Below are positions 1 through 64,000 of a stretch of 64,000 nt of DNA, in pieces. The notes beneath the pieces are model-generated. The model did not search any database. It saw only the letters and a program-made list of their open reading frames with translations, and was not told where the DNA came from. The first letter of the stretch is position 1, and each line of letters opens with the position of its first letter. Source of the DNA: Candidatus Dormibacteria bacterium. Its GTDB lineage: Bacteria; Chloroflexota; Dormibacteria; Aeolococcales; Bog-877. Location of the stretch: positions 57,503-121,502 of the forward strand of contig JBJKSO010000087.1 in NCBI GenBank assembly GCA_046703825.1, in the 5' to 3' direction. Made by a program: the position numbers and the translations under genes.

Positions 1-8847: not shown

Positions 8848-10374
8848 CTAACCGGCCATAGTCCGGTGGAGCAGCCGCACCAGCTCGAGGCCGTCAGCTT
8901 CGGCGGCCGGCTTGTCCTCTCGGAAGCGGACCACCCGCGCGAAGCGGAGCGCCATCCCGCCGGGGTAGCGGGGGCTGGTCTGGACCCCATCGAAGGCGAC
9001 CTCCACAACCAGCTCTGGACGTACGTAGACGGTGTAGGCGTCGCGCCTTGTCTCTAGTGCCAGGAGATGCTGGGTCTGCCAGGCGAGCATGGCGTCGGTC
9101 AGACCCTTGAAGGTCTTGCCCAGCATCACCAGCTCGCCGCTCGACTGGTCGCGGGCCCCCAGGTGCAGGTTCGAAAGCCAGCCACGGCGCCGACCGTGCC
9201 CCCACTCCGCCGCCAGTACCACCAGGTCTAGTGTGTGCTTGGGTTTCACCTTCAACCACCCGCCTCCGCGCCGTCCCGCCTGGTAGGAGGCGTCGAGGGC
9301 CTTGACCACCACCCCCTCGTGGCCTCGGCGCACGGCGTCTGCGAAGAAGCTCTCGCCCTCCTCCGGCTCGCCGGTCACCAACCGGGGCACCCAGAGCCCC
9401 TTGGGCACCAGCCCCTCAGCTGCCGCGAAGCGTTCCCGGGCGGGGAGCTCGGTGATGTCCTCCCCGTCCACGTGCAGCAGGTCGAAGAAGAAGGGCGTGA
9501 GCCGGTTGCGGCTCCTGGCCGGGCCGGATTGCGAAGCCACCCGGCTGGAGGTCTCCTGGAACGGCCTCGGGGCGCCGTTCTCATCCAGCAGCAGCGCTTC
9601 CCCGTCCAGCACCAGACTTGTGCCTGGAAGGCTGAGCACGGCGGCGACCACCTCGGGCACCCGAGCGGTGATCTGATCGAGAGTCCTGGTGAAGACGTCG
9701 ACCCGGCGCCCGAGGCGATGCACCTGAATTCGAACCCCGTCAAGTTTCCACTCCACCGCGGCCGGCCCGAGTCGGCCCAGCGCTTCGCCCACTGACGGAG
9801 ACGTCTGGGCAAGCATCGGTGAGACCGGCTGACCCACCCGGAGCTGCACACCGGCCAGCCCGTCGGCACCCTGGGTCAGGGCTAGTGCGGCGGCGGCGGG
9901 GAGGTCGCCCATGAACATCGCCGCGCGGCGGAGTTGGGCGCCGTCCACCCGCGCCGCCCGCGCGACCGCGTCCAGCATCACCCCGCTCAGGGCGCCCTGT
10001 CGCAGCTCGCCAGCGATGAGCGCCCCTAGGAAGCGCTGCTCCGGCTCCGTCGCCCGCCCCAGCAGTTCGGTCAACGCGCTCTGGCGCAGTCCGAAGGAGC
10101 CGAGCCCTGAGGCCCGCTCCAGTTCCGCAAACCGGCGGTCGACCTCGGTCACCGTCAGGGTCGGCTTGGCCGCCGGGACGGGCAGGTCGCGCAGAGCCGC
10201 CCAGCCCACTCCGGTGCGGCGCTGGCGCAGCTCGCCCGCCAGGTAGCTGACCACGATCGGCAGCTCATCGAACTCGGATCGGCGCACGACCTCTGCCAGC
10301 AATCCCACCTTGGCGATCCTTGATCCCTTGCCGGCCACCGCCGCCGACGTCGCCGCGAGTTCCGCCAGGAGCAC
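8848..10374 (-). CDS. ATP-dependent DNA ligase (LigB-like, with N-terminal DNA-binding domain)
   Basis: Adenylation motif I EWKLDGVRIQVH (KxDG), an oligonucleotide-binding (OB) domain with LKVKP, and a length of about 508 aa. Confidence 0.85.
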   Translation of the reverse strand: MLLAELAATSAAVAGKGSRIAKVGLLAEVVRRSEFDELPIVVSYLAGELRQRRTGVGWAALRDLPVPAAKPTLTVTEVDRRFAELERASGLGSFGLRQSALTELLGRATEPEQRFLGALIAGELRQGALSGVMLDAVARAARVDGAQLRRAAMFMGDLPAAAALALTQGADGLAGVQLRVGQPVSPMLAQTSPSVGEALGRLGPAAVEWKLDGVRIQVHRLGRRVDVFTRTLDQITARVPEVVAAVLSLPGTSLVLDGEALLLDENGAPRPFQETSSRVASQSGPARSRNRLTPFFFDLLHVDGEDITELPARERFAAAEGLVPKGLWVPRLVTGEPEEGESFFADAVRRGHEGVVVKALDASYQAGRRGGGWLKVKPKHTLDLVVLAAEWGHGRRRGWLSNLHLGARDQSSGELVMLGKTFKGLTDAMLAWQTQHLLALETRRDAYTVYVRPELVVEVAFDGVQTSPRYPGGMALRFARVVRFREDKPAAEADGLELVRLLHRTMAG

Positions 10375-10478
10375 GGCGTCAGCCTACCCGCGGAGTTGTC
10401 CGGGCGCGCGTCGGCGCATGCCAGGCAGCCCGCTAGCAAACTGAGCGGAAAGCGTCGGCGTTGCCCTAAGGTTCGCGC

Positions 10479-10844
10479 ATGACCGAGTACACGGTGGAAG
10501 GGGGCGTGCTCCACCTAACGGTGGAGGGCATGGACAAGCTCTGGGCCCTGCGCAGCCACCTGCAGATCCCCTTGGCTGACATCACCGGGGTGGAGGCCCG
10601 GCCTGACATCCAAGGCGGCACTTTCTCGAGCGGGCTCAAGGTTGCGGGCGCCCGGATCCCGGGCGTGTTCCAGGCGGGAACCTTCGTCGGCGCCGACGGG
10701 ATGGTGTTCTGGGACGTGCACGGCCAAGGCAAGGCGATCGTGATCAGCTTGCAGCACGAGCACTACAACCAGCTGGTTGTCGATGTCGCGGATCCTCAGG
10801 CCGCAGCCGACGAGATCGGTTCGGCGGTCAGAGCCAGCCGCTGA
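10479..10844 (+). CDS. Hypothetical small soluble protein (possibly PH-domain-like)
   Basis: A clean ATG ORF divergent from the ligase gene. GC3 is high and there is no family motif I can name. Confidence 0.5.
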   Translation: MTEYTVEGGVLHLTVEGMDKLWALRSHLQIPLADITGVEARPDIQGGTFSSGLKVAGARIPGVFQAGTFVGADGMVFWDVHGQGKAIVISLQHEHYNQLVVDVADPQAAADEIGSAVRASR

Positions 10845-10893
10845 GGGCCTAGACCGGCGGACCCGAGCGGCCGGATCTCGAGGCGGCTCCTGA

Positions 10894-12117
10894 TCAAACC
10901 CGGGCCCCGGATGGTTCTTCGGCTGCAAGCGCGGCGTCGGCCGGCGGCGGCGTCTGGGAAGTGGCGGCCAGCAGCTCGGCGATCCAGTTTCCGTACCGAT
11001 CGGACAACTTGAAGGCATCTGCGTCGGGGCCGGCGGCAACCTCAACCACCCCCTCACGGGCGAGCGCGGCCAAGTGCAGCCTCACCTCCTCTTCGTCGAG
11101 GGCGGTGGCCGTGGCGATCTCCTGGGCGCTGGTAGACCCGGCCAGAAGGGCTTGGGCGACTCGTAACCGGCCGCCGCTGCCGAGCGTGCGCAGCAGGCGG
11201 GCCGCCCGCTGGACCGAGACCGTCCCGCGCGGCTGACTGAAGTGGCCGCGGTGCATGCTCGGCCCCACCTGCTTCACGTAGCCGACGTGTAGCAGGGCCT
11301 CGCCTACCGTCGCCCCGGTGCCGCGGCGGGTCAACACCACGTAGAAGGCGGCGATCACCCCAACCACCACGGCCACGTCCACCCAGCTGGCGTCCAGACC
11401 GATCCCGGAGATGCGGCGCACGATCGAGATGATCCCGGCGACAACGCTGGCGACCAGGGTGATGTCCACCGCCACCGCTCCCGCCACCCGCACCTGCACC
11501 GGGACGTGCACCAGCGGGTCGCGGTCGCGCTGAGGTGCGTGGCGGACCGCTACGTAGCCGCCCACCCCTATCAGCAACAGGATCGCTCCCTGCACGGCCA
11601 GCCGTTCGATGCTGCCCAGGAAGTGCTCAACCGGAATCCCCACCAGCGCCCCCAGGGCGACGAACACGGCCACCCAGATCGCAGTCGCCGGGACGATACC
11701 GACCAGGAAGGTCTTGATCGGGACGCCGAAGGCACCGGCCACCAAGGTGGTGTAGATCCGCAGCCCAGGGATGAGTCGAGCCACACCCACGCGGACCGGA
11801 CCAGCCTGCCGGACGCGGTTGGCGACGCGCTGCAAAGCCTTGGTCTGGTGCAAGCGGCCAGCCAGGCTGGTGAGGCCTCGCTCCCCCACCAGCCGCGCCC
11901 ACGAGAAGCCGACTACGGCGCCGGCGACGCAGGACGCGAAGGCGAGCGGACCGAAGACGTAGGGGTCGAGCCCGCCCGCGGCTATCAGCAGCCCGCCGGC
12001 CAGGAGGGTCAGCTCCCCGGGGGCGAAGGGGAGCGGGACCCCAGCCTCTTCGGCGAAGAGGAGGGCGCACAGCAGCACCAGCGCCAGGGCACCGTGGAAG
12101 TCGGAGAGGAAGTTCAA
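10894..12117 (-). CDS. DedA/VTT-domain membrane protein fused to a C-terminal ArsR-like winged-helix domain
   Basis: The N-terminal ~200 aa carry the DedA signature (GVPLP...RLIPGLRIYTTLVAGAFG) with multiple TM helices. More helices follow, then RAARLLRTLGSGGRLRVAQALLAGSTSAQEIATATALDEEEVRLHLAALAREGVV, typical of an ArsR/HTH_20 fold. Confidence 0.7.
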   Translation of the reverse strand: MNFLSDFHGALALVLLCALLFAEEAGVPLPFAPGELTLLAGGLLIAAGGLDPYVFGPLAFASCVAGAVVGFSWARLVGERGLTSLAGRLHQTKALQRVANRVRQAGPVRVGVARLIPGLRIYTTLVAGAFGVPIKTFLVGIVPATAIWVAVFVALGALVGIPVEHFLGSIERLAVQGAILLLIGVGGYVAVRHAPQRDRDPLVHVPVQVRVAGAVAVDITLVASVVAGIISIVRRISGIGLDASWVDVAVVVGVIAAFYVVLTRRGTGATVGEALLHVGYVKQVGPSMHRGHFSQPRGTVSVQRAARLLRTLGSGGRLRVAQALLAGSTSAQEIATATALDEEEVRLHLAALAREGVVEVAAGPDADAFKLSDRYGNWIAELLAATSQTPPPADAALAAEEPSGARV

Positions 12118-12249
12118 CTGCCGGTCACCAAGTCGATGGGCATGGTCTAGTACTCCTCGAGCGCCGAGCGCCCCTGCCGCAGAGTAACCCCACTCCCAGT
12201 GATCGGGGTTTCACGGAGCCGAGCTGTGATTCCATATCCTGCGGCCAGG

Positions 12250-12960
12250 ATGAGTGCGCGTGCCGTGATGGTTACAAGCCACGACGACCGGCGTTTTGCA
12301 TCGCAGCTGGTGCTTCCGGAAAGGCAGGTGGGCCCGGGCTTTCTGCTGCTCCACGACATCTTCGGCCTCGGGGAGTACCTCATGCGTCGGGCCCAGCAAC
12401 TGGCGGACATCGGCTACTTGGTGATGGCACCGGACCTCTATTGGCGCATCGAGCCAGACCTCAACTTCCCCCACACCGACCGCGGTCTGGCGCAGGCCGT
12501 GAAGGTGCGCGCCAAGCTCGACCCCGACGCAGCGGTCGGAGACGCGCTGGCGGCGTTCAGGCTGCTGGGCGAGCTGCCCGAATCGAAGAACGGCTCGGGC
12601 GTGTTTGGCATGGGCACCGGCTCGGACGTCGCCTTCATGGTGGCCGCCCTGGCGGACCCGGTCGCGACCGTCTGCTACTACGGCACCAACCTGGACCGGC
12701 AGCTGGAGTGGGCGGACCGGATTCGCTGCCCGATGATCTTCCATTTCGGCAGCGACGACCCGCTGGTGCCGCTGGAGAAGCGGGAGGCGGTCCGCCAGGC
12801 CTTCTCCGGCCGCTCGGACGTGGAGATCCAGGTCCACCAGCACGCCCAGCACGGCTTCGACAACTCGGCCCTGCCGATGTTCTACCGCGAGGAAGCGGCG
12901 CAGCAGGCCTGGGGGCAGACGGTCGACTTCTTGCGCCGTACCTTTCCCGCCATGCCCTGA
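12250..12960 (+). CDS. Dienelactone hydrolase family protein
   Basis: Reads LLLHDIFGL...GYLVMAPDLY, a nucleophile elbow GMGTGS, and a C-terminal HGF. The ORF opens at 12199, so the start is uncertain between 12199 and 12268. Confidence 0.75.
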   Translation: MSARAVMVTSHDDRRFASQLVLPERQVGPGFLLLHDIFGLGEYLMRRAQQLADIGYLVMAPDLYWRIEPDLNFPHTDRGLAQAVKVRAKLDPDAAVGDALAAFRLLGELPESKNGSGVFGMGTGSDVAFMVAALADPVATVCYYGTNLDRQLEWADRIRCPMIFHFGSDDPLVPLEKREAVRQAFSGRSDVEIQVHQHAQHGFDNSALPMFYREEAAQQAWGQTVDFLRRTFPAMP

Positions 12961-13017
12961 GCGGGACCCGCACCGCTAGGCTTCCCGCAGGAAGACGCCG
13001 CCCGCCAGGAGGGCTAA

Positions 13018-14421
13018 GTGCAGGACGCCGACGCTTTGGACAGACCCATGCAGGTGGTCGACTCGCTGCTGGAACTGGTCGGCAACACCCCGCTGCTGCG
13101 GCTTGATCGGGTCGGCCGGGGGCTTGACTGCACCCTCTTGGCCAAGCTGGAGTTGCTCAACCCGGGCGGCAGCGTCAAGGACCGCCCGGCCCTGGCCATG
13201 ATCGATGCGGCCGAAGCCTCCGGAGCGCTGCGACCGGGCGGCACCATAGTAGAACCCACCTCCGGAAACACCGGGGTGGGCCTGGCGATCGTGGCGGCCC
13301 GCCGCGGCTACCGCTGCGTGTTCGTGATGCCGGACAAGATCGCCCCGGAGAAGATCAACCTGCTGCGCGCCTACGGTGCCGAGGTGGTCGTCTGCCCCAC
13401 TACCGTCGCCCCCGAGCACCCGGACAGCTACTACTCGGTCTCCGACCGCCTGGCCCGCGAGATCCCAGGAGCGTACAAGCCAGACCAGTACAGCAATCCA
13501 GCCAACCCCTTGTCCCACCAGCGCTCAACCGGCCCGGAGATCTGGGAACAAACCGCGGGACGGATCACCCATCTGGTGGCCGGCGTCGGTACCGGTGGCA
13601 CCATCACCGGAACCGGCCGCTTCCTCAAGGCGCAAAATCCCGGCGTCCAGGTGATCGGCGCCGACCCCGAGGGCTCGGTCTACTCCGGGGGGAGCGGACG
13701 TCCCTACTTGGTGGAGGGGATCGGTGAGGACTTCTGGCCTATCGCCTTCGACCGGTCGGTGGTGGACCGCGTGGTCGCGGTCGCGGACCAGGATTCGTTC
13801 CTCACCGCCCGCCGGGTCACTCGCGAGGAAGGACTGCTCGTCGGTGGGTCCGGGGGCACGGCCGTCTTCGCCGCCCTCGAGGTGGGGTGCGAGCTGGGGC
13901 CGGAGAGCGTGGTGGTGGTGATCATCCCTGACTCCGGTCGCGGCTACCTCTCCAAGCTCTACAACGACGCCTGGATGGCCGATTTCGGCTTCCTGCGCTC
14001 GCCGGGTCCGGTTGCCGCCGACCTGCTGGCCGCGAAGCCGGGAGGGCTGCCGGAGCTGGTCCACGTCCATCCGCAGGAGAAGGTCCAGTCGGTGATCCAG
14101 TTGCTGCGCGAATACGGTGTCTCCCAGCTGCCGGTGATCAAGACCGAGCCGCCGCTGGCGGCCGCCGAGGTGCTGGGCGCGGTGCAGGAACTGGACCTGC
14201 TCCAGGGGGCGTTCGCCGACCCCGCCTCGCTCTCGCGCACCATCGGCGAGGTGATGGCCCCGGCGCTGCCCACCGTGGGGGCCGGAGCTTCCCTGGACGA
14301 GATCGTCGAGAAGCTGCTGGACGGCCGCGGCGCCGTGCTGGTGATGGATGCGGGCCACCCGGTCGGTATCCTCACCCGCTCCGATCTCCTGGTGGCGCTT
14401 GCCGAGCGGGACCCACGCTGA
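13018..14421 (+). CDS. Cystathionine beta-synthase (PLP-dependent, with tandem CBS domains)
   Basis: GNTPLLRLDRV, the GSVKDRPALAMI lysine box, TSGNTGVGLA, and a C-terminal CBS pair (VSQLPVIK / GAVLVMD). Confidence 0.9.
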   Translation: MQDADALDRPMQVVDSLLELVGNTPLLRLDRVGRGLDCTLLAKLELLNPGGSVKDRPALAMIDAAEASGALRPGGTIVEPTSGNTGVGLAIVAARRGYRCVFVMPDKIAPEKINLLRAYGAEVVVCPTTVAPEHPDSYYSVSDRLAREIPGAYKPDQYSNPANPLSHQRSTGPEIWEQTAGRITHLVAGVGTGGTITGTGRFLKAQNPGVQVIGADPEGSVYSGGSGRPYLVEGIGEDFWPIAFDRSVVDRVVAVADQDSFLTARRVTREEGLLVGGSGGTAVFAALEVGCELGPESVVVVIIPDSGRGYLSKLYNDAWMADFGFLRSPGPVAADLLAAKPGGLPELVHVHPQEKVQSVIQLLREYGVSQLPVIKTEPPLAAAEVLGAVQELDLLQGAFADPASLSRTIGEVMAPALPTVGAGASLDEIVEKLLDGRGAVLVMDAGHPVGILTRSDLLVALAERDPR

Positions 14422-15567
14422 GTGACCGAGCAGGCCGGCTTCGAGACCCGGGCAATTCATGCTGGCCAGGAACCCGACCCCAGCAGTGGGGCGGTGGTGC
14501 CGCCGATTCACCTGTCCACCACCTTCCGGCAGAGGGCTGTCGGCAGCCATCAGGGCTTCGAGTACTCCAGGTCGGGGAACCCGACTCGGGCAGCCCTCGA
14601 GCACCAGCTCGCCGCACTGGAGGGAGCCAGCCACGCCTACGCCTTCGCCAGCGGACTGGCCGCCGAGGATGCCGTCCTGCGGGCCCTGCTCCAACCCGGC
14701 GATCGGGTTCTGCTCGCCAACGACGTCTATGGCGGCACCTACCGGCTGATCTCCCAGGTGTACCGACCCCTGGGGGTGCAGTTCAGCACCGCTGACCTGA
14801 CCGACCCAAGCGCGGTCGCTGGTACCTTGTCTTCCCCCACCCGCCTGGTGTGGGTGGAGACTCCGAGCAATCCCCGCCTGGGGGTCACCGACCTCGCCAA
14901 CCTCAGCGGCGCAGTGCACCGGGCGGGGGCTCGCCTGGTGGTGGACAACACCTTCGCCACCCCCTTCCTGCAGAATCCCCTGGCCCTGGGGGCAGATCTC
15001 GTCCTGCACTCCAGCACCAAGTACCTGGGGGGGCACTCGGACGTGGTCGGCGGCATCGTGGCGCTCAACGACCCCGCGCTCGCCGAGAAGTTGGGCTTCC
15101 TCCAAAACGCCAGCGGCGCGGTGCCGGCACCGTTTGACTGCTATCTGGTCCAGCGCGGAATCAAGACGCTGGCGGTGCGAATGGAGCGGCACTGCCGTAC
15201 TGCCCAGCGGGTGGCCGAGTTCCTGTCGGGCCAGCCCGCAGTAGCCCAGGTGCTCTACCCAGGACTACCCGACCACCCGGGGCACGCGGTCGCCCGGCGG
15301 CAGATGCGTGGCTTCGGCGGCATGGTCTCCTTCCTCCACCGGGACGGGGAGACAGCCGCCCGGGAGTTCGCGGCCCGTACCCGGCTCTTCACCCTGGCCG
15401 AGTCTTTGGGCGCGGTGGAGTCGCTGGTGGAGCACCCCGCGGCCATGACCCACGCCGCCGCCGCCGGCTCGCCGCTGGAGGTGGATCCGGCCCTGGTCCG
15501 GCTCTCTGTGGGGCTGGAGAGCGAGGCGGACCTGATCGCCGACCTGAGATCGGCGCTGACGGACTGA
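14422..15567 (+). CDS. Cystathionine gamma-lyase / gamma-synthase family (Cys/Met metabolism PLP enzyme)
   Basis: N-terminal TRAIHAGQEPDPSSGAVVPPIHLSTTF and a STKYLGGHSDVVGG lysine region. It starts 1 nt after the CBS stop. Confidence 0.9.
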   Translation: MTEQAGFETRAIHAGQEPDPSSGAVVPPIHLSTTFRQRAVGSHQGFEYSRSGNPTRAALEHQLAALEGASHAYAFASGLAAEDAVLRALLQPGDRVLLANDVYGGTYRLISQVYRPLGVQFSTADLTDPSAVAGTLSSPTRLVWVETPSNPRLGVTDLANLSGAVHRAGARLVVDNTFATPFLQNPLALGADLVLHSSTKYLGGHSDVVGGIVALNDPALAEKLGFLQNASGAVPAPFDCYLVQRGIKTLAVRMERHCRTAQRVAEFLSGQPAVAQVLYPGLPDHPGHAVARRQMRGFGGMVSFLHRDGETAAREFAARTRLFTLAESLGAVESLVEHPAAMTHAAAAGSPLEVDPALVRLSVGLESEADLIADLRSALTD

Positions 15568-15576
15568 CCGGTCCGG

Positions 15577-16659
15577 TCAGCCGCCGGGGAGCTGTCCCAG
15601 CACCACCGTCAGGCTGGTACTGCCCCCGCTCGGCTCCTGCACGGTGAGACTGACGGACTGGCCGGGCGCCAAGGTGGCGAGCGCGGCGGTCAGAGCGTCC
15701 ACCGAGAGGGTGGCCTGGCCGTTGAGCGCGGTGATGATGTCACCGGCGACCAGACCCGCCTGGGAAGCCGCCGCCCGCGTCACCTGGATCACCAGCACCC
15801 CCGAGGGCTGGCCCTGAGCGTTGCTGGCCTGGGCGACGTCGACGCCGATGAAGGCGCGCCCGGAGTTGACCACATGGCCGTACTTGGCGATCTGGCCGGC
15901 CAGATTGGAGACCGTCTGGCTGGGGATGGCGAACCCGATCCCGTCCGCGGCGGTGCCCCCGATCTGCTGATCCAGGGCGACCAGGGTTGGCACCCCTACC
16001 ACTCGGCCCGAGAGGTCCACCAGCGCCCCTCCGCTGTTGCCCGGGTTTATCGCGGCGCTGGTTTGCACCATGTCCGGGATAGTGACCGACGGTGACTCGG
16101 AAACGGTCCGCCCGAGCGCGCTGACGATCCCCTCGGTGGCGCTGCTCTGGAGACCCAGCGGGTTGCCGATCGCCATCACCACCTCCCCGACCTGAACCTG
16201 GCTCGGGGTGGCGAACTTCGCCGGGTGAAGGCCGGTGGCGTTGATGTGGATCACCGCCAAGTCGTCGGCGGGGAAGGCGCTCACCAAGCTGCCGTGGTAC
16301 TGCCGCCCGCTGGCCAGGGTCACGGTGAAGCTCTTGAAGCCGTCGGCGACGTGGTTGTTGGTGACGATATCGCCGCCGGTGTTGAAGACGATCCCGGAGC
16401 CCAGATCCGCGGAGGTGGAGATCTGTACCACCGAGGGGCTGACGGTGCGATACAGCTTGACCAGTTGGGCCTGCAGCCCCAAGAGCGCAGCCGGCGGCTG
16501 GACCGGCTCCGCCTTCAGCGCCTGGTGCTGGACCGCCGGCTGGGCCGTGCTGGCGCACCCAGCCAGGGCGAGCAGGCTCAGGGCCAGCAGAGGAGCAGCT
16601 GCGCGGGTACCGACAAAGTGCACTACCGAGCGCCCCGCTGTTGCCGCATTCGCATTCAC
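15577..16659 (-). CDS. HtrA/DegP-like trypsin-fold serine protease with C-terminal PDZ domain; lipoprotein signal
   Basis: LALAGCAS lipobox, His box TNNHV, Ser box GNSGGALVD, and a PDZ-like C-terminus (GVLVIQV...GDIITALNG). Confidence 0.85.
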   Translation of the reverse strand: MNANAATAGRSVVHFVGTRAAAPLLALSLLALAGCASTAQPAVQHQALKAEPVQPPAALLGLQAQLVKLYRTVSPSVVQISTSADLGSGIVFNTGGDIVTNNHVADGFKSFTVTLASGRQYHGSLVSAFPADDLAVIHINATGLHPAKFATPSQVQVGEVVMAIGNPLGLQSSATEGIVSALGRTVSESPSVTIPDMVQTSAAINPGNSGGALVDLSGRVVGVPTLVALDQQIGGTAADGIGFAIPSQTVSNLAGQIAKYGHVVNSGRAFIGVDVAQASNAQGQPSGVLVIQVTRAAASQAGLVAGDIITALNGQATLSVDALTAALATLAPGQSVSLTVQEPSGGSTSLTVVLGQLPGG

Positions 16660-16713
16660 TTCCTGTCTAGGGCGCCAAGGTTAATGTCAGCTGGGAGAGC
16701 TCTTAGAGCACTC

Positions 16714-18348
16714 TCACTGCCGCTCCGGGACCAAGCGCCGCAGCAGCCGGGGTGGTGGTGAGCCCTGGGCCAGGTATGGATCGTAGGACGAGATCTCGCC
16801 CGCCTCCCTAAAGAGATCGTCGAGCTCCGCGTAGCCCACGAAGTAGGTGGACAACTGGCACGAGGTGAGGCAGGCGCGCCGCCACTTCGCCGCTGCCTCC
16901 TCCTGCTCCTGCAGCCCGACCCTGGTCATGAGCTGCAGCGCCTCTCCCTCGTCCATGGCCTCGGCGTGGACGCCGGCGTCGATGATGGCGTTGAGGGTGA
17001 AGCGGAGCCGGACTTTGAGCTGGACCAGCCGAAAGGCCTCGCCCCCGAAGCCCAACTCCGCCATGATCCGCTCCGCGTGGCAGGCCCACCCCTCTACGAA
17101 GGGACCGCTCCACAGCGCCTGCCGCACCTTGCTCGGCCCCGCGAAGCGCCGCGCCCAGGCGAGCTGGAGCATGTGACCCGGTACGCCTTCGTGGGCCATC
17201 AGCTCCGCCAAAGCGGTCAGGTTGTACTCGCGATAGAAGGATTCGACCCGTTGCGGGGTCCAGTCGCTGGGCGCGGGCGCGATCGCGATCTTGGTCTTGG
17301 CCCCCTCCTCGAACGGGCCGGCCGGGTCGCAGTAGGCGCCCGCCACCCCGCGCCGGAACTCGGGCATGACCTCGATCTCGTAGCTGTCGTCCGGCAGCTG
17401 TATCAGACCCGACGCCCGGACCGTCCGGGCCGCTGCCGCCAAAATCCGCTCGCACTCGGCGATGACGGTCGCGTTGTCCGGCCGCTCCGCCGCGATGCGA
17501 TCGAGCGCGCGCTCGGCCGCGCCCTCGGCCCCCTCCCGCTCCCCCAAAAGGGCGCAGGCGCGCCGGTCGAGTTCGCCGCGGACCTGGAAGAGCTCGGTCT
17601 GAGCCCGCTCGCTGATCTGGGCCGGCGACAGGTCGGACTGTAGCGTCAGGCGCAGCTTCTTCGAAAAGCCTTCCGGTCCCAGCCGGTACTCCCCGGCTGC
17701 CCGCTGCTGCAGGTCGTCCAGGAAGACCCCGAAGCGCTGCCAGGCGTCGGCGGCCCGCACCTGGGCGGCGGCCAGGCCGGACCGTCCCGGGACGTCGTCC
17801 CACCCGGCCGCGAGGCGGCTCACCTCATCGGTCATCAACTGAGCAGCGCCCCCGTGCTGCTCGAGGGCGGTCTTCACGTGGATGGCGGGGGGATTCTCCA
17901 GCTGGCGCATCCCCAGGGCCACCAGACCGGGCACCAGCTCTAGCCGGGAGCGGATGGCCCGCAGCCTGTCGCCGATCGGCTGGGTATCGCGGGTCAACAG
18001 CGGGTAGAGGGCGTCGCCGGGGTTGTAGACGAGCGGGTTCCAGGCCGGCTCCCGCAGCTCCCGCAAACTGAACGCAGCCCGCTCCAGCTCCGCTCCCAGG
18101 ATCTCCAGATCGACCTGCGCCTGCTGGTCCAGTCCCGGGCGCTCCAAGTTCGCCACGCGCCGGCCCCAATCAGCCAGCCTGCCAGCCAGAGCTTCTTGCA
18201 GACCCAGGTCGCGCTCGGCCAGCTGGTGGTCGAAGCGATGGTCGCCCAGGGCGGTGGCTTCCTCCGGCTGGGCCGCCAGCAAGGCGTCGACAGCCGCGTC
18301 CGCCAGCTCCCTGAAGTCCTCCACTTGCCCCAAGTATCCGCCCGCCAC
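16714..18348 (-). CDS. DUF885-family protein (M32-like putative metallopeptidase fold)
   Basis: Length and helical composition typical of DUF885, with an HEGVPGHMLQ (HExxH-like) segment. Confidence 0.65.
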   Translation of the reverse strand: MAGGYLGQVEDFRELADAAVDALLAAQPEEATALGDHRFDHQLAERDLGLQEALAGRLADWGRRVANLERPGLDQQAQVDLEILGAELERAAFSLRELREPAWNPLVYNPGDALYPLLTRDTQPIGDRLRAIRSRLELVPGLVALGMRQLENPPAIHVKTALEQHGGAAQLMTDEVSRLAAGWDDVPGRSGLAAAQVRAADAWQRFGVFLDDLQQRAAGEYRLGPEGFSKKLRLTLQSDLSPAQISERAQTELFQVRGELDRRACALLGEREGAEGAAERALDRIAAERPDNATVIAECERILAAAARTVRASGLIQLPDDSYEIEVMPEFRRGVAGAYCDPAGPFEEGAKTKIAIAPAPSDWTPQRVESFYREYNLTALAELMAHEGVPGHMLQLAWARRFAGPSKVRQALWSGPFVEGWACHAERIMAELGFGGEAFRLVQLKVRLRFTLNAIIDAGVHAEAMDEGEALQLMTRVGLQEQEEAAAKWRRACLTSCQLSTYFVGYAELDDLFREAGEISSYDPYLAQGSPPPRLLRRLVPERQ

Positions 18349-18368
18349 CCCCGGTTCCGGGAGCTGGC

Positions 18369-19970
18369 TCAGCTGAACGAGAGCTGCAGCGAGTGCTCCT
18401 CGGCGGTGCCGCGAATCAACACCGTAAGGAGGTGGGTGTGCGGGTCGAGGTGGGCACTGATCTTCGCGGCCGGCACGCTGCTGCGAATCTCGAAGCTGTG
18501 GAAGAAGCGGGGCACCTCGATCTCGAGCGGACGCCCAGCCACGCGGCCGCGGAAGCGCAGGCGGAGCCGTCCCTGCCGGTAGTTGTAGCTGAGCAACTGC
18601 AGGGTGCCCGGCGTCGCACGCGGGAAGGCCCGCGCCACGAGTCGTAGCCGCGAGGGATGCTTCAAAAAGGCCCAGCTGCCCCCCTCGTCCCAGTCCCAGA
18701 ACGCCCAGCCCAGCTTGAAGCGATCCAGTTCATTCATCTCGCGGGCGATCCACTGGTTGCCCGCCCTTCCCGGGTTGTCTCCGATCTCCCCCACCCAGGG
18801 AGCCCCGCCGTCCTCGCGCGCCTGCTGCTCCAGCAGCCGCAAAGGGGCAGAGTACTCGGGCACCGGCTTCTGCCAGGGCGGCTCGAGCAGGGTGGCGAAG
18901 ACGTGGCTGGAATAGACCAGGTTGGGGTAGGGCAGCCGGCCCACGTAGGTGGGTAGACCGAAGGACAGGGTCTGCTCGGTGATGTACATCTGTCGGGGTG
19001 CGATCCGCACCAAATGGGTTATCAGGGCGGCCTCGAAGGGGAGCAAGTACTTCTTCTCGAACAGCCCGGGGGGCACCGGGAACGGGTGGGGCTCGTTCCA
19101 CAGGTCAAAGCCGGCCACCGCCGAGTCGCGGGCGAAGGTCCGGGCGAGCACGCTCCAGACCTGGCGCACATCTTGCTGCCAACCCCCAAGGTCCGTCCAG
19201 AAGATCCCGTAGCTCGCGATCACTCCGGGGGCGGCATGCCGGTCCCAGGGCGAGGGCAGCTGCGTAAACGAGCGCGGCAGAAACCCGGCGGTGGCCCACG
19301 ATGGCGCGCCGTCACCGTGGTAGTAGATGCTCCAGTCGATGTTGTGCAGGTCCAGGATGGTGTAAATACGCTCCCGGGCCGCCTCCGCCACCACCCGGCG
19401 GATGCGGCCGATATAGGCGCGGTCGATGCGACCGGGCTGCGGCTCGATTTCGGACCAGTCGACCGGCAGCCGGATTACGTCGAATCCGTCGGCGGCCATC
19501 TGGGCGAAGGCGGCAGCGTCGGGCACCGGGCCCGGCTTCATGTCCTGGGCCTGCTCCAGGCCGGTGACGTTCATCCCTCGCAGAAGCACCTGCCGCCCCG
19601 AGCTGTCGTAGATCGCCCGACCGTCACTGTGCAGCCAGGGCAGGGCCGGCTGTGCCGGCACCGCGGCTCGCGTGCGGGCGCCAGCCGGGTAGGCCGGGTA
19701 CGAGTTGGGTATCAGCGCAAACAGGGTCAGCCCCAAGCTCAGCAGCAAGAAGAGGCCTACCAGCGCAGTCAGGCAGCCGCAGCAGCCGCGCACAGGACGG
19801 GGCCAGCCTCCCGGCCAGCGCCAGAGTCGGCGCGGACGCAGCCGCCGGCCGCGACTCTGCACCGTCACCCTTGTCGCCTGGGGGAGCTGGGACAACCACT
19901 TCCCTCCGCTCTGTCGTACGACAGTTTGACCGCTGCGGACCGCCCGCCAAGGACAAGGTAACTTCGGCAC
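18369..19970 (-). CDS. Glycoside hydrolase family 5 (cellulase/mannanase superfamily), N-terminally membrane-anchored
   Basis: IRLPVDW, the DLHN asparagine box, and FDLWNEPH with the catalytic NEP acid/base. A TM segment LTALVGLFLLLSLGLTLFALI precedes the domain. The true start is probably downstream of 19970. Confidence 0.75.
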   Translation of the reverse strand: MPKLPCPWRAVRSGQTVVRQSGGKWLSQLPQATRVTVQSRGRRLRPRRLWRWPGGWPRPVRGCCGCLTALVGLFLLLSLGLTLFALIPNSYPAYPAGARTRAAVPAQPALPWLHSDGRAIYDSSGRQVLLRGMNVTGLEQAQDMKPGPVPDAAAFAQMAADGFDVIRLPVDWSEIEPQPGRIDRAYIGRIRRVVAEAARERIYTILDLHNIDWSIYYHGDGAPSWATAGFLPRSFTQLPSPWDRHAAPGVIASYGIFWTDLGGWQQDVRQVWSVLARTFARDSAVAGFDLWNEPHPFPVPPGLFEKKYLLPFEAALITHLVRIAPRQMYITEQTLSFGLPTYVGRLPYPNLVYSSHVFATLLEPPWQKPVPEYSAPLRLLEQQAREDGGAPWVGEIGDNPGRAGNQWIAREMNELDRFKLGWAFWDWDEGGSWAFLKHPSRLRLVARAFPRATPGTLQLLSYNYRQGRLRLRFRGRVAGRPLEIEVPRFFHSFEIRSSVPAAKISAHLDPHTHLLTVLIRGTAEEHSLQLSFS

Positions 19971-20021
19971 CCGGCTCCGCCGTTACCACTGGCGAGACCC
20001 CCACCAGATCAGGAGCTCTTT

Positions 20022-22103
20022 GTGCCCCACGGACCCAGGCGGACGGCGGGGGTCGCCCTTTGTGCGGCCGCGGTGGCGGTGGGCTCAGGACTGCTCGGTG
20101 GCAGCCATGCCGCTGCGGCTACCCCAGCCCGGCGCGCCGCCCTCACCCTGAGCCCGCACCCGGCCGTGCACTCCATCAGGGAGGCGCGCTATCGGCTAGC
20201 GGTCAGCCGCACCGGCATGGTGACGGTAGAAACCCCCGGGGGCCAGGCCATCACCCGCTTTCCCCTCGTGGCCGAGGCGGGCTGGGAGACGCCGCCGGCA
20301 GACCTTACCTTCTCCACCAGCTGGCACGGTGGCGAGCTCAGGTCAGCCGCGTACACCGCCGGGTCGGTGCTAGTGGACCGGGCCCAGCTCGTTCCCCGGG
20401 CGGACTTCTTCACGGTGAGGTTTCAGACCCGGGTCGGCCCGGCTCCCGCCATCTCCCCCAGCTTCTTCTTCAACGGCCGCACCGGGCTGTCGGTGCACTC
20501 GGCCAGAGGCGGGTTCTCACCCGACCCGCGGCGCTCCCTCCTGAGCCGGACCCCGTCAGTGGTGATCGCTCGGGGCGGGCCCTTCGCGCCCCCCCCGTTC
20601 GACCTTCAGCTCCACTTCGGCGACCACTGGCTCGGTTTCGGGCTGCAGCAGGTTCCGGACGCAACCCGGATGGCCGTCACCGGCAGCGGCGAGGTGAAGG
20701 TCAACTACCCACTGGAGGCTCTGCGCAAGTTCCGGGACCGCGGCGCCGGCGGCCGGGTGGGATGGCAGGCGGGCGCGCCGGTAGTCGGCTACCCCACCTT
20801 CGTCTTCACCTTGGCCAGCAACCCCTGGAAGGGGCTCGGCGACTACCAAACCGCACTGGGTCGGTTGGGGCTGGCCAAGATGGCGGCGCCGCCCGGAAGC
20901 TGGCCCAGCTGGTGGTCGCGCCCCATCGTCGACCCCTGGGGCCAGCAGGTGCTCACCCACGCCGACCGTCGCTCGCCCACTTACACCGCGGCCTGGATCC
21001 GCCGCTATATCAGGGAGTGGAGGTCCCGCTTTGGTGTGCGGCAGGTCACTCTGGTGATCGACTCGCAGTGGCAGGCCAGACTCGGTTCGGCGACCCCCAG
21101 CAGCCGTTTCGGGGGGCTCGCGGGGATGCGCCGGCTCATCCATGGCCTGCAGGCGCAGGGCGTGCATGTGCTCCTCTGGTGGCCGCTTTGGATAGACGTC
21201 GGCGGCCCCCAGGTGGGGCAGCTACACGAGTCCAAGCTCGCCTACCCCCAAGCCCGCCACCGCCGGCCGCTCTACGACCCCACCAACGCTGGGTTCCCGG
21301 CTCTGCTGCACCAGCAGGTGCAAACCCTGCTGGGATCGGGCAGCCATGACCTGGGGGCTAATGGTCTCAAGCTCGACTGGGGCCAGATCACCCCCAAACC
21401 CGGTTCGGTGCACTTCTCGCGGCCATGGTTGGGCATGGGGGCGGCGGCACTGCTGCGCTACATGCGCCTGCTCTACACCGACTCACAGCAAGTGCAGCCC
21501 GGTTCACTGGTGGACGCCAGCGCCGTGGCTCCCCAGTACCGTCCCTACCTCGACGTCCTGCGGCTCTACGACTCCTCGACGGAGCTCAAGTGGCAGGAGC
21601 GGGCACGGGTGGTGGCGGCGGCCGACCCCGGACGGCTCATCGACGGCGACGACTGGCGGGTGCCTTCATCGCAGGCAATCGCCCACGCCGTCACCAGCAC
21701 GGTCTACGGGACCCCGGCTAGCTACTTCCTAACACGCTGGTTCGACGGTGCACCGCTGGGCCGCCGGCAAGCCCACGTGCTGGGGGAGATCATGCGCCTG
21801 GCCGCGCTGAAAGGACAGGGTCACGCCTCGCCTCTCCCGGGGGGACAGTGGGCGTACCGGGTGCACGGGCAGCTCAGGGCGAGAACCATGGACCGCGGCA
21901 AGGCACTGGTCATCTATCAGCCGGTCAAGGGCTGCGATCCCTCTCTCCGCGCCGAAGTCATCAGCGCCACTTCCACCACGCTCCGCGTCCGCCCCACACC
22001 TGCCGGCCGCCCGGTGCTGGTGCGGCTGGACGCGGGGCGGCCTCAGGGCGTGGGCGTGGAGCGGGCCGGATGCCGCATCCCGGAGCCGCCCGGAAGCGCC
22101 TGA
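20022..22103 (+). CDS. Secreted 693 aa protein; putative TIM-barrel glycoside hydrolase of unassigned family
   Basis: Signal peptide AAVAVGSGLLGGSHAAAA. The motifs VTLVIDSQWQ and GLKLDW recall the DDGW and KxD boxes of GH-D clan enzymes, but the match is weak. GC3 is coding-like. Confidence 0.55.
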   Translation: MPHGPRRTAGVALCAAAVAVGSGLLGGSHAAAATPARRAALTLSPHPAVHSIREARYRLAVSRTGMVTVETPGGQAITRFPLVAEAGWETPPADLTFSTSWHGGELRSAAYTAGSVLVDRAQLVPRADFFTVRFQTRVGPAPAISPSFFFNGRTGLSVHSARGGFSPDPRRSLLSRTPSVVIARGGPFAPPPFDLQLHFGDHWLGFGLQQVPDATRMAVTGSGEVKVNYPLEALRKFRDRGAGGRVGWQAGAPVVGYPTFVFTLASNPWKGLGDYQTALGRLGLAKMAAPPGSWPSWWSRPIVDPWGQQVLTHADRRSPTYTAAWIRRYIREWRSRFGVRQVTLVIDSQWQARLGSATPSSRFGGLAGMRRLIHGLQAQGVHVLLWWPLWIDVGGPQVGQLHESKLAYPQARHRRPLYDPTNAGFPALLHQQVQTLLGSGSHDLGANGLKLDWGQITPKPGSVHFSRPWLGMGAAALLRYMRLLYTDSQQVQPGSLVDASAVAPQYRPYLDVLRLYDSSTELKWQERARVVAAADPGRLIDGDDWRVPSSQAIAHAVTSTVYGTPASYFLTRWFDGAPLGRRQAHVLGEIMRLAALKGQGHASPLPGGQWAYRVHGQLRARTMDRGKALVIYQPVKGCDPSLRAEVISATSTTLRVRPTPAGRPVLVRLDAGRPQGVGVERAGCRIPEPPGSA

Positions 22104-22105
22104 GG

Positions 22106-23767
22106 CTAGGCTCGACTCCCGCGGGGCGGCCCCACCTGTGCCCAGGTCCCGGTCCCGCTCCAGTCCAGCTGGAGCTGCATCTTTTCCGACCTAACTTGGG
22201 GCGCTCTGGAGAAGAGTCCCCCAACCTCTTGCGGGCGGTCGGCGGCATCGCGCAGGCGGCGCAGCTCGGCCAGTTCGGCCCACTGCCCGGAACCGTACTG
22301 ATCCAGCGCGTCCGAAGCCATCAGCGAGCCGCCAAGGCCAGCGATAGCGCTTCCGGCGGCTGCCCGTCGAAAGGCTTCGGGCTGATTCCGCAAGAGCACG
22401 CAGTCGGGGTCGTTGATCCACAGCCGCCGGTGCATCGGAGCCCGGAGCACCGCCGTCCGCACCGCCGCACTGGCGGAGGGAGTTGGTTCCGGGCTCTGCA
22501 CCGGGTCCTTGGGGGGGTCTTCCCAGCGGGCACCGGTGTCTGGCGAGACGCGCATGGCGTCGACGAGTCCGACCGCCGCGGCCAGAGGGCAGCCGCAAGC
22601 CAAAACGAAGCAGTCGTCGGGCAGGCCCTGGCGCAGGGCCTGCAGCCCGAGCTGGAGAGCCGCCATGCGGTTCACCGGCAGCCACCGGTCCCCCGCCAGC
22701 GCCGCCGCGTACAGGTAGTCGAGTTTGAAGTACCGGAAGCCCGTCGCCGCCAACTTGGCCAGCAGCCGGTGAAGGTGCTCGCGCAGCTGGGGGTGGGTGG
22801 CGTCGAGCGCGTAGGCGGTCCCCCAGGCGGGATTCCGGCTGGCCACCACTGGACGGCCGCCGCGGTGCAGCAGCCAGCCCGGGTGCCACGCTGCCAGGGC
22901 ACTGTCGGCGGCAGCGACGAAGGGTGCCAACCAGATGCCCGGAACCACACCCAGATCGACCGCAGCGCGGGCGAAGCTCTCCAGATCGTCTTGCTCCCAG
23001 CCTGGCGCCGGGCTAAGCCAGTCGCCGACCCTGTGCTGGAAGCCGTCGTCCAGCTGCACGGTTCGCAGGCCATGGGCCGCCGCCAGCGCCAGCTGCTTCA
23101 AGATCACTTGGGGCTCGACCCGCTCGAAGTACTGGTACCAGCTGCACCAGCCGTAGGGGCTCGCCACCTCTTTGGCTGGCGCGCCACGGTGGGCCCATAG
23201 CTCGATCAGTCGCCGATAGGCGTGCTCAGCCTTTCCGCGGACCAGCAGCAGCGGGTCGAGTTCAATCTCGGCCCCACCCGCCACAGCCTCCCCTTCGAGC
23301 AGAGCCCGGGCCGTGAGCCTGGTGGGGCCGGCTTCGACCACCCCAACCTGGCCCGCACCGCCGAGGAAGCCCAGCGCGCCGCCCTCGAACACCAGCAGCG
23401 GTTCACCGGTGACGCAGCGCCCAGCGGTCTTGGGATCCGCCAGCAGCATGGACCGCAGCCAGAAAGGCGCCCGAGACCGCGCCGGGCGCGGGTCGGTCGG
23501 AGCGCACCGGCGCACCGGAGACCAACTCTGCCATCCCTGCTCGAGCACACGGCTGGGCTCCCAGCTCAGACCTACCGCGAGTTCGTGCAGCAGCCGGCTG
23601 CCTCGCCCAGGGTTGCGGATCGTAAAGGCAAGGCCGACCTCCGCCGGCCCGAAGTCCAGCCGCCGGCTGATCACCTCGAAGCCGGCCAACCGCAAGTGTC
23701 CCTCTCTCCAGCGGACCGTGTCTCCGTCCAGGGTCAGGTCGACCGGTGTTGGTTCCGTCCTGCTCAC
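22106..23767 (-). CDS. Alpha-galactosidase, GH36 family
   Basis: YGWCSWYQYF, VQLDDGFQ and RYFKLDYL are the diagnostic GH36 catalytic-region motifs. Confidence 0.85.
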   Translation of the reverse strand: MSRTEPTPVDLTLDGDTVRWREGHLRLAGFEVISRRLDFGPAEVGLAFTIRNPGRGSRLLHELAVGLSWEPSRVLEQGWQSWSPVRRCAPTDPRPARSRAPFWLRSMLLADPKTAGRCVTGEPLLVFEGGALGFLGGAGQVGVVEAGPTRLTARALLEGEAVAGGAEIELDPLLLVRGKAEHAYRRLIELWAHRGAPAKEVASPYGWCSWYQYFERVEPQVILKQLALAAAHGLRTVQLDDGFQHRVGDWLSPAPGWEQDDLESFARAAVDLGVVPGIWLAPFVAAADSALAAWHPGWLLHRGGRPVVASRNPAWGTAYALDATHPQLREHLHRLLAKLAATGFRYFKLDYLYAAALAGDRWLPVNRMAALQLGLQALRQGLPDDCFVLACGCPLAAAVGLVDAMRVSPDTGARWEDPPKDPVQSPEPTPSASAAVRTAVLRAPMHRRLWINDPDCVLLRNQPEAFRRAAAGSAIAGLGGSLMASDALDQYGSGQWAELAELRRLRDAADRPQEVGGLFSRAPQVRSEKMQLQLDWSGTGTWAQVGPPRGSRA

Positions 23768-23817
23768 CTCACCTGCGCCGTGGGCTCCGCGAGCCAGCCA
23801 CCCCGCGTGGGTGGATG

Positions 23818-25002
23818 CTGTGGGACGTGGATCAGGGTGACCGCCGAGCCGATCCCAATCAGGTAGCCGCGGATCTGCTCCAGCGGGTTGCGGGACAGCG
23901 ACCCCAGGTCACGGGAGCGTGCCCCGGCCGGATCAACCTGCTCGGGGAGCACACGGACTACAACGGGGGACTCTGCCTCCCGTTCGCAGTGTCGGCTCAC
24001 ACCGCAGCAGCAGTGAGCCAGCGGGCGGACCGCTGGGTCAGGGTGTGGTCGGACGGCTTCGGCGGCCCGGTCAGCCGCCGGCTGGACCAGCTCCAGCCCG
24101 GGATGGCCCTCGGCCCGGGTGAGGAGTGGGCGGCGTACCCCCTCGGTGTGGTCTGGGCTCTGGACCGTAGTGAGCCCCGCGCAGCTGGTCTGGACATTGC
24201 CGTGGCCTCCAGTCTGGACTCCGGGGCAGGCCTGGCGTCGAGCGCCGCGCTGACCTGCGCGGTCGGGCTTGCAGTCAGCCGGCTCGGCGGCGCATCCACC
24301 TCCAGGCGGCGACTGGCGGCCTTCGCGCGGGAGGCGGAGAACCGCATGGCCGGAGTACCGAGCGGTTGGCTGGACCAGTACGCCGTCCTCTTCGCCCGCA
24401 GGCGGCGGGCAATGTTCTTGGACTGCGCCCGCTTGCGCTGGCAGTACGTCGACTGCGACTTCCGACCGCATGGCCTGGCCGTCCTGGTCGTGGCCGGCCG
24501 GCAGATGCACAGCCACAGGGTCGGCGGCTACGGAGCGTTGCGCGAGCGGTTTGCACGTGCGGCCGCCGACCTCGGTCTCGCCTCGCTCGGGCAGGTGGCC
24601 CCAGAGGGCATGGCTGCGGCAAGGCGGCGGCTGCCCGGCGCCGCGCGGCCGCTGCTCGACCACCTGCGGTCGGAGAACCAGCGGGTCCGGGAGGCGGTGG
24701 AGCTGCTGCGCCTGCGCCGGCCGGGGCAGCTGGGACAGCTGCTGAACAGCTCTCACGCCTCCCTTCGCGACCGCCTCGGGGCATCGACCGCTGAGCTGGA
24801 CGAGCTTTGCGAGCTGGCCCGCGATGCCGGTGCCCTGGGCGCGCGCATGGTCGGTGGGGGCGGCGGCGGCGCGGCGTTGGCGCTCGTCCCGTCGAGCCGG
24901 CTGCACCGGGTCCAACAGGCATTGGCTCGCGACGCCGCTGTGGCAGTGGAGGTGACCGCCGAGCGCGGTGCCTGGACGTTGAAGGCACCGCCAGCACATT
25001 AA
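23818..25002 (+). CDS. galK: Galactokinase (GHMP kinase)
   Basis: PGRINLLGEHTDYNGG galactokinase signature, the GHMP motif GAGLASSAA, and GARMVGGGGGG. The ORF opens at 23746; I took the internal Met to avoid overlapping the divergent GH36 start. Confidence 0.88.
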   Translation: MWDVDQGDRRADPNQVAADLLQRVAGQRPQVTGACPGRINLLGEHTDYNGGLCLPFAVSAHTAAAVSQRADRWVRVWSDGFGGPVSRRLDQLQPGMALGPGEEWAAYPLGVVWALDRSEPRAAGLDIAVASSLDSGAGLASSAALTCAVGLAVSRLGGASTSRRRLAAFAREAENRMAGVPSGWLDQYAVLFARRRRAMFLDCARLRWQYVDCDFRPHGLAVLVVAGRQMHSHRVGGYGALRERFARAAADLGLASLGQVAPEGMAAARRRLPGAARPLLDHLRSENQRVREAVELLRLRRPGQLGQLLNSSHASLRDRLGASTAELDELCELARDAGALGARMVGGGGGGAALALVPSSRLHRVQQALARDAAVAVEVTAERGAWTLKAPPAH

Positions 25003-25034
25003 TTTGGTAGGATCAAACTAACCAACCGTATCTG

Positions 25035-26852
25035 ATGGAGGCGCCCTTGAATACTGCGGAGGAAAGGCGAGGCGAGCGAGGGGTGGCCTACAAGTGGATT
25101 GCCCTGTCAAACACCACCCTGGGCATCCTGATGGCGACGATCAACTCCTCGATCGTGCTGATCGCCCTGCCGGACATCTTCCGCGGCATCCACCTCAACC
25201 CGCTGACCAGCGGCAACACCCCCTTCTTCCTCTGGATGCTGATGGGCTACATGGTGGTGACGGCCGTATTGGTCGTCAGCTTGGGCCGGATCGGCGACAT
25301 CTACGGCCGGGTTCGGATGTACAACCTCGGCTTCGCCGTCTTCACCGTTTTCTCGATCCTGCTCTCGCTGACTTGGCTCGGGGGGGCGGACGGTGCCATC
25401 TACATGATTGCCATGCGCGTCTTTCAGGGCATCGGTGGCGCCATGCTCTGGGCCAACTCAAGCGCCATCCTCACCGATGCCTTCCCCTCCAACCAGCGGG
25501 GATTGGCGCTTGGGACCAACATGGTGGCGGCGATCGCGGGTTCCTTCCTGGGGCTGGTGCTGGGTGGCGTGCTGGGGCCGATCTCGTGGCGGCTGGTGTT
25601 CCTGGTCTCGGTTCCGGTCGGACTGTTCGGTACCGTTTGGGCCTATCTGAAGCTCCGGGACACCGGCATTCGCATCCCCGCCAAGCTCGACTGGTGGGGC
25701 AACCTCACCTTCGCCGCCGGGCTGATCGCGGTGCTGGTCGGAATCACCTACGGCATCCTCCCCTACGGGCAATCCTCGATGGGCTGGACCAGTCCGCTGG
25801 TGCTGGGCTGCCTGATCGGCGGAGTAGCCCTGCTGGTGCTTTTTGCGATCCTCGAGACCAAGGTCGAGCAACCGATGTTCCGCATCCCCCTCTTCGGCAT
25901 TCGCGCCTTCGCCGCCGGCAACGTGGCGGCGCTGCTATCGGCCCTGGCCCGCGGCGGGCTGATGTTCATCATGATCATCTGGCTGCAGGGGATCTGGCTT
26001 CCTCAGCACGGGTACAGCTTCGCCCAGACCCCGCTCTGGGCCGGGATCTACATGCTGCCGCTCACCGCCGGCTTTTTGGTCGCCGGGCCGGTCGCCGGGG
26101 TGCTGGCTGACCGCCACGGATCCCGCGGGCTGGCCACCACCGGGGTGCTCTGCTCGGCGGTGATCTTCGGGCTGTTCCAGCTCCTGCCGGCTAACTTCGA
26201 CTACGGCTGGTTCGCGCTGCTGCTCTTCGCCTACGGCCTCTCCAGCGGGCTGTTCGCCTCGCCTAACCAGACCGGGATCATGAACAGCCTGCCACCGCAC
26301 CAGCGCGGGGCCGGCGCCGGCATGTCCGCCACCTTCCAGAACTCGTCCACCGTGCTGTCGATCGGGATCTTCTTCACCCTGATCATCATCGGACTCTCTG
26401 CCTCCCTCCCCCACGCGCTCTACCACGGACTGGTGGCCCAGGGCGTCCCCACCGCCTACGCCAGCCGAGTCGCCCACCTGCCCGCAGTCGGCAGCCTCTT
26501 CGCGGCTTTCCTCGGCTACAACCCGATCGGCACCTTGCTCGGGCCGCTCCTGCCCCACCTCTCCCACGCTCAGGCCGCCGCCCTGACGGGCCGCGGCTTC
26601 TTCCCTCACCTGATCTCACAACCATTCATTCAGGGCTTGCACGAGGCCTTCTGGTTCGCGGCCGCGGTCTGCCTGGCGGCGGCGGTCGCCAGCTGGCTGC
26701 GGGGCGGCCGCTACATCCATCCCGAGACCACGCCCGTTCAGACGCCGCTGCCGACGGTCGCCGCGGCGGCGGCCGCGCCCCCCGCTCCCAACGGCCATGG
26801 ACGGCAACCGACCCAGCGGGAGCGGATCCCATCGGAGGGAGGAACCGGGTGA
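25035..26852 (+). CDS. MFS transporter, DHA2-like 14-TMS drug:H+ antiporter family
   Basis: About 14 hydrophobic segments, GRIGDIYGRVRMY motif A region, and a length of 605 aa. Confidence 0.9.
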   Translation: MEAPLNTAEERRGERGVAYKWIALSNTTLGILMATINSSIVLIALPDIFRGIHLNPLTSGNTPFFLWMLMGYMVVTAVLVVSLGRIGDIYGRVRMYNLGFAVFTVFSILLSLTWLGGADGAIYMIAMRVFQGIGGAMLWANSSAILTDAFPSNQRGLALGTNMVAAIAGSFLGLVLGGVLGPISWRLVFLVSVPVGLFGTVWAYLKLRDTGIRIPAKLDWWGNLTFAAGLIAVLVGITYGILPYGQSSMGWTSPLVLGCLIGGVALLVLFAILETKVEQPMFRIPLFGIRAFAAGNVAALLSALARGGLMFIMIIWLQGIWLPQHGYSFAQTPLWAGIYMLPLTAGFLVAGPVAGVLADRHGSRGLATTGVLCSAVIFGLFQLLPANFDYGWFALLLFAYGLSSGLFASPNQTGIMNSLPPHQRGAGAGMSATFQNSSTVLSIGIFFTLIIIGLSASLPHALYHGLVAQGVPTAYASRVAHLPAVGSLFAAFLGYNPIGTLLGPLLPHLSHAQAAALTGRGFFPHLISQPFIQGLHEAFWFAAAVCLAAAVASWLRGGRYIHPETTPVQTPLPTVAAAAAAPPAPNGHGRQPTQRERIPSEGGTG

Positions 26853-27325
26853 GCGCGCAGCCGCCCCGGGGGCCGGAGGACCTGGAGGAGTCGCTGACCA
26901 CGATCGTGGCCTGGGCCTGGCGGCACGACGTGCAGGCCGAGGTCGCCCGGCGTGCCAGCTGCACCCTTCCCCTCGCCACCATCTGGCTGCTGGCGCGGAT
27001 AGCCGCGTGTGGACCGGCGCACCCTTCAGATCTCGCCGCGTTCCACGCGGTGGACAACTCCACCATCACCCCCAGGCTGCAGCGTCTGGAGCGCGACGGC
27101 CTGGTCCAGCGCCAGCCCGACCCAGGGGATGGCCGGGCCTCGCTGGTGTCCGTCACACCCGCCGGCCGCCAGCTCCTGCGGAGGTTGCGGCGAGCCCGCT
27201 CGCAGATACTCGCCGAACTCCTGGGAGACGTTAGCCCCGCGGCGTGGGATCAGATCGCCCGAGGGGTGTCCGGCCTAGCCGAACGGCTGACGGCTGCCCA
27301 GGCGGAGCGGCTCCAGCTCAGCTAG
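26849..27325 (+). CDS. MarR-family transcriptional regulator
   Basis: wHTH PSDLAAFHAVDNSTITPRLQRLERDGLVQRQPDPGDGRASLVSVTPAGRQ. The start overlaps the MFS stop by 4 bp. Confidence 0.8.
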   Translation: MSAQPPRGPEDLEESLTTIVAWAWRHDVQAEVARRASCTLPLATIWLLARIAACGPAHPSDLAAFHAVDNSTITPRLQRLERDGLVQRQPDPGDGRASLVSVTPAGRQLLRRLRRARSQILAELLGDVSPAAWDQIARGVSGLAERLTAAQAERLQLS

Positions 27326-27555
27326 CCCGAGCAGGTGCAACCGGTCTCGTCAGCGCAGCCGCGGCAGCAGTACAGGCCGCCGTCCTCCGCTGCGTAGCCT
27401 GCGCCGCCGTTCTCGGTCCAACTGGTCTCGGGCCGCCCACATCCCGGGCAGAGCCGCTGCTCGCCCTTCAGGGTGCCGGTCTCCACGGACGGGTCGACCA
27501 CGCCGCCGAAGTCCTCGCCCGTCCCGGTCACGGCTCTTCCTCCCAGCCGGCGCAA
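27322..27555 (-). CDS. Small Cys-rich protein with a YHS/TRASH-like metal-binding cysteine pattern
   Basis: 77 aa with 7 Cys arranged as C-x2-C-x23-C-x3-C plus a GCTC tail (CPGC...LYCCRGCADETGCTCSG). GC3 is about 88% in this frame. The start is TTG and no clear SD is visible. Confidence 0.4.
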   Translation of the reverse strand: MRRLGGRAVTGTGEDFGGVVDPSVETGTLKGEQRLCPGCGRPETSWTENGGAGYAAEDGGLYCCRGCADETGCTCSG

Positions 27556-27687
27556 AGGACGCCAGCAAGCGCCCAGGCTAGCACCTGCCGGCTCCGGCCA
27601 CTCGGGTGTAACAGGCGCCGACCCAGGTAGTTAGTAAGCGCAACGGATCGGCCCTGAGGCCAGTCCACCAGCAAAGGAGGACAGTCC

Positions 27688-27867
27688 ATGGAGTCCACGG
27701 GAACCGCCCTTCCACGAGAGTCCACCGGCAGCCCGGTTCCCCTAGGCGGCATCTGGGAGACTCGGGATCACCCGCACCAGGTAGACATCCGCCTCAAGCA
27801 GGGCGAGACGTTTCCCACCTGCCGCGAGTGCCACGCGGCCGTGATCTGGGAGTTCGAGGAAGCGTAG
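27688..27867 (+). CDS. Unannotated 59 aa ORF with a canonical RBS; possible small Zn-ribbon-like protein
   Basis: AAAGGAGG sits 6 nt upstream of the ATG at 27688. The protein is MESTGTALPRESTGSPVPLGGIWETRDHPHQVDIRLKQGETFPTCRECHAAVIWEFEEA, GC3 is about 80%, and it contains a C-x2-C-H motif. It is below the 60 aa cutoff of the supplied ORF track. Confidence 0.4.
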   Translation: MESTGTALPRESTGSPVPLGGIWETRDHPHQVDIRLKQGETFPTCRECHAAVIWEFEEA

Positions 27868-28207
27868 CCGCCCGACGATTTCTCAGCCTCGGCTGCGGCA
27901 ACCCCCAGACTGGGCGGCTTCCATTGGTGCCGGTGGTCCGGTACCGACCGGATCCGGCCGCCGTTGGACCTTTGGGCGACCACTCACCTACGGGGGTCGC
28001 CGGCCAACCGACACAGAGGAGGTGCGGGTGTGAAGTGTCCGGTTCGCGGCGAGATCCTTCCTGATCCATCCCCCAACCCCTGGCCGACGGGGGAGATCGT
28101 GACCCCGACAGCGTCTGCCATCGCACCGCCAGCAGCCGGGGCGCCGCCCCCCGCAGCTGAGAGCCAGCTACGCGCTCCGGGGTCGGCCGCCTGACCGCTG
28201 CCCGCGG

Positions 28208-29518
28208 CTACTGCGCCTGCGAGGCGTCCACGCGCGACCACTCGTTCTCAGGCGGCGTCCTCAACATCAGCCTGATCGGGCGGTCGAAGGCGACGTAGTC
28301 CCAGGCCCAGTTAATCAGGGTGGCGACCCGGGCGCGGAAGGTCACGATGTTGGCCAGGTGCACCACCAACCACAGCAGCCAGCCCGCGAAGCCGGTCAGC
28401 CGCAGCGGCCCGATCTGGGCCACTCCGGCGTTCCTTCCGATGGTGGCCATGATCCCGAGGTCGTGATACCGGAAGGGTTGCGGGGGTTGCCCGGCCAGCG
28501 AGTTGCCGATGTTCTCGGCGGCAAGCCGTGCCTGCTGGATCGCCACCTGGGCCAGCATGGGCAGCTCCTCGAGACTGGCCAAGTCCCCGATCACCATCAC
28601 CTCGGGCCGACCCCGCAATTGCAGGGTCGGTTCGACGGGCACCCTGCCTCCCCGGTCCACCGGGAGCCCAAGCCGCTCCCCCAAGGGTGATCCCCGCACT
28701 CCCGCCGTCCAGATCACGGACGCGGTGCTGATGCTAGGGCCGGCTTCAGTGACTAGCCGGCCGGGAGTGAGTTGCCGAACCGCCGCCCCAAGCCTGACCT
28801 CCACCCCTTTGCGCTCCAGGTCCAGCCGGGCCGCCGCCTGCAGCCGCGGAGCGAACCCCGGCAGCAGATATTGGGTGGCCTCCACCAGCACCACTCGCGG
28901 ATCGATGCCCGCCACCCGACGGAAGTCACGGCGGCGGAGCAACCTGATCAACTCCATCAGTGCCCCCGCGAACTCGACCCCGGTCGGGCCGCCGCCGACG
29001 ACCGCGAACGTGAGCAACTGGCGGCGGCGCTCGGGGTTCCGCTCCCAGACGCTGGCCTCGAACCGGCGCAGGATCCAGTTGCGCAGGCCGATGGCGTCGG
29101 GCAGATCTTTCAAGGAGAGCGAGTGCTCTTCGATGGTGGGGTTGCCGAAGTAGTTGTTCACGCTCCCGGCCGCCACCACCAAGAAGTCGTAGGTGATGTC
29201 GCCGCGATCAGTGCGCACCATCCTTTTATCGAGGTCGATGTCCTGAACCTCGGCCACCCGGAACGAGCAGTTGCGCAATCCCCGGACCAGCTTGCGGATG
29301 GGCTGAGCGATCTCGGACGGGTTGAGCAGCGCCGAGGCCACCTGGTACAGCAGCGGGGTGAACAGGTGGTAGTTGTGGCGGTCCACCAGCAGCACCCGCA
29401 CCGGCTGGCGGGCCAGCGCCCGCACCAGGGTAAGCCCGGCAAAGCCGCCCCCGACGACCACTACCAGAGGTGGGGCTGGGCGCCGGGAGGGGCGGGACAG
29501 ACCGCGAATCCCTCTCAT
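28208..29518 (-). CDS. ndh: Type II NADH dehydrogenase (NDH-2)
   Basis: VVVVGGGFAGLTLVRAL, then HNYHLFTPLLYQVA, a second Rossmann motif VVGGGPTGVEFAG, and a C-terminal amphipathic/TM tail. Confidence 0.9.
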   Translation of the reverse strand: MRGIRGLSRPSRRPAPPLVVVVGGGFAGLTLVRALARQPVRVLLVDRHNYHLFTPLLYQVASALLNPSEIAQPIRKLVRGLRNCSFRVAEVQDIDLDKRMVRTDRGDITYDFLVVAAGSVNNYFGNPTIEEHSLSLKDLPDAIGLRNWILRRFEASVWERNPERRRQLLTFAVVGGGPTGVEFAGALMELIRLLRRRDFRRVAGIDPRVVLVEATQYLLPGFAPRLQAAARLDLERKGVEVRLGAAVRQLTPGRLVTEAGPSISTASVIWTAGVRGSPLGERLGLPVDRGGRVPVEPTLQLRGRPEVMVIGDLASLEELPMLAQVAIQQARLAAENIGNSLAGQPPQPFRYHDLGIMATIGRNAGVAQIGPLRLTGFAGWLLWLVVHLANIVTFRARVATLINWAWDYVAFDRPIRLMLRTPPENEWSRVDASQAQ

Positions 29519-29557
29519 CCGAAAGACGGTACGGGTAGCGCGGGTGGCCCGCTCGTA

Positions 29558-30694
29558 TCAGCTTGAACGGGGCAGGGAGGCGGGGGCCCACCGCTCGCCA
29601 TGGTCGCGGCTGAGCAGCACACCCGGCACCCGCCCGGCCAGGGCGGCCAGCCCGCTCCCGTCCGGCAGCAGATTGAGGTACGACATGGCGGTGAGGTCGC
29701 TGGGAGTCTTCGTGACCTTCCAGGTCATTCCCTGATTCTTGGTCAGGAACAGCTTCCCGGCGCCCCCCACCGCCCAGCGGCCGGGCGCGAGAAGTCCGAA
29801 GGGGGCCAGGGCGGTCTTGGAGCCGGTGCTCAGCGCCTTACCCCCCTTGAACCAGTTCTGGCCGGCGTCATAACTCACCGCGAACTGCATGCGGCCGCCG
29901 GAGTACCCCACCGCCAGAACGCCCTGGTCGGGGGTGAGGTAGATGGGGTCGGTCACCGCCACCCGGGCGGATTGGCTGACGACGTTGGGCAGCTGCTGGC
30001 GGTGCCAGCGGTGTCCCCCGTCGCTGGTGACCAGCAGCAGGCCGCCACGGGTCGGGCAGGGATCTGCCAGAGCCCCCGCCATGTTGGTGCTGAAGTTGAG
30101 CAGGGGGTAGGCCGCCTGGCCGCACCGAGGCACCGCTCCCGCGGCGGGTAGGCCGCGGGTCGACATCGGACGCCAGCTTCGTCCCCCGTTGTTGGTGCTC
30201 AGCAGCCGAGTGGAGCTGGAGCCCGGCAAGAGCAACCAGCCCCGCTCGGGGTTGAGGAAGAACAGCTGCGTGCCGTCACCCACCTGCCGGCGGAGGGAGA
30301 CAGCGGTCCAGCGGACACCTCCGTCCGCCGAACGGAACAGCCGGTTCGAGGAGCCCACCGCCACGGCCCACGCGTCCTTGGTCCCGAGGAAGAAGGTGGC
30401 AACCACGCGGGTATCGGGGTTACCTCCGAGGGTCCGCCGCCAGCTGGCGCCCCCGTCGCGGCTCACCAGCACGGCGGATCCGCCTTGGAGCCAGACCAAG
30501 GTCTTGCTGGGTTGATAGGCGCCGGCGGCACCGGGGATGGCGGTCGCTGGATGGGGTGACGCGGGCTCAGTGGGTGTGCCGCAGGCGGCCAGCATCAAAC
30601 CGCCCAGCGCCGCAATGAGAAGGGGAGCGCCGACCCGCCGCGACCCTCGGCGCCAGCCGGCCGCGCCCAAGCGCGATCGCAAGCGCTCAGCCAC
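29558..30694 (-). CDS. BNR/Asp-box repeat beta-propeller lipoprotein (Ycf48/sialidase-like fold)
   Basis: Seven S-x-D-x-G-x-x-W repeats (SRDGGASW, SADGGVRW, TNNGGRSW, SDGGHRW, SYDAGQNW, TKNQGMTW, SRDHGERW). The signal has a LAAC lipobox. The start is uncertain: the ORF opens at 30787, which would overlap moaA. Confidence 0.7.
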   Translation of the reverse strand: MAERLRSRLGAAGWRRGSRRVGAPLLIAALGGLMLAACGTPTEPASPHPATAIPGAAGAYQPSKTLVWLQGGSAVLVSRDGGASWRRTLGGNPDTRVVATFFLGTKDAWAVAVGSSNRLFRSADGGVRWTAVSLRRQVGDGTQLFFLNPERGWLLLPGSSSTRLLSTNNGGRSWRPMSTRGLPAAGAVPRCGQAAYPLLNFSTNMAGALADPCPTRGGLLLVTSDGGHRWHRQQLPNVVSQSARVAVTDPIYLTPDQGVLAVGYSGGRMQFAVSYDAGQNWFKGGKALSTGSKTALAPFGLLAPGRWAVGGAGKLFLTKNQGMTWKVTKTPSDLTAMSYLNLLPDGSGLAALAGRVPGVLLSRDHGERWAPASLPRSS

Positions 30695-31700
30695 CCAGGT
30701 AGGACATCTCCACCTTGCGGCCCGAGGCCGCACCCTGCTGGGAGCGCAGCTCTGAGTAGCGGTCGTCCCGAGCGGCCCAGATGGCACGGATCGCCTCGGT
30801 CAGCGCCCGTCCATTGCCTCCGCCGCGGAGTACCGACCTTAGGTCGTGGCCGCCAGTGGAGAAAAGGCAGGTGTGGAGCTGCCCTTCAGCGGTCAGCCGC
30901 AGCCGGGTGCAGCCTCCACAGAAGGGGCGGGAGACCGAGGCGATCACACCCAGCTCTCCACCACCATCGAGGTAGCGGTAGCGGTTGGCCACCTCGCCGG
31001 GATATCCAGGTGCCACCGCTTCCAGCGGCCACTCCTCGGCGATGAGCTGCACGACGGCGGCGGCGGGAAGCACCTCCTCCATCCGCCAACCGTGGGTCTC
31101 TCCCACGTCCATGTACTCGATGAGCCGGAGAACATGACCCTCTTCGCGGGCGTAGCGCGCCAGATCGACTATGCCTTGGTCGTTGAGTCCCTTGCGGACC
31201 ACGGCGTTGAGTTTGATTGGCCCGAGGCCAGCCTGCTTGGCTGCGGCTATCCCCTGGAGCACGGAGTCGATCGGCCAGCCGACTCCGTTCATCAACTTGA
31301 AGATCTCCGGATCCAACGAATCGAGGCTCACCGAGATCCGTCCCAGCCCCGCCGCCGCCAGCTGAGCCGCGAACCGCGACAGCAGCGCGCCGTTGGTGGT
31401 CATGGCCAGGTCCTCGACGCCGCCCACGGCGGCCAAACCGGCTACCAGTGCAACCACGTCGCGCCGGAGCAGGGGCTCGCCACCCGTGAGACGGACTTTG
31501 CGCAGGCCCAGAGGAACCGCCGCGGCCACCACCTCGCAGATCTCCTCGAACGTCAGGATCTCCGACTTGGGGAGAAAGGCGTGGCCGGGCCCGAAGACCT
31601 CCAAAGGCATGCAGTAGCGGCAGCGGAAGTTGCAGCGGTCGGTGACCGACACGCGCAGATCGCGAAGCGGCCGACTCAGCCGGTCTCGAACTGCGACCAT
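30687..31700 (-). CDS. moaA: GTP 3',8-cyclase MoaA (molybdenum cofactor biosynthesis, radical SAM)
   Basis: LRVSVTDRCNFRCRYCMP, an LTGGEPLLR glycine-rich region, and a C-terminal CGGCTRLRLTAEG second cluster. Confidence 0.92.
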   Translation of the reverse strand: MVAVRDRLSRPLRDLRVSVTDRCNFRCRYCMPLEVFGPGHAFLPKSEILTFEEICEVVAAAVPLGLRKVRLTGGEPLLRRDVVALVAGLAAVGGVEDLAMTTNGALLSRFAAQLAAAGLGRISVSLDSLDPEIFKLMNGVGWPIDSVLQGIAAAKQAGLGPIKLNAVVRKGLNDQGIVDLARYAREEGHVLRLIEYMDVGETHGWRMEEVLPAAAVVQLIAEEWPLEAVAPGYPGEVANRYRYLDGGGELGVIASVSRPFCGGCTRLRLTAEGQLHTCLFSTGGHDLRSVLRGGGNGRALTEAIRAIWAARDDRYSELRSQQGAASGRKVEMSYLGG

Positions 31701-31743
31701 CCGCCCATCCTAGCGCCAGCCGAAGTCAGCCCCACCCCGGGAC

Positions 31744-32748
31744 TCAGTGGGCCAGCGCCGCCCGCACAGACTCCTTCATCGATCCCATGGTGGACATGAC
31801 CGCCGTCGGCTCGTAGCCGCAGTGCGCCATGCAGTTCTCGCACTTGGGGTTGCGTCCCCGCCCGTAGCTGTCCCAGTCAGTCGTGTCCAGCAGCTCCTTG
31901 TACGACCCGACGTAGCCATCCGAAAGCAGGTAGCAAGGCCGCTGCCAGCCGAAGACCGAGTAGCAGGGAATCCCCCAGGCGGTGCAGGCGAAGTCGACCT
32001 TGCCCTCGAGGAAATCGAGGAACAAAGGCGAGTGGTTGAGGCGCCACTTCTCGCGCCGTCCATCGCTGAAGGCGTCGCGGAAGATCTGGCGGGTGCGCTC
32101 CACCCCCATGAAGTGTTCCTGGTCAGGGGCCTTCTCGTAGGCGTAGGCAGGCGAGATCTGCATGTTGTCAACTTGCAAGTCGTCGTTGAGATAGTCGAGC
32201 ACGTCCCGAACCGACTTGGCATCGTCTTGGGTGAAGAAGGTGGTGTTGGTGGTGACCCGGAAGCCGCGCCGCTTCGCCTCCCTGATGGCAGCAACCGCCT
32301 TGTCGAAGACCCCCTGCCGGCAGACCGACTCATCGTGACGCTCCCGCAGCCCATCCACATGCACGGACCAGGCGAAGTAGGGATGCGGCTTGAAGAGGTC
32401 GAGCTTGCGCTCCATGAGGATCGCGTTGGTGCAGAGGTAGACGAACTTCTTGCGGTCCAGCAGCGCCTGGACAATCTGATCGATCTCCTTGTGCACCAGC
32501 GGTTCGCCGCCAGCAATGGAGACCACGGGCGCACCGCACTCTTCGATGGCATCGATGCACTGCTGCACCGAGAGGCGCCGGCGCAGGATGTCATCGGGGT
32601 GCTGGATCTTGCCGCAGCCGGCGCACTCCAAGTTGCACTGGTAGAGGGGCTCCAACTGCAGCACCAGGGGAAACTTCTTGACGCCCCTGAGGCGCTGGGA
32701 CATCAGGTAGGTGCCCACCTTGATCTTCTGACGCATCGGAATGGACAT
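31744..32748 (-). CDS. hpnH: HpnH-like radical SAM protein (adenosylhopane-forming enzyme family)
   Basis: MSIPMRQKIKVGTYLMSQRLRGVKKFPLVLQLEPLYQCNLECAGCGKIQHPDDIL...VSIAGGEPLVHKE...FVYLCTNAIL. From memory, HpnH is conserved end to end. I took the start at the internal Met; the ORF extends to 32925. Confidence 0.8.
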   Translation of the reverse strand: MSIPMRQKIKVGTYLMSQRLRGVKKFPLVLQLEPLYQCNLECAGCGKIQHPDDILRRRLSVQQCIDAIEECGAPVVSIAGGEPLVHKEIDQIVQALLDRKKFVYLCTNAILMERKLDLFKPHPYFAWSVHVDGLRERHDESVCRQGVFDKAVAAIREAKRRGFRVTTNTTFFTQDDAKSVRDVLDYLNDDLQVDNMQISPAYAYEKAPDQEHFMGVERTRQIFRDAFSDGRREKWRLNHSPLFLDFLEGKVDFACTAWGIPCYSVFGWQRPCYLLSDGYVGSYKELLDTTDWDSYGRGRNPKCENCMAHCGYEPTAVMSTMGSMKESVRAALAH

Positions 32749-32787
32749 CCGCTCCTCCTGCTCGAGGTGGCTGGCGGCGGCTAACTC

Positions 32788-32822
32788 GTTTAGGACTCTA
32801 AACCTTGTAACTATCCTAAGGT
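32788..32822. promoter_or_regulatory. Stacked inverted repeats in a low-GC intergenic stretch between hpnH-like and merR-like genes; candidate MerR operator and leaderless promoter
   Basis: GTTTAG-gact-CTAAAC at 32788-32803. TTAGGA and TCCTAA at 32790-32795 and 32814-32819 with an 18 nt spacer. ACCTTG and TAAGGT at 32802-32807 and 32817-32822. TAAGGT fits a TANNNT -10 box only 5 nt upstream of the ATG at 32827. Confidence 0.45.
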
Positions 32823-32826
32823 CAAC

Positions 32827-33786
32827 ATGCAAGTGCCCAGTCCGGAGGCGACTGACGACCCAGGTCTCCTCAAGATCGGTGAGGCGGCGGCGCTCACCGG
32901 CGTGAGTGCCGGACGCATCCGCCACTACCAGCGCTTGGGACTGGTGCGGCCCAGTAGAGGCCTCACCGGCTACCGTCTCTTCACCGCCAGTGACCTCCTG
33001 CGGTTGCTCCAGATCGACTTGCTGCGCGGCGTCGGCTTGGGCCTCCCCCAGATCTCGCTCTCACTGCCGGGGCACGGCGACACCGCCTCCCTGCACGAGG
33101 CCTTGCTCCGGCACCGCGGCGCCCTGGACGGTGAGCGCCAGCGCCTGGAGACCCTGATCGCCGCAGTGGACCGGGCCCTGGCCGCCCCGGCCGCAGACCC
33201 AGCCGCGGTAGCGGCCATCCTCTCCTCCGCCCACTCCCGGCCCCGCCAGAGCCTGGGCGTATTCGGCCGTCTCACCAAACCACTTTCGGAGACCGCCTGG
33301 ACCGCCTACCAAGGGGCGCTGAGCTGGGGGGCCGATCTGCCCGTGCCCCCCATCTTTGGCCGGATGCTACTGCCAGCTCAGGTCACCGACCTTCTCGAGC
33401 AGCTCGCCGCCGCCGAAGGCTTCGACCAGCTCTTCCGTCGCCTTGCCGAGCTGGCCCGCGACATCGTTGTGCGCAGCGAGCTCCTTTCCGACCAGCCTGG
33501 GGCTGCTCGCGAGCTGGGGCGGGGCTGGATGGATCAGCTCGAGCGCCGTCCGCTGCCCGCCGACGTGCGCCAGGCGCTGGCCCGCAACATCCCGCGCATC
33601 CGCAACCTGCGCGTCCTCAACCAGGGATTCCGGCTGTGGGCCGCAACCCTGTCTCCGTTCGCCGCGGCGGTGCTGGAGGAGATTGACGCAGAGAGCCGCC
33701 GCCGTGGCCTGCTGGTGCTCGCCGTCCTGCCCAGCCAGCGACGCCCGACCCGGTCAGCGCGGCAACGAGCGCTGGCGCGCCGCTAA
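32827..33786 (+). CDS. MerR-family transcriptional regulator with a long C-terminal effector domain
   Basis: HTH LLKIGEAAALTGVSAGRIRHYQRLGLVRPSRGLTGYRLF at the N-terminus, followed by a coiled-coil-like region. It is divergent from the hpnH-like gene. Confidence 0.8.
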   Translation: MQVPSPEATDDPGLLKIGEAAALTGVSAGRIRHYQRLGLVRPSRGLTGYRLFTASDLLRLLQIDLLRGVGLGLPQISLSLPGHGDTASLHEALLRHRGALDGERQRLETLIAAVDRALAAPAADPAAVAAILSSAHSRPRQSLGVFGRLTKPLSETAWTAYQGALSWGADLPVPPIFGRMLLPAQVTDLLEQLAAAEGFDQLFRRLAELARDIVVRSELLSDQPGAARELGRGWMDQLERRPLPADVRQALARNIPRIRNLRVLNQGFRLWAATLSPFAAAVLEEIDAESRRRGLLVLAVLPSQRRPTRSARQRALARR

Positions 33787-33862
33787 CTTGAACGGCTCAC
33801 AAGATCTGTAGACAGCTGGGAGCCTGAGCGGGGTTCCTGGGCAAGGAAAAGCGGCCCATCCT

Positions 33863-34129
33863 TTGGGTGTTCAAAGCTCAAGGGAGGGGGCCGCCGTGAC
33901 CAATGATGACCTGATCTTCCGTGACCGTGTGCGCCTGTTCGCCCGGGCCAGGGAAGTTGGGGTGAGCCAGGCCTGCCGGGAGCGTGGCTTCCACCGCTCC
34001 TGGTACTACCGCTGGAAGCCCTTGGTGGAGCGGCACGGGCTGGAGATCCTGAGACCCCGCCTGGGCGGTGGGCGAGATCAGCCTGGAAGACCTGGTGCTC
34101 GCCCACATGCGCCGAGCCCAACCGGCTAG
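33863..34129 (+). mobile_element. Truncated IS481/IS3-like transposase N-terminal (HTH) fragment; remnant pseudogene
   Basis: DDLIFRDRVRLFARAREVGVSQACRERGFHRSWYYRWKPLVERHGLEILRPR matches the transposase N-terminal HTH, and ARPHAPSP matches the RPHRSP box. The ORF stops before any DDE catalytic domain. It lies about 200 bp from tRNA-Gln. Confidence 0.55.
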
Positions 34130-34324
34130 AGGCGGCGCAACTCCGTTCCCCACAGGATCGCCTTCTGGTGGATTCGGCATCTGACCGGCTGAGCCGGCTG
34201 GATGGCGGTGGAACCCGGGCCGCGCCTCTGCCGGCGCCTGGCCGATCCAAGTCAGGCACTACTAGCCCCAAGGTCCGGGCCGCGCGGTTCCGTAAGGGGG
34301 CCACCGTCTTGAGACATCACAGAG

Positions 34325-34396
34325 CTGGGGCGGAAGGATTCGAACCTTCGAATGGGGGATCCAAAGTCCCCTGCCTTACCACTTGGCGACGCCCCA
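34325..34396 (-). tRNA. tRNA-Gln (anticodon TTG)
   Basis: The reverse complement reads TGGGGCGTCGCCAAGTGGTAAGGCAGGGGACTTTGGATCCCCCATTCGAAGGTTCGAATCCTTCCGCCCCAG. It has a 7 bp acceptor stem, an anticodon stem GGGGA/TCCCC with loop CTTTGGA, and a T-loop GGTTCGAATCC. It is very close to E. coli tRNA-Gln. No CCA is encoded. Confidence 0.88.
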
Positions 34397-34449
34397 CCGA
34401 CCGGAGACAGATTAGCGGCGCCCCGCGCGGGAGCTGAAGCCTAGACGAA

Positions 34450-36429
34450 TCAGCTTTGGGCCGACTCGTTCCGGCTTAGGCGCACGAACGGCGTTAGCGC
34501 GGCCGGATCCTGCAACGCCTCGACGCTGATCACTGACTCCGGGGCGGCGCCGCTCAGGATCTTCTTGACCGGGACTTCAAGCTTCTTGCCGCTAAGCGTC
34601 TTGGGGATGCTGGCTAGCGCATAGATGAAGTCAGGCACGTGGCGCGGCGAGACCTGCTCTCGCAGGCGCTGCCGGATCGCCGCCTCCAGCCCCGCGCTCA
34701 ATCCCATCCCGGGTTGCAGCACCAGGAACAGCCACAGTCGCGACTCCCCATCAGAACTCCCGACGTCCACCGCGAGCGCCTCGACCACCTCCTCCATCTC
34801 CTCGACCGCCCGGTAGATCTCACTGGTCCCGATGCGCACGCCGTGCCGGTTGATGGTGGAGTCGGACCGGCCATAGATGACGACACCGCCGTCGCTGCGC
34901 ACCTTGATCCAGTCTCCGTGCCGCCACACGCCGGGAAAGGTCTCGAAGTAGCTGCTCCGGTAGCGGCGCCCGTCGGGATCTCCCCAGAAGCTCACCGGCA
35001 TCGAGGGCATGGGCGCGGTCAAGACCAACTCCCCCACCTGGTCCCGTACCGGTTTGCCGGCCGCATCGAAAGCCTCGACCGCCACACCCAGCCCACGGCA
35101 CTGAATCACTCCCGCCCGTACCGGCAGCCAGGGACACCCCAGCACAAACGCGGTGCAAACGTCGGTCCCACCGCTCACCGACGCCAGCCAAACGTCTTGC
35201 CGCACCGACCGGTAGACCCACGCGAAGCCTTCTGGGGACAGCGGTGAACCGGTGGAGCCGATGAAGCGGAGGGCCTGCAGGTCGAACTGTTCCGCGGGGC
35301 GGATTCCGGCCTTGGCGCAGCCGGCGAGGTGTCCGGCGCTGGTGCCGAAGTGGGTCACCCGCGCCTCGGCGGCCAACTGCCAGAGCCGGTCCGGACCGGG
35401 ATGGACCGGGCTGCCGTCGTAGAGGATCACAGCCGCGCCGACCAATAGGCTGCCGAGCAGGTGGTTCCACATCATCCAGCCGGTGGTCGTGAACCAAAAC
35501 GACCGGTCCCGGGGACCGAGATCACTGTGCAGCGCGAGCGCTTTGTACTGCTCCAGGAGCATTCCCCCGTGGCCGTGGACTATGGCCTTTGGCAGCCCGG
35601 TGGTCCCGGAGGAGTACAGGACCCAGAGCGGGTGGTCGAAGGCCACCGGCTCGAACGCGATCTCTGCGGCCGGCTGAGCCACTTCCTCCCAGGCGACCGT
35701 CGTCGGCGACTGTGCGTCCGCCGGCAGGCCTAGTACGGGTATAAGCACGCATACCTGCAGTGATGACATCCGTTCCGCAAGCCGTGCCACAGCTGGGCGC
35801 CGGTCGAAGACCTTGCCTCCGTACACATAGCCATCCGCAGCGAATAGAACCTTTGGCTCAACCTGCTCCAGCCGGTCCAACACCGCCCGCTCGCCGAAGT
35901 CGGGTGAGCAGCTGGTCCACACAGCGCCGATGGAAGTGGTGGCCAGACAGGCGATGACCGCCTCGGGGACGTTGGGAAGGTAGGCGGCGACTCGATCTCC
36001 CTTGGAGACTCCCTGAGCTCGCAGCCACTTGGCCACCCCACCGACCAGTGCCCGCAGTTCGAGGCCGCTCAGCCGCTGCGGGGGACGGGCCTCGGAGAAG
36101 CCGAGCACCGCGAGCCGGTCTTCCCACCCGCGCAGTGCGTGCTCGGCGTAGTTGAGCCGTGAGCCGGCGAACCACTTAGTAGCCGGCATCGACCCGCCGT
36201 CGATGACCTGGGAATAAGGGCTGGCTGAGCTGATTTCGAAGTGATCCCAGACGGCCGCCCAGAACGCCTCGGGCTCGTCCACCGACCAGCGCCAGAGCCT
36301 CTCGTAGTCGGGCGGCTCACCACCCCAGCCGAGCGCCGACCCGGCGGCGAACCGGGTGAGGTGGCAGCCGGCGACCAGCTGCGCCGAGGGTGTCCAAAGC
36401 AGGGTCCCCTCTTCCGCCGGTCGGTCCAC
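34450..36429 (-). CDS. Acetoacetyl-CoA synthetase (acetoacetate-CoA ligase, ANL superfamily)
   Basis: 659 aa with the N-terminal pattern typical of AACS (LWTPSAQLVAGCHLTRF...DYERLWRWSVDEPEAFW), AMP-binding core YSSGTTGLPKAIVHGHGG, and C-terminal lysine SGKKLE. Confidence 0.85.
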   Translation of the reverse strand: MDRPAEEGTLLWTPSAQLVAGCHLTRFAAGSALGWGGEPPDYERLWRWSVDEPEAFWAAVWDHFEISSASPYSQVIDGGSMPATKWFAGSRLNYAEHALRGWEDRLAVLGFSEARPPQRLSGLELRALVGGVAKWLRAQGVSKGDRVAAYLPNVPEAVIACLATTSIGAVWTSCSPDFGERAVLDRLEQVEPKVLFAADGYVYGGKVFDRRPAVARLAERMSSLQVCVLIPVLGLPADAQSPTTVAWEEVAQPAAEIAFEPVAFDHPLWVLYSSGTTGLPKAIVHGHGGMLLEQYKALALHSDLGPRDRSFWFTTTGWMMWNHLLGSLLVGAAVILYDGSPVHPGPDRLWQLAAEARVTHFGTSAGHLAGCAKAGIRPAEQFDLQALRFIGSTGSPLSPEGFAWVYRSVRQDVWLASVSGGTDVCTAFVLGCPWLPVRAGVIQCRGLGVAVEAFDAAGKPVRDQVGELVLTAPMPSMPVSFWGDPDGRRYRSSYFETFPGVWRHGDWIKVRSDGGVVIYGRSDSTINRHGVRIGTSEIYRAVEEMEEVVEALAVDVGSSDGESRLWLFLVLQPGMGLSAGLEAAIRQRLREQVSPRHVPDFIYALASIPKTLSGKKLEVPVKKILSGAAPESVISVEALQDPAALTPFVRLSRNESAQS

Positions 36430-36472
36430 TAGGGGGTCACCTTACTCCATGACGCGTGCGCGTCGGGGTCGA

Positions 36473-36922
36473 TCAGGCAGCGCGGTGGCTGGCGCTCAGG
36501 AGTGCATCGATCGCGGCCGCAAGCCGCCGCCGCTGGTCCAACCCCAGGCTCTCGGCCATACCCTCGAAGCCGGACCGGTAGGCATCCCGCAGCTGTCGTA
36601 GCCTGCGGGCGCCGCACACAGTCAGCATGATCAATTCGGGAGAGCGACCTTCCAGCAGCCCAAGCTCGCCGCGGCTGGCCAACTCCTCAACTGTGGCCTG
36701 GGCGAGCGGGGGTTCGACGCCCATCGTCAGCGCCAGGTCGGCCAACCTCTGGCGGCGGCTGCCGACGAGTGACAGCACCTCGAACTCACCGTAGAGCTCA
36801 CTGTCGAGCACCTGCCGCTGCACCGGCGGTGCGCAGCGGACGACGGCGGAGCGCCACTTCAGAACCGCTTCGGTGCAACGCTCCACGAGATCAGAGTTCG
36901 GCATCCGGTGTTCTCTGGCCAT
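36473..36922 (-). CDS. MarR-like transcriptional regulator
   Basis: About 150 aa with helical wHTH composition (LSLVGSRRQRLADLALTMGVEPPLAQATVEELASRGEL). The ORF extends to 36976. Confidence 0.6.
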   Translation of the reverse strand: MAREHRMPNSDLVERCTEAVLKWRSAVVRCAPPVQRQVLDSELYGEFEVLSLVGSRRQRLADLALTMGVEPPLAQATVEELASRGELGLLEGRSPELIMLTVCGARRLRQLRDAYRSGFEGMAESLGLDQRRRLAAAIDALLSASHRAA

Positions 36923-37055
36923 CGGGCACTCACTCGAGGTTGCCGGCTTGACCTGAATAGCGCACCGGGGGGCCATTTGGTTTCAGGATGGAACCAAAAT
37001 GCTGACCTCCTCAGATCAGCGGCCGCTATGCATCGCCCCGGCCGGGTCGCCAGCC

Positions 37056-37556
37056 CTACTGCAGGCGCTCTGAGAGCGCTGCGACCAGCTCCTCCATCAC
37101 CGCCACCACCGACTGCATCTGTTCGCGGCTGACGCCTTCCAAGCTCTCCAGCACCCGCTCTCTTTGGAACTCCCGGTAGCGCTCAACCGTCTCGATCCCG
37201 GCCGAAGTCGGCTCAAGGAGCACCTCCCGCCGGTTAGTGGGGTTGGGCTGGCGCTCCACCAGGCCTTGCTGAACCATCCGCTCGCCCAGGGCGGTGGCGG
37301 CGGCCCGGGTGACCCCGAGCTGGTCGGCCAGATCGCTCATCCGCCTGCCCCCAGTGAGCAGGCACTCCAGGGCGTCGATCTGGTGGGGGGTCACCGTCCC
37401 CGGCCCACCCGGAGCGAGCGCGCCCACCCCCGGTGCCAGCGCCCGCGCCAGCAGGCCGCGAACCATGAAGAGGCGCTCGGCCAGCTCGGCGGCCGCAGCG
37501 TCGGCGACTGACTTCGCCGAACCGGGCACCTCGTCCTCGGTCAATTGCTCCGTCAT
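37056..37556 (-). CDS. MarR-family transcriptional regulator
   Basis: RRMSDLADQLGVTRAAATALGERMVQQGLVERQPNPTNRREVLLEPTSAG is a classic MarR wHTH and wing. Confidence 0.75.
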   Translation of the reverse strand: MTEQLTEDEVPGSAKSVADAAAAELAERLFMVRGLLARALAPGVGALAPGGPGTVTPHQIDALECLLTGGRRMSDLADQLGVTRAAATALGERMVQQGLVERQPNPTNRREVLLEPTSAGIETVERYREFQRERVLESLEGVSREQMQSVVAVMEELVAALSERLQ

Positions 37557-37726
37557 CCCAGGCTCCACCTGCCCTTACCCAAAGCTGCCCACGGTGTGGC
37601 TGCGGAACCGCCATGCGACTGCCACGCTGTCGCTGCCTCTCCAGCTCCAGTTTGCCACGTCGGGCACCTGGCCCTACCGGCCGCCGCGAGCGGGGAGTCC
37701 AGAAGGCTAGATCGGAGCGGTGCCAC

Positions 37727-37918
37727 CTACCAAAGCGATCCCCCGCCCAGCAGGATGTAGAGGATGGGGCCGATGCCCCACACCACGCTGATCAGTCCCC
37801 AGAGCACTTTGGCAACAATGCCCAGATCCCGCCGGGTGGCCAAGTTGATGATCACCAGGATGAACGCCACCGGGTGGAGAAAGATCGCGACCAGGCACTC
37901 GAGCAGGAACTTGAGCAT
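37727..37918 (-). CDS. Pmp3/YqaE (UPF0057) family small membrane proteolipid
   Basis: 63 aa with two TM helices and the conserved ILAIFLPPVAV-like core (LVAIFLHPVAFILV...GIGPILYIL). Local GC is lower than its surroundings. Confidence 0.75.
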   Translation of the reverse strand: MLKFLLECLVAIFLHPVAFILVIINLATRRDLGIVAKVLWGLISVVWGIGPILYILLGGGSLW

Positions 37919-38109
37919 CCAATCACCCTATTCCGGCCCCGCCCTGGCTGCACAGGCAAACTGAGCCCACCTTCGCCGGTCCGCCCGGTGGGCCTTAAGC
38001 GCGGGTCGAGCGATATAGCGCTCGCAGCGCTGGTCCCGGCGAGCGGCGGCTGCGCCTGCTCGCCCATGCCGGGCGGGAGAGCGGCACCGGCGCCTGCCTT
38101 GGCGCATGG

Positions 38110-38991
38110 TCACGGCGCGTGGCCTTCACCCCGCAGTTGCTCGGCCATCATGCCGATGTGGCGCTCCGGATCCATCTTCTCCTTCCAGCCCACGCGCACC
38201 AGCCAGCGATTCACAGGCCAGGCCGTGAAGAACCCGACCGCCATCCCCACCTGCATCATCCACCAATGCACCGATGACCCGATCGGCGGCGCCGACGACC
38301 AGAGCAGCAGGTGGCTGATCGCCATCCAACCGAAGAGACCCAACTGGAAGCTCAGGATCGAGAGCGTATCCGCGCGCATCGCCAACCACGCACCCTTGAT
38401 CCCTGCGACCTCGGGGCGCATGGGCACAATCGTGAAGTATTGGAAGAGCACCCCGATCGCCCACGCCAGGGGGAAATCCCAGATGTACTCCGGCCCAAGC
38501 GTTCCGGTGGCACCTAGCATCCACGTCCCGAGCCCCCAGACTATCCACTCGCCGGCGATGTCCCCGAGGGTGCAGCCCGCCCCGCAATGGGAGACGGCCT
38601 CGGCGACGTTCCAAGTCGTGAGCCGCCCTGCCGCATCCGACTCCGGCCGAGGCCCTGGGGGTTCGCCATCGTCCAGCCGGCTTGCCAGCCGGCGGGCCTT
38701 CGCCATCATCACCTTGGTTGAGCCCCGGCGGCCCTTGGTGAAGTAGGCCCAGACCCAGACCGGACCCCAGTAGAGCGCGGTGATGGGGTGGACAAAGTTC
38801 ATGATCGCCATGCTCTGGCGATAGCCCCCCAGGAACTCGTCGGCCGCGATCACCAGCGCCGAGGCGAACGCCGTTCCGAGCGACACCCACCCAACCGTCT
38901 CAGCCCAGAAGGGCACGGCAGCTACCCTCGTGCTAGCGTCGAGTTGGTCTGCGCATCTCCCCAACCCGAAGGTACTACCGGCGCTGGCCAC
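38110..38991 (-). CDS. DUF4396-like integral membrane protein
   Basis: Polytopic, with the conserved HCGAGCTLGD motif. GC3 is high. My family recall is uncertain. Confidence 0.55.
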   Translation of the reverse strand: MASAGSTFGLGRCADQLDASTRVAAVPFWAETVGWVSLGTAFASALVIAADEFLGGYRQSMAIMNFVHPITALYWGPVWVWAYFTKGRRGSTKVMMAKARRLASRLDDGEPPGPRPESDAAGRLTTWNVAEAVSHCGAGCTLGDIAGEWIVWGLGTWMLGATGTLGPEYIWDFPLAWAIGVLFQYFTIVPMRPEVAGIKGAWLAMRADTLSILSFQLGLFGWMAISHLLLWSSAPPIGSSVHWWMMQVGMAVGFFTAWPVNRWLVRVGWKEKMDPERHIGMMAEQLRGEGHAP

Positions 38992-39011
38992 TCGCGCGAG
39001 CGAGCGCGGCG

Positions 39012-40535
39012 ATGCCGATACCCCGGACCGTCCGGCCTGCTACCTTCACAAGGAGCGTGAAAGGCCCCGATTCCCACTCCGACCGCTTTGACCTCGTGGT
39101 AATCGGCTCTGGCCCCGCGGGTGAGAAGGGTGCCGCGCAAGCCGCCTACCACGGTTACAGCGTCGCGGTGGTGGAGCGTCGCCGTCCCCCGCGCCGAGGC
39201 ACCGTCCTGACGGCCGGCGGCGTTCCGGTCAAGGCGCTTCGGGACACGGCCATCTACCTAAGCGGCTGGGCGCGTCGGGAGACCTACGGGGTGGGTATCA
39301 GCCTCGCTCCCGAGCTGGTGATGGACCGGCTCCGCTCACGCACTGGCGAAGTCATGGCGGGCATGGCCGAGTCGCTGCGGCGCAATCTGGATCGTCACGG
39401 CGTGGAGTCGATACGCGGGGAGGCCAGGCTCGGCCCGGATCGCACCGTGGTCGTAGCCGGGGGGCGAAACGGGCCGCGGGTCCTGCACGCCGGAGTCATC
39501 CTGCTGGCGACCGGTTCCCACCCCCACCATCCCCCCGAGGTGCCCTTTGGGGATCCGGATGTCCACGACTCGGACACCATCCTGATGCTGGAACGCGTCC
39601 CCGAACACATGGTGGTGGTGGGCGGCGGACCCGTGGGCTGCGAGTACGCCTCGATCTTCGCCGCCCTCGGCGCCAGCGTCACTCAGATCGACCGTGGCCC
39701 GCGCCTGCTGCCGATGCTCGATTCCGAGATCTCCCGGGCCTTGGCGCAGATCCTGGCCGATGCGGGGGTACGCGTGATGTTGTCCAGCCAGGTGGACGCC
39801 ATCCAGCGCAAGAGTGGAGCCCTGCAGGTGTCCGTCGGCGGTGAGGTGCTGCGGCCGCAGGTGGTCGTTCACGCCGCGGGGCGCGCTGGCAACGTGGAGG
39901 GGCTGGCGCTGGAGGCCGCAGGTGTCACCTGCGATCCGCGCGGTCGGGTGCGGGTCGACACCAACTTTCAAACCACCGCACCCGGGATCTACGCCGCCGG
40001 CGACGTGATCGGCCCGCCCGGACTCGCCTCGGTTGCCATGGAGCAGGCACGCGTAGCCATGTGCAAGGCCTTCGGGATCCCCTTCAAGGATTCGGTGGAC
40101 GCCATGACTCCGGCGGGGATCTACACGCTGCCGGAAGCGGCGCAGGTGGGATCGACCGAGGATGCTGCCCGCGCCGCCGGTGAGGATGTCGAGACCGGGC
40201 GGGCGTACTTTGCCACCAACGCCCGGGCCCGGATCGCGGGCTCGACGGAAGGGCTGGTGAAGCTCGTCTTCCGCGCGACCGACCGGCGCCTGGTGGGGGC
40301 ACACATTCTCGGCGAGGAGGCCACCGAGCTCATTCACGTGGCCCAAGCGGTGCTGCACAAGGGCGGCACGGTCAACGAGTTCATTGACACCACATTCAAC
40401 TTCCCCACGCGGGCTGACGCGTTCAAGTACGCGGCCTACGATGGGCTGGAGCGACTCGATCGACGGGACGCGACTGGCGCCCCCGCCCGGGCGCTGCCGA
40501 GGGCGGGCGCTCCCCTTGGCCGCACCGCCCTTTGA
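39012..40535 (+). CDS. sthA: Soluble pyridine nucleotide transhydrogenase / class I pyridine-nucleotide-disulfide oxidoreductase
   Basis: FDLVVIGSGPAGEKGA FAD motif, NAD motif VVVGGGPVGCEYA, and an interface domain. Overall it resembles SthA/UdhA rather than Lpd because there is no CxxxxC redox disulfide. The start is uncertain (39012 or GTG 39057). Confidence 0.8.
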   Translation: MPIPRTVRPATFTRSVKGPDSHSDRFDLVVIGSGPAGEKGAAQAAYHGYSVAVVERRRPPRRGTVLTAGGVPVKALRDTAIYLSGWARRETYGVGISLAPELVMDRLRSRTGEVMAGMAESLRRNLDRHGVESIRGEARLGPDRTVVVAGGRNGPRVLHAGVILLATGSHPHHPPEVPFGDPDVHDSDTILMLERVPEHMVVVGGGPVGCEYASIFAALGASVTQIDRGPRLLPMLDSEISRALAQILADAGVRVMLSSQVDAIQRKSGALQVSVGGEVLRPQVVVHAAGRAGNVEGLALEAAGVTCDPRGRVRVDTNFQTTAPGIYAAGDVIGPPGLASVAMEQARVAMCKAFGIPFKDSVDAMTPAGIYTLPEAAQVGSTEDAARAAGEDVETGRAYFATNARARIAGSTEGLVKLVFRATDRRLVGAHILGEEATELIHVAQAVLHKGGTVNEFIDTTFNFPTRADAFKYAAYDGLERLDRRDATGAPARALPRAGAPLGRTAL

Positions 40536-40630
40536 GATTGCCCACTCAGGTGAGCAGTCGAGACCATGAGGCGACGGTTGCTCCCAGGTCCGGGGAGGGC
40601 GCCGACGGGCTCTGCCGTCGCCGAGCCCCT

Positions 40631-41194
40631 CTAGAAGATGAACGGGACGAGCATCTTGGTGCGCTGTCGGTAGGCTGGATAGCCCTCAGGAAATAGCCCC
40701 GACAGGTTTCTCTCTTCGATGAAGGCGCTGTAGACGAAATACGCGCCAGCCAGCCCCAGCACCAGCAGCCATTCAAGGCTGGCCGCGATCGCTGTCCCCA
40801 GCAGCGCCAGCAGGATCCCTGAATAGATCGGGTGCCGCACCAATCTGTAGGGTCCGCTGGTGACCAAGGTTGGCTCCTGCTTCAAGGTAGTCGGCATGCC
40901 CCAGTTCTCGCCCATGTGCACCCGCGCCCACACCGCCGTCCCGAGCCCCAGCACGAACAGGGTCAATCCCGCCCCCACCGCGTAGCCATTGGCTGAGCTC
41001 CCCAGCAGATCCACCCGGGTGCCGAGAAGGTGCACGCGAAACAGCACGATGGCTGCGATCCAGACCGCCGCCCGGGCTGCCCAGAGCCACCGGTCTTGAC
41101 CTCGCGCCGACGGCTTGGCCCCGAATGCAGAGACCAACCAATAGATCCAGAAGAGACCCCAGCCGGCCGCTAGGGCAGCATCAACCGGAGCCAA
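40631..41194 (-). CDS. ICMT/PEMT-family membrane methyltransferase (second copy in the window)
   Basis: Polytopic, with LVTSGPYRLVRHPIYSGILLALLG, the family hallmark. Confidence 0.7.
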   Translation of the reverse strand: MAPVDAALAAGWGLFWIYWLVSAFGAKPSARGQDRWLWAARAAVWIAAIVLFRVHLLGTRVDLLGSSANGYAVGAGLTLFVLGLGTAVWARVHMGENWGMPTTLKQEPTLVTSGPYRLVRHPIYSGILLALLGTAIAASLEWLLVLGLAGAYFVYSAFIEERNLSGLFPEGYPAYRQRTKMLVPFIF

Positions 41195-41645
41195 CTCGCC
41201 GCCCCCTCGAGGTGCTGGCTAGCGACACGGCGACCTCGCCGAGGCGGCGGTCATCCATCTTGTCAAGACACAGGCAGAAGACGTGCCCGGCCGGGTCGCG
41301 CATGACTTGCACGTGCGCCTGCGGCTGGTGCTCAACCAGTTCTGCCCCAAGGGCGGTGGCGTCCTGGACGGCGGCCTCCAGATCGGTCACCCGGAAGTCC
41401 AAGTGCATCATGGGTCGTTGCGCGCCAGGTGCTGGGGGCCAGACCGGCGGGGTGTACCCGGGCGCGTCTTGGAAGACCAGGTAGGTGGACTCCTGGGGCG
41501 GTTTTAGGACCACCAGCCCCGCCTGCTGCTCCACAACCGGCCACCCCAGTAGCTCGGAGTAGAAGCTTGCCAGCTCCACCGGATCCGGGGCCTCGACGGC
41601 CAGCCCCCACCATTGGTCTCTGGTCCGCCCTCGCACCGGCACCAT
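41181..41645 (-). CDS. VOC/glyoxalase-bleomycin resistance family protein
   Basis: About 150 aa with a beta-alpha-beta-beta-beta composition (LGWPVVEQ...HLDFRVTDLEAAV...GHVFCL). Confidence 0.6.
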   Translation of the reverse strand: MVPVRGRTRDQWWGLAVEAPDPVELASFYSELLGWPVVEQQAGLVVLKPPQESTYLVFQDAPGYTPPVWPPAPGAQRPMMHLDFRVTDLEAAVQDATALGAELVEHQPQAHVQVMRDPAGHVFCLCLDKMDDRRLGEVAVSLASTSRGRRVGSG

Positions 41646-41667
41646 GGTAGCCCGGCGGCGGTCAGGG

Positions 41668-42930
41668 TCAAGAAGCGTGCACGCCTAAAGATTTGGTGAC
41701 ATCGGCCCTCGGCCCGCCTCGTCCGCCCACGGTACTGGTCCACCACCAAGCGCCGGCCGCGGCCGTCACGACCGCGACCGAGCCGGCAATCCCCATCGTG
41801 ACTCGCGAACCCCAAGCCTGCTCGGCGGCGCCGGTGCAAAGGCTTCCGAGCGGGGTGGCACCTATGAAGACCCAGAGGTAGAGGGACATCACTCGGCTCA
41901 GCAGAGGGCCCGGCGTGAACGTGAGGATGGCACTGCTGGACATGGCGCTGTAGACGGCAAGCCCCCCGCCGGCCACGGCCAGCAGCGCCATCGCGGGCCA
42001 CAGCCCCTCGACTTGTCCCGCCAACGCCAGGAACACTCCGAAGAGGCCGCATCCGACCAAGAGAGTTCGGATGGAGACGCGGCTCATGTATGCCACCACC
42101 AGCGCGCCGACCAAAGCCCCGGCCCCGAGCGACGCACTGAGCAGACCAAACCCGCTCGCTCCCACATGAAGGCCGGTGCGAGCCAGGGCGGTGATCATTA
42201 CAGTGAGGTTCCAGGAAAAGACACAGATGAAGCCCATCAGCGCGATGGCCAGCCGCACTTCGGAGGAGTGCCGTACGTATCCAATCGCCTCCGTCACCCC
42301 CCTCAGAACGCCGGCCACCGCACCGACCCTGGGCGGGTTGGTGTGCAGCGCCTCGCGACGCATCAGGAGCAGGGCGCCGACCATAACCAGATAGGAAGCC
42401 GCGTTGAGGTCGAAGCAGGCGGCAGTACCGACTGTGGCGATCAGACCGCCGGCTAGCGCAGGGCCGATCACCCGGGCGCCGTTGTTCACCATTGAGTTGA
42501 GCGCTACCGCGTTGGGCATTCTCCGCTTCCCCACCATCTCCGGAACGAAGGCCTGGCGGGTCGGCCCGTCCACAACCGTGATCACGCCGAAGACCGCGAC
42601 CACAACAAAGACCTCCCAGACCCGGGCCAGGTGGAGCCCAACGATCAAGCCCAATCCGGCTGCGGTAAGGGCGAACGCGCTCTGGGTCACGACCAGGACT
42701 TGATGCTTGGGCCAGCGGTCGCCGACGACACCGCCGAAAGGCTGGAGCAAAGTGCTTGGCAGGTACTGCGCGGTGAGCAATAGGCCCAGCATCACCGGCG
42801 AGTGGGTCAGCTCCAGGATCAGCCACGCCTGGGCTGTCGACTGCAGCCAAGTCCCGGTGACCGAGATAGTCTGCCCGCTGAAGAAGAGCCGGTAGTTGAA
42901 GTTGCCTAGAGCATCGAAGGTCCGGGAAGC
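41668..42930 (-). CDS. MFS transporter (12 TMS)
   Basis: The hydrophobic core begins at FDALGNFNYRLFFSGQTIS. It has GDRWPKHQVLV-like motif A and 12 predicted helices. The ORF extends to 43116 with an Arg/Ala-rich leader that is unlikely to be translated. Confidence 0.8.
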   Translation of the reverse strand, partial: ASRTFDALGNFNYRLFFSGQTISVTGTWLQSTAQAWLILELTHSPVMLGLLLTAQYLPSTLLQPFGGVVGDRWPKHQVLVVTQSAFALTAAGLGLIVGLHLARVWEVFVVVAVFGVITVVDGPTRQAFVPEMVGKRRMPNAVALNSMVNNGARVIGPALAGGLIATVGTAACFDLNAASYLVMVGALLLMRREALHTNPPRVGAVAGVLRGVTEAIGYVRHSSEVRLAIALMGFICVFSWNLTVMITALARTGLHVGASGFGLLSASLGAGALVGALVVAYMSRVSIRTLLVGCGLFGVFLALAGQVEGLWPAMALLAVAGGGLAVYSAMSSSAILTFTPGPLLSRVMSLYLWVFIGATPLGSLCTGAAEQAWGSRVTMGIAGSVAVVTAAAGAWWWTSTVGGRGGPRADVTKSLGVHAS

Positions 42931-43410
42931 CGCCGCGCGGCGAGCCGTGCCGCCTCTGGCACCAGCCCCGCCAAGCGACCGCGACCCACCGGATAGCAAC
43001 CCCCGGGCTCGGCCCGAGACCGATCGCCAGCCCTCCTCCCTGGTCCGCGCGCGGACCGCGGCGGCCGCCGCGCCTGCTCTGCGCCGACCGCGCCGTGCCC
43101 TGTCAAAAAGGGTCAAACCGCGCCAACGGCCTCAACAGGCGACCCAGGGCCTCCTTGCTCTCCAACGCCACGGCGGTTAGTGCCGTAGCAGGATTCCGGG
43201 CCCCGATCAGGTCGACTGTCGACACGCTCCACGACCCTAGGGTAGGGCGATACCTCCCGCGCCGGGTACTTCTGGCGCGCCCTGAGGGACCTCCAGCCGC
43301 CTCGACTCAGCTCCGGCTCTTCTTCCTCGCTGAAAGAGCACGCACACCCCTTTTCTCCCCAGGGAGGTCGCGTCGGCGGTCCGGGGGGTTCGATGCGCCT
43401 ATCAGGCGGG

Positions 43411-43884
43411 CTAGGCGGTACGACTCCAGATGTCCTGACACGCCTCGCAAGTGGACTCGGGAATCCATCCGAGCCGGATCAGGGCGGCGAACAAGCGGCA
43501 GCCCACGCAGAACCCGAGCGCGGACTCCAGACTGGCGGCGGCGGCGAGCAAGCCGAGCAGCAAGTAGGTACCCGTAGCCTGGTGAAGGCCGAAGAAGAGG
43601 AAGGTGCCGACAGTGGTCAAGACGGCACCGATCGCTTGGGCGAACCGCTTCGGAGGCCCCGCGACCAGCTTTGGCGGGCCAAGCCTGGGGGCGACGAGAC
43701 GCGTCGCGATCTGGCCCAAGGGGCTGAGGGTGGGGCCGGCCGCCACGCGGGCCAGAAACCCGTACGCCAAGACCGCCACCATCCACGGTTGCCGCAACCC
43801 TATGGCCAAGATGGCCAAAACAGCAACAACCCCCGCAACGGTTCTCGACGCGCGCTCGTTGACCGGGTTCGGGAACGTCAGCAC
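43411..43884 (-). CDS. Hypothetical membrane protein (DUF4395-like) with a C-terminal CxxC...CxxC pattern
   Basis: Four hydrophobic helices, with GFCVGCRLF and STCEACQD near the C-terminus. Confidence 0.45.
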   Translation of the reverse strand: MLTFPNPVNERASRTVAGVVAVLAILAIGLRQPWMVAVLAYGFLARVAAGPTLSPLGQIATRLVAPRLGPPKLVAGPPKRFAQAIGAVLTTVGTFLFFGLHQATGTYLLLGLLAAAASLESALGFCVGCRLFAALIRLGWIPESTCEACQDIWSRTA

Positions 43885-44215
43885 GCCGCTATCTTGACCG
43901 GTTCTAGCCAGCTGTTGTCAACAATCTGGTATCGTCTGTGCCCGGGGCGGTGGAGCTGCTATATAGCGCCCTTGGCCGGGTTGCCCGCCCTCTGCAGCGC
44001 CGCCCTCTATCGCGGGGAGCGGCCCCACGCTCCAAACTGGGGGCCGCTCCTCTTTGCCAGCTTCCAAACGTCACTCCCACGCCTCCGCCTCAGCCTGAAG
44101 AGTGGGCCGGCTAGGCCTGCAGAGGACCCCGCCATCTGCGGCGGGATCCTCCGAGCCGGCGGACCACTTCCGCGTACCAGGGGCGGCCCGAAACCCCTTG
44201 GCTGCTCTCTCGAGG

Positions 44216-46027
44216 TCAGCTAGCGGCGAGGGTCCAACTCTGTGGATAGAGGTTGAGATTCGGGTCCTGGGGCAAGGCACCCTTCAGGCGTGGGCTGATC
44301 ACCGAGACCTGATATGGATAGTTGGGCTCCCACAAGGCTGGCAATTGCAGTGCCGCGTAAGCGCCCACCGCCTGAATCGCGGAGGTCGCAGAGCTTGTAT
44401 CGGCCGTGTTGATCAACTGATCCATCTTGGCGCTGCTGTACCCGCCGGCGTTGGTACCTCCCCCTGTCGCGAACCACTGAGTACCGATTGGAAGGTACTC
44501 GGGCGAATACGTCGGAGTGGAGCCGATCTCGCCGAAGTTACCCATCTCCCATTTGCAGCCCTCCCCTCCTCCGCTGCACGGAAACAGATCCGAGAAGATT
44601 GCGCCAACTGAGTCTTGGCGCAGCGTGACACGGATGCCCGCCTTGGCCCAGGACGATTGCATGGCCTCCACCTCGGCGGTGAATGCCGCCGAACCGGTCG
44701 CAACCAACTCCGTGAAGTTCAGCTGGGCCCCTTGGGCGATCCCTGCCCCGCACTCGCCCGCTCCCGTGCCGGCCTTGCTGCAGGTATCCACCCCGTTCGG
44801 GCGTACCGACCAGCCGTGGTTCTCGAGCAGCTTCTTTGCTCCCGAGACCGAGTACGGGTATGGGTTCTGCTTACCGATCTTGGCTATGTATGGGTTGGGC
44901 GGATTGCTGGGAATGGGGCCATAAGTTGGGAAGGCAAAGCCGTGGTAGATGTCCTTGGCAATCTGTGGTTGGTTGATCAGCTTCTGCATGGCGATGCGCA
45001 TATACAGCTGCCTGAAGATCGGTCCCACCGTTGGGTTGGTGAAGTTGAGGAAGAAGGAGTTGAAGCCGAAGTCAACCCATGGCACGACTTTGTAACCGCG
45101 AGACGTGAAGTACTTCTGCTGTGACACGTCTTCGATGGGGAGGTACCCGTAATCCAGCTGACCTGAGCGCAGGGCATCGAACTCGGCGGTGTCGCTCGTA
45201 AAGGGAAGCTCTTCAAACTTGCTGAGCTTCGGCTTGTCCGGGCCGGTGTACTTCGGGTTGGGCACGTACGTGGCCGCTCCCGTCGCCGCGTCGAAAGACT
45301 GCAGAGTCCAAGACCCGTCAACCGTCTTCCACAGTGGATTGGATGCGTAGGTGGACAGGTCTTGAGATTGGCTGTTCAGAAAGCTGTAGACAGCCTGAGC
45401 ACCCGCCGGCGTGGAGTCGTAGTTCCCGACCGCACCGGAGGTGGACGTTCGGTCCCACGTCTGTTGCGGCACCGGCCAGATCTGACTCAGTTGGTTGTAA
45501 AGAATCCATTGGCGGCTGTATGGCTGGTTGAACGTCAGCGAGAACTGATAGGGGGAGCTCGCGGGAAAGCTCATTGAGACTATGTCGTCGGGAATGCTGC
45601 CGGCTGCATAGGAGTAGAAGTTGTGCTTCTCAGCGAAGAAGATGTTCATCCACAACTCCACATCGCGGTTAGTCACGGGTTGGCCGTCAGACCAGCGGAA
45701 GTCGCGCTTCAAGGTTACGGTCACGGTCTTGCCGCCGTTGGAGTAGACCGGCGGCTTGCCGACGCTCTGCTGGAAGTTGATGGTGGGGCTCAAGCCATGA
45801 CCGAACCAATACAGAGGACGCCACAAAAACGGCCAAACCTGGAACAGGTCCACGTTATTCCCAACCGAGCCGCTCGCGAAGGGAAATATGTAGTTGGGAG
45901 TGATTCCTTGGGGCAGAGCAAACGTTGCGGTGCCCCCAGACGCCCGGTGCTTGGCGAGGACCGTACCACCGCCGGCGGTAGTGAGCACGACCGCCGCCAA
46001 CAGAGCAGCAAACAACCTAGCCTTCAT
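44216..46027 (-). CDS. ABC transporter substrate-binding protein, family 5 (oligopeptide/nickel-type); orphan
   Basis: Signal peptide MKARLFAALLAAVVLTTAGGGTVLA. The 600 aa length and composition fit SBP_bac_5. No permease or ATPase genes are adjacent. Confidence 0.75.
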   Translation of the reverse strand: MKARLFAALLAAVVLTTAGGGTVLAKHRASGGTATFALPQGITPNYIFPFASGSVGNNVDLFQVWPFLWRPLYWFGHGLSPTINFQQSVGKPPVYSNGGKTVTVTLKRDFRWSDGQPVTNRDVELWMNIFFAEKHNFYSYAAGSIPDDIVSMSFPASSPYQFSLTFNQPYSRQWILYNQLSQIWPVPQQTWDRTSTSGAVGNYDSTPAGAQAVYSFLNSQSQDLSTYASNPLWKTVDGSWTLQSFDAATGAATYVPNPKYTGPDKPKLSKFEELPFTSDTAEFDALRSGQLDYGYLPIEDVSQQKYFTSRGYKVVPWVDFGFNSFFLNFTNPTVGPIFRQLYMRIAMQKLINQPQIAKDIYHGFAFPTYGPIPSNPPNPYIAKIGKQNPYPYSVSGAKKLLENHGWSVRPNGVDTCSKAGTGAGECGAGIAQGAQLNFTELVATGSAAFTAEVEAMQSSWAKAGIRVTLRQDSVGAIFSDLFPCSGGGEGCKWEMGNFGEIGSTPTYSPEYLPIGTQWFATGGGTNAGGYSSAKMDQLINTADTSSATSAIQAVGAYAALQLPALWEPNYPYQVSVISPRLKGALPQDPNLNLYPQSWTLAAS

Positions 46028-46045
46028 AGGCCGTCCCCTTCCCCC

Positions 46046-46075
46046 CCAAGTATAAACCGGGCCCGCGGGGCCCGG
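46046..46075 (-). promoter_or_regulatory. GC hairpin plus a U-rich tract 19-50 nt upstream of the substrate-binding protein (SBP) start; possible attenuator or riboswitch expression platform
   Basis: On the minus strand, CCGGGCCC-cgc-GGGCCCGG (8 bp stem, 46057-46075) is followed by TTTATACTT, and then the GGGGGGAAGGGGA RBS region. Confidence 0.3.
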
Positions 46076-46781
46076 GCTGGCACGCCGGCGGCGTGCCTGG
46101 TAGCAGCGCTGCGTATGCTAGCCGCGGAAAAGAGGAGAGTCAATCGCCCATCAGGGTGACTTCTCCAATCCAATCGGCTAAAAAAACCTATCCGAGCCGA
46201 TCCCTTGGGGGAGGGCGCCCTGCCGAGGTAGTAGGATCTCCCGACCGCCCAAGGCGCGACAGTCATCCAGGACTGCTCCGGCCTCGCTGGAGGTTGGATT
46301 TTCGGGAGGTCCCGCGTCAGGACCGTCCTTGGGCCTCACCGAGCTAGCCCACGCCCAGGCTGGCGGCGAAGACGTAGGGGTCTAGTTGGCGGGTCGGCTT
46401 GCCTACCAGGTAGTTGAAGGGATCGCCGATGCTCCCGGGGCAGCAGCGGTCCTCTCTCAGTTGGCCCGATGGCGCCACCTCGACGCGAAGCGTTTACTCG
46501 GCCGGCGGAACGAAGCTGGTCATCCACAACCGGACAACCAGCAAAGCTCGCTCCCGCCAATCCCGCCCTCCGGAACAGGGGCACGATGGCCGGAACGCTG
46601 AGACGCATTCAAATCAGCGGCTGGCGATGAGCGAGGGAAGCAAGCGGCGCCGCCCGCCCAAGTCAGCAGCGCAAACTCGCCTTGTCCAGCCCTCGTCAGT
46701 CACCACCCGAGTTTTGTGGCCGCGCTGCGTTCGGTGGAACCTGCACTCGCAGCGGCACGGCGACCCAAAGGATCGCGAGCG

Positions 46782-49658
46782 TCACGCCCCAGTCCGAAAC
46801 GCCGACCTTGAGGGCTTGACCGGGCGCATGAGGAACTCGGGGCGCCGTTGACCGCTCGGCCCGAGTTGGGGCTTGGAAAGGTTCAGCCATTGCCGGTACA
46901 CCCGCCGGCTCTCCTCTGCGTCCACGAAGACATCCCCGTACCGGTCGTCCGGGAGAGCTGGCTCTAAGCGGACCTTCTGCAGCCAGCAATGCATCCCTGA
47001 CCAAGGGTCCGGCTGAACCGGGAAGGCGAGGTTCTGGTGCACGCCAGGATCCTCCCATGAGATGCGTTGGCTGTCGGGGTCCGCTGAGCTGAATGGCCCG
47101 ATCCCGCTCCGGTACCGCAGCAGGTAGCTGGTCGGCGACGGATGACTGATATCGGCGGAGGCCGAAGACCAGCGACTGCCCTCTTGCTCGTGCAATCGCC
47201 ATCGTCCGAGATGGTGCGAAAGCGCGCAAACGCCCGGCCGAATCCCTTCCGTGAGCCAAACGGTACAGACCAAATAGCCGATGGCCGTGGTTATCCGCAC
47301 CAAGTCGCCGGTGGCCACACCGTGTCGTTCACCGTCGCTTGGAGATAGCCACAAGGGATGGCTGTAGGAGATCTCGTTGAGATACTTCGCGTTCCCAGAC
47401 CGAGTGTGAATTAGAGTGGGCAGTCGAAAGGTCGGGATGAGAACTAGTTCGCCAGCTTCCAGATCAACTCGCCGGTGCGAGACGTGGGACTCGATGTATC
47501 CAGGAGTCGCTTGGTCGCCGAAACCAAAGTCCCGCATCGTCGGCGAAAAGATCTCAAGACGTCGAGATGGTGTCAACCAGCCCACAGTGGCAATACCGTC
47601 ACCATGCAGTACTCCGACAGCGCCAGCCTCGCCCACCAGCGGTGGTGCTTCGTCGTCCGACACCGGCCGCCGCAGCACACCAAGTTCGTCGGGCTTGCAT
47701 CCAAGCAAATCCGCAGGTTCGAGCCGCCGCTCGTCCAAGCGGTAGTCGCCAGAACTCAGCTCGACGGCTCCATAGCGCCGCATATAGGCCAGCGGAGCCA
47801 TCCCTTCTGACGCAGCCCTCTCAGCCAGCCCAGGAACTTCCTCTTCAAATATCCACCGGTAGTAGTCATCTACGGTGATCTTCTCGCCCGGGCGGTAAGG
47901 CGACTCGAAGTAACGCCGTATCCCGAGTGCACCATCGGGGTCGATCCGCCAGGAAAGCTCAAACCAGAACTCGTTCTCTTCCCAGACCTCTCCCGGGTTG
48001 GCCTCTCTTGTGTCCGCAACGGGTTGGCCCGCCCTCTCCATGGCGACTCGCTGCACCGGCTGCCGGAACGAGAGCCATCGGCCGGCGTGGGTCTCGTAGG
48101 ACTGGGTATCGTGCCGCTCGGCGGAGTGTCCCATGGGAAGTACGTAGTCAGCGAACTGAGCGGTTTCGGACCACGTCGGTGTGAGTGCGACGTGACAACC
48201 GATGAGCCGCTCGTCTGCCAGCACTTCCATCCAACTAAATCCATCCGGGTTGGTCCAGACCGGGTTGTAAACACGCGTGAAGTAGACCTCTAACCTGCCA
48301 CGACCGTCTTTGAGAAAGTGCGGCAAGAGGAAAGACATCTCGTTAGTCGAGGTGGGGTACTCGCGCGGCCAGGTGAGCTCGTTCCAGTCCGATACCGGAG
48401 GAGGCGGGTTAGGCCCGTGAGGGATGAATTTGTTCCAGCCGTTTGGACTCGTACCACCTCTGGTCCCCACCGACCCGGTCAGGACCACCAAGAACCACAG
48501 GCACCGGGCGACCTGCCAGCCGCCGTAGTTTCCGGCGCAGGCAGATCTCCACACGTGCACCGCGAGTCGGTGATCGCAGTTGGCGACGAGCTCAGCGAGC
48601 CGCTCAATATCATCGACCGGCATGTTTGCTTCTTGCGCTGCAAAGTCAAACGTGTATCGAGCGTAGTCCTCCGTAAGGACGCGCAGGAAGGCGTCGAAGC
48701 TACGCACCTCATTGGGGTGCAAGGCGTCGAGGTAGGTTTCCCAGTTGACCCACCGCTTCATGAACTCTCGATCGATGCGGCCTGTCCGCAGTAGATGTGC
48801 CGCGATCGCTAACAGTATCGCCGCCTCGCTGCCCGGCCAGGGTGACAGCCAGATATCGGCCTTCGCGGCGGTGTTGGACAATCGTGGATCAATTACCGCC
48901 AGTCTGGCACCCGCCTCCCTGGCCTCCATGATCCTCTGAGCGTGAGGATTGAAGTAGTGCCCAGTCTCGAGGTGGCTGGAAAGGAGGAGAATTACTTTGG
49001 CATTGGCGTAGTCTGGTGACGGCCTGTCATAACCTCCCCAGAGCGCCAGCCCCAGTCGAGCGCCCGCAGAGCAGATGTTGGTGTGGCTGTTGTGCCCATC
49101 CACACCCCAGGCTTGGAGGACACGCTCAGCGAACCCATCCTCGCCGGGCCGGCCCACATGGTACATGACTTCCTTGTGACGGCCTTCCTGGATGGCCGTA
49201 CGGATCCGTGCACCGATGTCCTCCAACGCCGTGTCCCAGCTGACCTGCTCCCACTGACCACCACCTCGGGGTCCGACCCGGCGGAGTGGGTGGAGGATTC
49301 GCTCCGGGTCGTTCAGCTGGTTGACGGTCGCCGGGCCCTTGGCGCAATTGCGCCCCCGCGATCCCGGGTGCGCTGGGTTGCCCTCGAGCTTCCTGACGGA
49401 CAGGTCGGCCTTATCCACGTAGGCAAGAAGACCACATGCGCTCTCACAGTTGAAGCATGTGGTCGGCACCAGGGTGTAGTGGTGCTCCACTCGCCTAGGA
49501 TGCGCTTTGGCGTCCAGCTCGACGTGGTCGTCCCAGGTTTCGGGTGGGGGGAAGTTCCTGAGTTGTTCGTGACTTCGCTCCCCCGGTAGGCTGGCACCCC
49601 GCTGCGGCGCCGAGACAGGTTCGGACCCCTCGTTGCCGGACTTAGGAAAGCGGGACAT
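46782..49658 (-). CDS. Molybdopterin oxidoreductase catalytic subunit (DMSO reductase family) with an N-terminal 4Fe-4S motif; no Tat signal
   Basis: CFNCESACGLLAYVDKADLSVRKLEGNPAHPGSRGRNCAKG is the MopB N-terminal Cys cluster. The length is 958 aa. No RRxFLK twin-arginine motif is visible. Confidence 0.85.
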   Translation of the reverse strand: MSRFPKSGNEGSEPVSAPQRGASLPGERSHEQLRNFPPPETWDDHVELDAKAHPRRVEHHYTLVPTTCFNCESACGLLAYVDKADLSVRKLEGNPAHPGSRGRNCAKGPATVNQLNDPERILHPLRRVGPRGGGQWEQVSWDTALEDIGARIRTAIQEGRHKEVMYHVGRPGEDGFAERVLQAWGVDGHNSHTNICSAGARLGLALWGGYDRPSPDYANAKVILLLSSHLETGHYFNPHAQRIMEAREAGARLAVIDPRLSNTAAKADIWLSPWPGSEAAILLAIAAHLLRTGRIDREFMKRWVNWETYLDALHPNEVRSFDAFLRVLTEDYARYTFDFAAQEANMPVDDIERLAELVANCDHRLAVHVWRSACAGNYGGWQVARCLWFLVVLTGSVGTRGGTSPNGWNKFIPHGPNPPPPVSDWNELTWPREYPTSTNEMSFLLPHFLKDGRGRLEVYFTRVYNPVWTNPDGFSWMEVLADERLIGCHVALTPTWSETAQFADYVLPMGHSAERHDTQSYETHAGRWLSFRQPVQRVAMERAGQPVADTREANPGEVWEENEFWFELSWRIDPDGALGIRRYFESPYRPGEKITVDDYYRWIFEEEVPGLAERAASEGMAPLAYMRRYGAVELSSGDYRLDERRLEPADLLGCKPDELGVLRRPVSDDEAPPLVGEAGAVGVLHGDGIATVGWLTPSRRLEIFSPTMRDFGFGDQATPGYIESHVSHRRVDLEAGELVLIPTFRLPTLIHTRSGNAKYLNEISYSHPLWLSPSDGERHGVATGDLVRITTAIGYLVCTVWLTEGIRPGVCALSHHLGRWRLHEQEGSRWSSASADISHPSPTSYLLRYRSGIGPFSSADPDSQRISWEDPGVHQNLAFPVQPDPWSGMHCWLQKVRLEPALPDDRYGDVFVDAEESRRVYRQWLNLSKPQLGPSGQRRPEFLMRPVKPSRSAFRTGA

Positions 49659-51183
49659 CCTGGCCTGCTTTCACAAACGCGATTTCATAGGCCAGAAGGC
49701 CCGGCTGTACCAGCGCTCCGGCCACTGCACCCGCTGCCAATACGGTCCCCGCTAGAGCGCCAATTCCCAGCGCCATGGCAAGCGCCGGCACGGCCACTCC
49801 ACCCAGCCAGAAGAGTCTCGCGTAGGGGCCGAAAATCAAAAGTCTCGCTGCCACGGCGGCCTGTCGGCTGGGATGCTGGCCAACGTGCTCTAGAGCCAGG
49901 AAAAGCAGATGAGCCGCCGCCCCGACGACCAAGACTACTAGCAGCAGGCGGACCTGCGGACCCGTGGCGCTCGCCAGAACAGACGCCAGAAGCATCAAGC
50001 CCGCCCCCGCCACGAGCGCCTGTACCAGCAGATGCCAGAAGAACATGGGTGACTGCCACAAGTCTCGACCCTGCGCCTGGTTGAATAGCAAGGCCGAATA
50101 CCCAGCCGTCACTATCGCCACCGGCAGCACTATCCACCTGATTACGTCGAAGATAATCTGCAGTGTTCCAGCAGCCACCCCAGCCGTCAGCAGCGCTCCC
50201 ACCAAGAGCCATGCTCCGCTAAGACCTGAAAACAGAGTGAAGGCAAGCGTCCCCCACACGAGCCAGGACGTTGGATTGGGCTTGGTAAAGAGATAGACGA
50301 ACCGGTCGGGCCGCTTGAGGTCCCATAGCAGCAGACCGCCGGTCAGCACCGAGAAAAAAAGCGCTACTGAAGGGGCTGCCAGGAGCACTTCCACTCCCCT
50401 CGTCCCGTTGGCAATGATCGAGAGACATGCGACCAATAGCGCTCCTGTCGCCACGGACTTGGTCCACAGGTAGGTGGAGATCTTCCACCCCCAAGCCCTG
50501 GGATGCGCGGTGTTCAAGGTGGTCCGTGCTGCCTCCGGCGGCCGCCGCCCCCCCTCCGCCGCAAACCGCACCCTATCCGCGTCTGGTTCAGCGTAGATGT
50601 ACCGCGGCGCCGCAGGAGCTTCTATGGGATCGAGAGCTGCTTGGTCGGCTCCCACGTAGAACACGTTGGGTCGCGTGTTCTGCTCGGGAGCCCGGACAGC
50701 AGTGGGCTTGCCTGCGATGAACCGGCTGATGCCACTGCCCGGGTCGTCTAGATCACCGACCCAAATAGAGTGAGTGGGACAGACGACCACACAGGCGGGC
50801 TCGAGGTTTTGGTCCACGCGATGGGCGCAGAAGTTGCACTTCGCCGCGGTGTGCGTCTCATCGTCAATGTAGATGGCATCGTAGGGACAAGCTTGGAGGC
50901 AGCTCTTGCAGCCTATGCACCGGTCGGGGTCGAAGTCGACGATCCCGTCTTGCCGCTTGAAGAGGGAGCCAGTGGGACAGATCTGCACACAAGGCGCATC
51001 CGTGCAATGGTTGCACCGCAACACCGCGAACTCACGGCGTGTGTTGGGGAATGCACCCTTCTCCACGTACTTGACCCACGTGCGAAACTGCCCGACCGGC
51101 ACCTGATGCTCCGTCTTGCACGCCACCGTGCATGCATGACAGCCGATGCAGGTTCCTTGGTCGATGGCGAAGCCATATCTCAT
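49642..51183 (-). CDS. Fused 4Fe-4S ferredoxin-type electron-transfer subunit and NrfD/PsrC-like polytopic membrane anchor
   Basis: The N-terminal 200 aa carry four CxxCxxCxxxCP clusters (CIGCHACTVAC, CNHCTDAPCVQICP, CIGCKSCLQACP, CNFCAHRVDQNLEPACVVVCP). About 8 TM helices follow. It overlaps the catalytic-subunit gene by 17 bp. Confidence 0.8.
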   Translation of the reverse strand: MRYGFAIDQGTCIGCHACTVACKTEHQVPVGQFRTWVKYVEKGAFPNTRREFAVLRCNHCTDAPCVQICPTGSLFKRQDGIVDFDPDRCIGCKSCLQACPYDAIYIDDETHTAAKCNFCAHRVDQNLEPACVVVCPTHSIWVGDLDDPGSGISRFIAGKPTAVRAPEQNTRPNVFYVGADQAALDPIEAPAAPRYIYAEPDADRVRFAAEGGRRPPEAARTTLNTAHPRAWGWKISTYLWTKSVATGALLVACLSIIANGTRGVEVLLAAPSVALFFSVLTGGLLLWDLKRPDRFVYLFTKPNPTSWLVWGTLAFTLFSGLSGAWLLVGALLTAGVAAGTLQIIFDVIRWIVLPVAIVTAGYSALLFNQAQGRDLWQSPMFFWHLLVQALVAGAGLMLLASVLASATGPQVRLLLVVLVVGAAAHLLFLALEHVGQHPSRQAAVAARLLIFGPYARLFWLGGVAVPALAMALGIGALAGTVLAAGAVAGALVQPGLLAYEIAFVKAGQDVPLS

Positions 51184-52101
51184 CGGCGACCGCCTGCCGA
51201 CGGAGACCTCGCCACGCAGTCGAACGCGCCATATAGGACTTGAGCGCCCCGAAGCCTCCCCCTGGAACCGCCCATCTGGTTCACTCTACTCGTTCGAAGT
51301 GATTGGCTGGAAACCGACCTGCCGGCGCCACCCGCCCGGCGTGCGTTGCGTTTGGTTATCGCCACCAACCAGGTCCGGTCGGCGCGCCCAAGCCGCGACT
51401 GCCGCCTGAGCCGCACTGACTCTGGGACGACTCCGGACCGGACGCTCGTTCCGCGCCGTGGCCGGTGTCCACCTGCGGGCGACGCTTCGTTCGGCACCAA
51501 GAGGCCGGCCTTCGACAGCGCCGACACTTGGCGGCTCGGGCAGCCACGGCAACGTGGTGCAGGCTCGGAACTCCACGCGGTCGGAGCCGCTCCGAGATCG
51601 GGCGCAGCCAAGATAGACGGCTACGCCGGGTGAGTTGACACGTCTCCGATTGGTTCACTTGGCGCTGGGTTGGCCTCGGTGCAACAAGCGCCGTGCTGGT
51701 GGCAGCCTGTGGGCTCGGTCGGCTACATTCGCTTCCAAGCTCTGGCCCAAAAGGCCGCCCTGGAAAAAAGGCGCGGCTACCCTTTCTCCTCTTGGTACGG
51801 ATACGGGTTCGGCTAGCTTTCATAGAGCGACACGGACCCTGGGGTCGTGCTGCACCCCCCCAGACCTAGTGCTGTTAGCCTCAGCGGCCAATTTCAAATG
51901 GGTTCGGGTGGTCGCTTCGCGGAATCGGCTCCCGCGCTGAAGTAAAGCGGAGGTCTTTCTGAACTTGAGGCGGCGGGCCGGAAGTCCTTGCTCATCTGTC
52001 GCAGTGCGCAGTAGCCGAAGTGAGCTCTGCGGCACCCTGGGGCCTTTGGGCCGGCGGCTGAAAGAGGGGTCACTTGAAGGGACAACCCAGCAAAATCTTG
52101 G

Positions 52102-52176
52102 GGCTTCTTGTTGGAGCCGACGGGGAGATTCGAACTCCCGGCCAGCGGTTTACGAAACCGCTGCTCTACCACTGAG
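52102..52176 (-). tRNA. tRNA-Thr (anticodon CGT), CCA encoded
   Basis: The reverse complement reads GCCGACGTAGCTCAGTGGTAGAGCAGCGGTTTCGTAAACCGCTGGCCGGGAGTTCGAATCTCCCCGTCGGCTCCA. It has a perfect 7 bp acceptor stem, D-stem GCTC/GAGC, an anticodon loop TTCGTAA, and a T-arm GGGAG/CTCCC. Confidence 0.9.
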
Positions 52177-52495
52177 CTACGTCGGCAGCCGTGACCGGCC
52201 CGGCTCACCGGCAGCGACCGTCTCCCAGTCTATAAAAGTCAGGCCGCTCCCCCGGCCGGCTTCTTCCGGAGCCGGCCACCTCCAGCCACAGGGGACTGCT
52301 ACCCGCTCGGCGCTGCCCAGGGTGCCTGGCCCCGAGATCTCGCCAGTGCTAAGGTGGGCCGATCGAGGGAGTTGGTAGGCCATGATGCGCTCGAGAAGGG
52401 TTCGTGCCTGAAGTTGGCGATGTGGCTCCGAGCATGAACGTGTACGAATCCCCTGCCCGGGGTGAGGCAGTCGCACGAGCTCCCTTCCCACACAG

Positions 52496-54847
<2,352 letters not shown>

Positions 54848-55000
54848 CCGCCGACGGCCGTAGCCGCAACATCCTGCGGCCTCGGCTAGAGCAGACGGGA
54901 TGGACTCCTGGCGTACTTATCGGACGGTGCCGAGCCCCTGGCGTCGGCAGGGGTCATCGCATCGGTCAGCGAGCAGAGTCCTCACACCAAGCCGCCGCTC

Positions 55001-56356
55001 TCACTGGTGGTAAAGGTCTGGATGGGCGGACCGGAAAGCGCCCAGGTTGGGACGGATGGACAGCGGGTGAGCCGGCTCGGCGCCGAGCAGCTCGATAGTC
55101 TTCAACCCGTGGCCAGTGATGTATGCGACCACTGTCTCGTCACCGTGCCAGCGACCGGACCGCGCCAGCCGGCTGAGGACCGCCACCGTCACACCTCCCG
55201 CGGTCTCGGTGAAGATCCCCTCCGTTCGGGCTAGCAGATCGATCGCTGCGGAGATCTCTTCCTCGGAGGCTGCCCAAACCACTCCTCCCGTCTCTCTGGC
55301 GATGCGCAGCACGTCTCTACCATCGGAAGGATTGCCGATCGCGATCGACTTGGCAACCGTGTTGGGCTCGCGCACGGGCTCGATGTCATCCCGTCCGGCG
55401 GCCCAGGCTGCCGCCACTGGGCCACAGCCCGCCGCCTGTGCTCCGTGGAGCCGGGGCCATTTTTCTTCCGCCACCAGCCCCAAGGAGATCAGCTCACCGA
55501 TCGCCTTGCGATGCTTAACGAACTGGCAGCCGCTGCCGATGGGCACCACGATGTCATCTGGAACCCTCCAGCCCAACTGCTCCACGGTCTCGAAGGTCAG
55601 CGTCTTGCTGCCCTCGCTGTAGAAGGGCCTCAGGTTGATGTTGCAGAAGCCCCAGTCCTCGGTATCCGCCAGCTCGCTGCAGAGGCGGTTGACCTGATCG
55701 TACGTGCCACTGACCCGCACCAATCTCGGAGCAAAGGCCCTAGTTAGGGCCACCTTGTTGGCCTCGAGATCGTCTGGGATGACGACCAAGGCCTGCAATC
55801 CAGCGTGCGCCGCATACGCCGCCAGCGAGTTCGCCAGGTTCCCGGTGGAAGCGCAACCGACGATCTTGAAGCCATTGGACCGAGCCCAGGAGATGGCCAC
55901 GCTGACCACGCGGTCCTTGAAGGAGTTGGTCGGATTGAGGCTGTCGTTCTTCAGGTAAAGGTTCCGCAGCCCCAGCTGCGCGCCGAGTCGCCGGGCATGT
56001 ACCAACGGCGTCATTCCCTCCCCAAGCGTCACTGGCGGCGCTTCGTCCTCGTAAGGGAGCAGTGCCCGGTAGCGCCAGATGCTCGGCGGCCCCGACGCGA
56101 TTTGCTCTCGGCTCACAGCGGCAGCCACAGCTTGGTAGTCGTAATCGACCTCGAGCGGACCGAAGCACATCTCGCACACGTGCGTCGCGGCAGTCGGTCT
56201 CTGGTACCCACAAGCGCGGCAGCGCAGTCCGAGCACGCGGCGGCTGGACCCGGTCGCAACACGACCTTCTAGCTCAGTTGCCTCAAGCATCTTTGGGTAG
56301 CTCCAGGATCGCCCGGTAGCAATCGGTTCGGCCCCTCGATTCGACGACGCGACCAA
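55001..56356 (-). CDS. thrC: Threonine synthase (long form with N-terminal Zn-ribbon)
   Basis: N-terminal CRACG...CEMCFGPLEVDY and the PLP lysine box NPTNSFKDRVVSVAISWA. Confidence 0.88.
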   Translation of the reverse strand: MVASSNRGAEPIATGRSWSYPKMLEATELEGRVATGSSRRVLGLRCRACGYQRPTAATHVCEMCFGPLEVDYDYQAVAAAVSREQIASGPPSIWRYRALLPYEDEAPPVTLGEGMTPLVHARRLGAQLGLRNLYLKNDSLNPTNSFKDRVVSVAISWARSNGFKIVGCASTGNLANSLAAYAAHAGLQALVVIPDDLEANKVALTRAFAPRLVRVSGTYDQVNRLCSELADTEDWGFCNINLRPFYSEGSKTLTFETVEQLGWRVPDDIVVPIGSGCQFVKHRKAIGELISLGLVAEEKWPRLHGAQAAGCGPVAAAWAAGRDDIEPVREPNTVAKSIAIGNPSDGRDVLRIARETGGVVWAASEEEISAAIDLLARTEGIFTETAGGVTVAVLSRLARSGRWHGDETVVAYITGHGLKTIELLGAEPAHPLSIRPNLGAFRSAHPDLYHQ

Positions 56357-56433
56357 TTCTAGAAGCCCGCACCGTTGGTGAATTCATTCTCTTTCCTTCG
56401 GACAATGCACCGTGCCGACGATAGCTGCGAAGC

Positions 56434-57387
56434 TCACTCGGACGAAAAATCATGGATGCCAAACGCACCGAAGACGCGCAGTTCGGTAGTCGACATCGCA
56501 AGATCTCTGACCACCGTTGCAGCGCAGCTTCCGGTCTCGATTTCCGCGTCAGCGTAGAAGCGGTAATGGAACGGCTGCTGCGGAATGGGACGTGAGTCGA
56601 GCCGGGTGAGGTTACAACCGTGCTCGGCGAGGACCGCCAGGACGGAGAGGAGCCCTCCGGGGCGGTGTCGAGCGGAGAAACCGAGGGAGAGCTTGGATGG
56701 CCCCCACAGGCCGCCAAGGTCGGGTTGGCCGCGCTCCAACGCGAGGAAGCGGGTGCTGTTACAGGGCTCGTCGGCGATGTCGCTTGCCACCACTACCAGC
56801 CCGTACCGCGCTGCGGCGGCAGCACTGGCCACCGCCCCCTCGCCCGGCCGGCCGCGCTCTGCAACCGAGCGCGCCGCACCGGCCGTGTCATGGAACGGGA
56901 CAGCCTCGACACCGTGAGCGGCGAGCCACCCGCGGCATTGCGCCAGCGCCTGCGGGTGGGACCAGGCGCGCCGCACCCGGCCGGGAGCCACAGCCAGGAG
57001 GTGATGTCGGATGGGCGCCACCAGTTCGCCAACCACCCGCACGGCCGGTTGCGTCCAGAGCAGGTCGGTCACCTCCTGGACCACTCCGGCCAGGCTGTTC
57101 TCCACCGGCAGCACCGCCATCTCGACATCGCCCACCGCCAGTGCTGCAAAGGCGGCCGCGAAACTTGCCTTCCCTACCGTCCTGACACCGGGAAAGAGCT
57201 GCTGCGCAACGCCATCGGAGTGGGCACCGGGCTCGCCCTGATACGCGACTCGAAGCTGCGCCTGTCCCTCGCTACCAGCGGCGAGTGGTGATCTGGCTGG
57301 TTTGGGCGCCCAGGGCGCGACCCCTCTCGGCGCCGCGGGGCCGGTGCGCGAAATCTTACCCGCCCGGCTCGCAGAGGGGCGCGTCAA
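56434..57387 (-). CDS. pheA: Prephenate dehydratase with C-terminal ACT domain
   Basis: VAYQGEPGAHSD...VLPVENSLAGVV periplasmic binding protein (PBP)-like domain, then ESRP...LSLGFSARHRPGGLLSVLAVLAEHGCNLTRLDSRP ACT region. The start probably lies downstream of 57387. Confidence 0.82.
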   Translation of the reverse strand: MTRPSASRAGKISRTGPAAPRGVAPWAPKPARSPLAAGSEGQAQLRVAYQGEPGAHSDGVAQQLFPGVRTVGKASFAAAFAALAVGDVEMAVLPVENSLAGVVQEVTDLLWTQPAVRVVGELVAPIRHHLLAVAPGRVRRAWSHPQALAQCRGWLAAHGVEAVPFHDTAGAARSVAERGRPGEGAVASAAAAARYGLVVVASDIADEPCNSTRFLALERGQPDLGGLWGPSKLSLGFSARHRPGGLLSVLAVLAEHGCNLTRLDSRPIPQQPFHYRFYADAEIETGSCAATVVRDLAMSTTELRVFGAFGIHDFSSE

Positions 57388-57852
57388 AGGAGCGACGATT
57401 TCATATGAAGGTTTCCCCGATCGCGGACGTGACTGATGCGTCGGCCGCCAGCTTTCGCAGTGGAGTAAGGGGGTCCACGGCTCGGCGTCGCCTTACCCAA
57501 TTGCTGCCCGCCTCGCTCAAGCGAATGTCCGCGGGTATGGCGTCGTCGCGGCTCACCGTGCGCAGCCACATGGCCAGATCAAGCATCGCGACGGTCCTCC
57601 TGGGCTTGCTGATCAGCGGCCTGACGCCGGAAGTGTCCACGGCAACGAGTGCAGTGCAGGGTACGTGAGCCGACGGCCCTGGAGAAGTGCCGATGCCGTG
57701 CGAGGCAGTCCTCTATCCGGGTAGCCACTCGATACCGGCAATGCGCAAACTGAGCCCACCCTCTCACAGCCGTACCTGCGGGGCGTGCTGCCGCGGATCG
57801 CAAGCGACTCGAATCGGGTGGTGTCATGCTCCGCCTTGTGTGGTGGTGTGGG

Positions 57853-57879
57853 TAAAAAAAAGCCCCCGTGACTCGGGGG
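57853..57879 (-). terminator. Canonical intrinsic terminator on the minus strand
   Basis: On the minus strand, GCCCCCG-AGTCA-CGGGGGC (7 bp GC stem, 5 nt loop) is followed immediately by TTTTTTTT (forward A-run 57853-57860). It lies about 240 nt downstream of the DinB_2-family gene. Confidence 0.7.
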
Positions 57880-58116
57880 CCGGTAGCTCCTGGCTGCTGG
57901 GCGCGGAGGCTAGCTGACCGACCCCTCCTCGATGAGGAGTACCAGGGCCATCAGGCCCTCGGCCATCAGCACAAACCGCCGGGCAGTGAACAAGGTGATG
58001 GCTACTCTTGCAGATTGCTCGCGAGGGTGTCAAGGAAATCCCGGAGGCTGTAGCTGGGTCGGTTTCGCCAAGAGGCGGCAGAGGCGACCGGTCTGGCGCG
58101 GGTTTGCCGGTGAACC

Positions 58117-58629
58117 CTACTTGAGCACCAGCCACTGGCGGCCATCGATCAGCTCGCGCACCGCGTCTCGGTGACCCGAGTGCACCGCGGTCTCGGTGAC
58201 AACGTGGATCAGGATCTCGCGAAGATCTCGCAGCCGCCAACTCCCGAAGAGGTCTGCGGGCCACCAGCGCGGTTCGGCATCAATCGCGGTGCCTTCGATC
58301 ACCTGGTTGGACCGCTCGATCTCCTGGCGGTAGCGTTCGAGGACCTGGGCCGCGTCCGTGTCCTCTGCCACCTCCCAGGCGTTCGCCGGCTGATCCGATT
58401 CCGGAACCCGGCCGCCCTCCACCACCTGCCAGAACCAGAAGCGCTCGACGTCGAGGGCGAGGTGCTGCACCAGGCCCACACAGGTCCATCCCGAGGGCAG
58501 CAAGCGCCGCCTCAGCTCGCCCTCCCCCAAGCCCTCAAGGCTCCCCAGTACGTGCTCGCGCTGCCCACGCAGAGCCGCCATCAACGCGGACTTCCCCTCC
58601 GGATCGATCCCGCTGGGTGCGCCTTCCAC
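58117..58629 (-). CDS. DinB_2/DUF664-family protein (mycothiol-dependent enzyme N-terminal-like four-helix bundle)
   Basis: 170 aa with HLALDVERFWF and HSGHRDAVRELIDG, typical DinB_2 His-containing helices. Confidence 0.65.
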   Translation of the reverse strand: MEGAPSGIDPEGKSALMAALRGQREHVLGSLEGLGEGELRRRLLPSGWTCVGLVQHLALDVERFWFWQVVEGGRVPESDQPANAWEVAEDTDAAQVLERYRQEIERSNQVIEGTAIDAEPRWWPADLFGSWRLRDLREILIHVVTETAVHSGHRDAVRELIDGRQWLVLK

Positions 58630-58644
58630 CTCTAGCCTCTGACC

Positions 58645-58995
58645 TCAGACGTCCTCGTCGTCCGCCAACGGCAAAACCTCAAGCGCGAAGCGCGTTGCCA
58701 GAGGGTGGGCGGCGGCGATCGCCACAGCCCGCTCAAGGTCGGGGCAGACCAGCACGTCGAAACCGAGAAGTGCGCCGCTGCTGGCCATGGCCGGAGCTTC
58801 GGTCACCTGGGTCTGCTCTCCCCGGTTCCGGACGACCGGCGCCCGACCCTCGTCAGCGAGTTCACCTGCGGTGACGCGCACGCCCGACTCGTGGGTTCGG
58901 TCTACCCAAGACCTCACCGCAGCGCCCAGTGCGCCCGGCGGACTTGGATCCGCCGGTACCCCATCGTCGCGGCACACCAGCATCAGACACCTCAC
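58645..58995 (-). CDS. YciI-like (YCII-related) small protein
   Basis: 116 aa with GFDVLVCPDLERAVAIAAAHP, resembling the YciI fold C-terminal motif. Confidence 0.65.
   Translation of the reverse strand: MRCLMLVCRDDGVPADPSPPGALGAAVRSWVDRTHESGVRVTAGELADEGRAPVVRNRGEQTQVTEAPAMASSGALLGFDVLVCPDLERAVAIAAAHPLATRFALEVLPLADDEDV

Positions 58996-64000: not shown

What the first reader, a model, noticed from the sequence alone, without database searches (positions are those of the whole stretch)
46782..51183. Two-gene molybdoenzyme with its FeS subunit fused to an NrfD-like anchor and no Tat signal
Typical Psr/Ttr/Phs complexes are three proteins, with a Tat-exported catalytic subunit. Here the 4Fe-4S subunit (four Cys clusters) is fused in one polypeptide to an eight-helix NrfD-type anchor. 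The catalytic subunit lacks any twin-arginine motif, which suggests a cytoplasm-facing active site, as in Nar. The substrate is unknown. moaA lies 16 kb away. This architecture is not common and the enzyme is unlikely to be a characterised one.
Basis: partly seen in the sequence, partly recalled or inferred. Interest (0 to 1): 0.5.

Follow-up and report, generated by a model that had tools for sequence, protein, structure and literature searches.

The report
Cytoplasm-facing two-gene sulfur molybdoenzyme
The two genes encode a membrane-bound molybdenum enzyme whose iron-sulfur subunit is fused to its membrane anchor and which faces the cell interior; it belongs to a very widespread, never-characterised family whose gene neighbours in other organisms suggest it oxidises sulfite made inside the cell.

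Summary
On the minus strand, 49642-51183 encodes one 513-aa protein with four 4Fe-4S Cys motifs, a linker and an eight-helix NrfD/PsrC-type anchor. It overlaps by 17 nt with 46782-49658, a 958-aa Mo-bisPGD catalytic subunit. Neither protein has a signal peptide, and no upstream extension is possible. Lys/Arg bias puts the FeS domain in the cytoplasm, the reverse of Tat-dependent relatives.

"Not common" is wrong. At least 533 species genomes carry close relatives (56-82% identity) across more than ten bacterial phyla, and haloarchaea carry 50-53% relatives. The fusion is kept in 67 of 69 loci.

No curated family, solved structure or informative database name exists. The substrate can still be narrowed. 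Orthologues sit beside sulfur-oxidising heterodisulfide-reductase-like (sHdr) clusters, persulfide dioxygenase-rhodanese genes, dsrE-tusA, sulfide:quinone oxidoreductase (SQR), TauE and CsoR/CstR-type regulators.

My best reading is a sulfite:quinone oxidoreductase that works like SoeABC but has a fused B-C subunit. Its nearest relatives are Tat-exported enzymes with separate B and C genes in the same B-C-A order.

I could not test orthology to characterised SoeA, and the window itself holds no sulfur partner genes. Verdict: a new variant of a known kind, moderately interesting.

The parts
49642..51183 (-). Gene for the fused electron-transfer and anchor subunit ('BC', 513 aa). This is the first gene of the pair.
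   Evidence: It is a single ORF with Pfam Fer4_11 and NrfD. Orthologues of 58-80% identity have the same length of about 505-515 aa. The fusion is uninterrupted in 67 of 69 related loci.
50599..51183 (-). Four-cluster ferredoxin domain (residues 1-195). It starts at Met1 with no signal peptide.
   Evidence: It has 16 Cys in four motifs. It aligns to PsrB (2vpw_B) over residues 2-180 at 182 bits. The best NCBIfam hit, TtrB at 185 bits, is below the 416-bit cut-off.
50491..50598 (-). Arg-rich linker (residues 196-231) between the FeS domain and the first membrane helix.
   Evidence: The model gives it low pLDDT and little secondary structure apart from one short helix at 202-210. My TM-based split counts 8 Lys/Arg before TM1, which starts a little inside the NrfD domain as bounded here.
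49645..50490 (-). NrfD/PsrC-type membrane anchor (residues 232-513) with eight transmembrane helices and no haem motif. It is the presumed quinone site.
   Evidence: Pfam NrfD scores 78 bits. The AlphaFold helices are 232-259, 264-288, 307-333, 338-369, 381-404, 408-434, 455-477 and 482-509, at pLDDT around 90. Foldseek matches ActC (8k9e_C) and PsrC (2vpw_C). Lys+Arg counts are 17 inside and 1 outside.
49642..49658 (-). A 17-nt overlap between the stop codon of the BC gene (TAA, 49642-49644) and the start codon of the catalytic gene (ATG, 49656-49658). It indicates one operon and probably translational coupling.
   Evidence: This is read directly from the sequence.
46782..49658 (-). Gene for the Mo-bisPGD (MopB / DMSO-reductase superfamily) catalytic subunit (958 aa) with no Tat signal.
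   Evidence: Pfam finds Molybdop_Fe4S4, Molybdopterin and Molydop_binding. An in-frame stop lies 4 codons upstream, and there is no hydrophobic segment. None of 77 relatives has a Tat-like motif. The fold is a generic MopB fold.
49311..49472 (-). FS0 [4Fe-4S] domain of the catalytic subunit (residues 63-116; Cys68, 71, 75 and 105).
   Evidence: Pfam Molybdop_Fe4S4 covers it. The Cys positions come, and all four are invariant in 25 orthologues.
49071..49073 (-). Codon of Cys196, the inferred molybdenum ligand, in the motif HNSHTNICSAGAR.
   Evidence: It is invariant in 25 orthologues. The ligand role is inferred from its position relative to FS0, as in Cys-ligated Psr/Phs/Arr/Soe-type enzymes (table in PMC10100899).

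Best explanation
The pair encodes a membrane-bound, cytoplasm-facing complex iron-sulfur molybdoenzyme built from two polypeptides.

Proposed mechanism:
- The catalytic subunit (Mo-bisPGD with a Cys ligand, plus the FS0 cluster) oxidises sulfite to sulfate in the cytoplasm.
- Electrons pass along four [4Fe-4S] clusters in the N-terminal half of the second protein.
- They reach a quinone bound in the C-terminal half of that same protein, an eight-helix NrfD-type anchor.
- The anchor sits in the membrane upside-down compared with polysulfide reductase (Psr).

Functionally this is a SoeABC-type sulfite:quinone oxidoreductase with SoeB and SoeC fused. It would remove sulfite made inside the cell by persulfide dioxygenase or the sHdr system and feed the electrons into respiration.

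What is shown and what is inferred:
- Shown: the domain make-up, the fusion, the lack of export signals, the charge bias, the wide distribution and the sulfur-gene neighbourhoods of orthologues.
- Inferred: the Mo ligand, the quinone site, the direction of the reaction and the identity of the substrate.

The confidence of 0.5 refers to the full statement including sulfite as substrate. It is about 0.9 for the architecture and orientation alone, and about 0.75 for a role in cytoplasmic sulfur oxidation.
For: Architecture and orientation:
- There is no Tat signal or signal peptide and no possible upstream extension. None of 77 relatives has a Tat motif.
- Lys+Arg counts are 17-22 on the N-terminal side against 0-4 on the other side in four of five fused proteins. 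The fifth, T. roseum, had only seven helices detected and gave 11 against 10.
- The bias is reversed (3-5 against 6-15) in the separate NrfD subunits of Tat-dependent relatives.

Function, from the neighbourhoods of orthologues:
- Gordonia rhizosphera and Mycolicibacterium moriokaense (71-72% identity): the pair lies next to tusA-dsrE-hdrC1B1A-hyp-hdrC2B2-lplA-lbpA-radical SAM. In Mycolicibacterium, SQR, thioredoxin, persulfide dioxygenase-rhodanese, rhodanese, TauE, a CsoR-type regulator and sulfate ABC transporter genes are also present.
- Rhodococcus jostii RHA1 plasmid pRHL3 (70%): a dsrE-tusA-BC-A-mrp operon lies beside three MBL-fold genes (two tblastn-matched to PDO-rhodanese), trxA and a rhodanese.
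- Dormibacteria relative (80%): a GntR regulator and a divergent persulfide dioxygenase-rhodanese gene.
- Myxococcota (43%, also fused): persulfide dioxygenase-rhodanese plus two Sulf_transp genes.
- T. roseum: a CsoR-family regulator followed by BC and A.
- Across 80 species loci: persulfide dioxygenase in 26, TusA plus DsrE in 14 (directly upstream in most), SQR in 5, and any sulfur gene in 35. Among the 47 loci with long flanks, 22 have a sulfur gene.

Literature:
- In proteobacterial sulfur oxidisers the hdr-like cluster is always accompanied by soeABC (PMC6397845).
- Type II sHdr systems are mainly found in Chloroflexota, Actinobacteriota and Bacillota (PMC11094781), and the first two phyla carry this family.
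Against: - I could not compare the protein with an experimentally characterised SoeA. No reference sequence was reachable.
- Indirect evidence suggests classical SoeA is under about 30% identical. No full-length, Tat-less relative with separate B and C genes appears among the top 150 representatives at 50% clustering.
- The gene order is BC-A, not soeA-B-C.
- The nearest curated model is thiosulfate reductase PhsA, far below its cut-off.
- The window itself holds no sHdr, persulfide dioxygenase, TusA, DsrE, TauE, SQR or Mrp gene. For this organism the function is therefore extrapolated from orthologues of 70-84% identity.
- About half of the long-flank loci (25 of 47) show no sulfur gene within 10 kb.
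- A dsrE-tusA pair inside the operon would also fit a protein-bound sulfur substrate.
Confidence: 0.5

Rival explanations
1. The enzyme oxidises protein-bound sulfur rather than free sulfite. The substrate would be a persulfide or thiosulfonate carried on TusA or DsrE. The enzyme would then be a quinone-linked 'sulfane dehydrogenase' that replaces or complements sHdr or reverse Dsr.
For: - dsrE and tusA lie upstream of BC-A in 14 of 80 loci, immediately so in most. In RHA1 they appear to share the operon.
- Most of these loci lack sHdr genes within 10 kb.
- TusA and DsrE carry thiosulfonate and persulfide in Sulfolobales (PMC8551704).
Against: - In Gordonia and Mycolicibacterium the pair sits beside a complete sHdr-LbpA set, which is already thought to do this job.
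- Most loci, including this window and its closest relatives, have no tusA or dsrE nearby.
- From general knowledge, Mo-bisPGD enzymes of this branch are known for small-anion substrates.
Confidence: 0.15
2. It works in the reductive direction as a cytoplasmic quinol-dependent polysulfide, sulfur, thiosulfate or tetrathionate reductase. That would make it a Psr/Phs/Ttr-like enzyme turned to face inward.
For: - The best curated matches are PhsA for the catalytic subunit and TtrB and PsrB for the FeS domain.
- Some database records call the BC protein 'polysulfide reductase'.
- The related bacterial SreA/SoeA lineage was first described as a cytoplasmic sulfur reductase (PMC10100899).
Against: - All scores are far below family cut-offs: 170 against 694 and 185 against 416.
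- The hosts are largely aerobic soil lineages.
- The recurrent neighbours are O2-dependent persulfide dioxygenase, SQR and sHdr, which are oxidative sulfur enzymes that produce sulfite.
- From general knowledge, quinol-driven thiosulfate reduction is energetically uphill.
Confidence: 0.12
3. It acts on a non-sulfur substrate, for example formate (as some records annotate it) or an arsenic or selenium oxyanion. The sulfur neighbours would then reflect shared stress islands only.
For: - Some records name the orthologue 'formate dehydrogenase'.
- ArrA is the best PDB match.
- Heavy-metal P-type ATPases and CsoR- or ArsR-type regulators lie nearby in several loci.
Against: - Formate dehydrogenase models score 86-115 bits against cut-offs of 666-1400. 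ArrA scores 105 against 1600.
- No ars, arr or fdh accessory genes recur in the neighbourhoods.
- The neighbours that do recur are specifically sulfur-trafficking and sulfite-producing genes, in phyla as distant as Actinomycetota, Chloroflexota, Bacteroidota and Myxococcota.
Confidence: 0.08
4. The complex is exported after all, with the active site outside the cell, by an unrecognised signal or by hitch-hiking on another protein.
For: None from the sequence. Hitch-hiking of signal-less subunits is known for Tat substrates (general knowledge).
Against: - Neither polypeptide has a signal, so there is no carrier to hitch-hike on.
- The FeS domain is covalently joined to TM1.
- The charge bias is 17 to 1 for a cytoplasmic N-terminus, opposite to the Tat-type relatives.
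- The NarJ/TorD-type chaperone genes found with the Tat-type relatives were not seen beside the fused pair in the loci I inspected.
Confidence: 0.03

Closest known systems
SoeABC sulfite:quinone oxidoreductase (Allochromatium vinosum, Aquifex aeolicus, Ruegeria pomeroyi)
   Same: - It is a membrane-bound Mo-bisPGD enzyme with a Cys ligand, and its A and B subunits lack Tat signals.
- The peripheral subunits are placed on the cytoplasmic (N) side with an inverted NrfD-like anchor (PMC8076601, PMC10100899).
- From my own knowledge of Dahl et al. 2013, the catalytic subunit is unusually large, about 108 kDa. The protein here is 958 aa.
- It is genomically tied to cytoplasmic sulfite-producing systems: hdr-like clusters are always accompanied by soeABC (PMC6397845).
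   Different: - SoeABC has three separate genes in the order A-B-C. Here there are two genes in the order BC-A with B and C fused.
- SoeC has been reported only from Proteobacteria, a few Clostridia and Aquificae. This family occurs in Actinomycetota, Chloroflexota, Acidobacteriota, Dormibacterota, Bacteroidota, Myxococcota, haloarchaea and other groups.
- Sequence orthology is untested and probably remote.
- An Mrp/NBP35 Fe-S carrier gene often follows the pair (13 of 80 loci).
Polysulfide reductase PsrABC (Thermus thermophilus, PDB 2VPW) and thiosulfate reductase PhsABC
   Same: - The three modules are the same.
- The FeS domain scores 182 bits against PsrB (about 44% identity in the Foldseek alignment). 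The anchor has a PsrC-like fold with TM-score 0.70.
- PhsA is the best curated HMM for the catalytic subunit.
   Different: - Psr and Phs are Tat-exported and face the periplasm, with separate B and C subunits.
- The catalytic subunit here is about 200 residues longer and only about 24% identical to PhsA. It scores 170 bits against the 694-bit cut-off.
- The charge bias of the anchor is inverted.
Uncharacterised Tat-dependent B-C-A enzymes (metagenomic P0246 clade, Sulfurovum mangrovi plasmid, Azoarcus sp. KH32C plasmid)
   Same: - These are the nearest sequence relatives outside the fused clade, at 46%, 38-40% and 30-32% identity.
- The gene order is the same: FeS, then NrfD, then the catalytic subunit.
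- They share the N-terminal 'YPPFE-W' motif that precedes FS0.
   Different: - They carry a canonical twin-arginine signal.
- B and C are separate genes.
- A NarJ/TorD-type chaperone gene is present.
- Their NrfD subunits have the opposite charge bias.
- None reaches any curated family cut-off either.
Alternative complex III (ActB/ActC)
   Same: It belongs to the same superfamily of modules and provides a precedent for fusing modules: ActB joins a MopB-like domain to the FeS domain. ActC is the best structural match for the anchor.
   Different: ACIII has lost the Mo cofactor, carries haem c subunits, faces the periplasm and fuses A with B rather than B with C (general knowledge).
Respiratory nitrate reductase NarGHI
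   Same: It is a cytoplasm-facing complex iron-sulfur molybdoenzyme without Tat export.
   Different: Its anchor is a dihaem cytochrome b (NarI), not NrfD. It has an Asp ligand and a much larger NarG. Similarity here is very weak, 22 bits.

Membership tests
Complex iron-sulfur molybdoenzymes of the Psr/NrfD-anchored type (MopB + four-cluster FeS + NrfD) | MopB catalytic subunit with an N-terminal FS0 Cys motif and molybdopterin-binding domains | tested here: met
   Pfam PF04879, PF00384 and PF01568 all exceed their cut-offs. The FS0 cysteines are C68, C71, C75 and C105.
Complex iron-sulfur molybdoenzymes of the Psr/NrfD-anchored type (MopB + four-cluster FeS + NrfD) | Electron-transfer module with four [4Fe-4S] cluster motifs | tested here: met
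   There are 16 Cys in four groups. Fer4_11 scores 89 bits and PsrB scores 182 bits.
Complex iron-sulfur molybdoenzymes of the Psr/NrfD-anchored type (MopB + four-cluster FeS + NrfD) | Haem-free eight-helix NrfD/PsrC-type membrane anchor | tested here: met
   Pfam NrfD scores 78 bits. The model has eight helices. Foldseek matches PsrC and ActC.
Complex iron-sulfur molybdoenzymes of the Psr/NrfD-anchored type (MopB + four-cluster FeS + NrfD) | Tat export of the catalytic subunit and a periplasmic active site (typical of Psr, Phs, Ttr, Arr and Dms) | tested here: not met
   There is no RR motif followed by a hydrophobic region, and a stop lies 4 codons upstream of the start. None of 77 relatives has such a motif. 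The charge bias is inverted.
Complex iron-sulfur molybdoenzymes of the Psr/NrfD-anchored type (MopB + four-cluster FeS + NrfD) | Three separate polypeptides | tested here: not met
   B and C form one 513-aa ORF. The same holds in 67 of 69 related loci.
SoeABC sulfite:quinone oxidoreductase | A and B modules without export signals and a cytoplasmic orientation | tested here: met
   The definition of the feature comes from PMC8076601.
SoeABC sulfite:quinone oxidoreductase | Sequence orthology to a characterised SoeA (Alvin_2491, Aq_1234 or SPO3559) | tested here: inconclusive
   - No reference sequence was obtainable. The AlphaFold database (afdb50) library was unavailable, NCBIfam has no Soe model, and the PDB has no entry.
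- Indirectly, no full-length Tat-less relative with separate B and C genes appears among the top 150 representatives, all of which score at least 260 bits.
SoeABC sulfite:quinone oxidoreductase | Three genes, soeA-soeB-soeC | tested here: not met
   There are two genes in the order BC then A.
SoeABC sulfite:quinone oxidoreductase | Genomic association with cytoplasmic sulfite-generating systems (rDsr or sHdr) | tested here: met
   This is met for orthologues. It is not met in this window, where tblastn searches were negative.
SoeABC sulfite:quinone oxidoreductase | Sulfite-dependent quinone reduction | not testable with these tools
   This needs a biochemical assay.
Thiosulfate reductase PhsA / polysulfide reductase PsrA | Score above the NCBIfam PhsA equivalog cut-off | tested here: not met
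   The score is 170.5 bits against a 694-bit cut-off. Identity to Salmonella PhsA is about 24%.
Formate dehydrogenase (the name given in some public records) | Score above the formate dehydrogenase alpha-subunit model cut-offs | tested here: not met
   Fdh-alpha scores 115 against 666, FDH-N alpha 96 against 814, and actinobacterial FDH 87 against 1400.

The most novel reading that the evidence does not exclude
This is not a fused copy of SoeABC but a separate, experimentally untouched family of respiratory molybdoenzymes. It would have arisen from a periplasmic, Tat-exported ancestor with B-C-A gene order by three changes. These are loss of the Tat signal and its NarJ/TorD-type chaperone, inversion of the NrfD anchor in the membrane, and fusion of B to C. 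It would be the main cytoplasmic sulfite-oxidising (or sulfane-sulfur-oxidising) quinone reductase of soil Actinomycetota, Chloroflexota, Acidobacteriota, Dormibacterota and haloarchaea. That would fill the 'missing Soe' position next to type II sHdr and persulfide dioxygenase pathways.
Probability: 0.35. Interest if true: 0.65.

Novelty: new variant of a known kind. Interest (0 to 1): 0.5.

Why it matters
- Many abundant soil and sediment lineages make sulfite inside the cell through persulfide dioxygenase, sHdr or organosulfur breakdown. In the survey I read (PMC8076601), the known cytoplasmic sulfite dehydrogenase SoeABC is reported only from Proteobacteria, a few Clostridia and Aquificae.
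- If this highly conserved two-gene enzyme does that job, it adds a quinone-linked, energy-conserving step to sulfur oxidation. The lineages concerned are Actinomycetota, Chloroflexota, Acidobacteriota, Dormibacterota and haloarchaea.
- It would also correct thousands of annotations that now read 'formate dehydrogenase' or 'polysulfide reductase'.
- It offers a clean natural example of a whole respiratory complex flipped across the membrane, with Tat-dependent, unfused relatives available for comparison.
- Culturable hosts make it directly testable: Rhodococcus jostii RHA1, Gordonia, Mycolicibacterium and Thermomicrobium roseum.

Tried and rejected
Attempts to place the catalytic subunit relative to characterised SoeA all failed:
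- The AlphaFold database (afdb50) fold library was not available.
- The PDB holds no Soe structure.
- NCBIfam has no Soe model.
- Three tblastn searches of PLSDB plasmids found orthologues and unrelated MopB enzymes but no recognisable soeABC. The unrelated enzymes were PhsA, Dms, Arx-like, Nas and FdhF-like.
- Cluster look-ups returned only generic names.
- The SoeABC papers of Dahl 2013 and Boughanemi 2020 are not held.
- No usable supplementary sequences were found.

Other checks that led nowhere:
- The AlphaFold model of the catalytic subunit was mediocre (pLDDT 66) and gave only generic MopB matches.
- The NrfD domain alone has no sequence-level PDB match.
- I looked for a Moco riboswitch or other RNA upstream and found only a tRNA.
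- I looked for a remnant of the GntR or persulfide dioxygenase genes seen in the closest relatives and found none.
- I looked for an att-like repeat of the tRNA-Thr 3' end to support a genomic island and found none.

Readings considered and rejected:
- Formate dehydrogenase, rejected on model scores.
- A sequencing or annotation artefact creating the fusion, rejected because the same fusion occurs in 67 of 69 independent genomes.

The third large protein-database search was left unused because no query could be designed that would reach classical SoeA.

Full report
**1. What is there**

Two overlapping genes lie on the minus strand at the coordinates given.

The upstream gene, 49642-51183, encodes a 513-aa protein.
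- Residues 1-195 are a four-cluster ferredoxin module.
  - Pfam Fer4_11 scores 89 bits.
  - There are 16 Cys in four motifs.
  - It scores 182 bits against PsrB of Thermus polysulfide reductase.
- Residues 196-231 are an Arg-rich linker.
- Residues 232-513 are an NrfD/PsrC-type anchor.
  - Pfam NrfD scores 78 bits.
  - An AlphaFold model gives eight long helices at pLDDT around 90.
  - The best structural matches are ActC of alternative complex III and PsrC, with TM-score 0.70 for PsrC.

The downstream gene, 46782-49658, overlaps the first by 17 nt and encodes a 958-aa MopB catalytic subunit.
- It has the FS0 motif (C68, C71, C75, C105).
- It has both molybdopterin domains.
- It has an invariant Cys196 in the position expected for a Mo ligand.

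**2.

- No in-frame extension can add a twin-arginine signal.
  - A stop codon lies four codons upstream of the catalytic ATG.
  - A stop lies 34 codons upstream of the BC start, with no start codon in between.
- The only RR in the N-terminus (residues 55-56) abuts the FS0 motif. The protein has no hydrophobic segment at all.
- In 77 related genes, the whole open frame upstream of FS0 lacks a Tat-like motif. The same test detected the signals of two of three Tat-dependent controls.
- No stop splits the FeS and membrane parts. The same uninterrupted fusion is found in 67 of 69 related loci where both domains were visible. The two counted exceptions, and a third locus where only the FeS domain was matched, look like frameshifts in MAG assemblies.

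**3. Orientation**

- With no signal peptide, the FeS domain must stay in the cytoplasm, which puts TM1 in an N-in orientation.
- Lys+Arg counts agree.
  - In this protein, 17 lie on the N-terminal side and 1 on the other.
  - Three of the four other fused proteins tested give 17-22 against 0-4. The fourth, T. roseum, had only seven helices detected and gave 11 against 10.
- The stand-alone NrfD subunits of the nearest Tat-dependent relatives show the opposite bias, 3-5 against 6-15.
- The whole complex therefore appears inverted in the membrane relative to Psr. This is the arrangement proposed in the literature for SoeABC (PMC8076601).

**4. How common it is**

- The top 120 hits are all full-length: 69-84% identity for the catalytic subunit and 58-80% for the fusion. 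They come mainly from Candidatus Dormibacteria MAGs and Actinomycetota such as Pseudonocardia, Gordonia, Mycolicibacterium, Nocardioides and Saccharopolyspora.
- The best 80 loci are 56-82% identical over the whole length. They come from:
  - Actinomycetota
  - Chloroflexota (Thermomicrobiales, Anaerolineae, Ktedonobacterales)
  - Acidobacteriota
  - Gemmatimonadota
  - Myxococcota
  - Bacteroidota (Saprospiraceae, Flavilitoribacter)
  - Planctomycetota
  - Binatia
- Plasmid records add Rhodococcus jostii RHA1 pRHL3 (70%), the Thermomicrobium roseum megaplasmid (61%) and five haloarchaeal replicons (50-53%).
- The window itself is probably from a Dormibacterota MAG. I infer this from the closest hits and the 68-70% GC content.

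**5. Whether it is characterised**

I found no sign that it is.
- No NCBIfam model comes near its cut-off. PhsA scores 170 against 694, and TtrB scores 185 against 416.
- The best solved structures are ArrA (104 bits) and generic MopB folds.
- Every public name attached to orthologues is generic or mistaken. Examples are 'conserved hypothetical protein', 'molybdopterin-dependent oxidoreductase', 'formate dehydrogenase' and 'probable polysulphide reductase'.
- A 2021 survey of NrfD-like subunits lists SoeC only in Proteobacteria, a few Clostridia and Aquificae. It does not mention a fused form.

**6. What the neighbours say**

| Organism (identity to the window protein) | Genes beside the pair |
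|---|---|
| Gordonia rhizosphera, Mycolicibacterium moriokaense (71-72%) | Divergent from tusA, dsrE, hdrC1, hdrB1, hdrA, hyp, hdrC2B2, lplA, lbpA and a radical SAM gene, the sulfur-oxidising sHdr system. Mycolicibacterium also has an SQR-like gene, thioredoxin, persulfide dioxygenase-rhodanese, rhodanese, TauE, a CsoR-type regulator and a sulfate ABC transporter |
| Rhodococcus jostii RHA1 pRHL3 (70%) | Operon dsrE-tusA-BC-A-mrp, flanked by three MBL-fold genes (two tblastn-matched to PDO-rhodanese), trxA and a rhodanese |
| Closest Dormibacteria relative (80%) | GntR regulator and a divergent persulfide dioxygenase-rhodanese gene |
| Myxococcota homologue (43%, also fused) | Follows persulfide dioxygenase-rhodanese and two Sulf_transp genes |
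| T. roseum (61%) | A CsoR-family regulator directly precedes the pair |
| Natrinema | An Mrp/NBP35 Fe-S carrier gene follows the pair |

Counts over the 80 species loci:
- persulfide dioxygenase in 26
- TusA plus DsrE in 14, directly upstream in most
- Mrp/NBP35 downstream in 13, immediately so in most
- SQR in 5
- at least one sulfur gene in 35, or 22 of the 47 loci with long flanks

Persulfide dioxygenase and sHdr both release sulfite in the cytoplasm. In proteobacterial sulfur oxidisers the hdr-like cluster is always accompanied by soeABC (PMC6397845). Type II sHdr systems are concentrated in Chloroflexota, Actinobacteriota and Bacillota (PMC11094781), and the first two phyla carry this enzyme.

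**7. Most likely mechanism**

- Sulfite, produced in the cytoplasm, is oxidised to sulfate at the Mo-bisPGD site of the 958-aa subunit.
- Two electrons travel through FS0 and the four clusters of the fused protein.
- The reduced quinone is re-oxidised by the aerobic respiratory chain.
- The modules, the missing export signals, the topology signal and the genomic associations are shown.
- The Mo ligand, the quinone site, the direction of the reaction and the substrate are inferred.
- My confidence estimates are:
  - about 0.9 for the architecture and orientation
  - about 0.75 for a role in cytoplasmic sulfur oxidation
  - about 0.5 for sulfite as the substrate

**8. Relationship to known enzymes**

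A neighbour-joining tree of the sequences I could assemble gave these results.
- The fused, Tat-less proteins from ten or more phyla form one tight clade.
- Their nearest relatives are uncharacterised Tat-dependent enzymes:
  - the metagenomic P0246 clade, 46% identical
  - a Sulfurovum plasmid gene, 38-40%
  - an Azoarcus KH32C plasmid gene, 30-32%
- Where the FeS and NrfD genes are annotated, they are separate and in the same B-C-A order. All three carry a NarJ/TorD-type chaperone gene.
- P0246 and two other Tat-type representatives (P0305, P0265) share the N-terminal 'YPPFE-W' motif after their signal peptides.
- None of these relatives reaches a curated cut-off either.
- PhsA, ArxA-like and DmsA-like references are 22-24% identical to the window protein.

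The pattern suggests that loss of the Tat signal, membrane inversion and B-C fusion occurred together in one lineage.

I could not obtain any experimentally characterised SoeA sequence, so orthology to SoeABC remains untested. Among the top 150 representatives at 50% clustering (all at least 260 bits), no full-length Tat-less protein with separate B and C genes appears. The two Tat-less ones I checked are themselves fused. Classical SoeA is therefore probably no closer than about 30% identity. I file the enzyme as working like SoeABC, not as a demonstrated member of the SoeABC family.

**9. Caveats specific to this window**

- The 64-kb window holds no sHdr, persulfide dioxygenase, TusA, DsrE, SQR, TauE, GntR or Mrp homologue.
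- The immediate neighbours are an SBP_bac_5 solute-binding protein, a small ORF, a tRNA-Thr and a divergently oriented copper-type P-type ATPase.
- The pair and the SBP gene have lower GC (0.59-0.62) and lower GC3 (0.71-0.76) than the flanking genes (0.67-0.70 and 0.80-0.90). They also lie just downstream of the 3' end of the tRNA.
- This hints at acquisition by horizontal transfer, but I found no att repeat or integrase.
- moaA, 15 kb away, is real but says nothing specific about this enzyme.

**10. Verdict**

- This is an ordinary-looking but uncharacterised and very widespread variant of the Psr/Soe-type molybdoenzymes.
- The fused B-C subunit and inward orientation are its defining traits. 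A role in cytoplasmic sulfite oxidation is a well-supported, directly testable hypothesis.

Noticed in passing
window 52112-52186 (-) and 44216-51183: A tRNA-Thr(CGT) gene lies 0.9 kb upstream of the operon with its 3' end pointing at it. The segment from the SBP_bac_5 gene to the BC gene has lower GC (0.59-0.64) and GC3 (0.64-0.76) than the flanking genes (0.67-0.70 and 0.80-0.90). This could be an acquired island, but I found no att-like repeat of the tRNA end and no integrase.
   Followed up: partly
window 52496-54847 (+); L099 10586-13135; L008 23976-26237: A heavy-metal (copper-type) P-type ATPase lies next to the pair in this window. One also lies next to the pair in a 43%-identical metagenomic relative, and another about 9 kb away on Rhodococcus jostii pRHL3. 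CsoR-family 'metal-sensitive' regulators also sit by the pair in T. roseum and near it in other loci. Whether these are copper sensors or CstR-type persulfide sensors is unresolved.
   Followed up: no
L002, L005, L008, L010 and 13 of 80 genome loci (gene immediately downstream of the catalytic gene): An Mrp/NBP35 (ApbC-like) Fe-S cluster carrier gene, with a DUF59 domain in the actinobacterial examples inspected, follows the catalytic gene. It often overlaps that gene, in Actinomycetota and haloarchaea. A small DUF59 gene precedes the pair in Mycobacteriales. It may be a dedicated maturation factor that takes the place of the NarJ/TorD chaperone seen in the Tat-type relatives. It is absent from this window.
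   Followed up: partly
L100 (P0246 context), L011 (Sulfurovum mangrovi plasmid), L096 (Azoarcus sp. KH32C plasmid): The nearest relatives outside the fused clade are Tat-dependent enzymes with separate FeS and NrfD genes in B-C-A order, a NarJ/TorD chaperone and an extra 4Fe-4S protein. Beside the Azoarcus genes lie a PhnD-like binding protein, a histidine kinase and a sigma-54 regulator. None of these enzymes matches a curated family, so they are also of unknown function.
   Followed up: partly
window 13018-14421 (+), 55001-56356 (-), 58117-58629 (-): The window also encodes a cystathionine beta-synthase-like protein (PALP + CBS domains), another PLP-dependent (PALP) enzyme and a DinB/mycothiol-S-transferase-family protein. 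These hint at active thiol and sulfur amino-acid metabolism in this organism, but they are not linked to the operon.
   Followed up: no
window 46024-46266 (-): An 80-aa ORF with no Pfam match overlaps the start of the SBP_bac_5 gene by 4 nt. It is also called as a gene on an independent Logan contig identical to this region. Its function is unknown, and it is not found next to the pair in relatives.
   Followed up: no
window 28208-29518 (-), 30687-31700 (-), 31744-32925 (-): A type II NADH dehydrogenase-like gene, moaA, and a radical SAM + DUF3463 gene (my reading: HpnH-like, not tested) lie 15-18 kb from the operon.
   Followed up: partly
L032, L053, L057 (genome loci): In three MAG loci the FeS and NrfD parts lie in different reading frames with overlapping open frames. 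These are either assembly frameshifts or rare unfused variants. I did not resolve which.
   Followed up: partly
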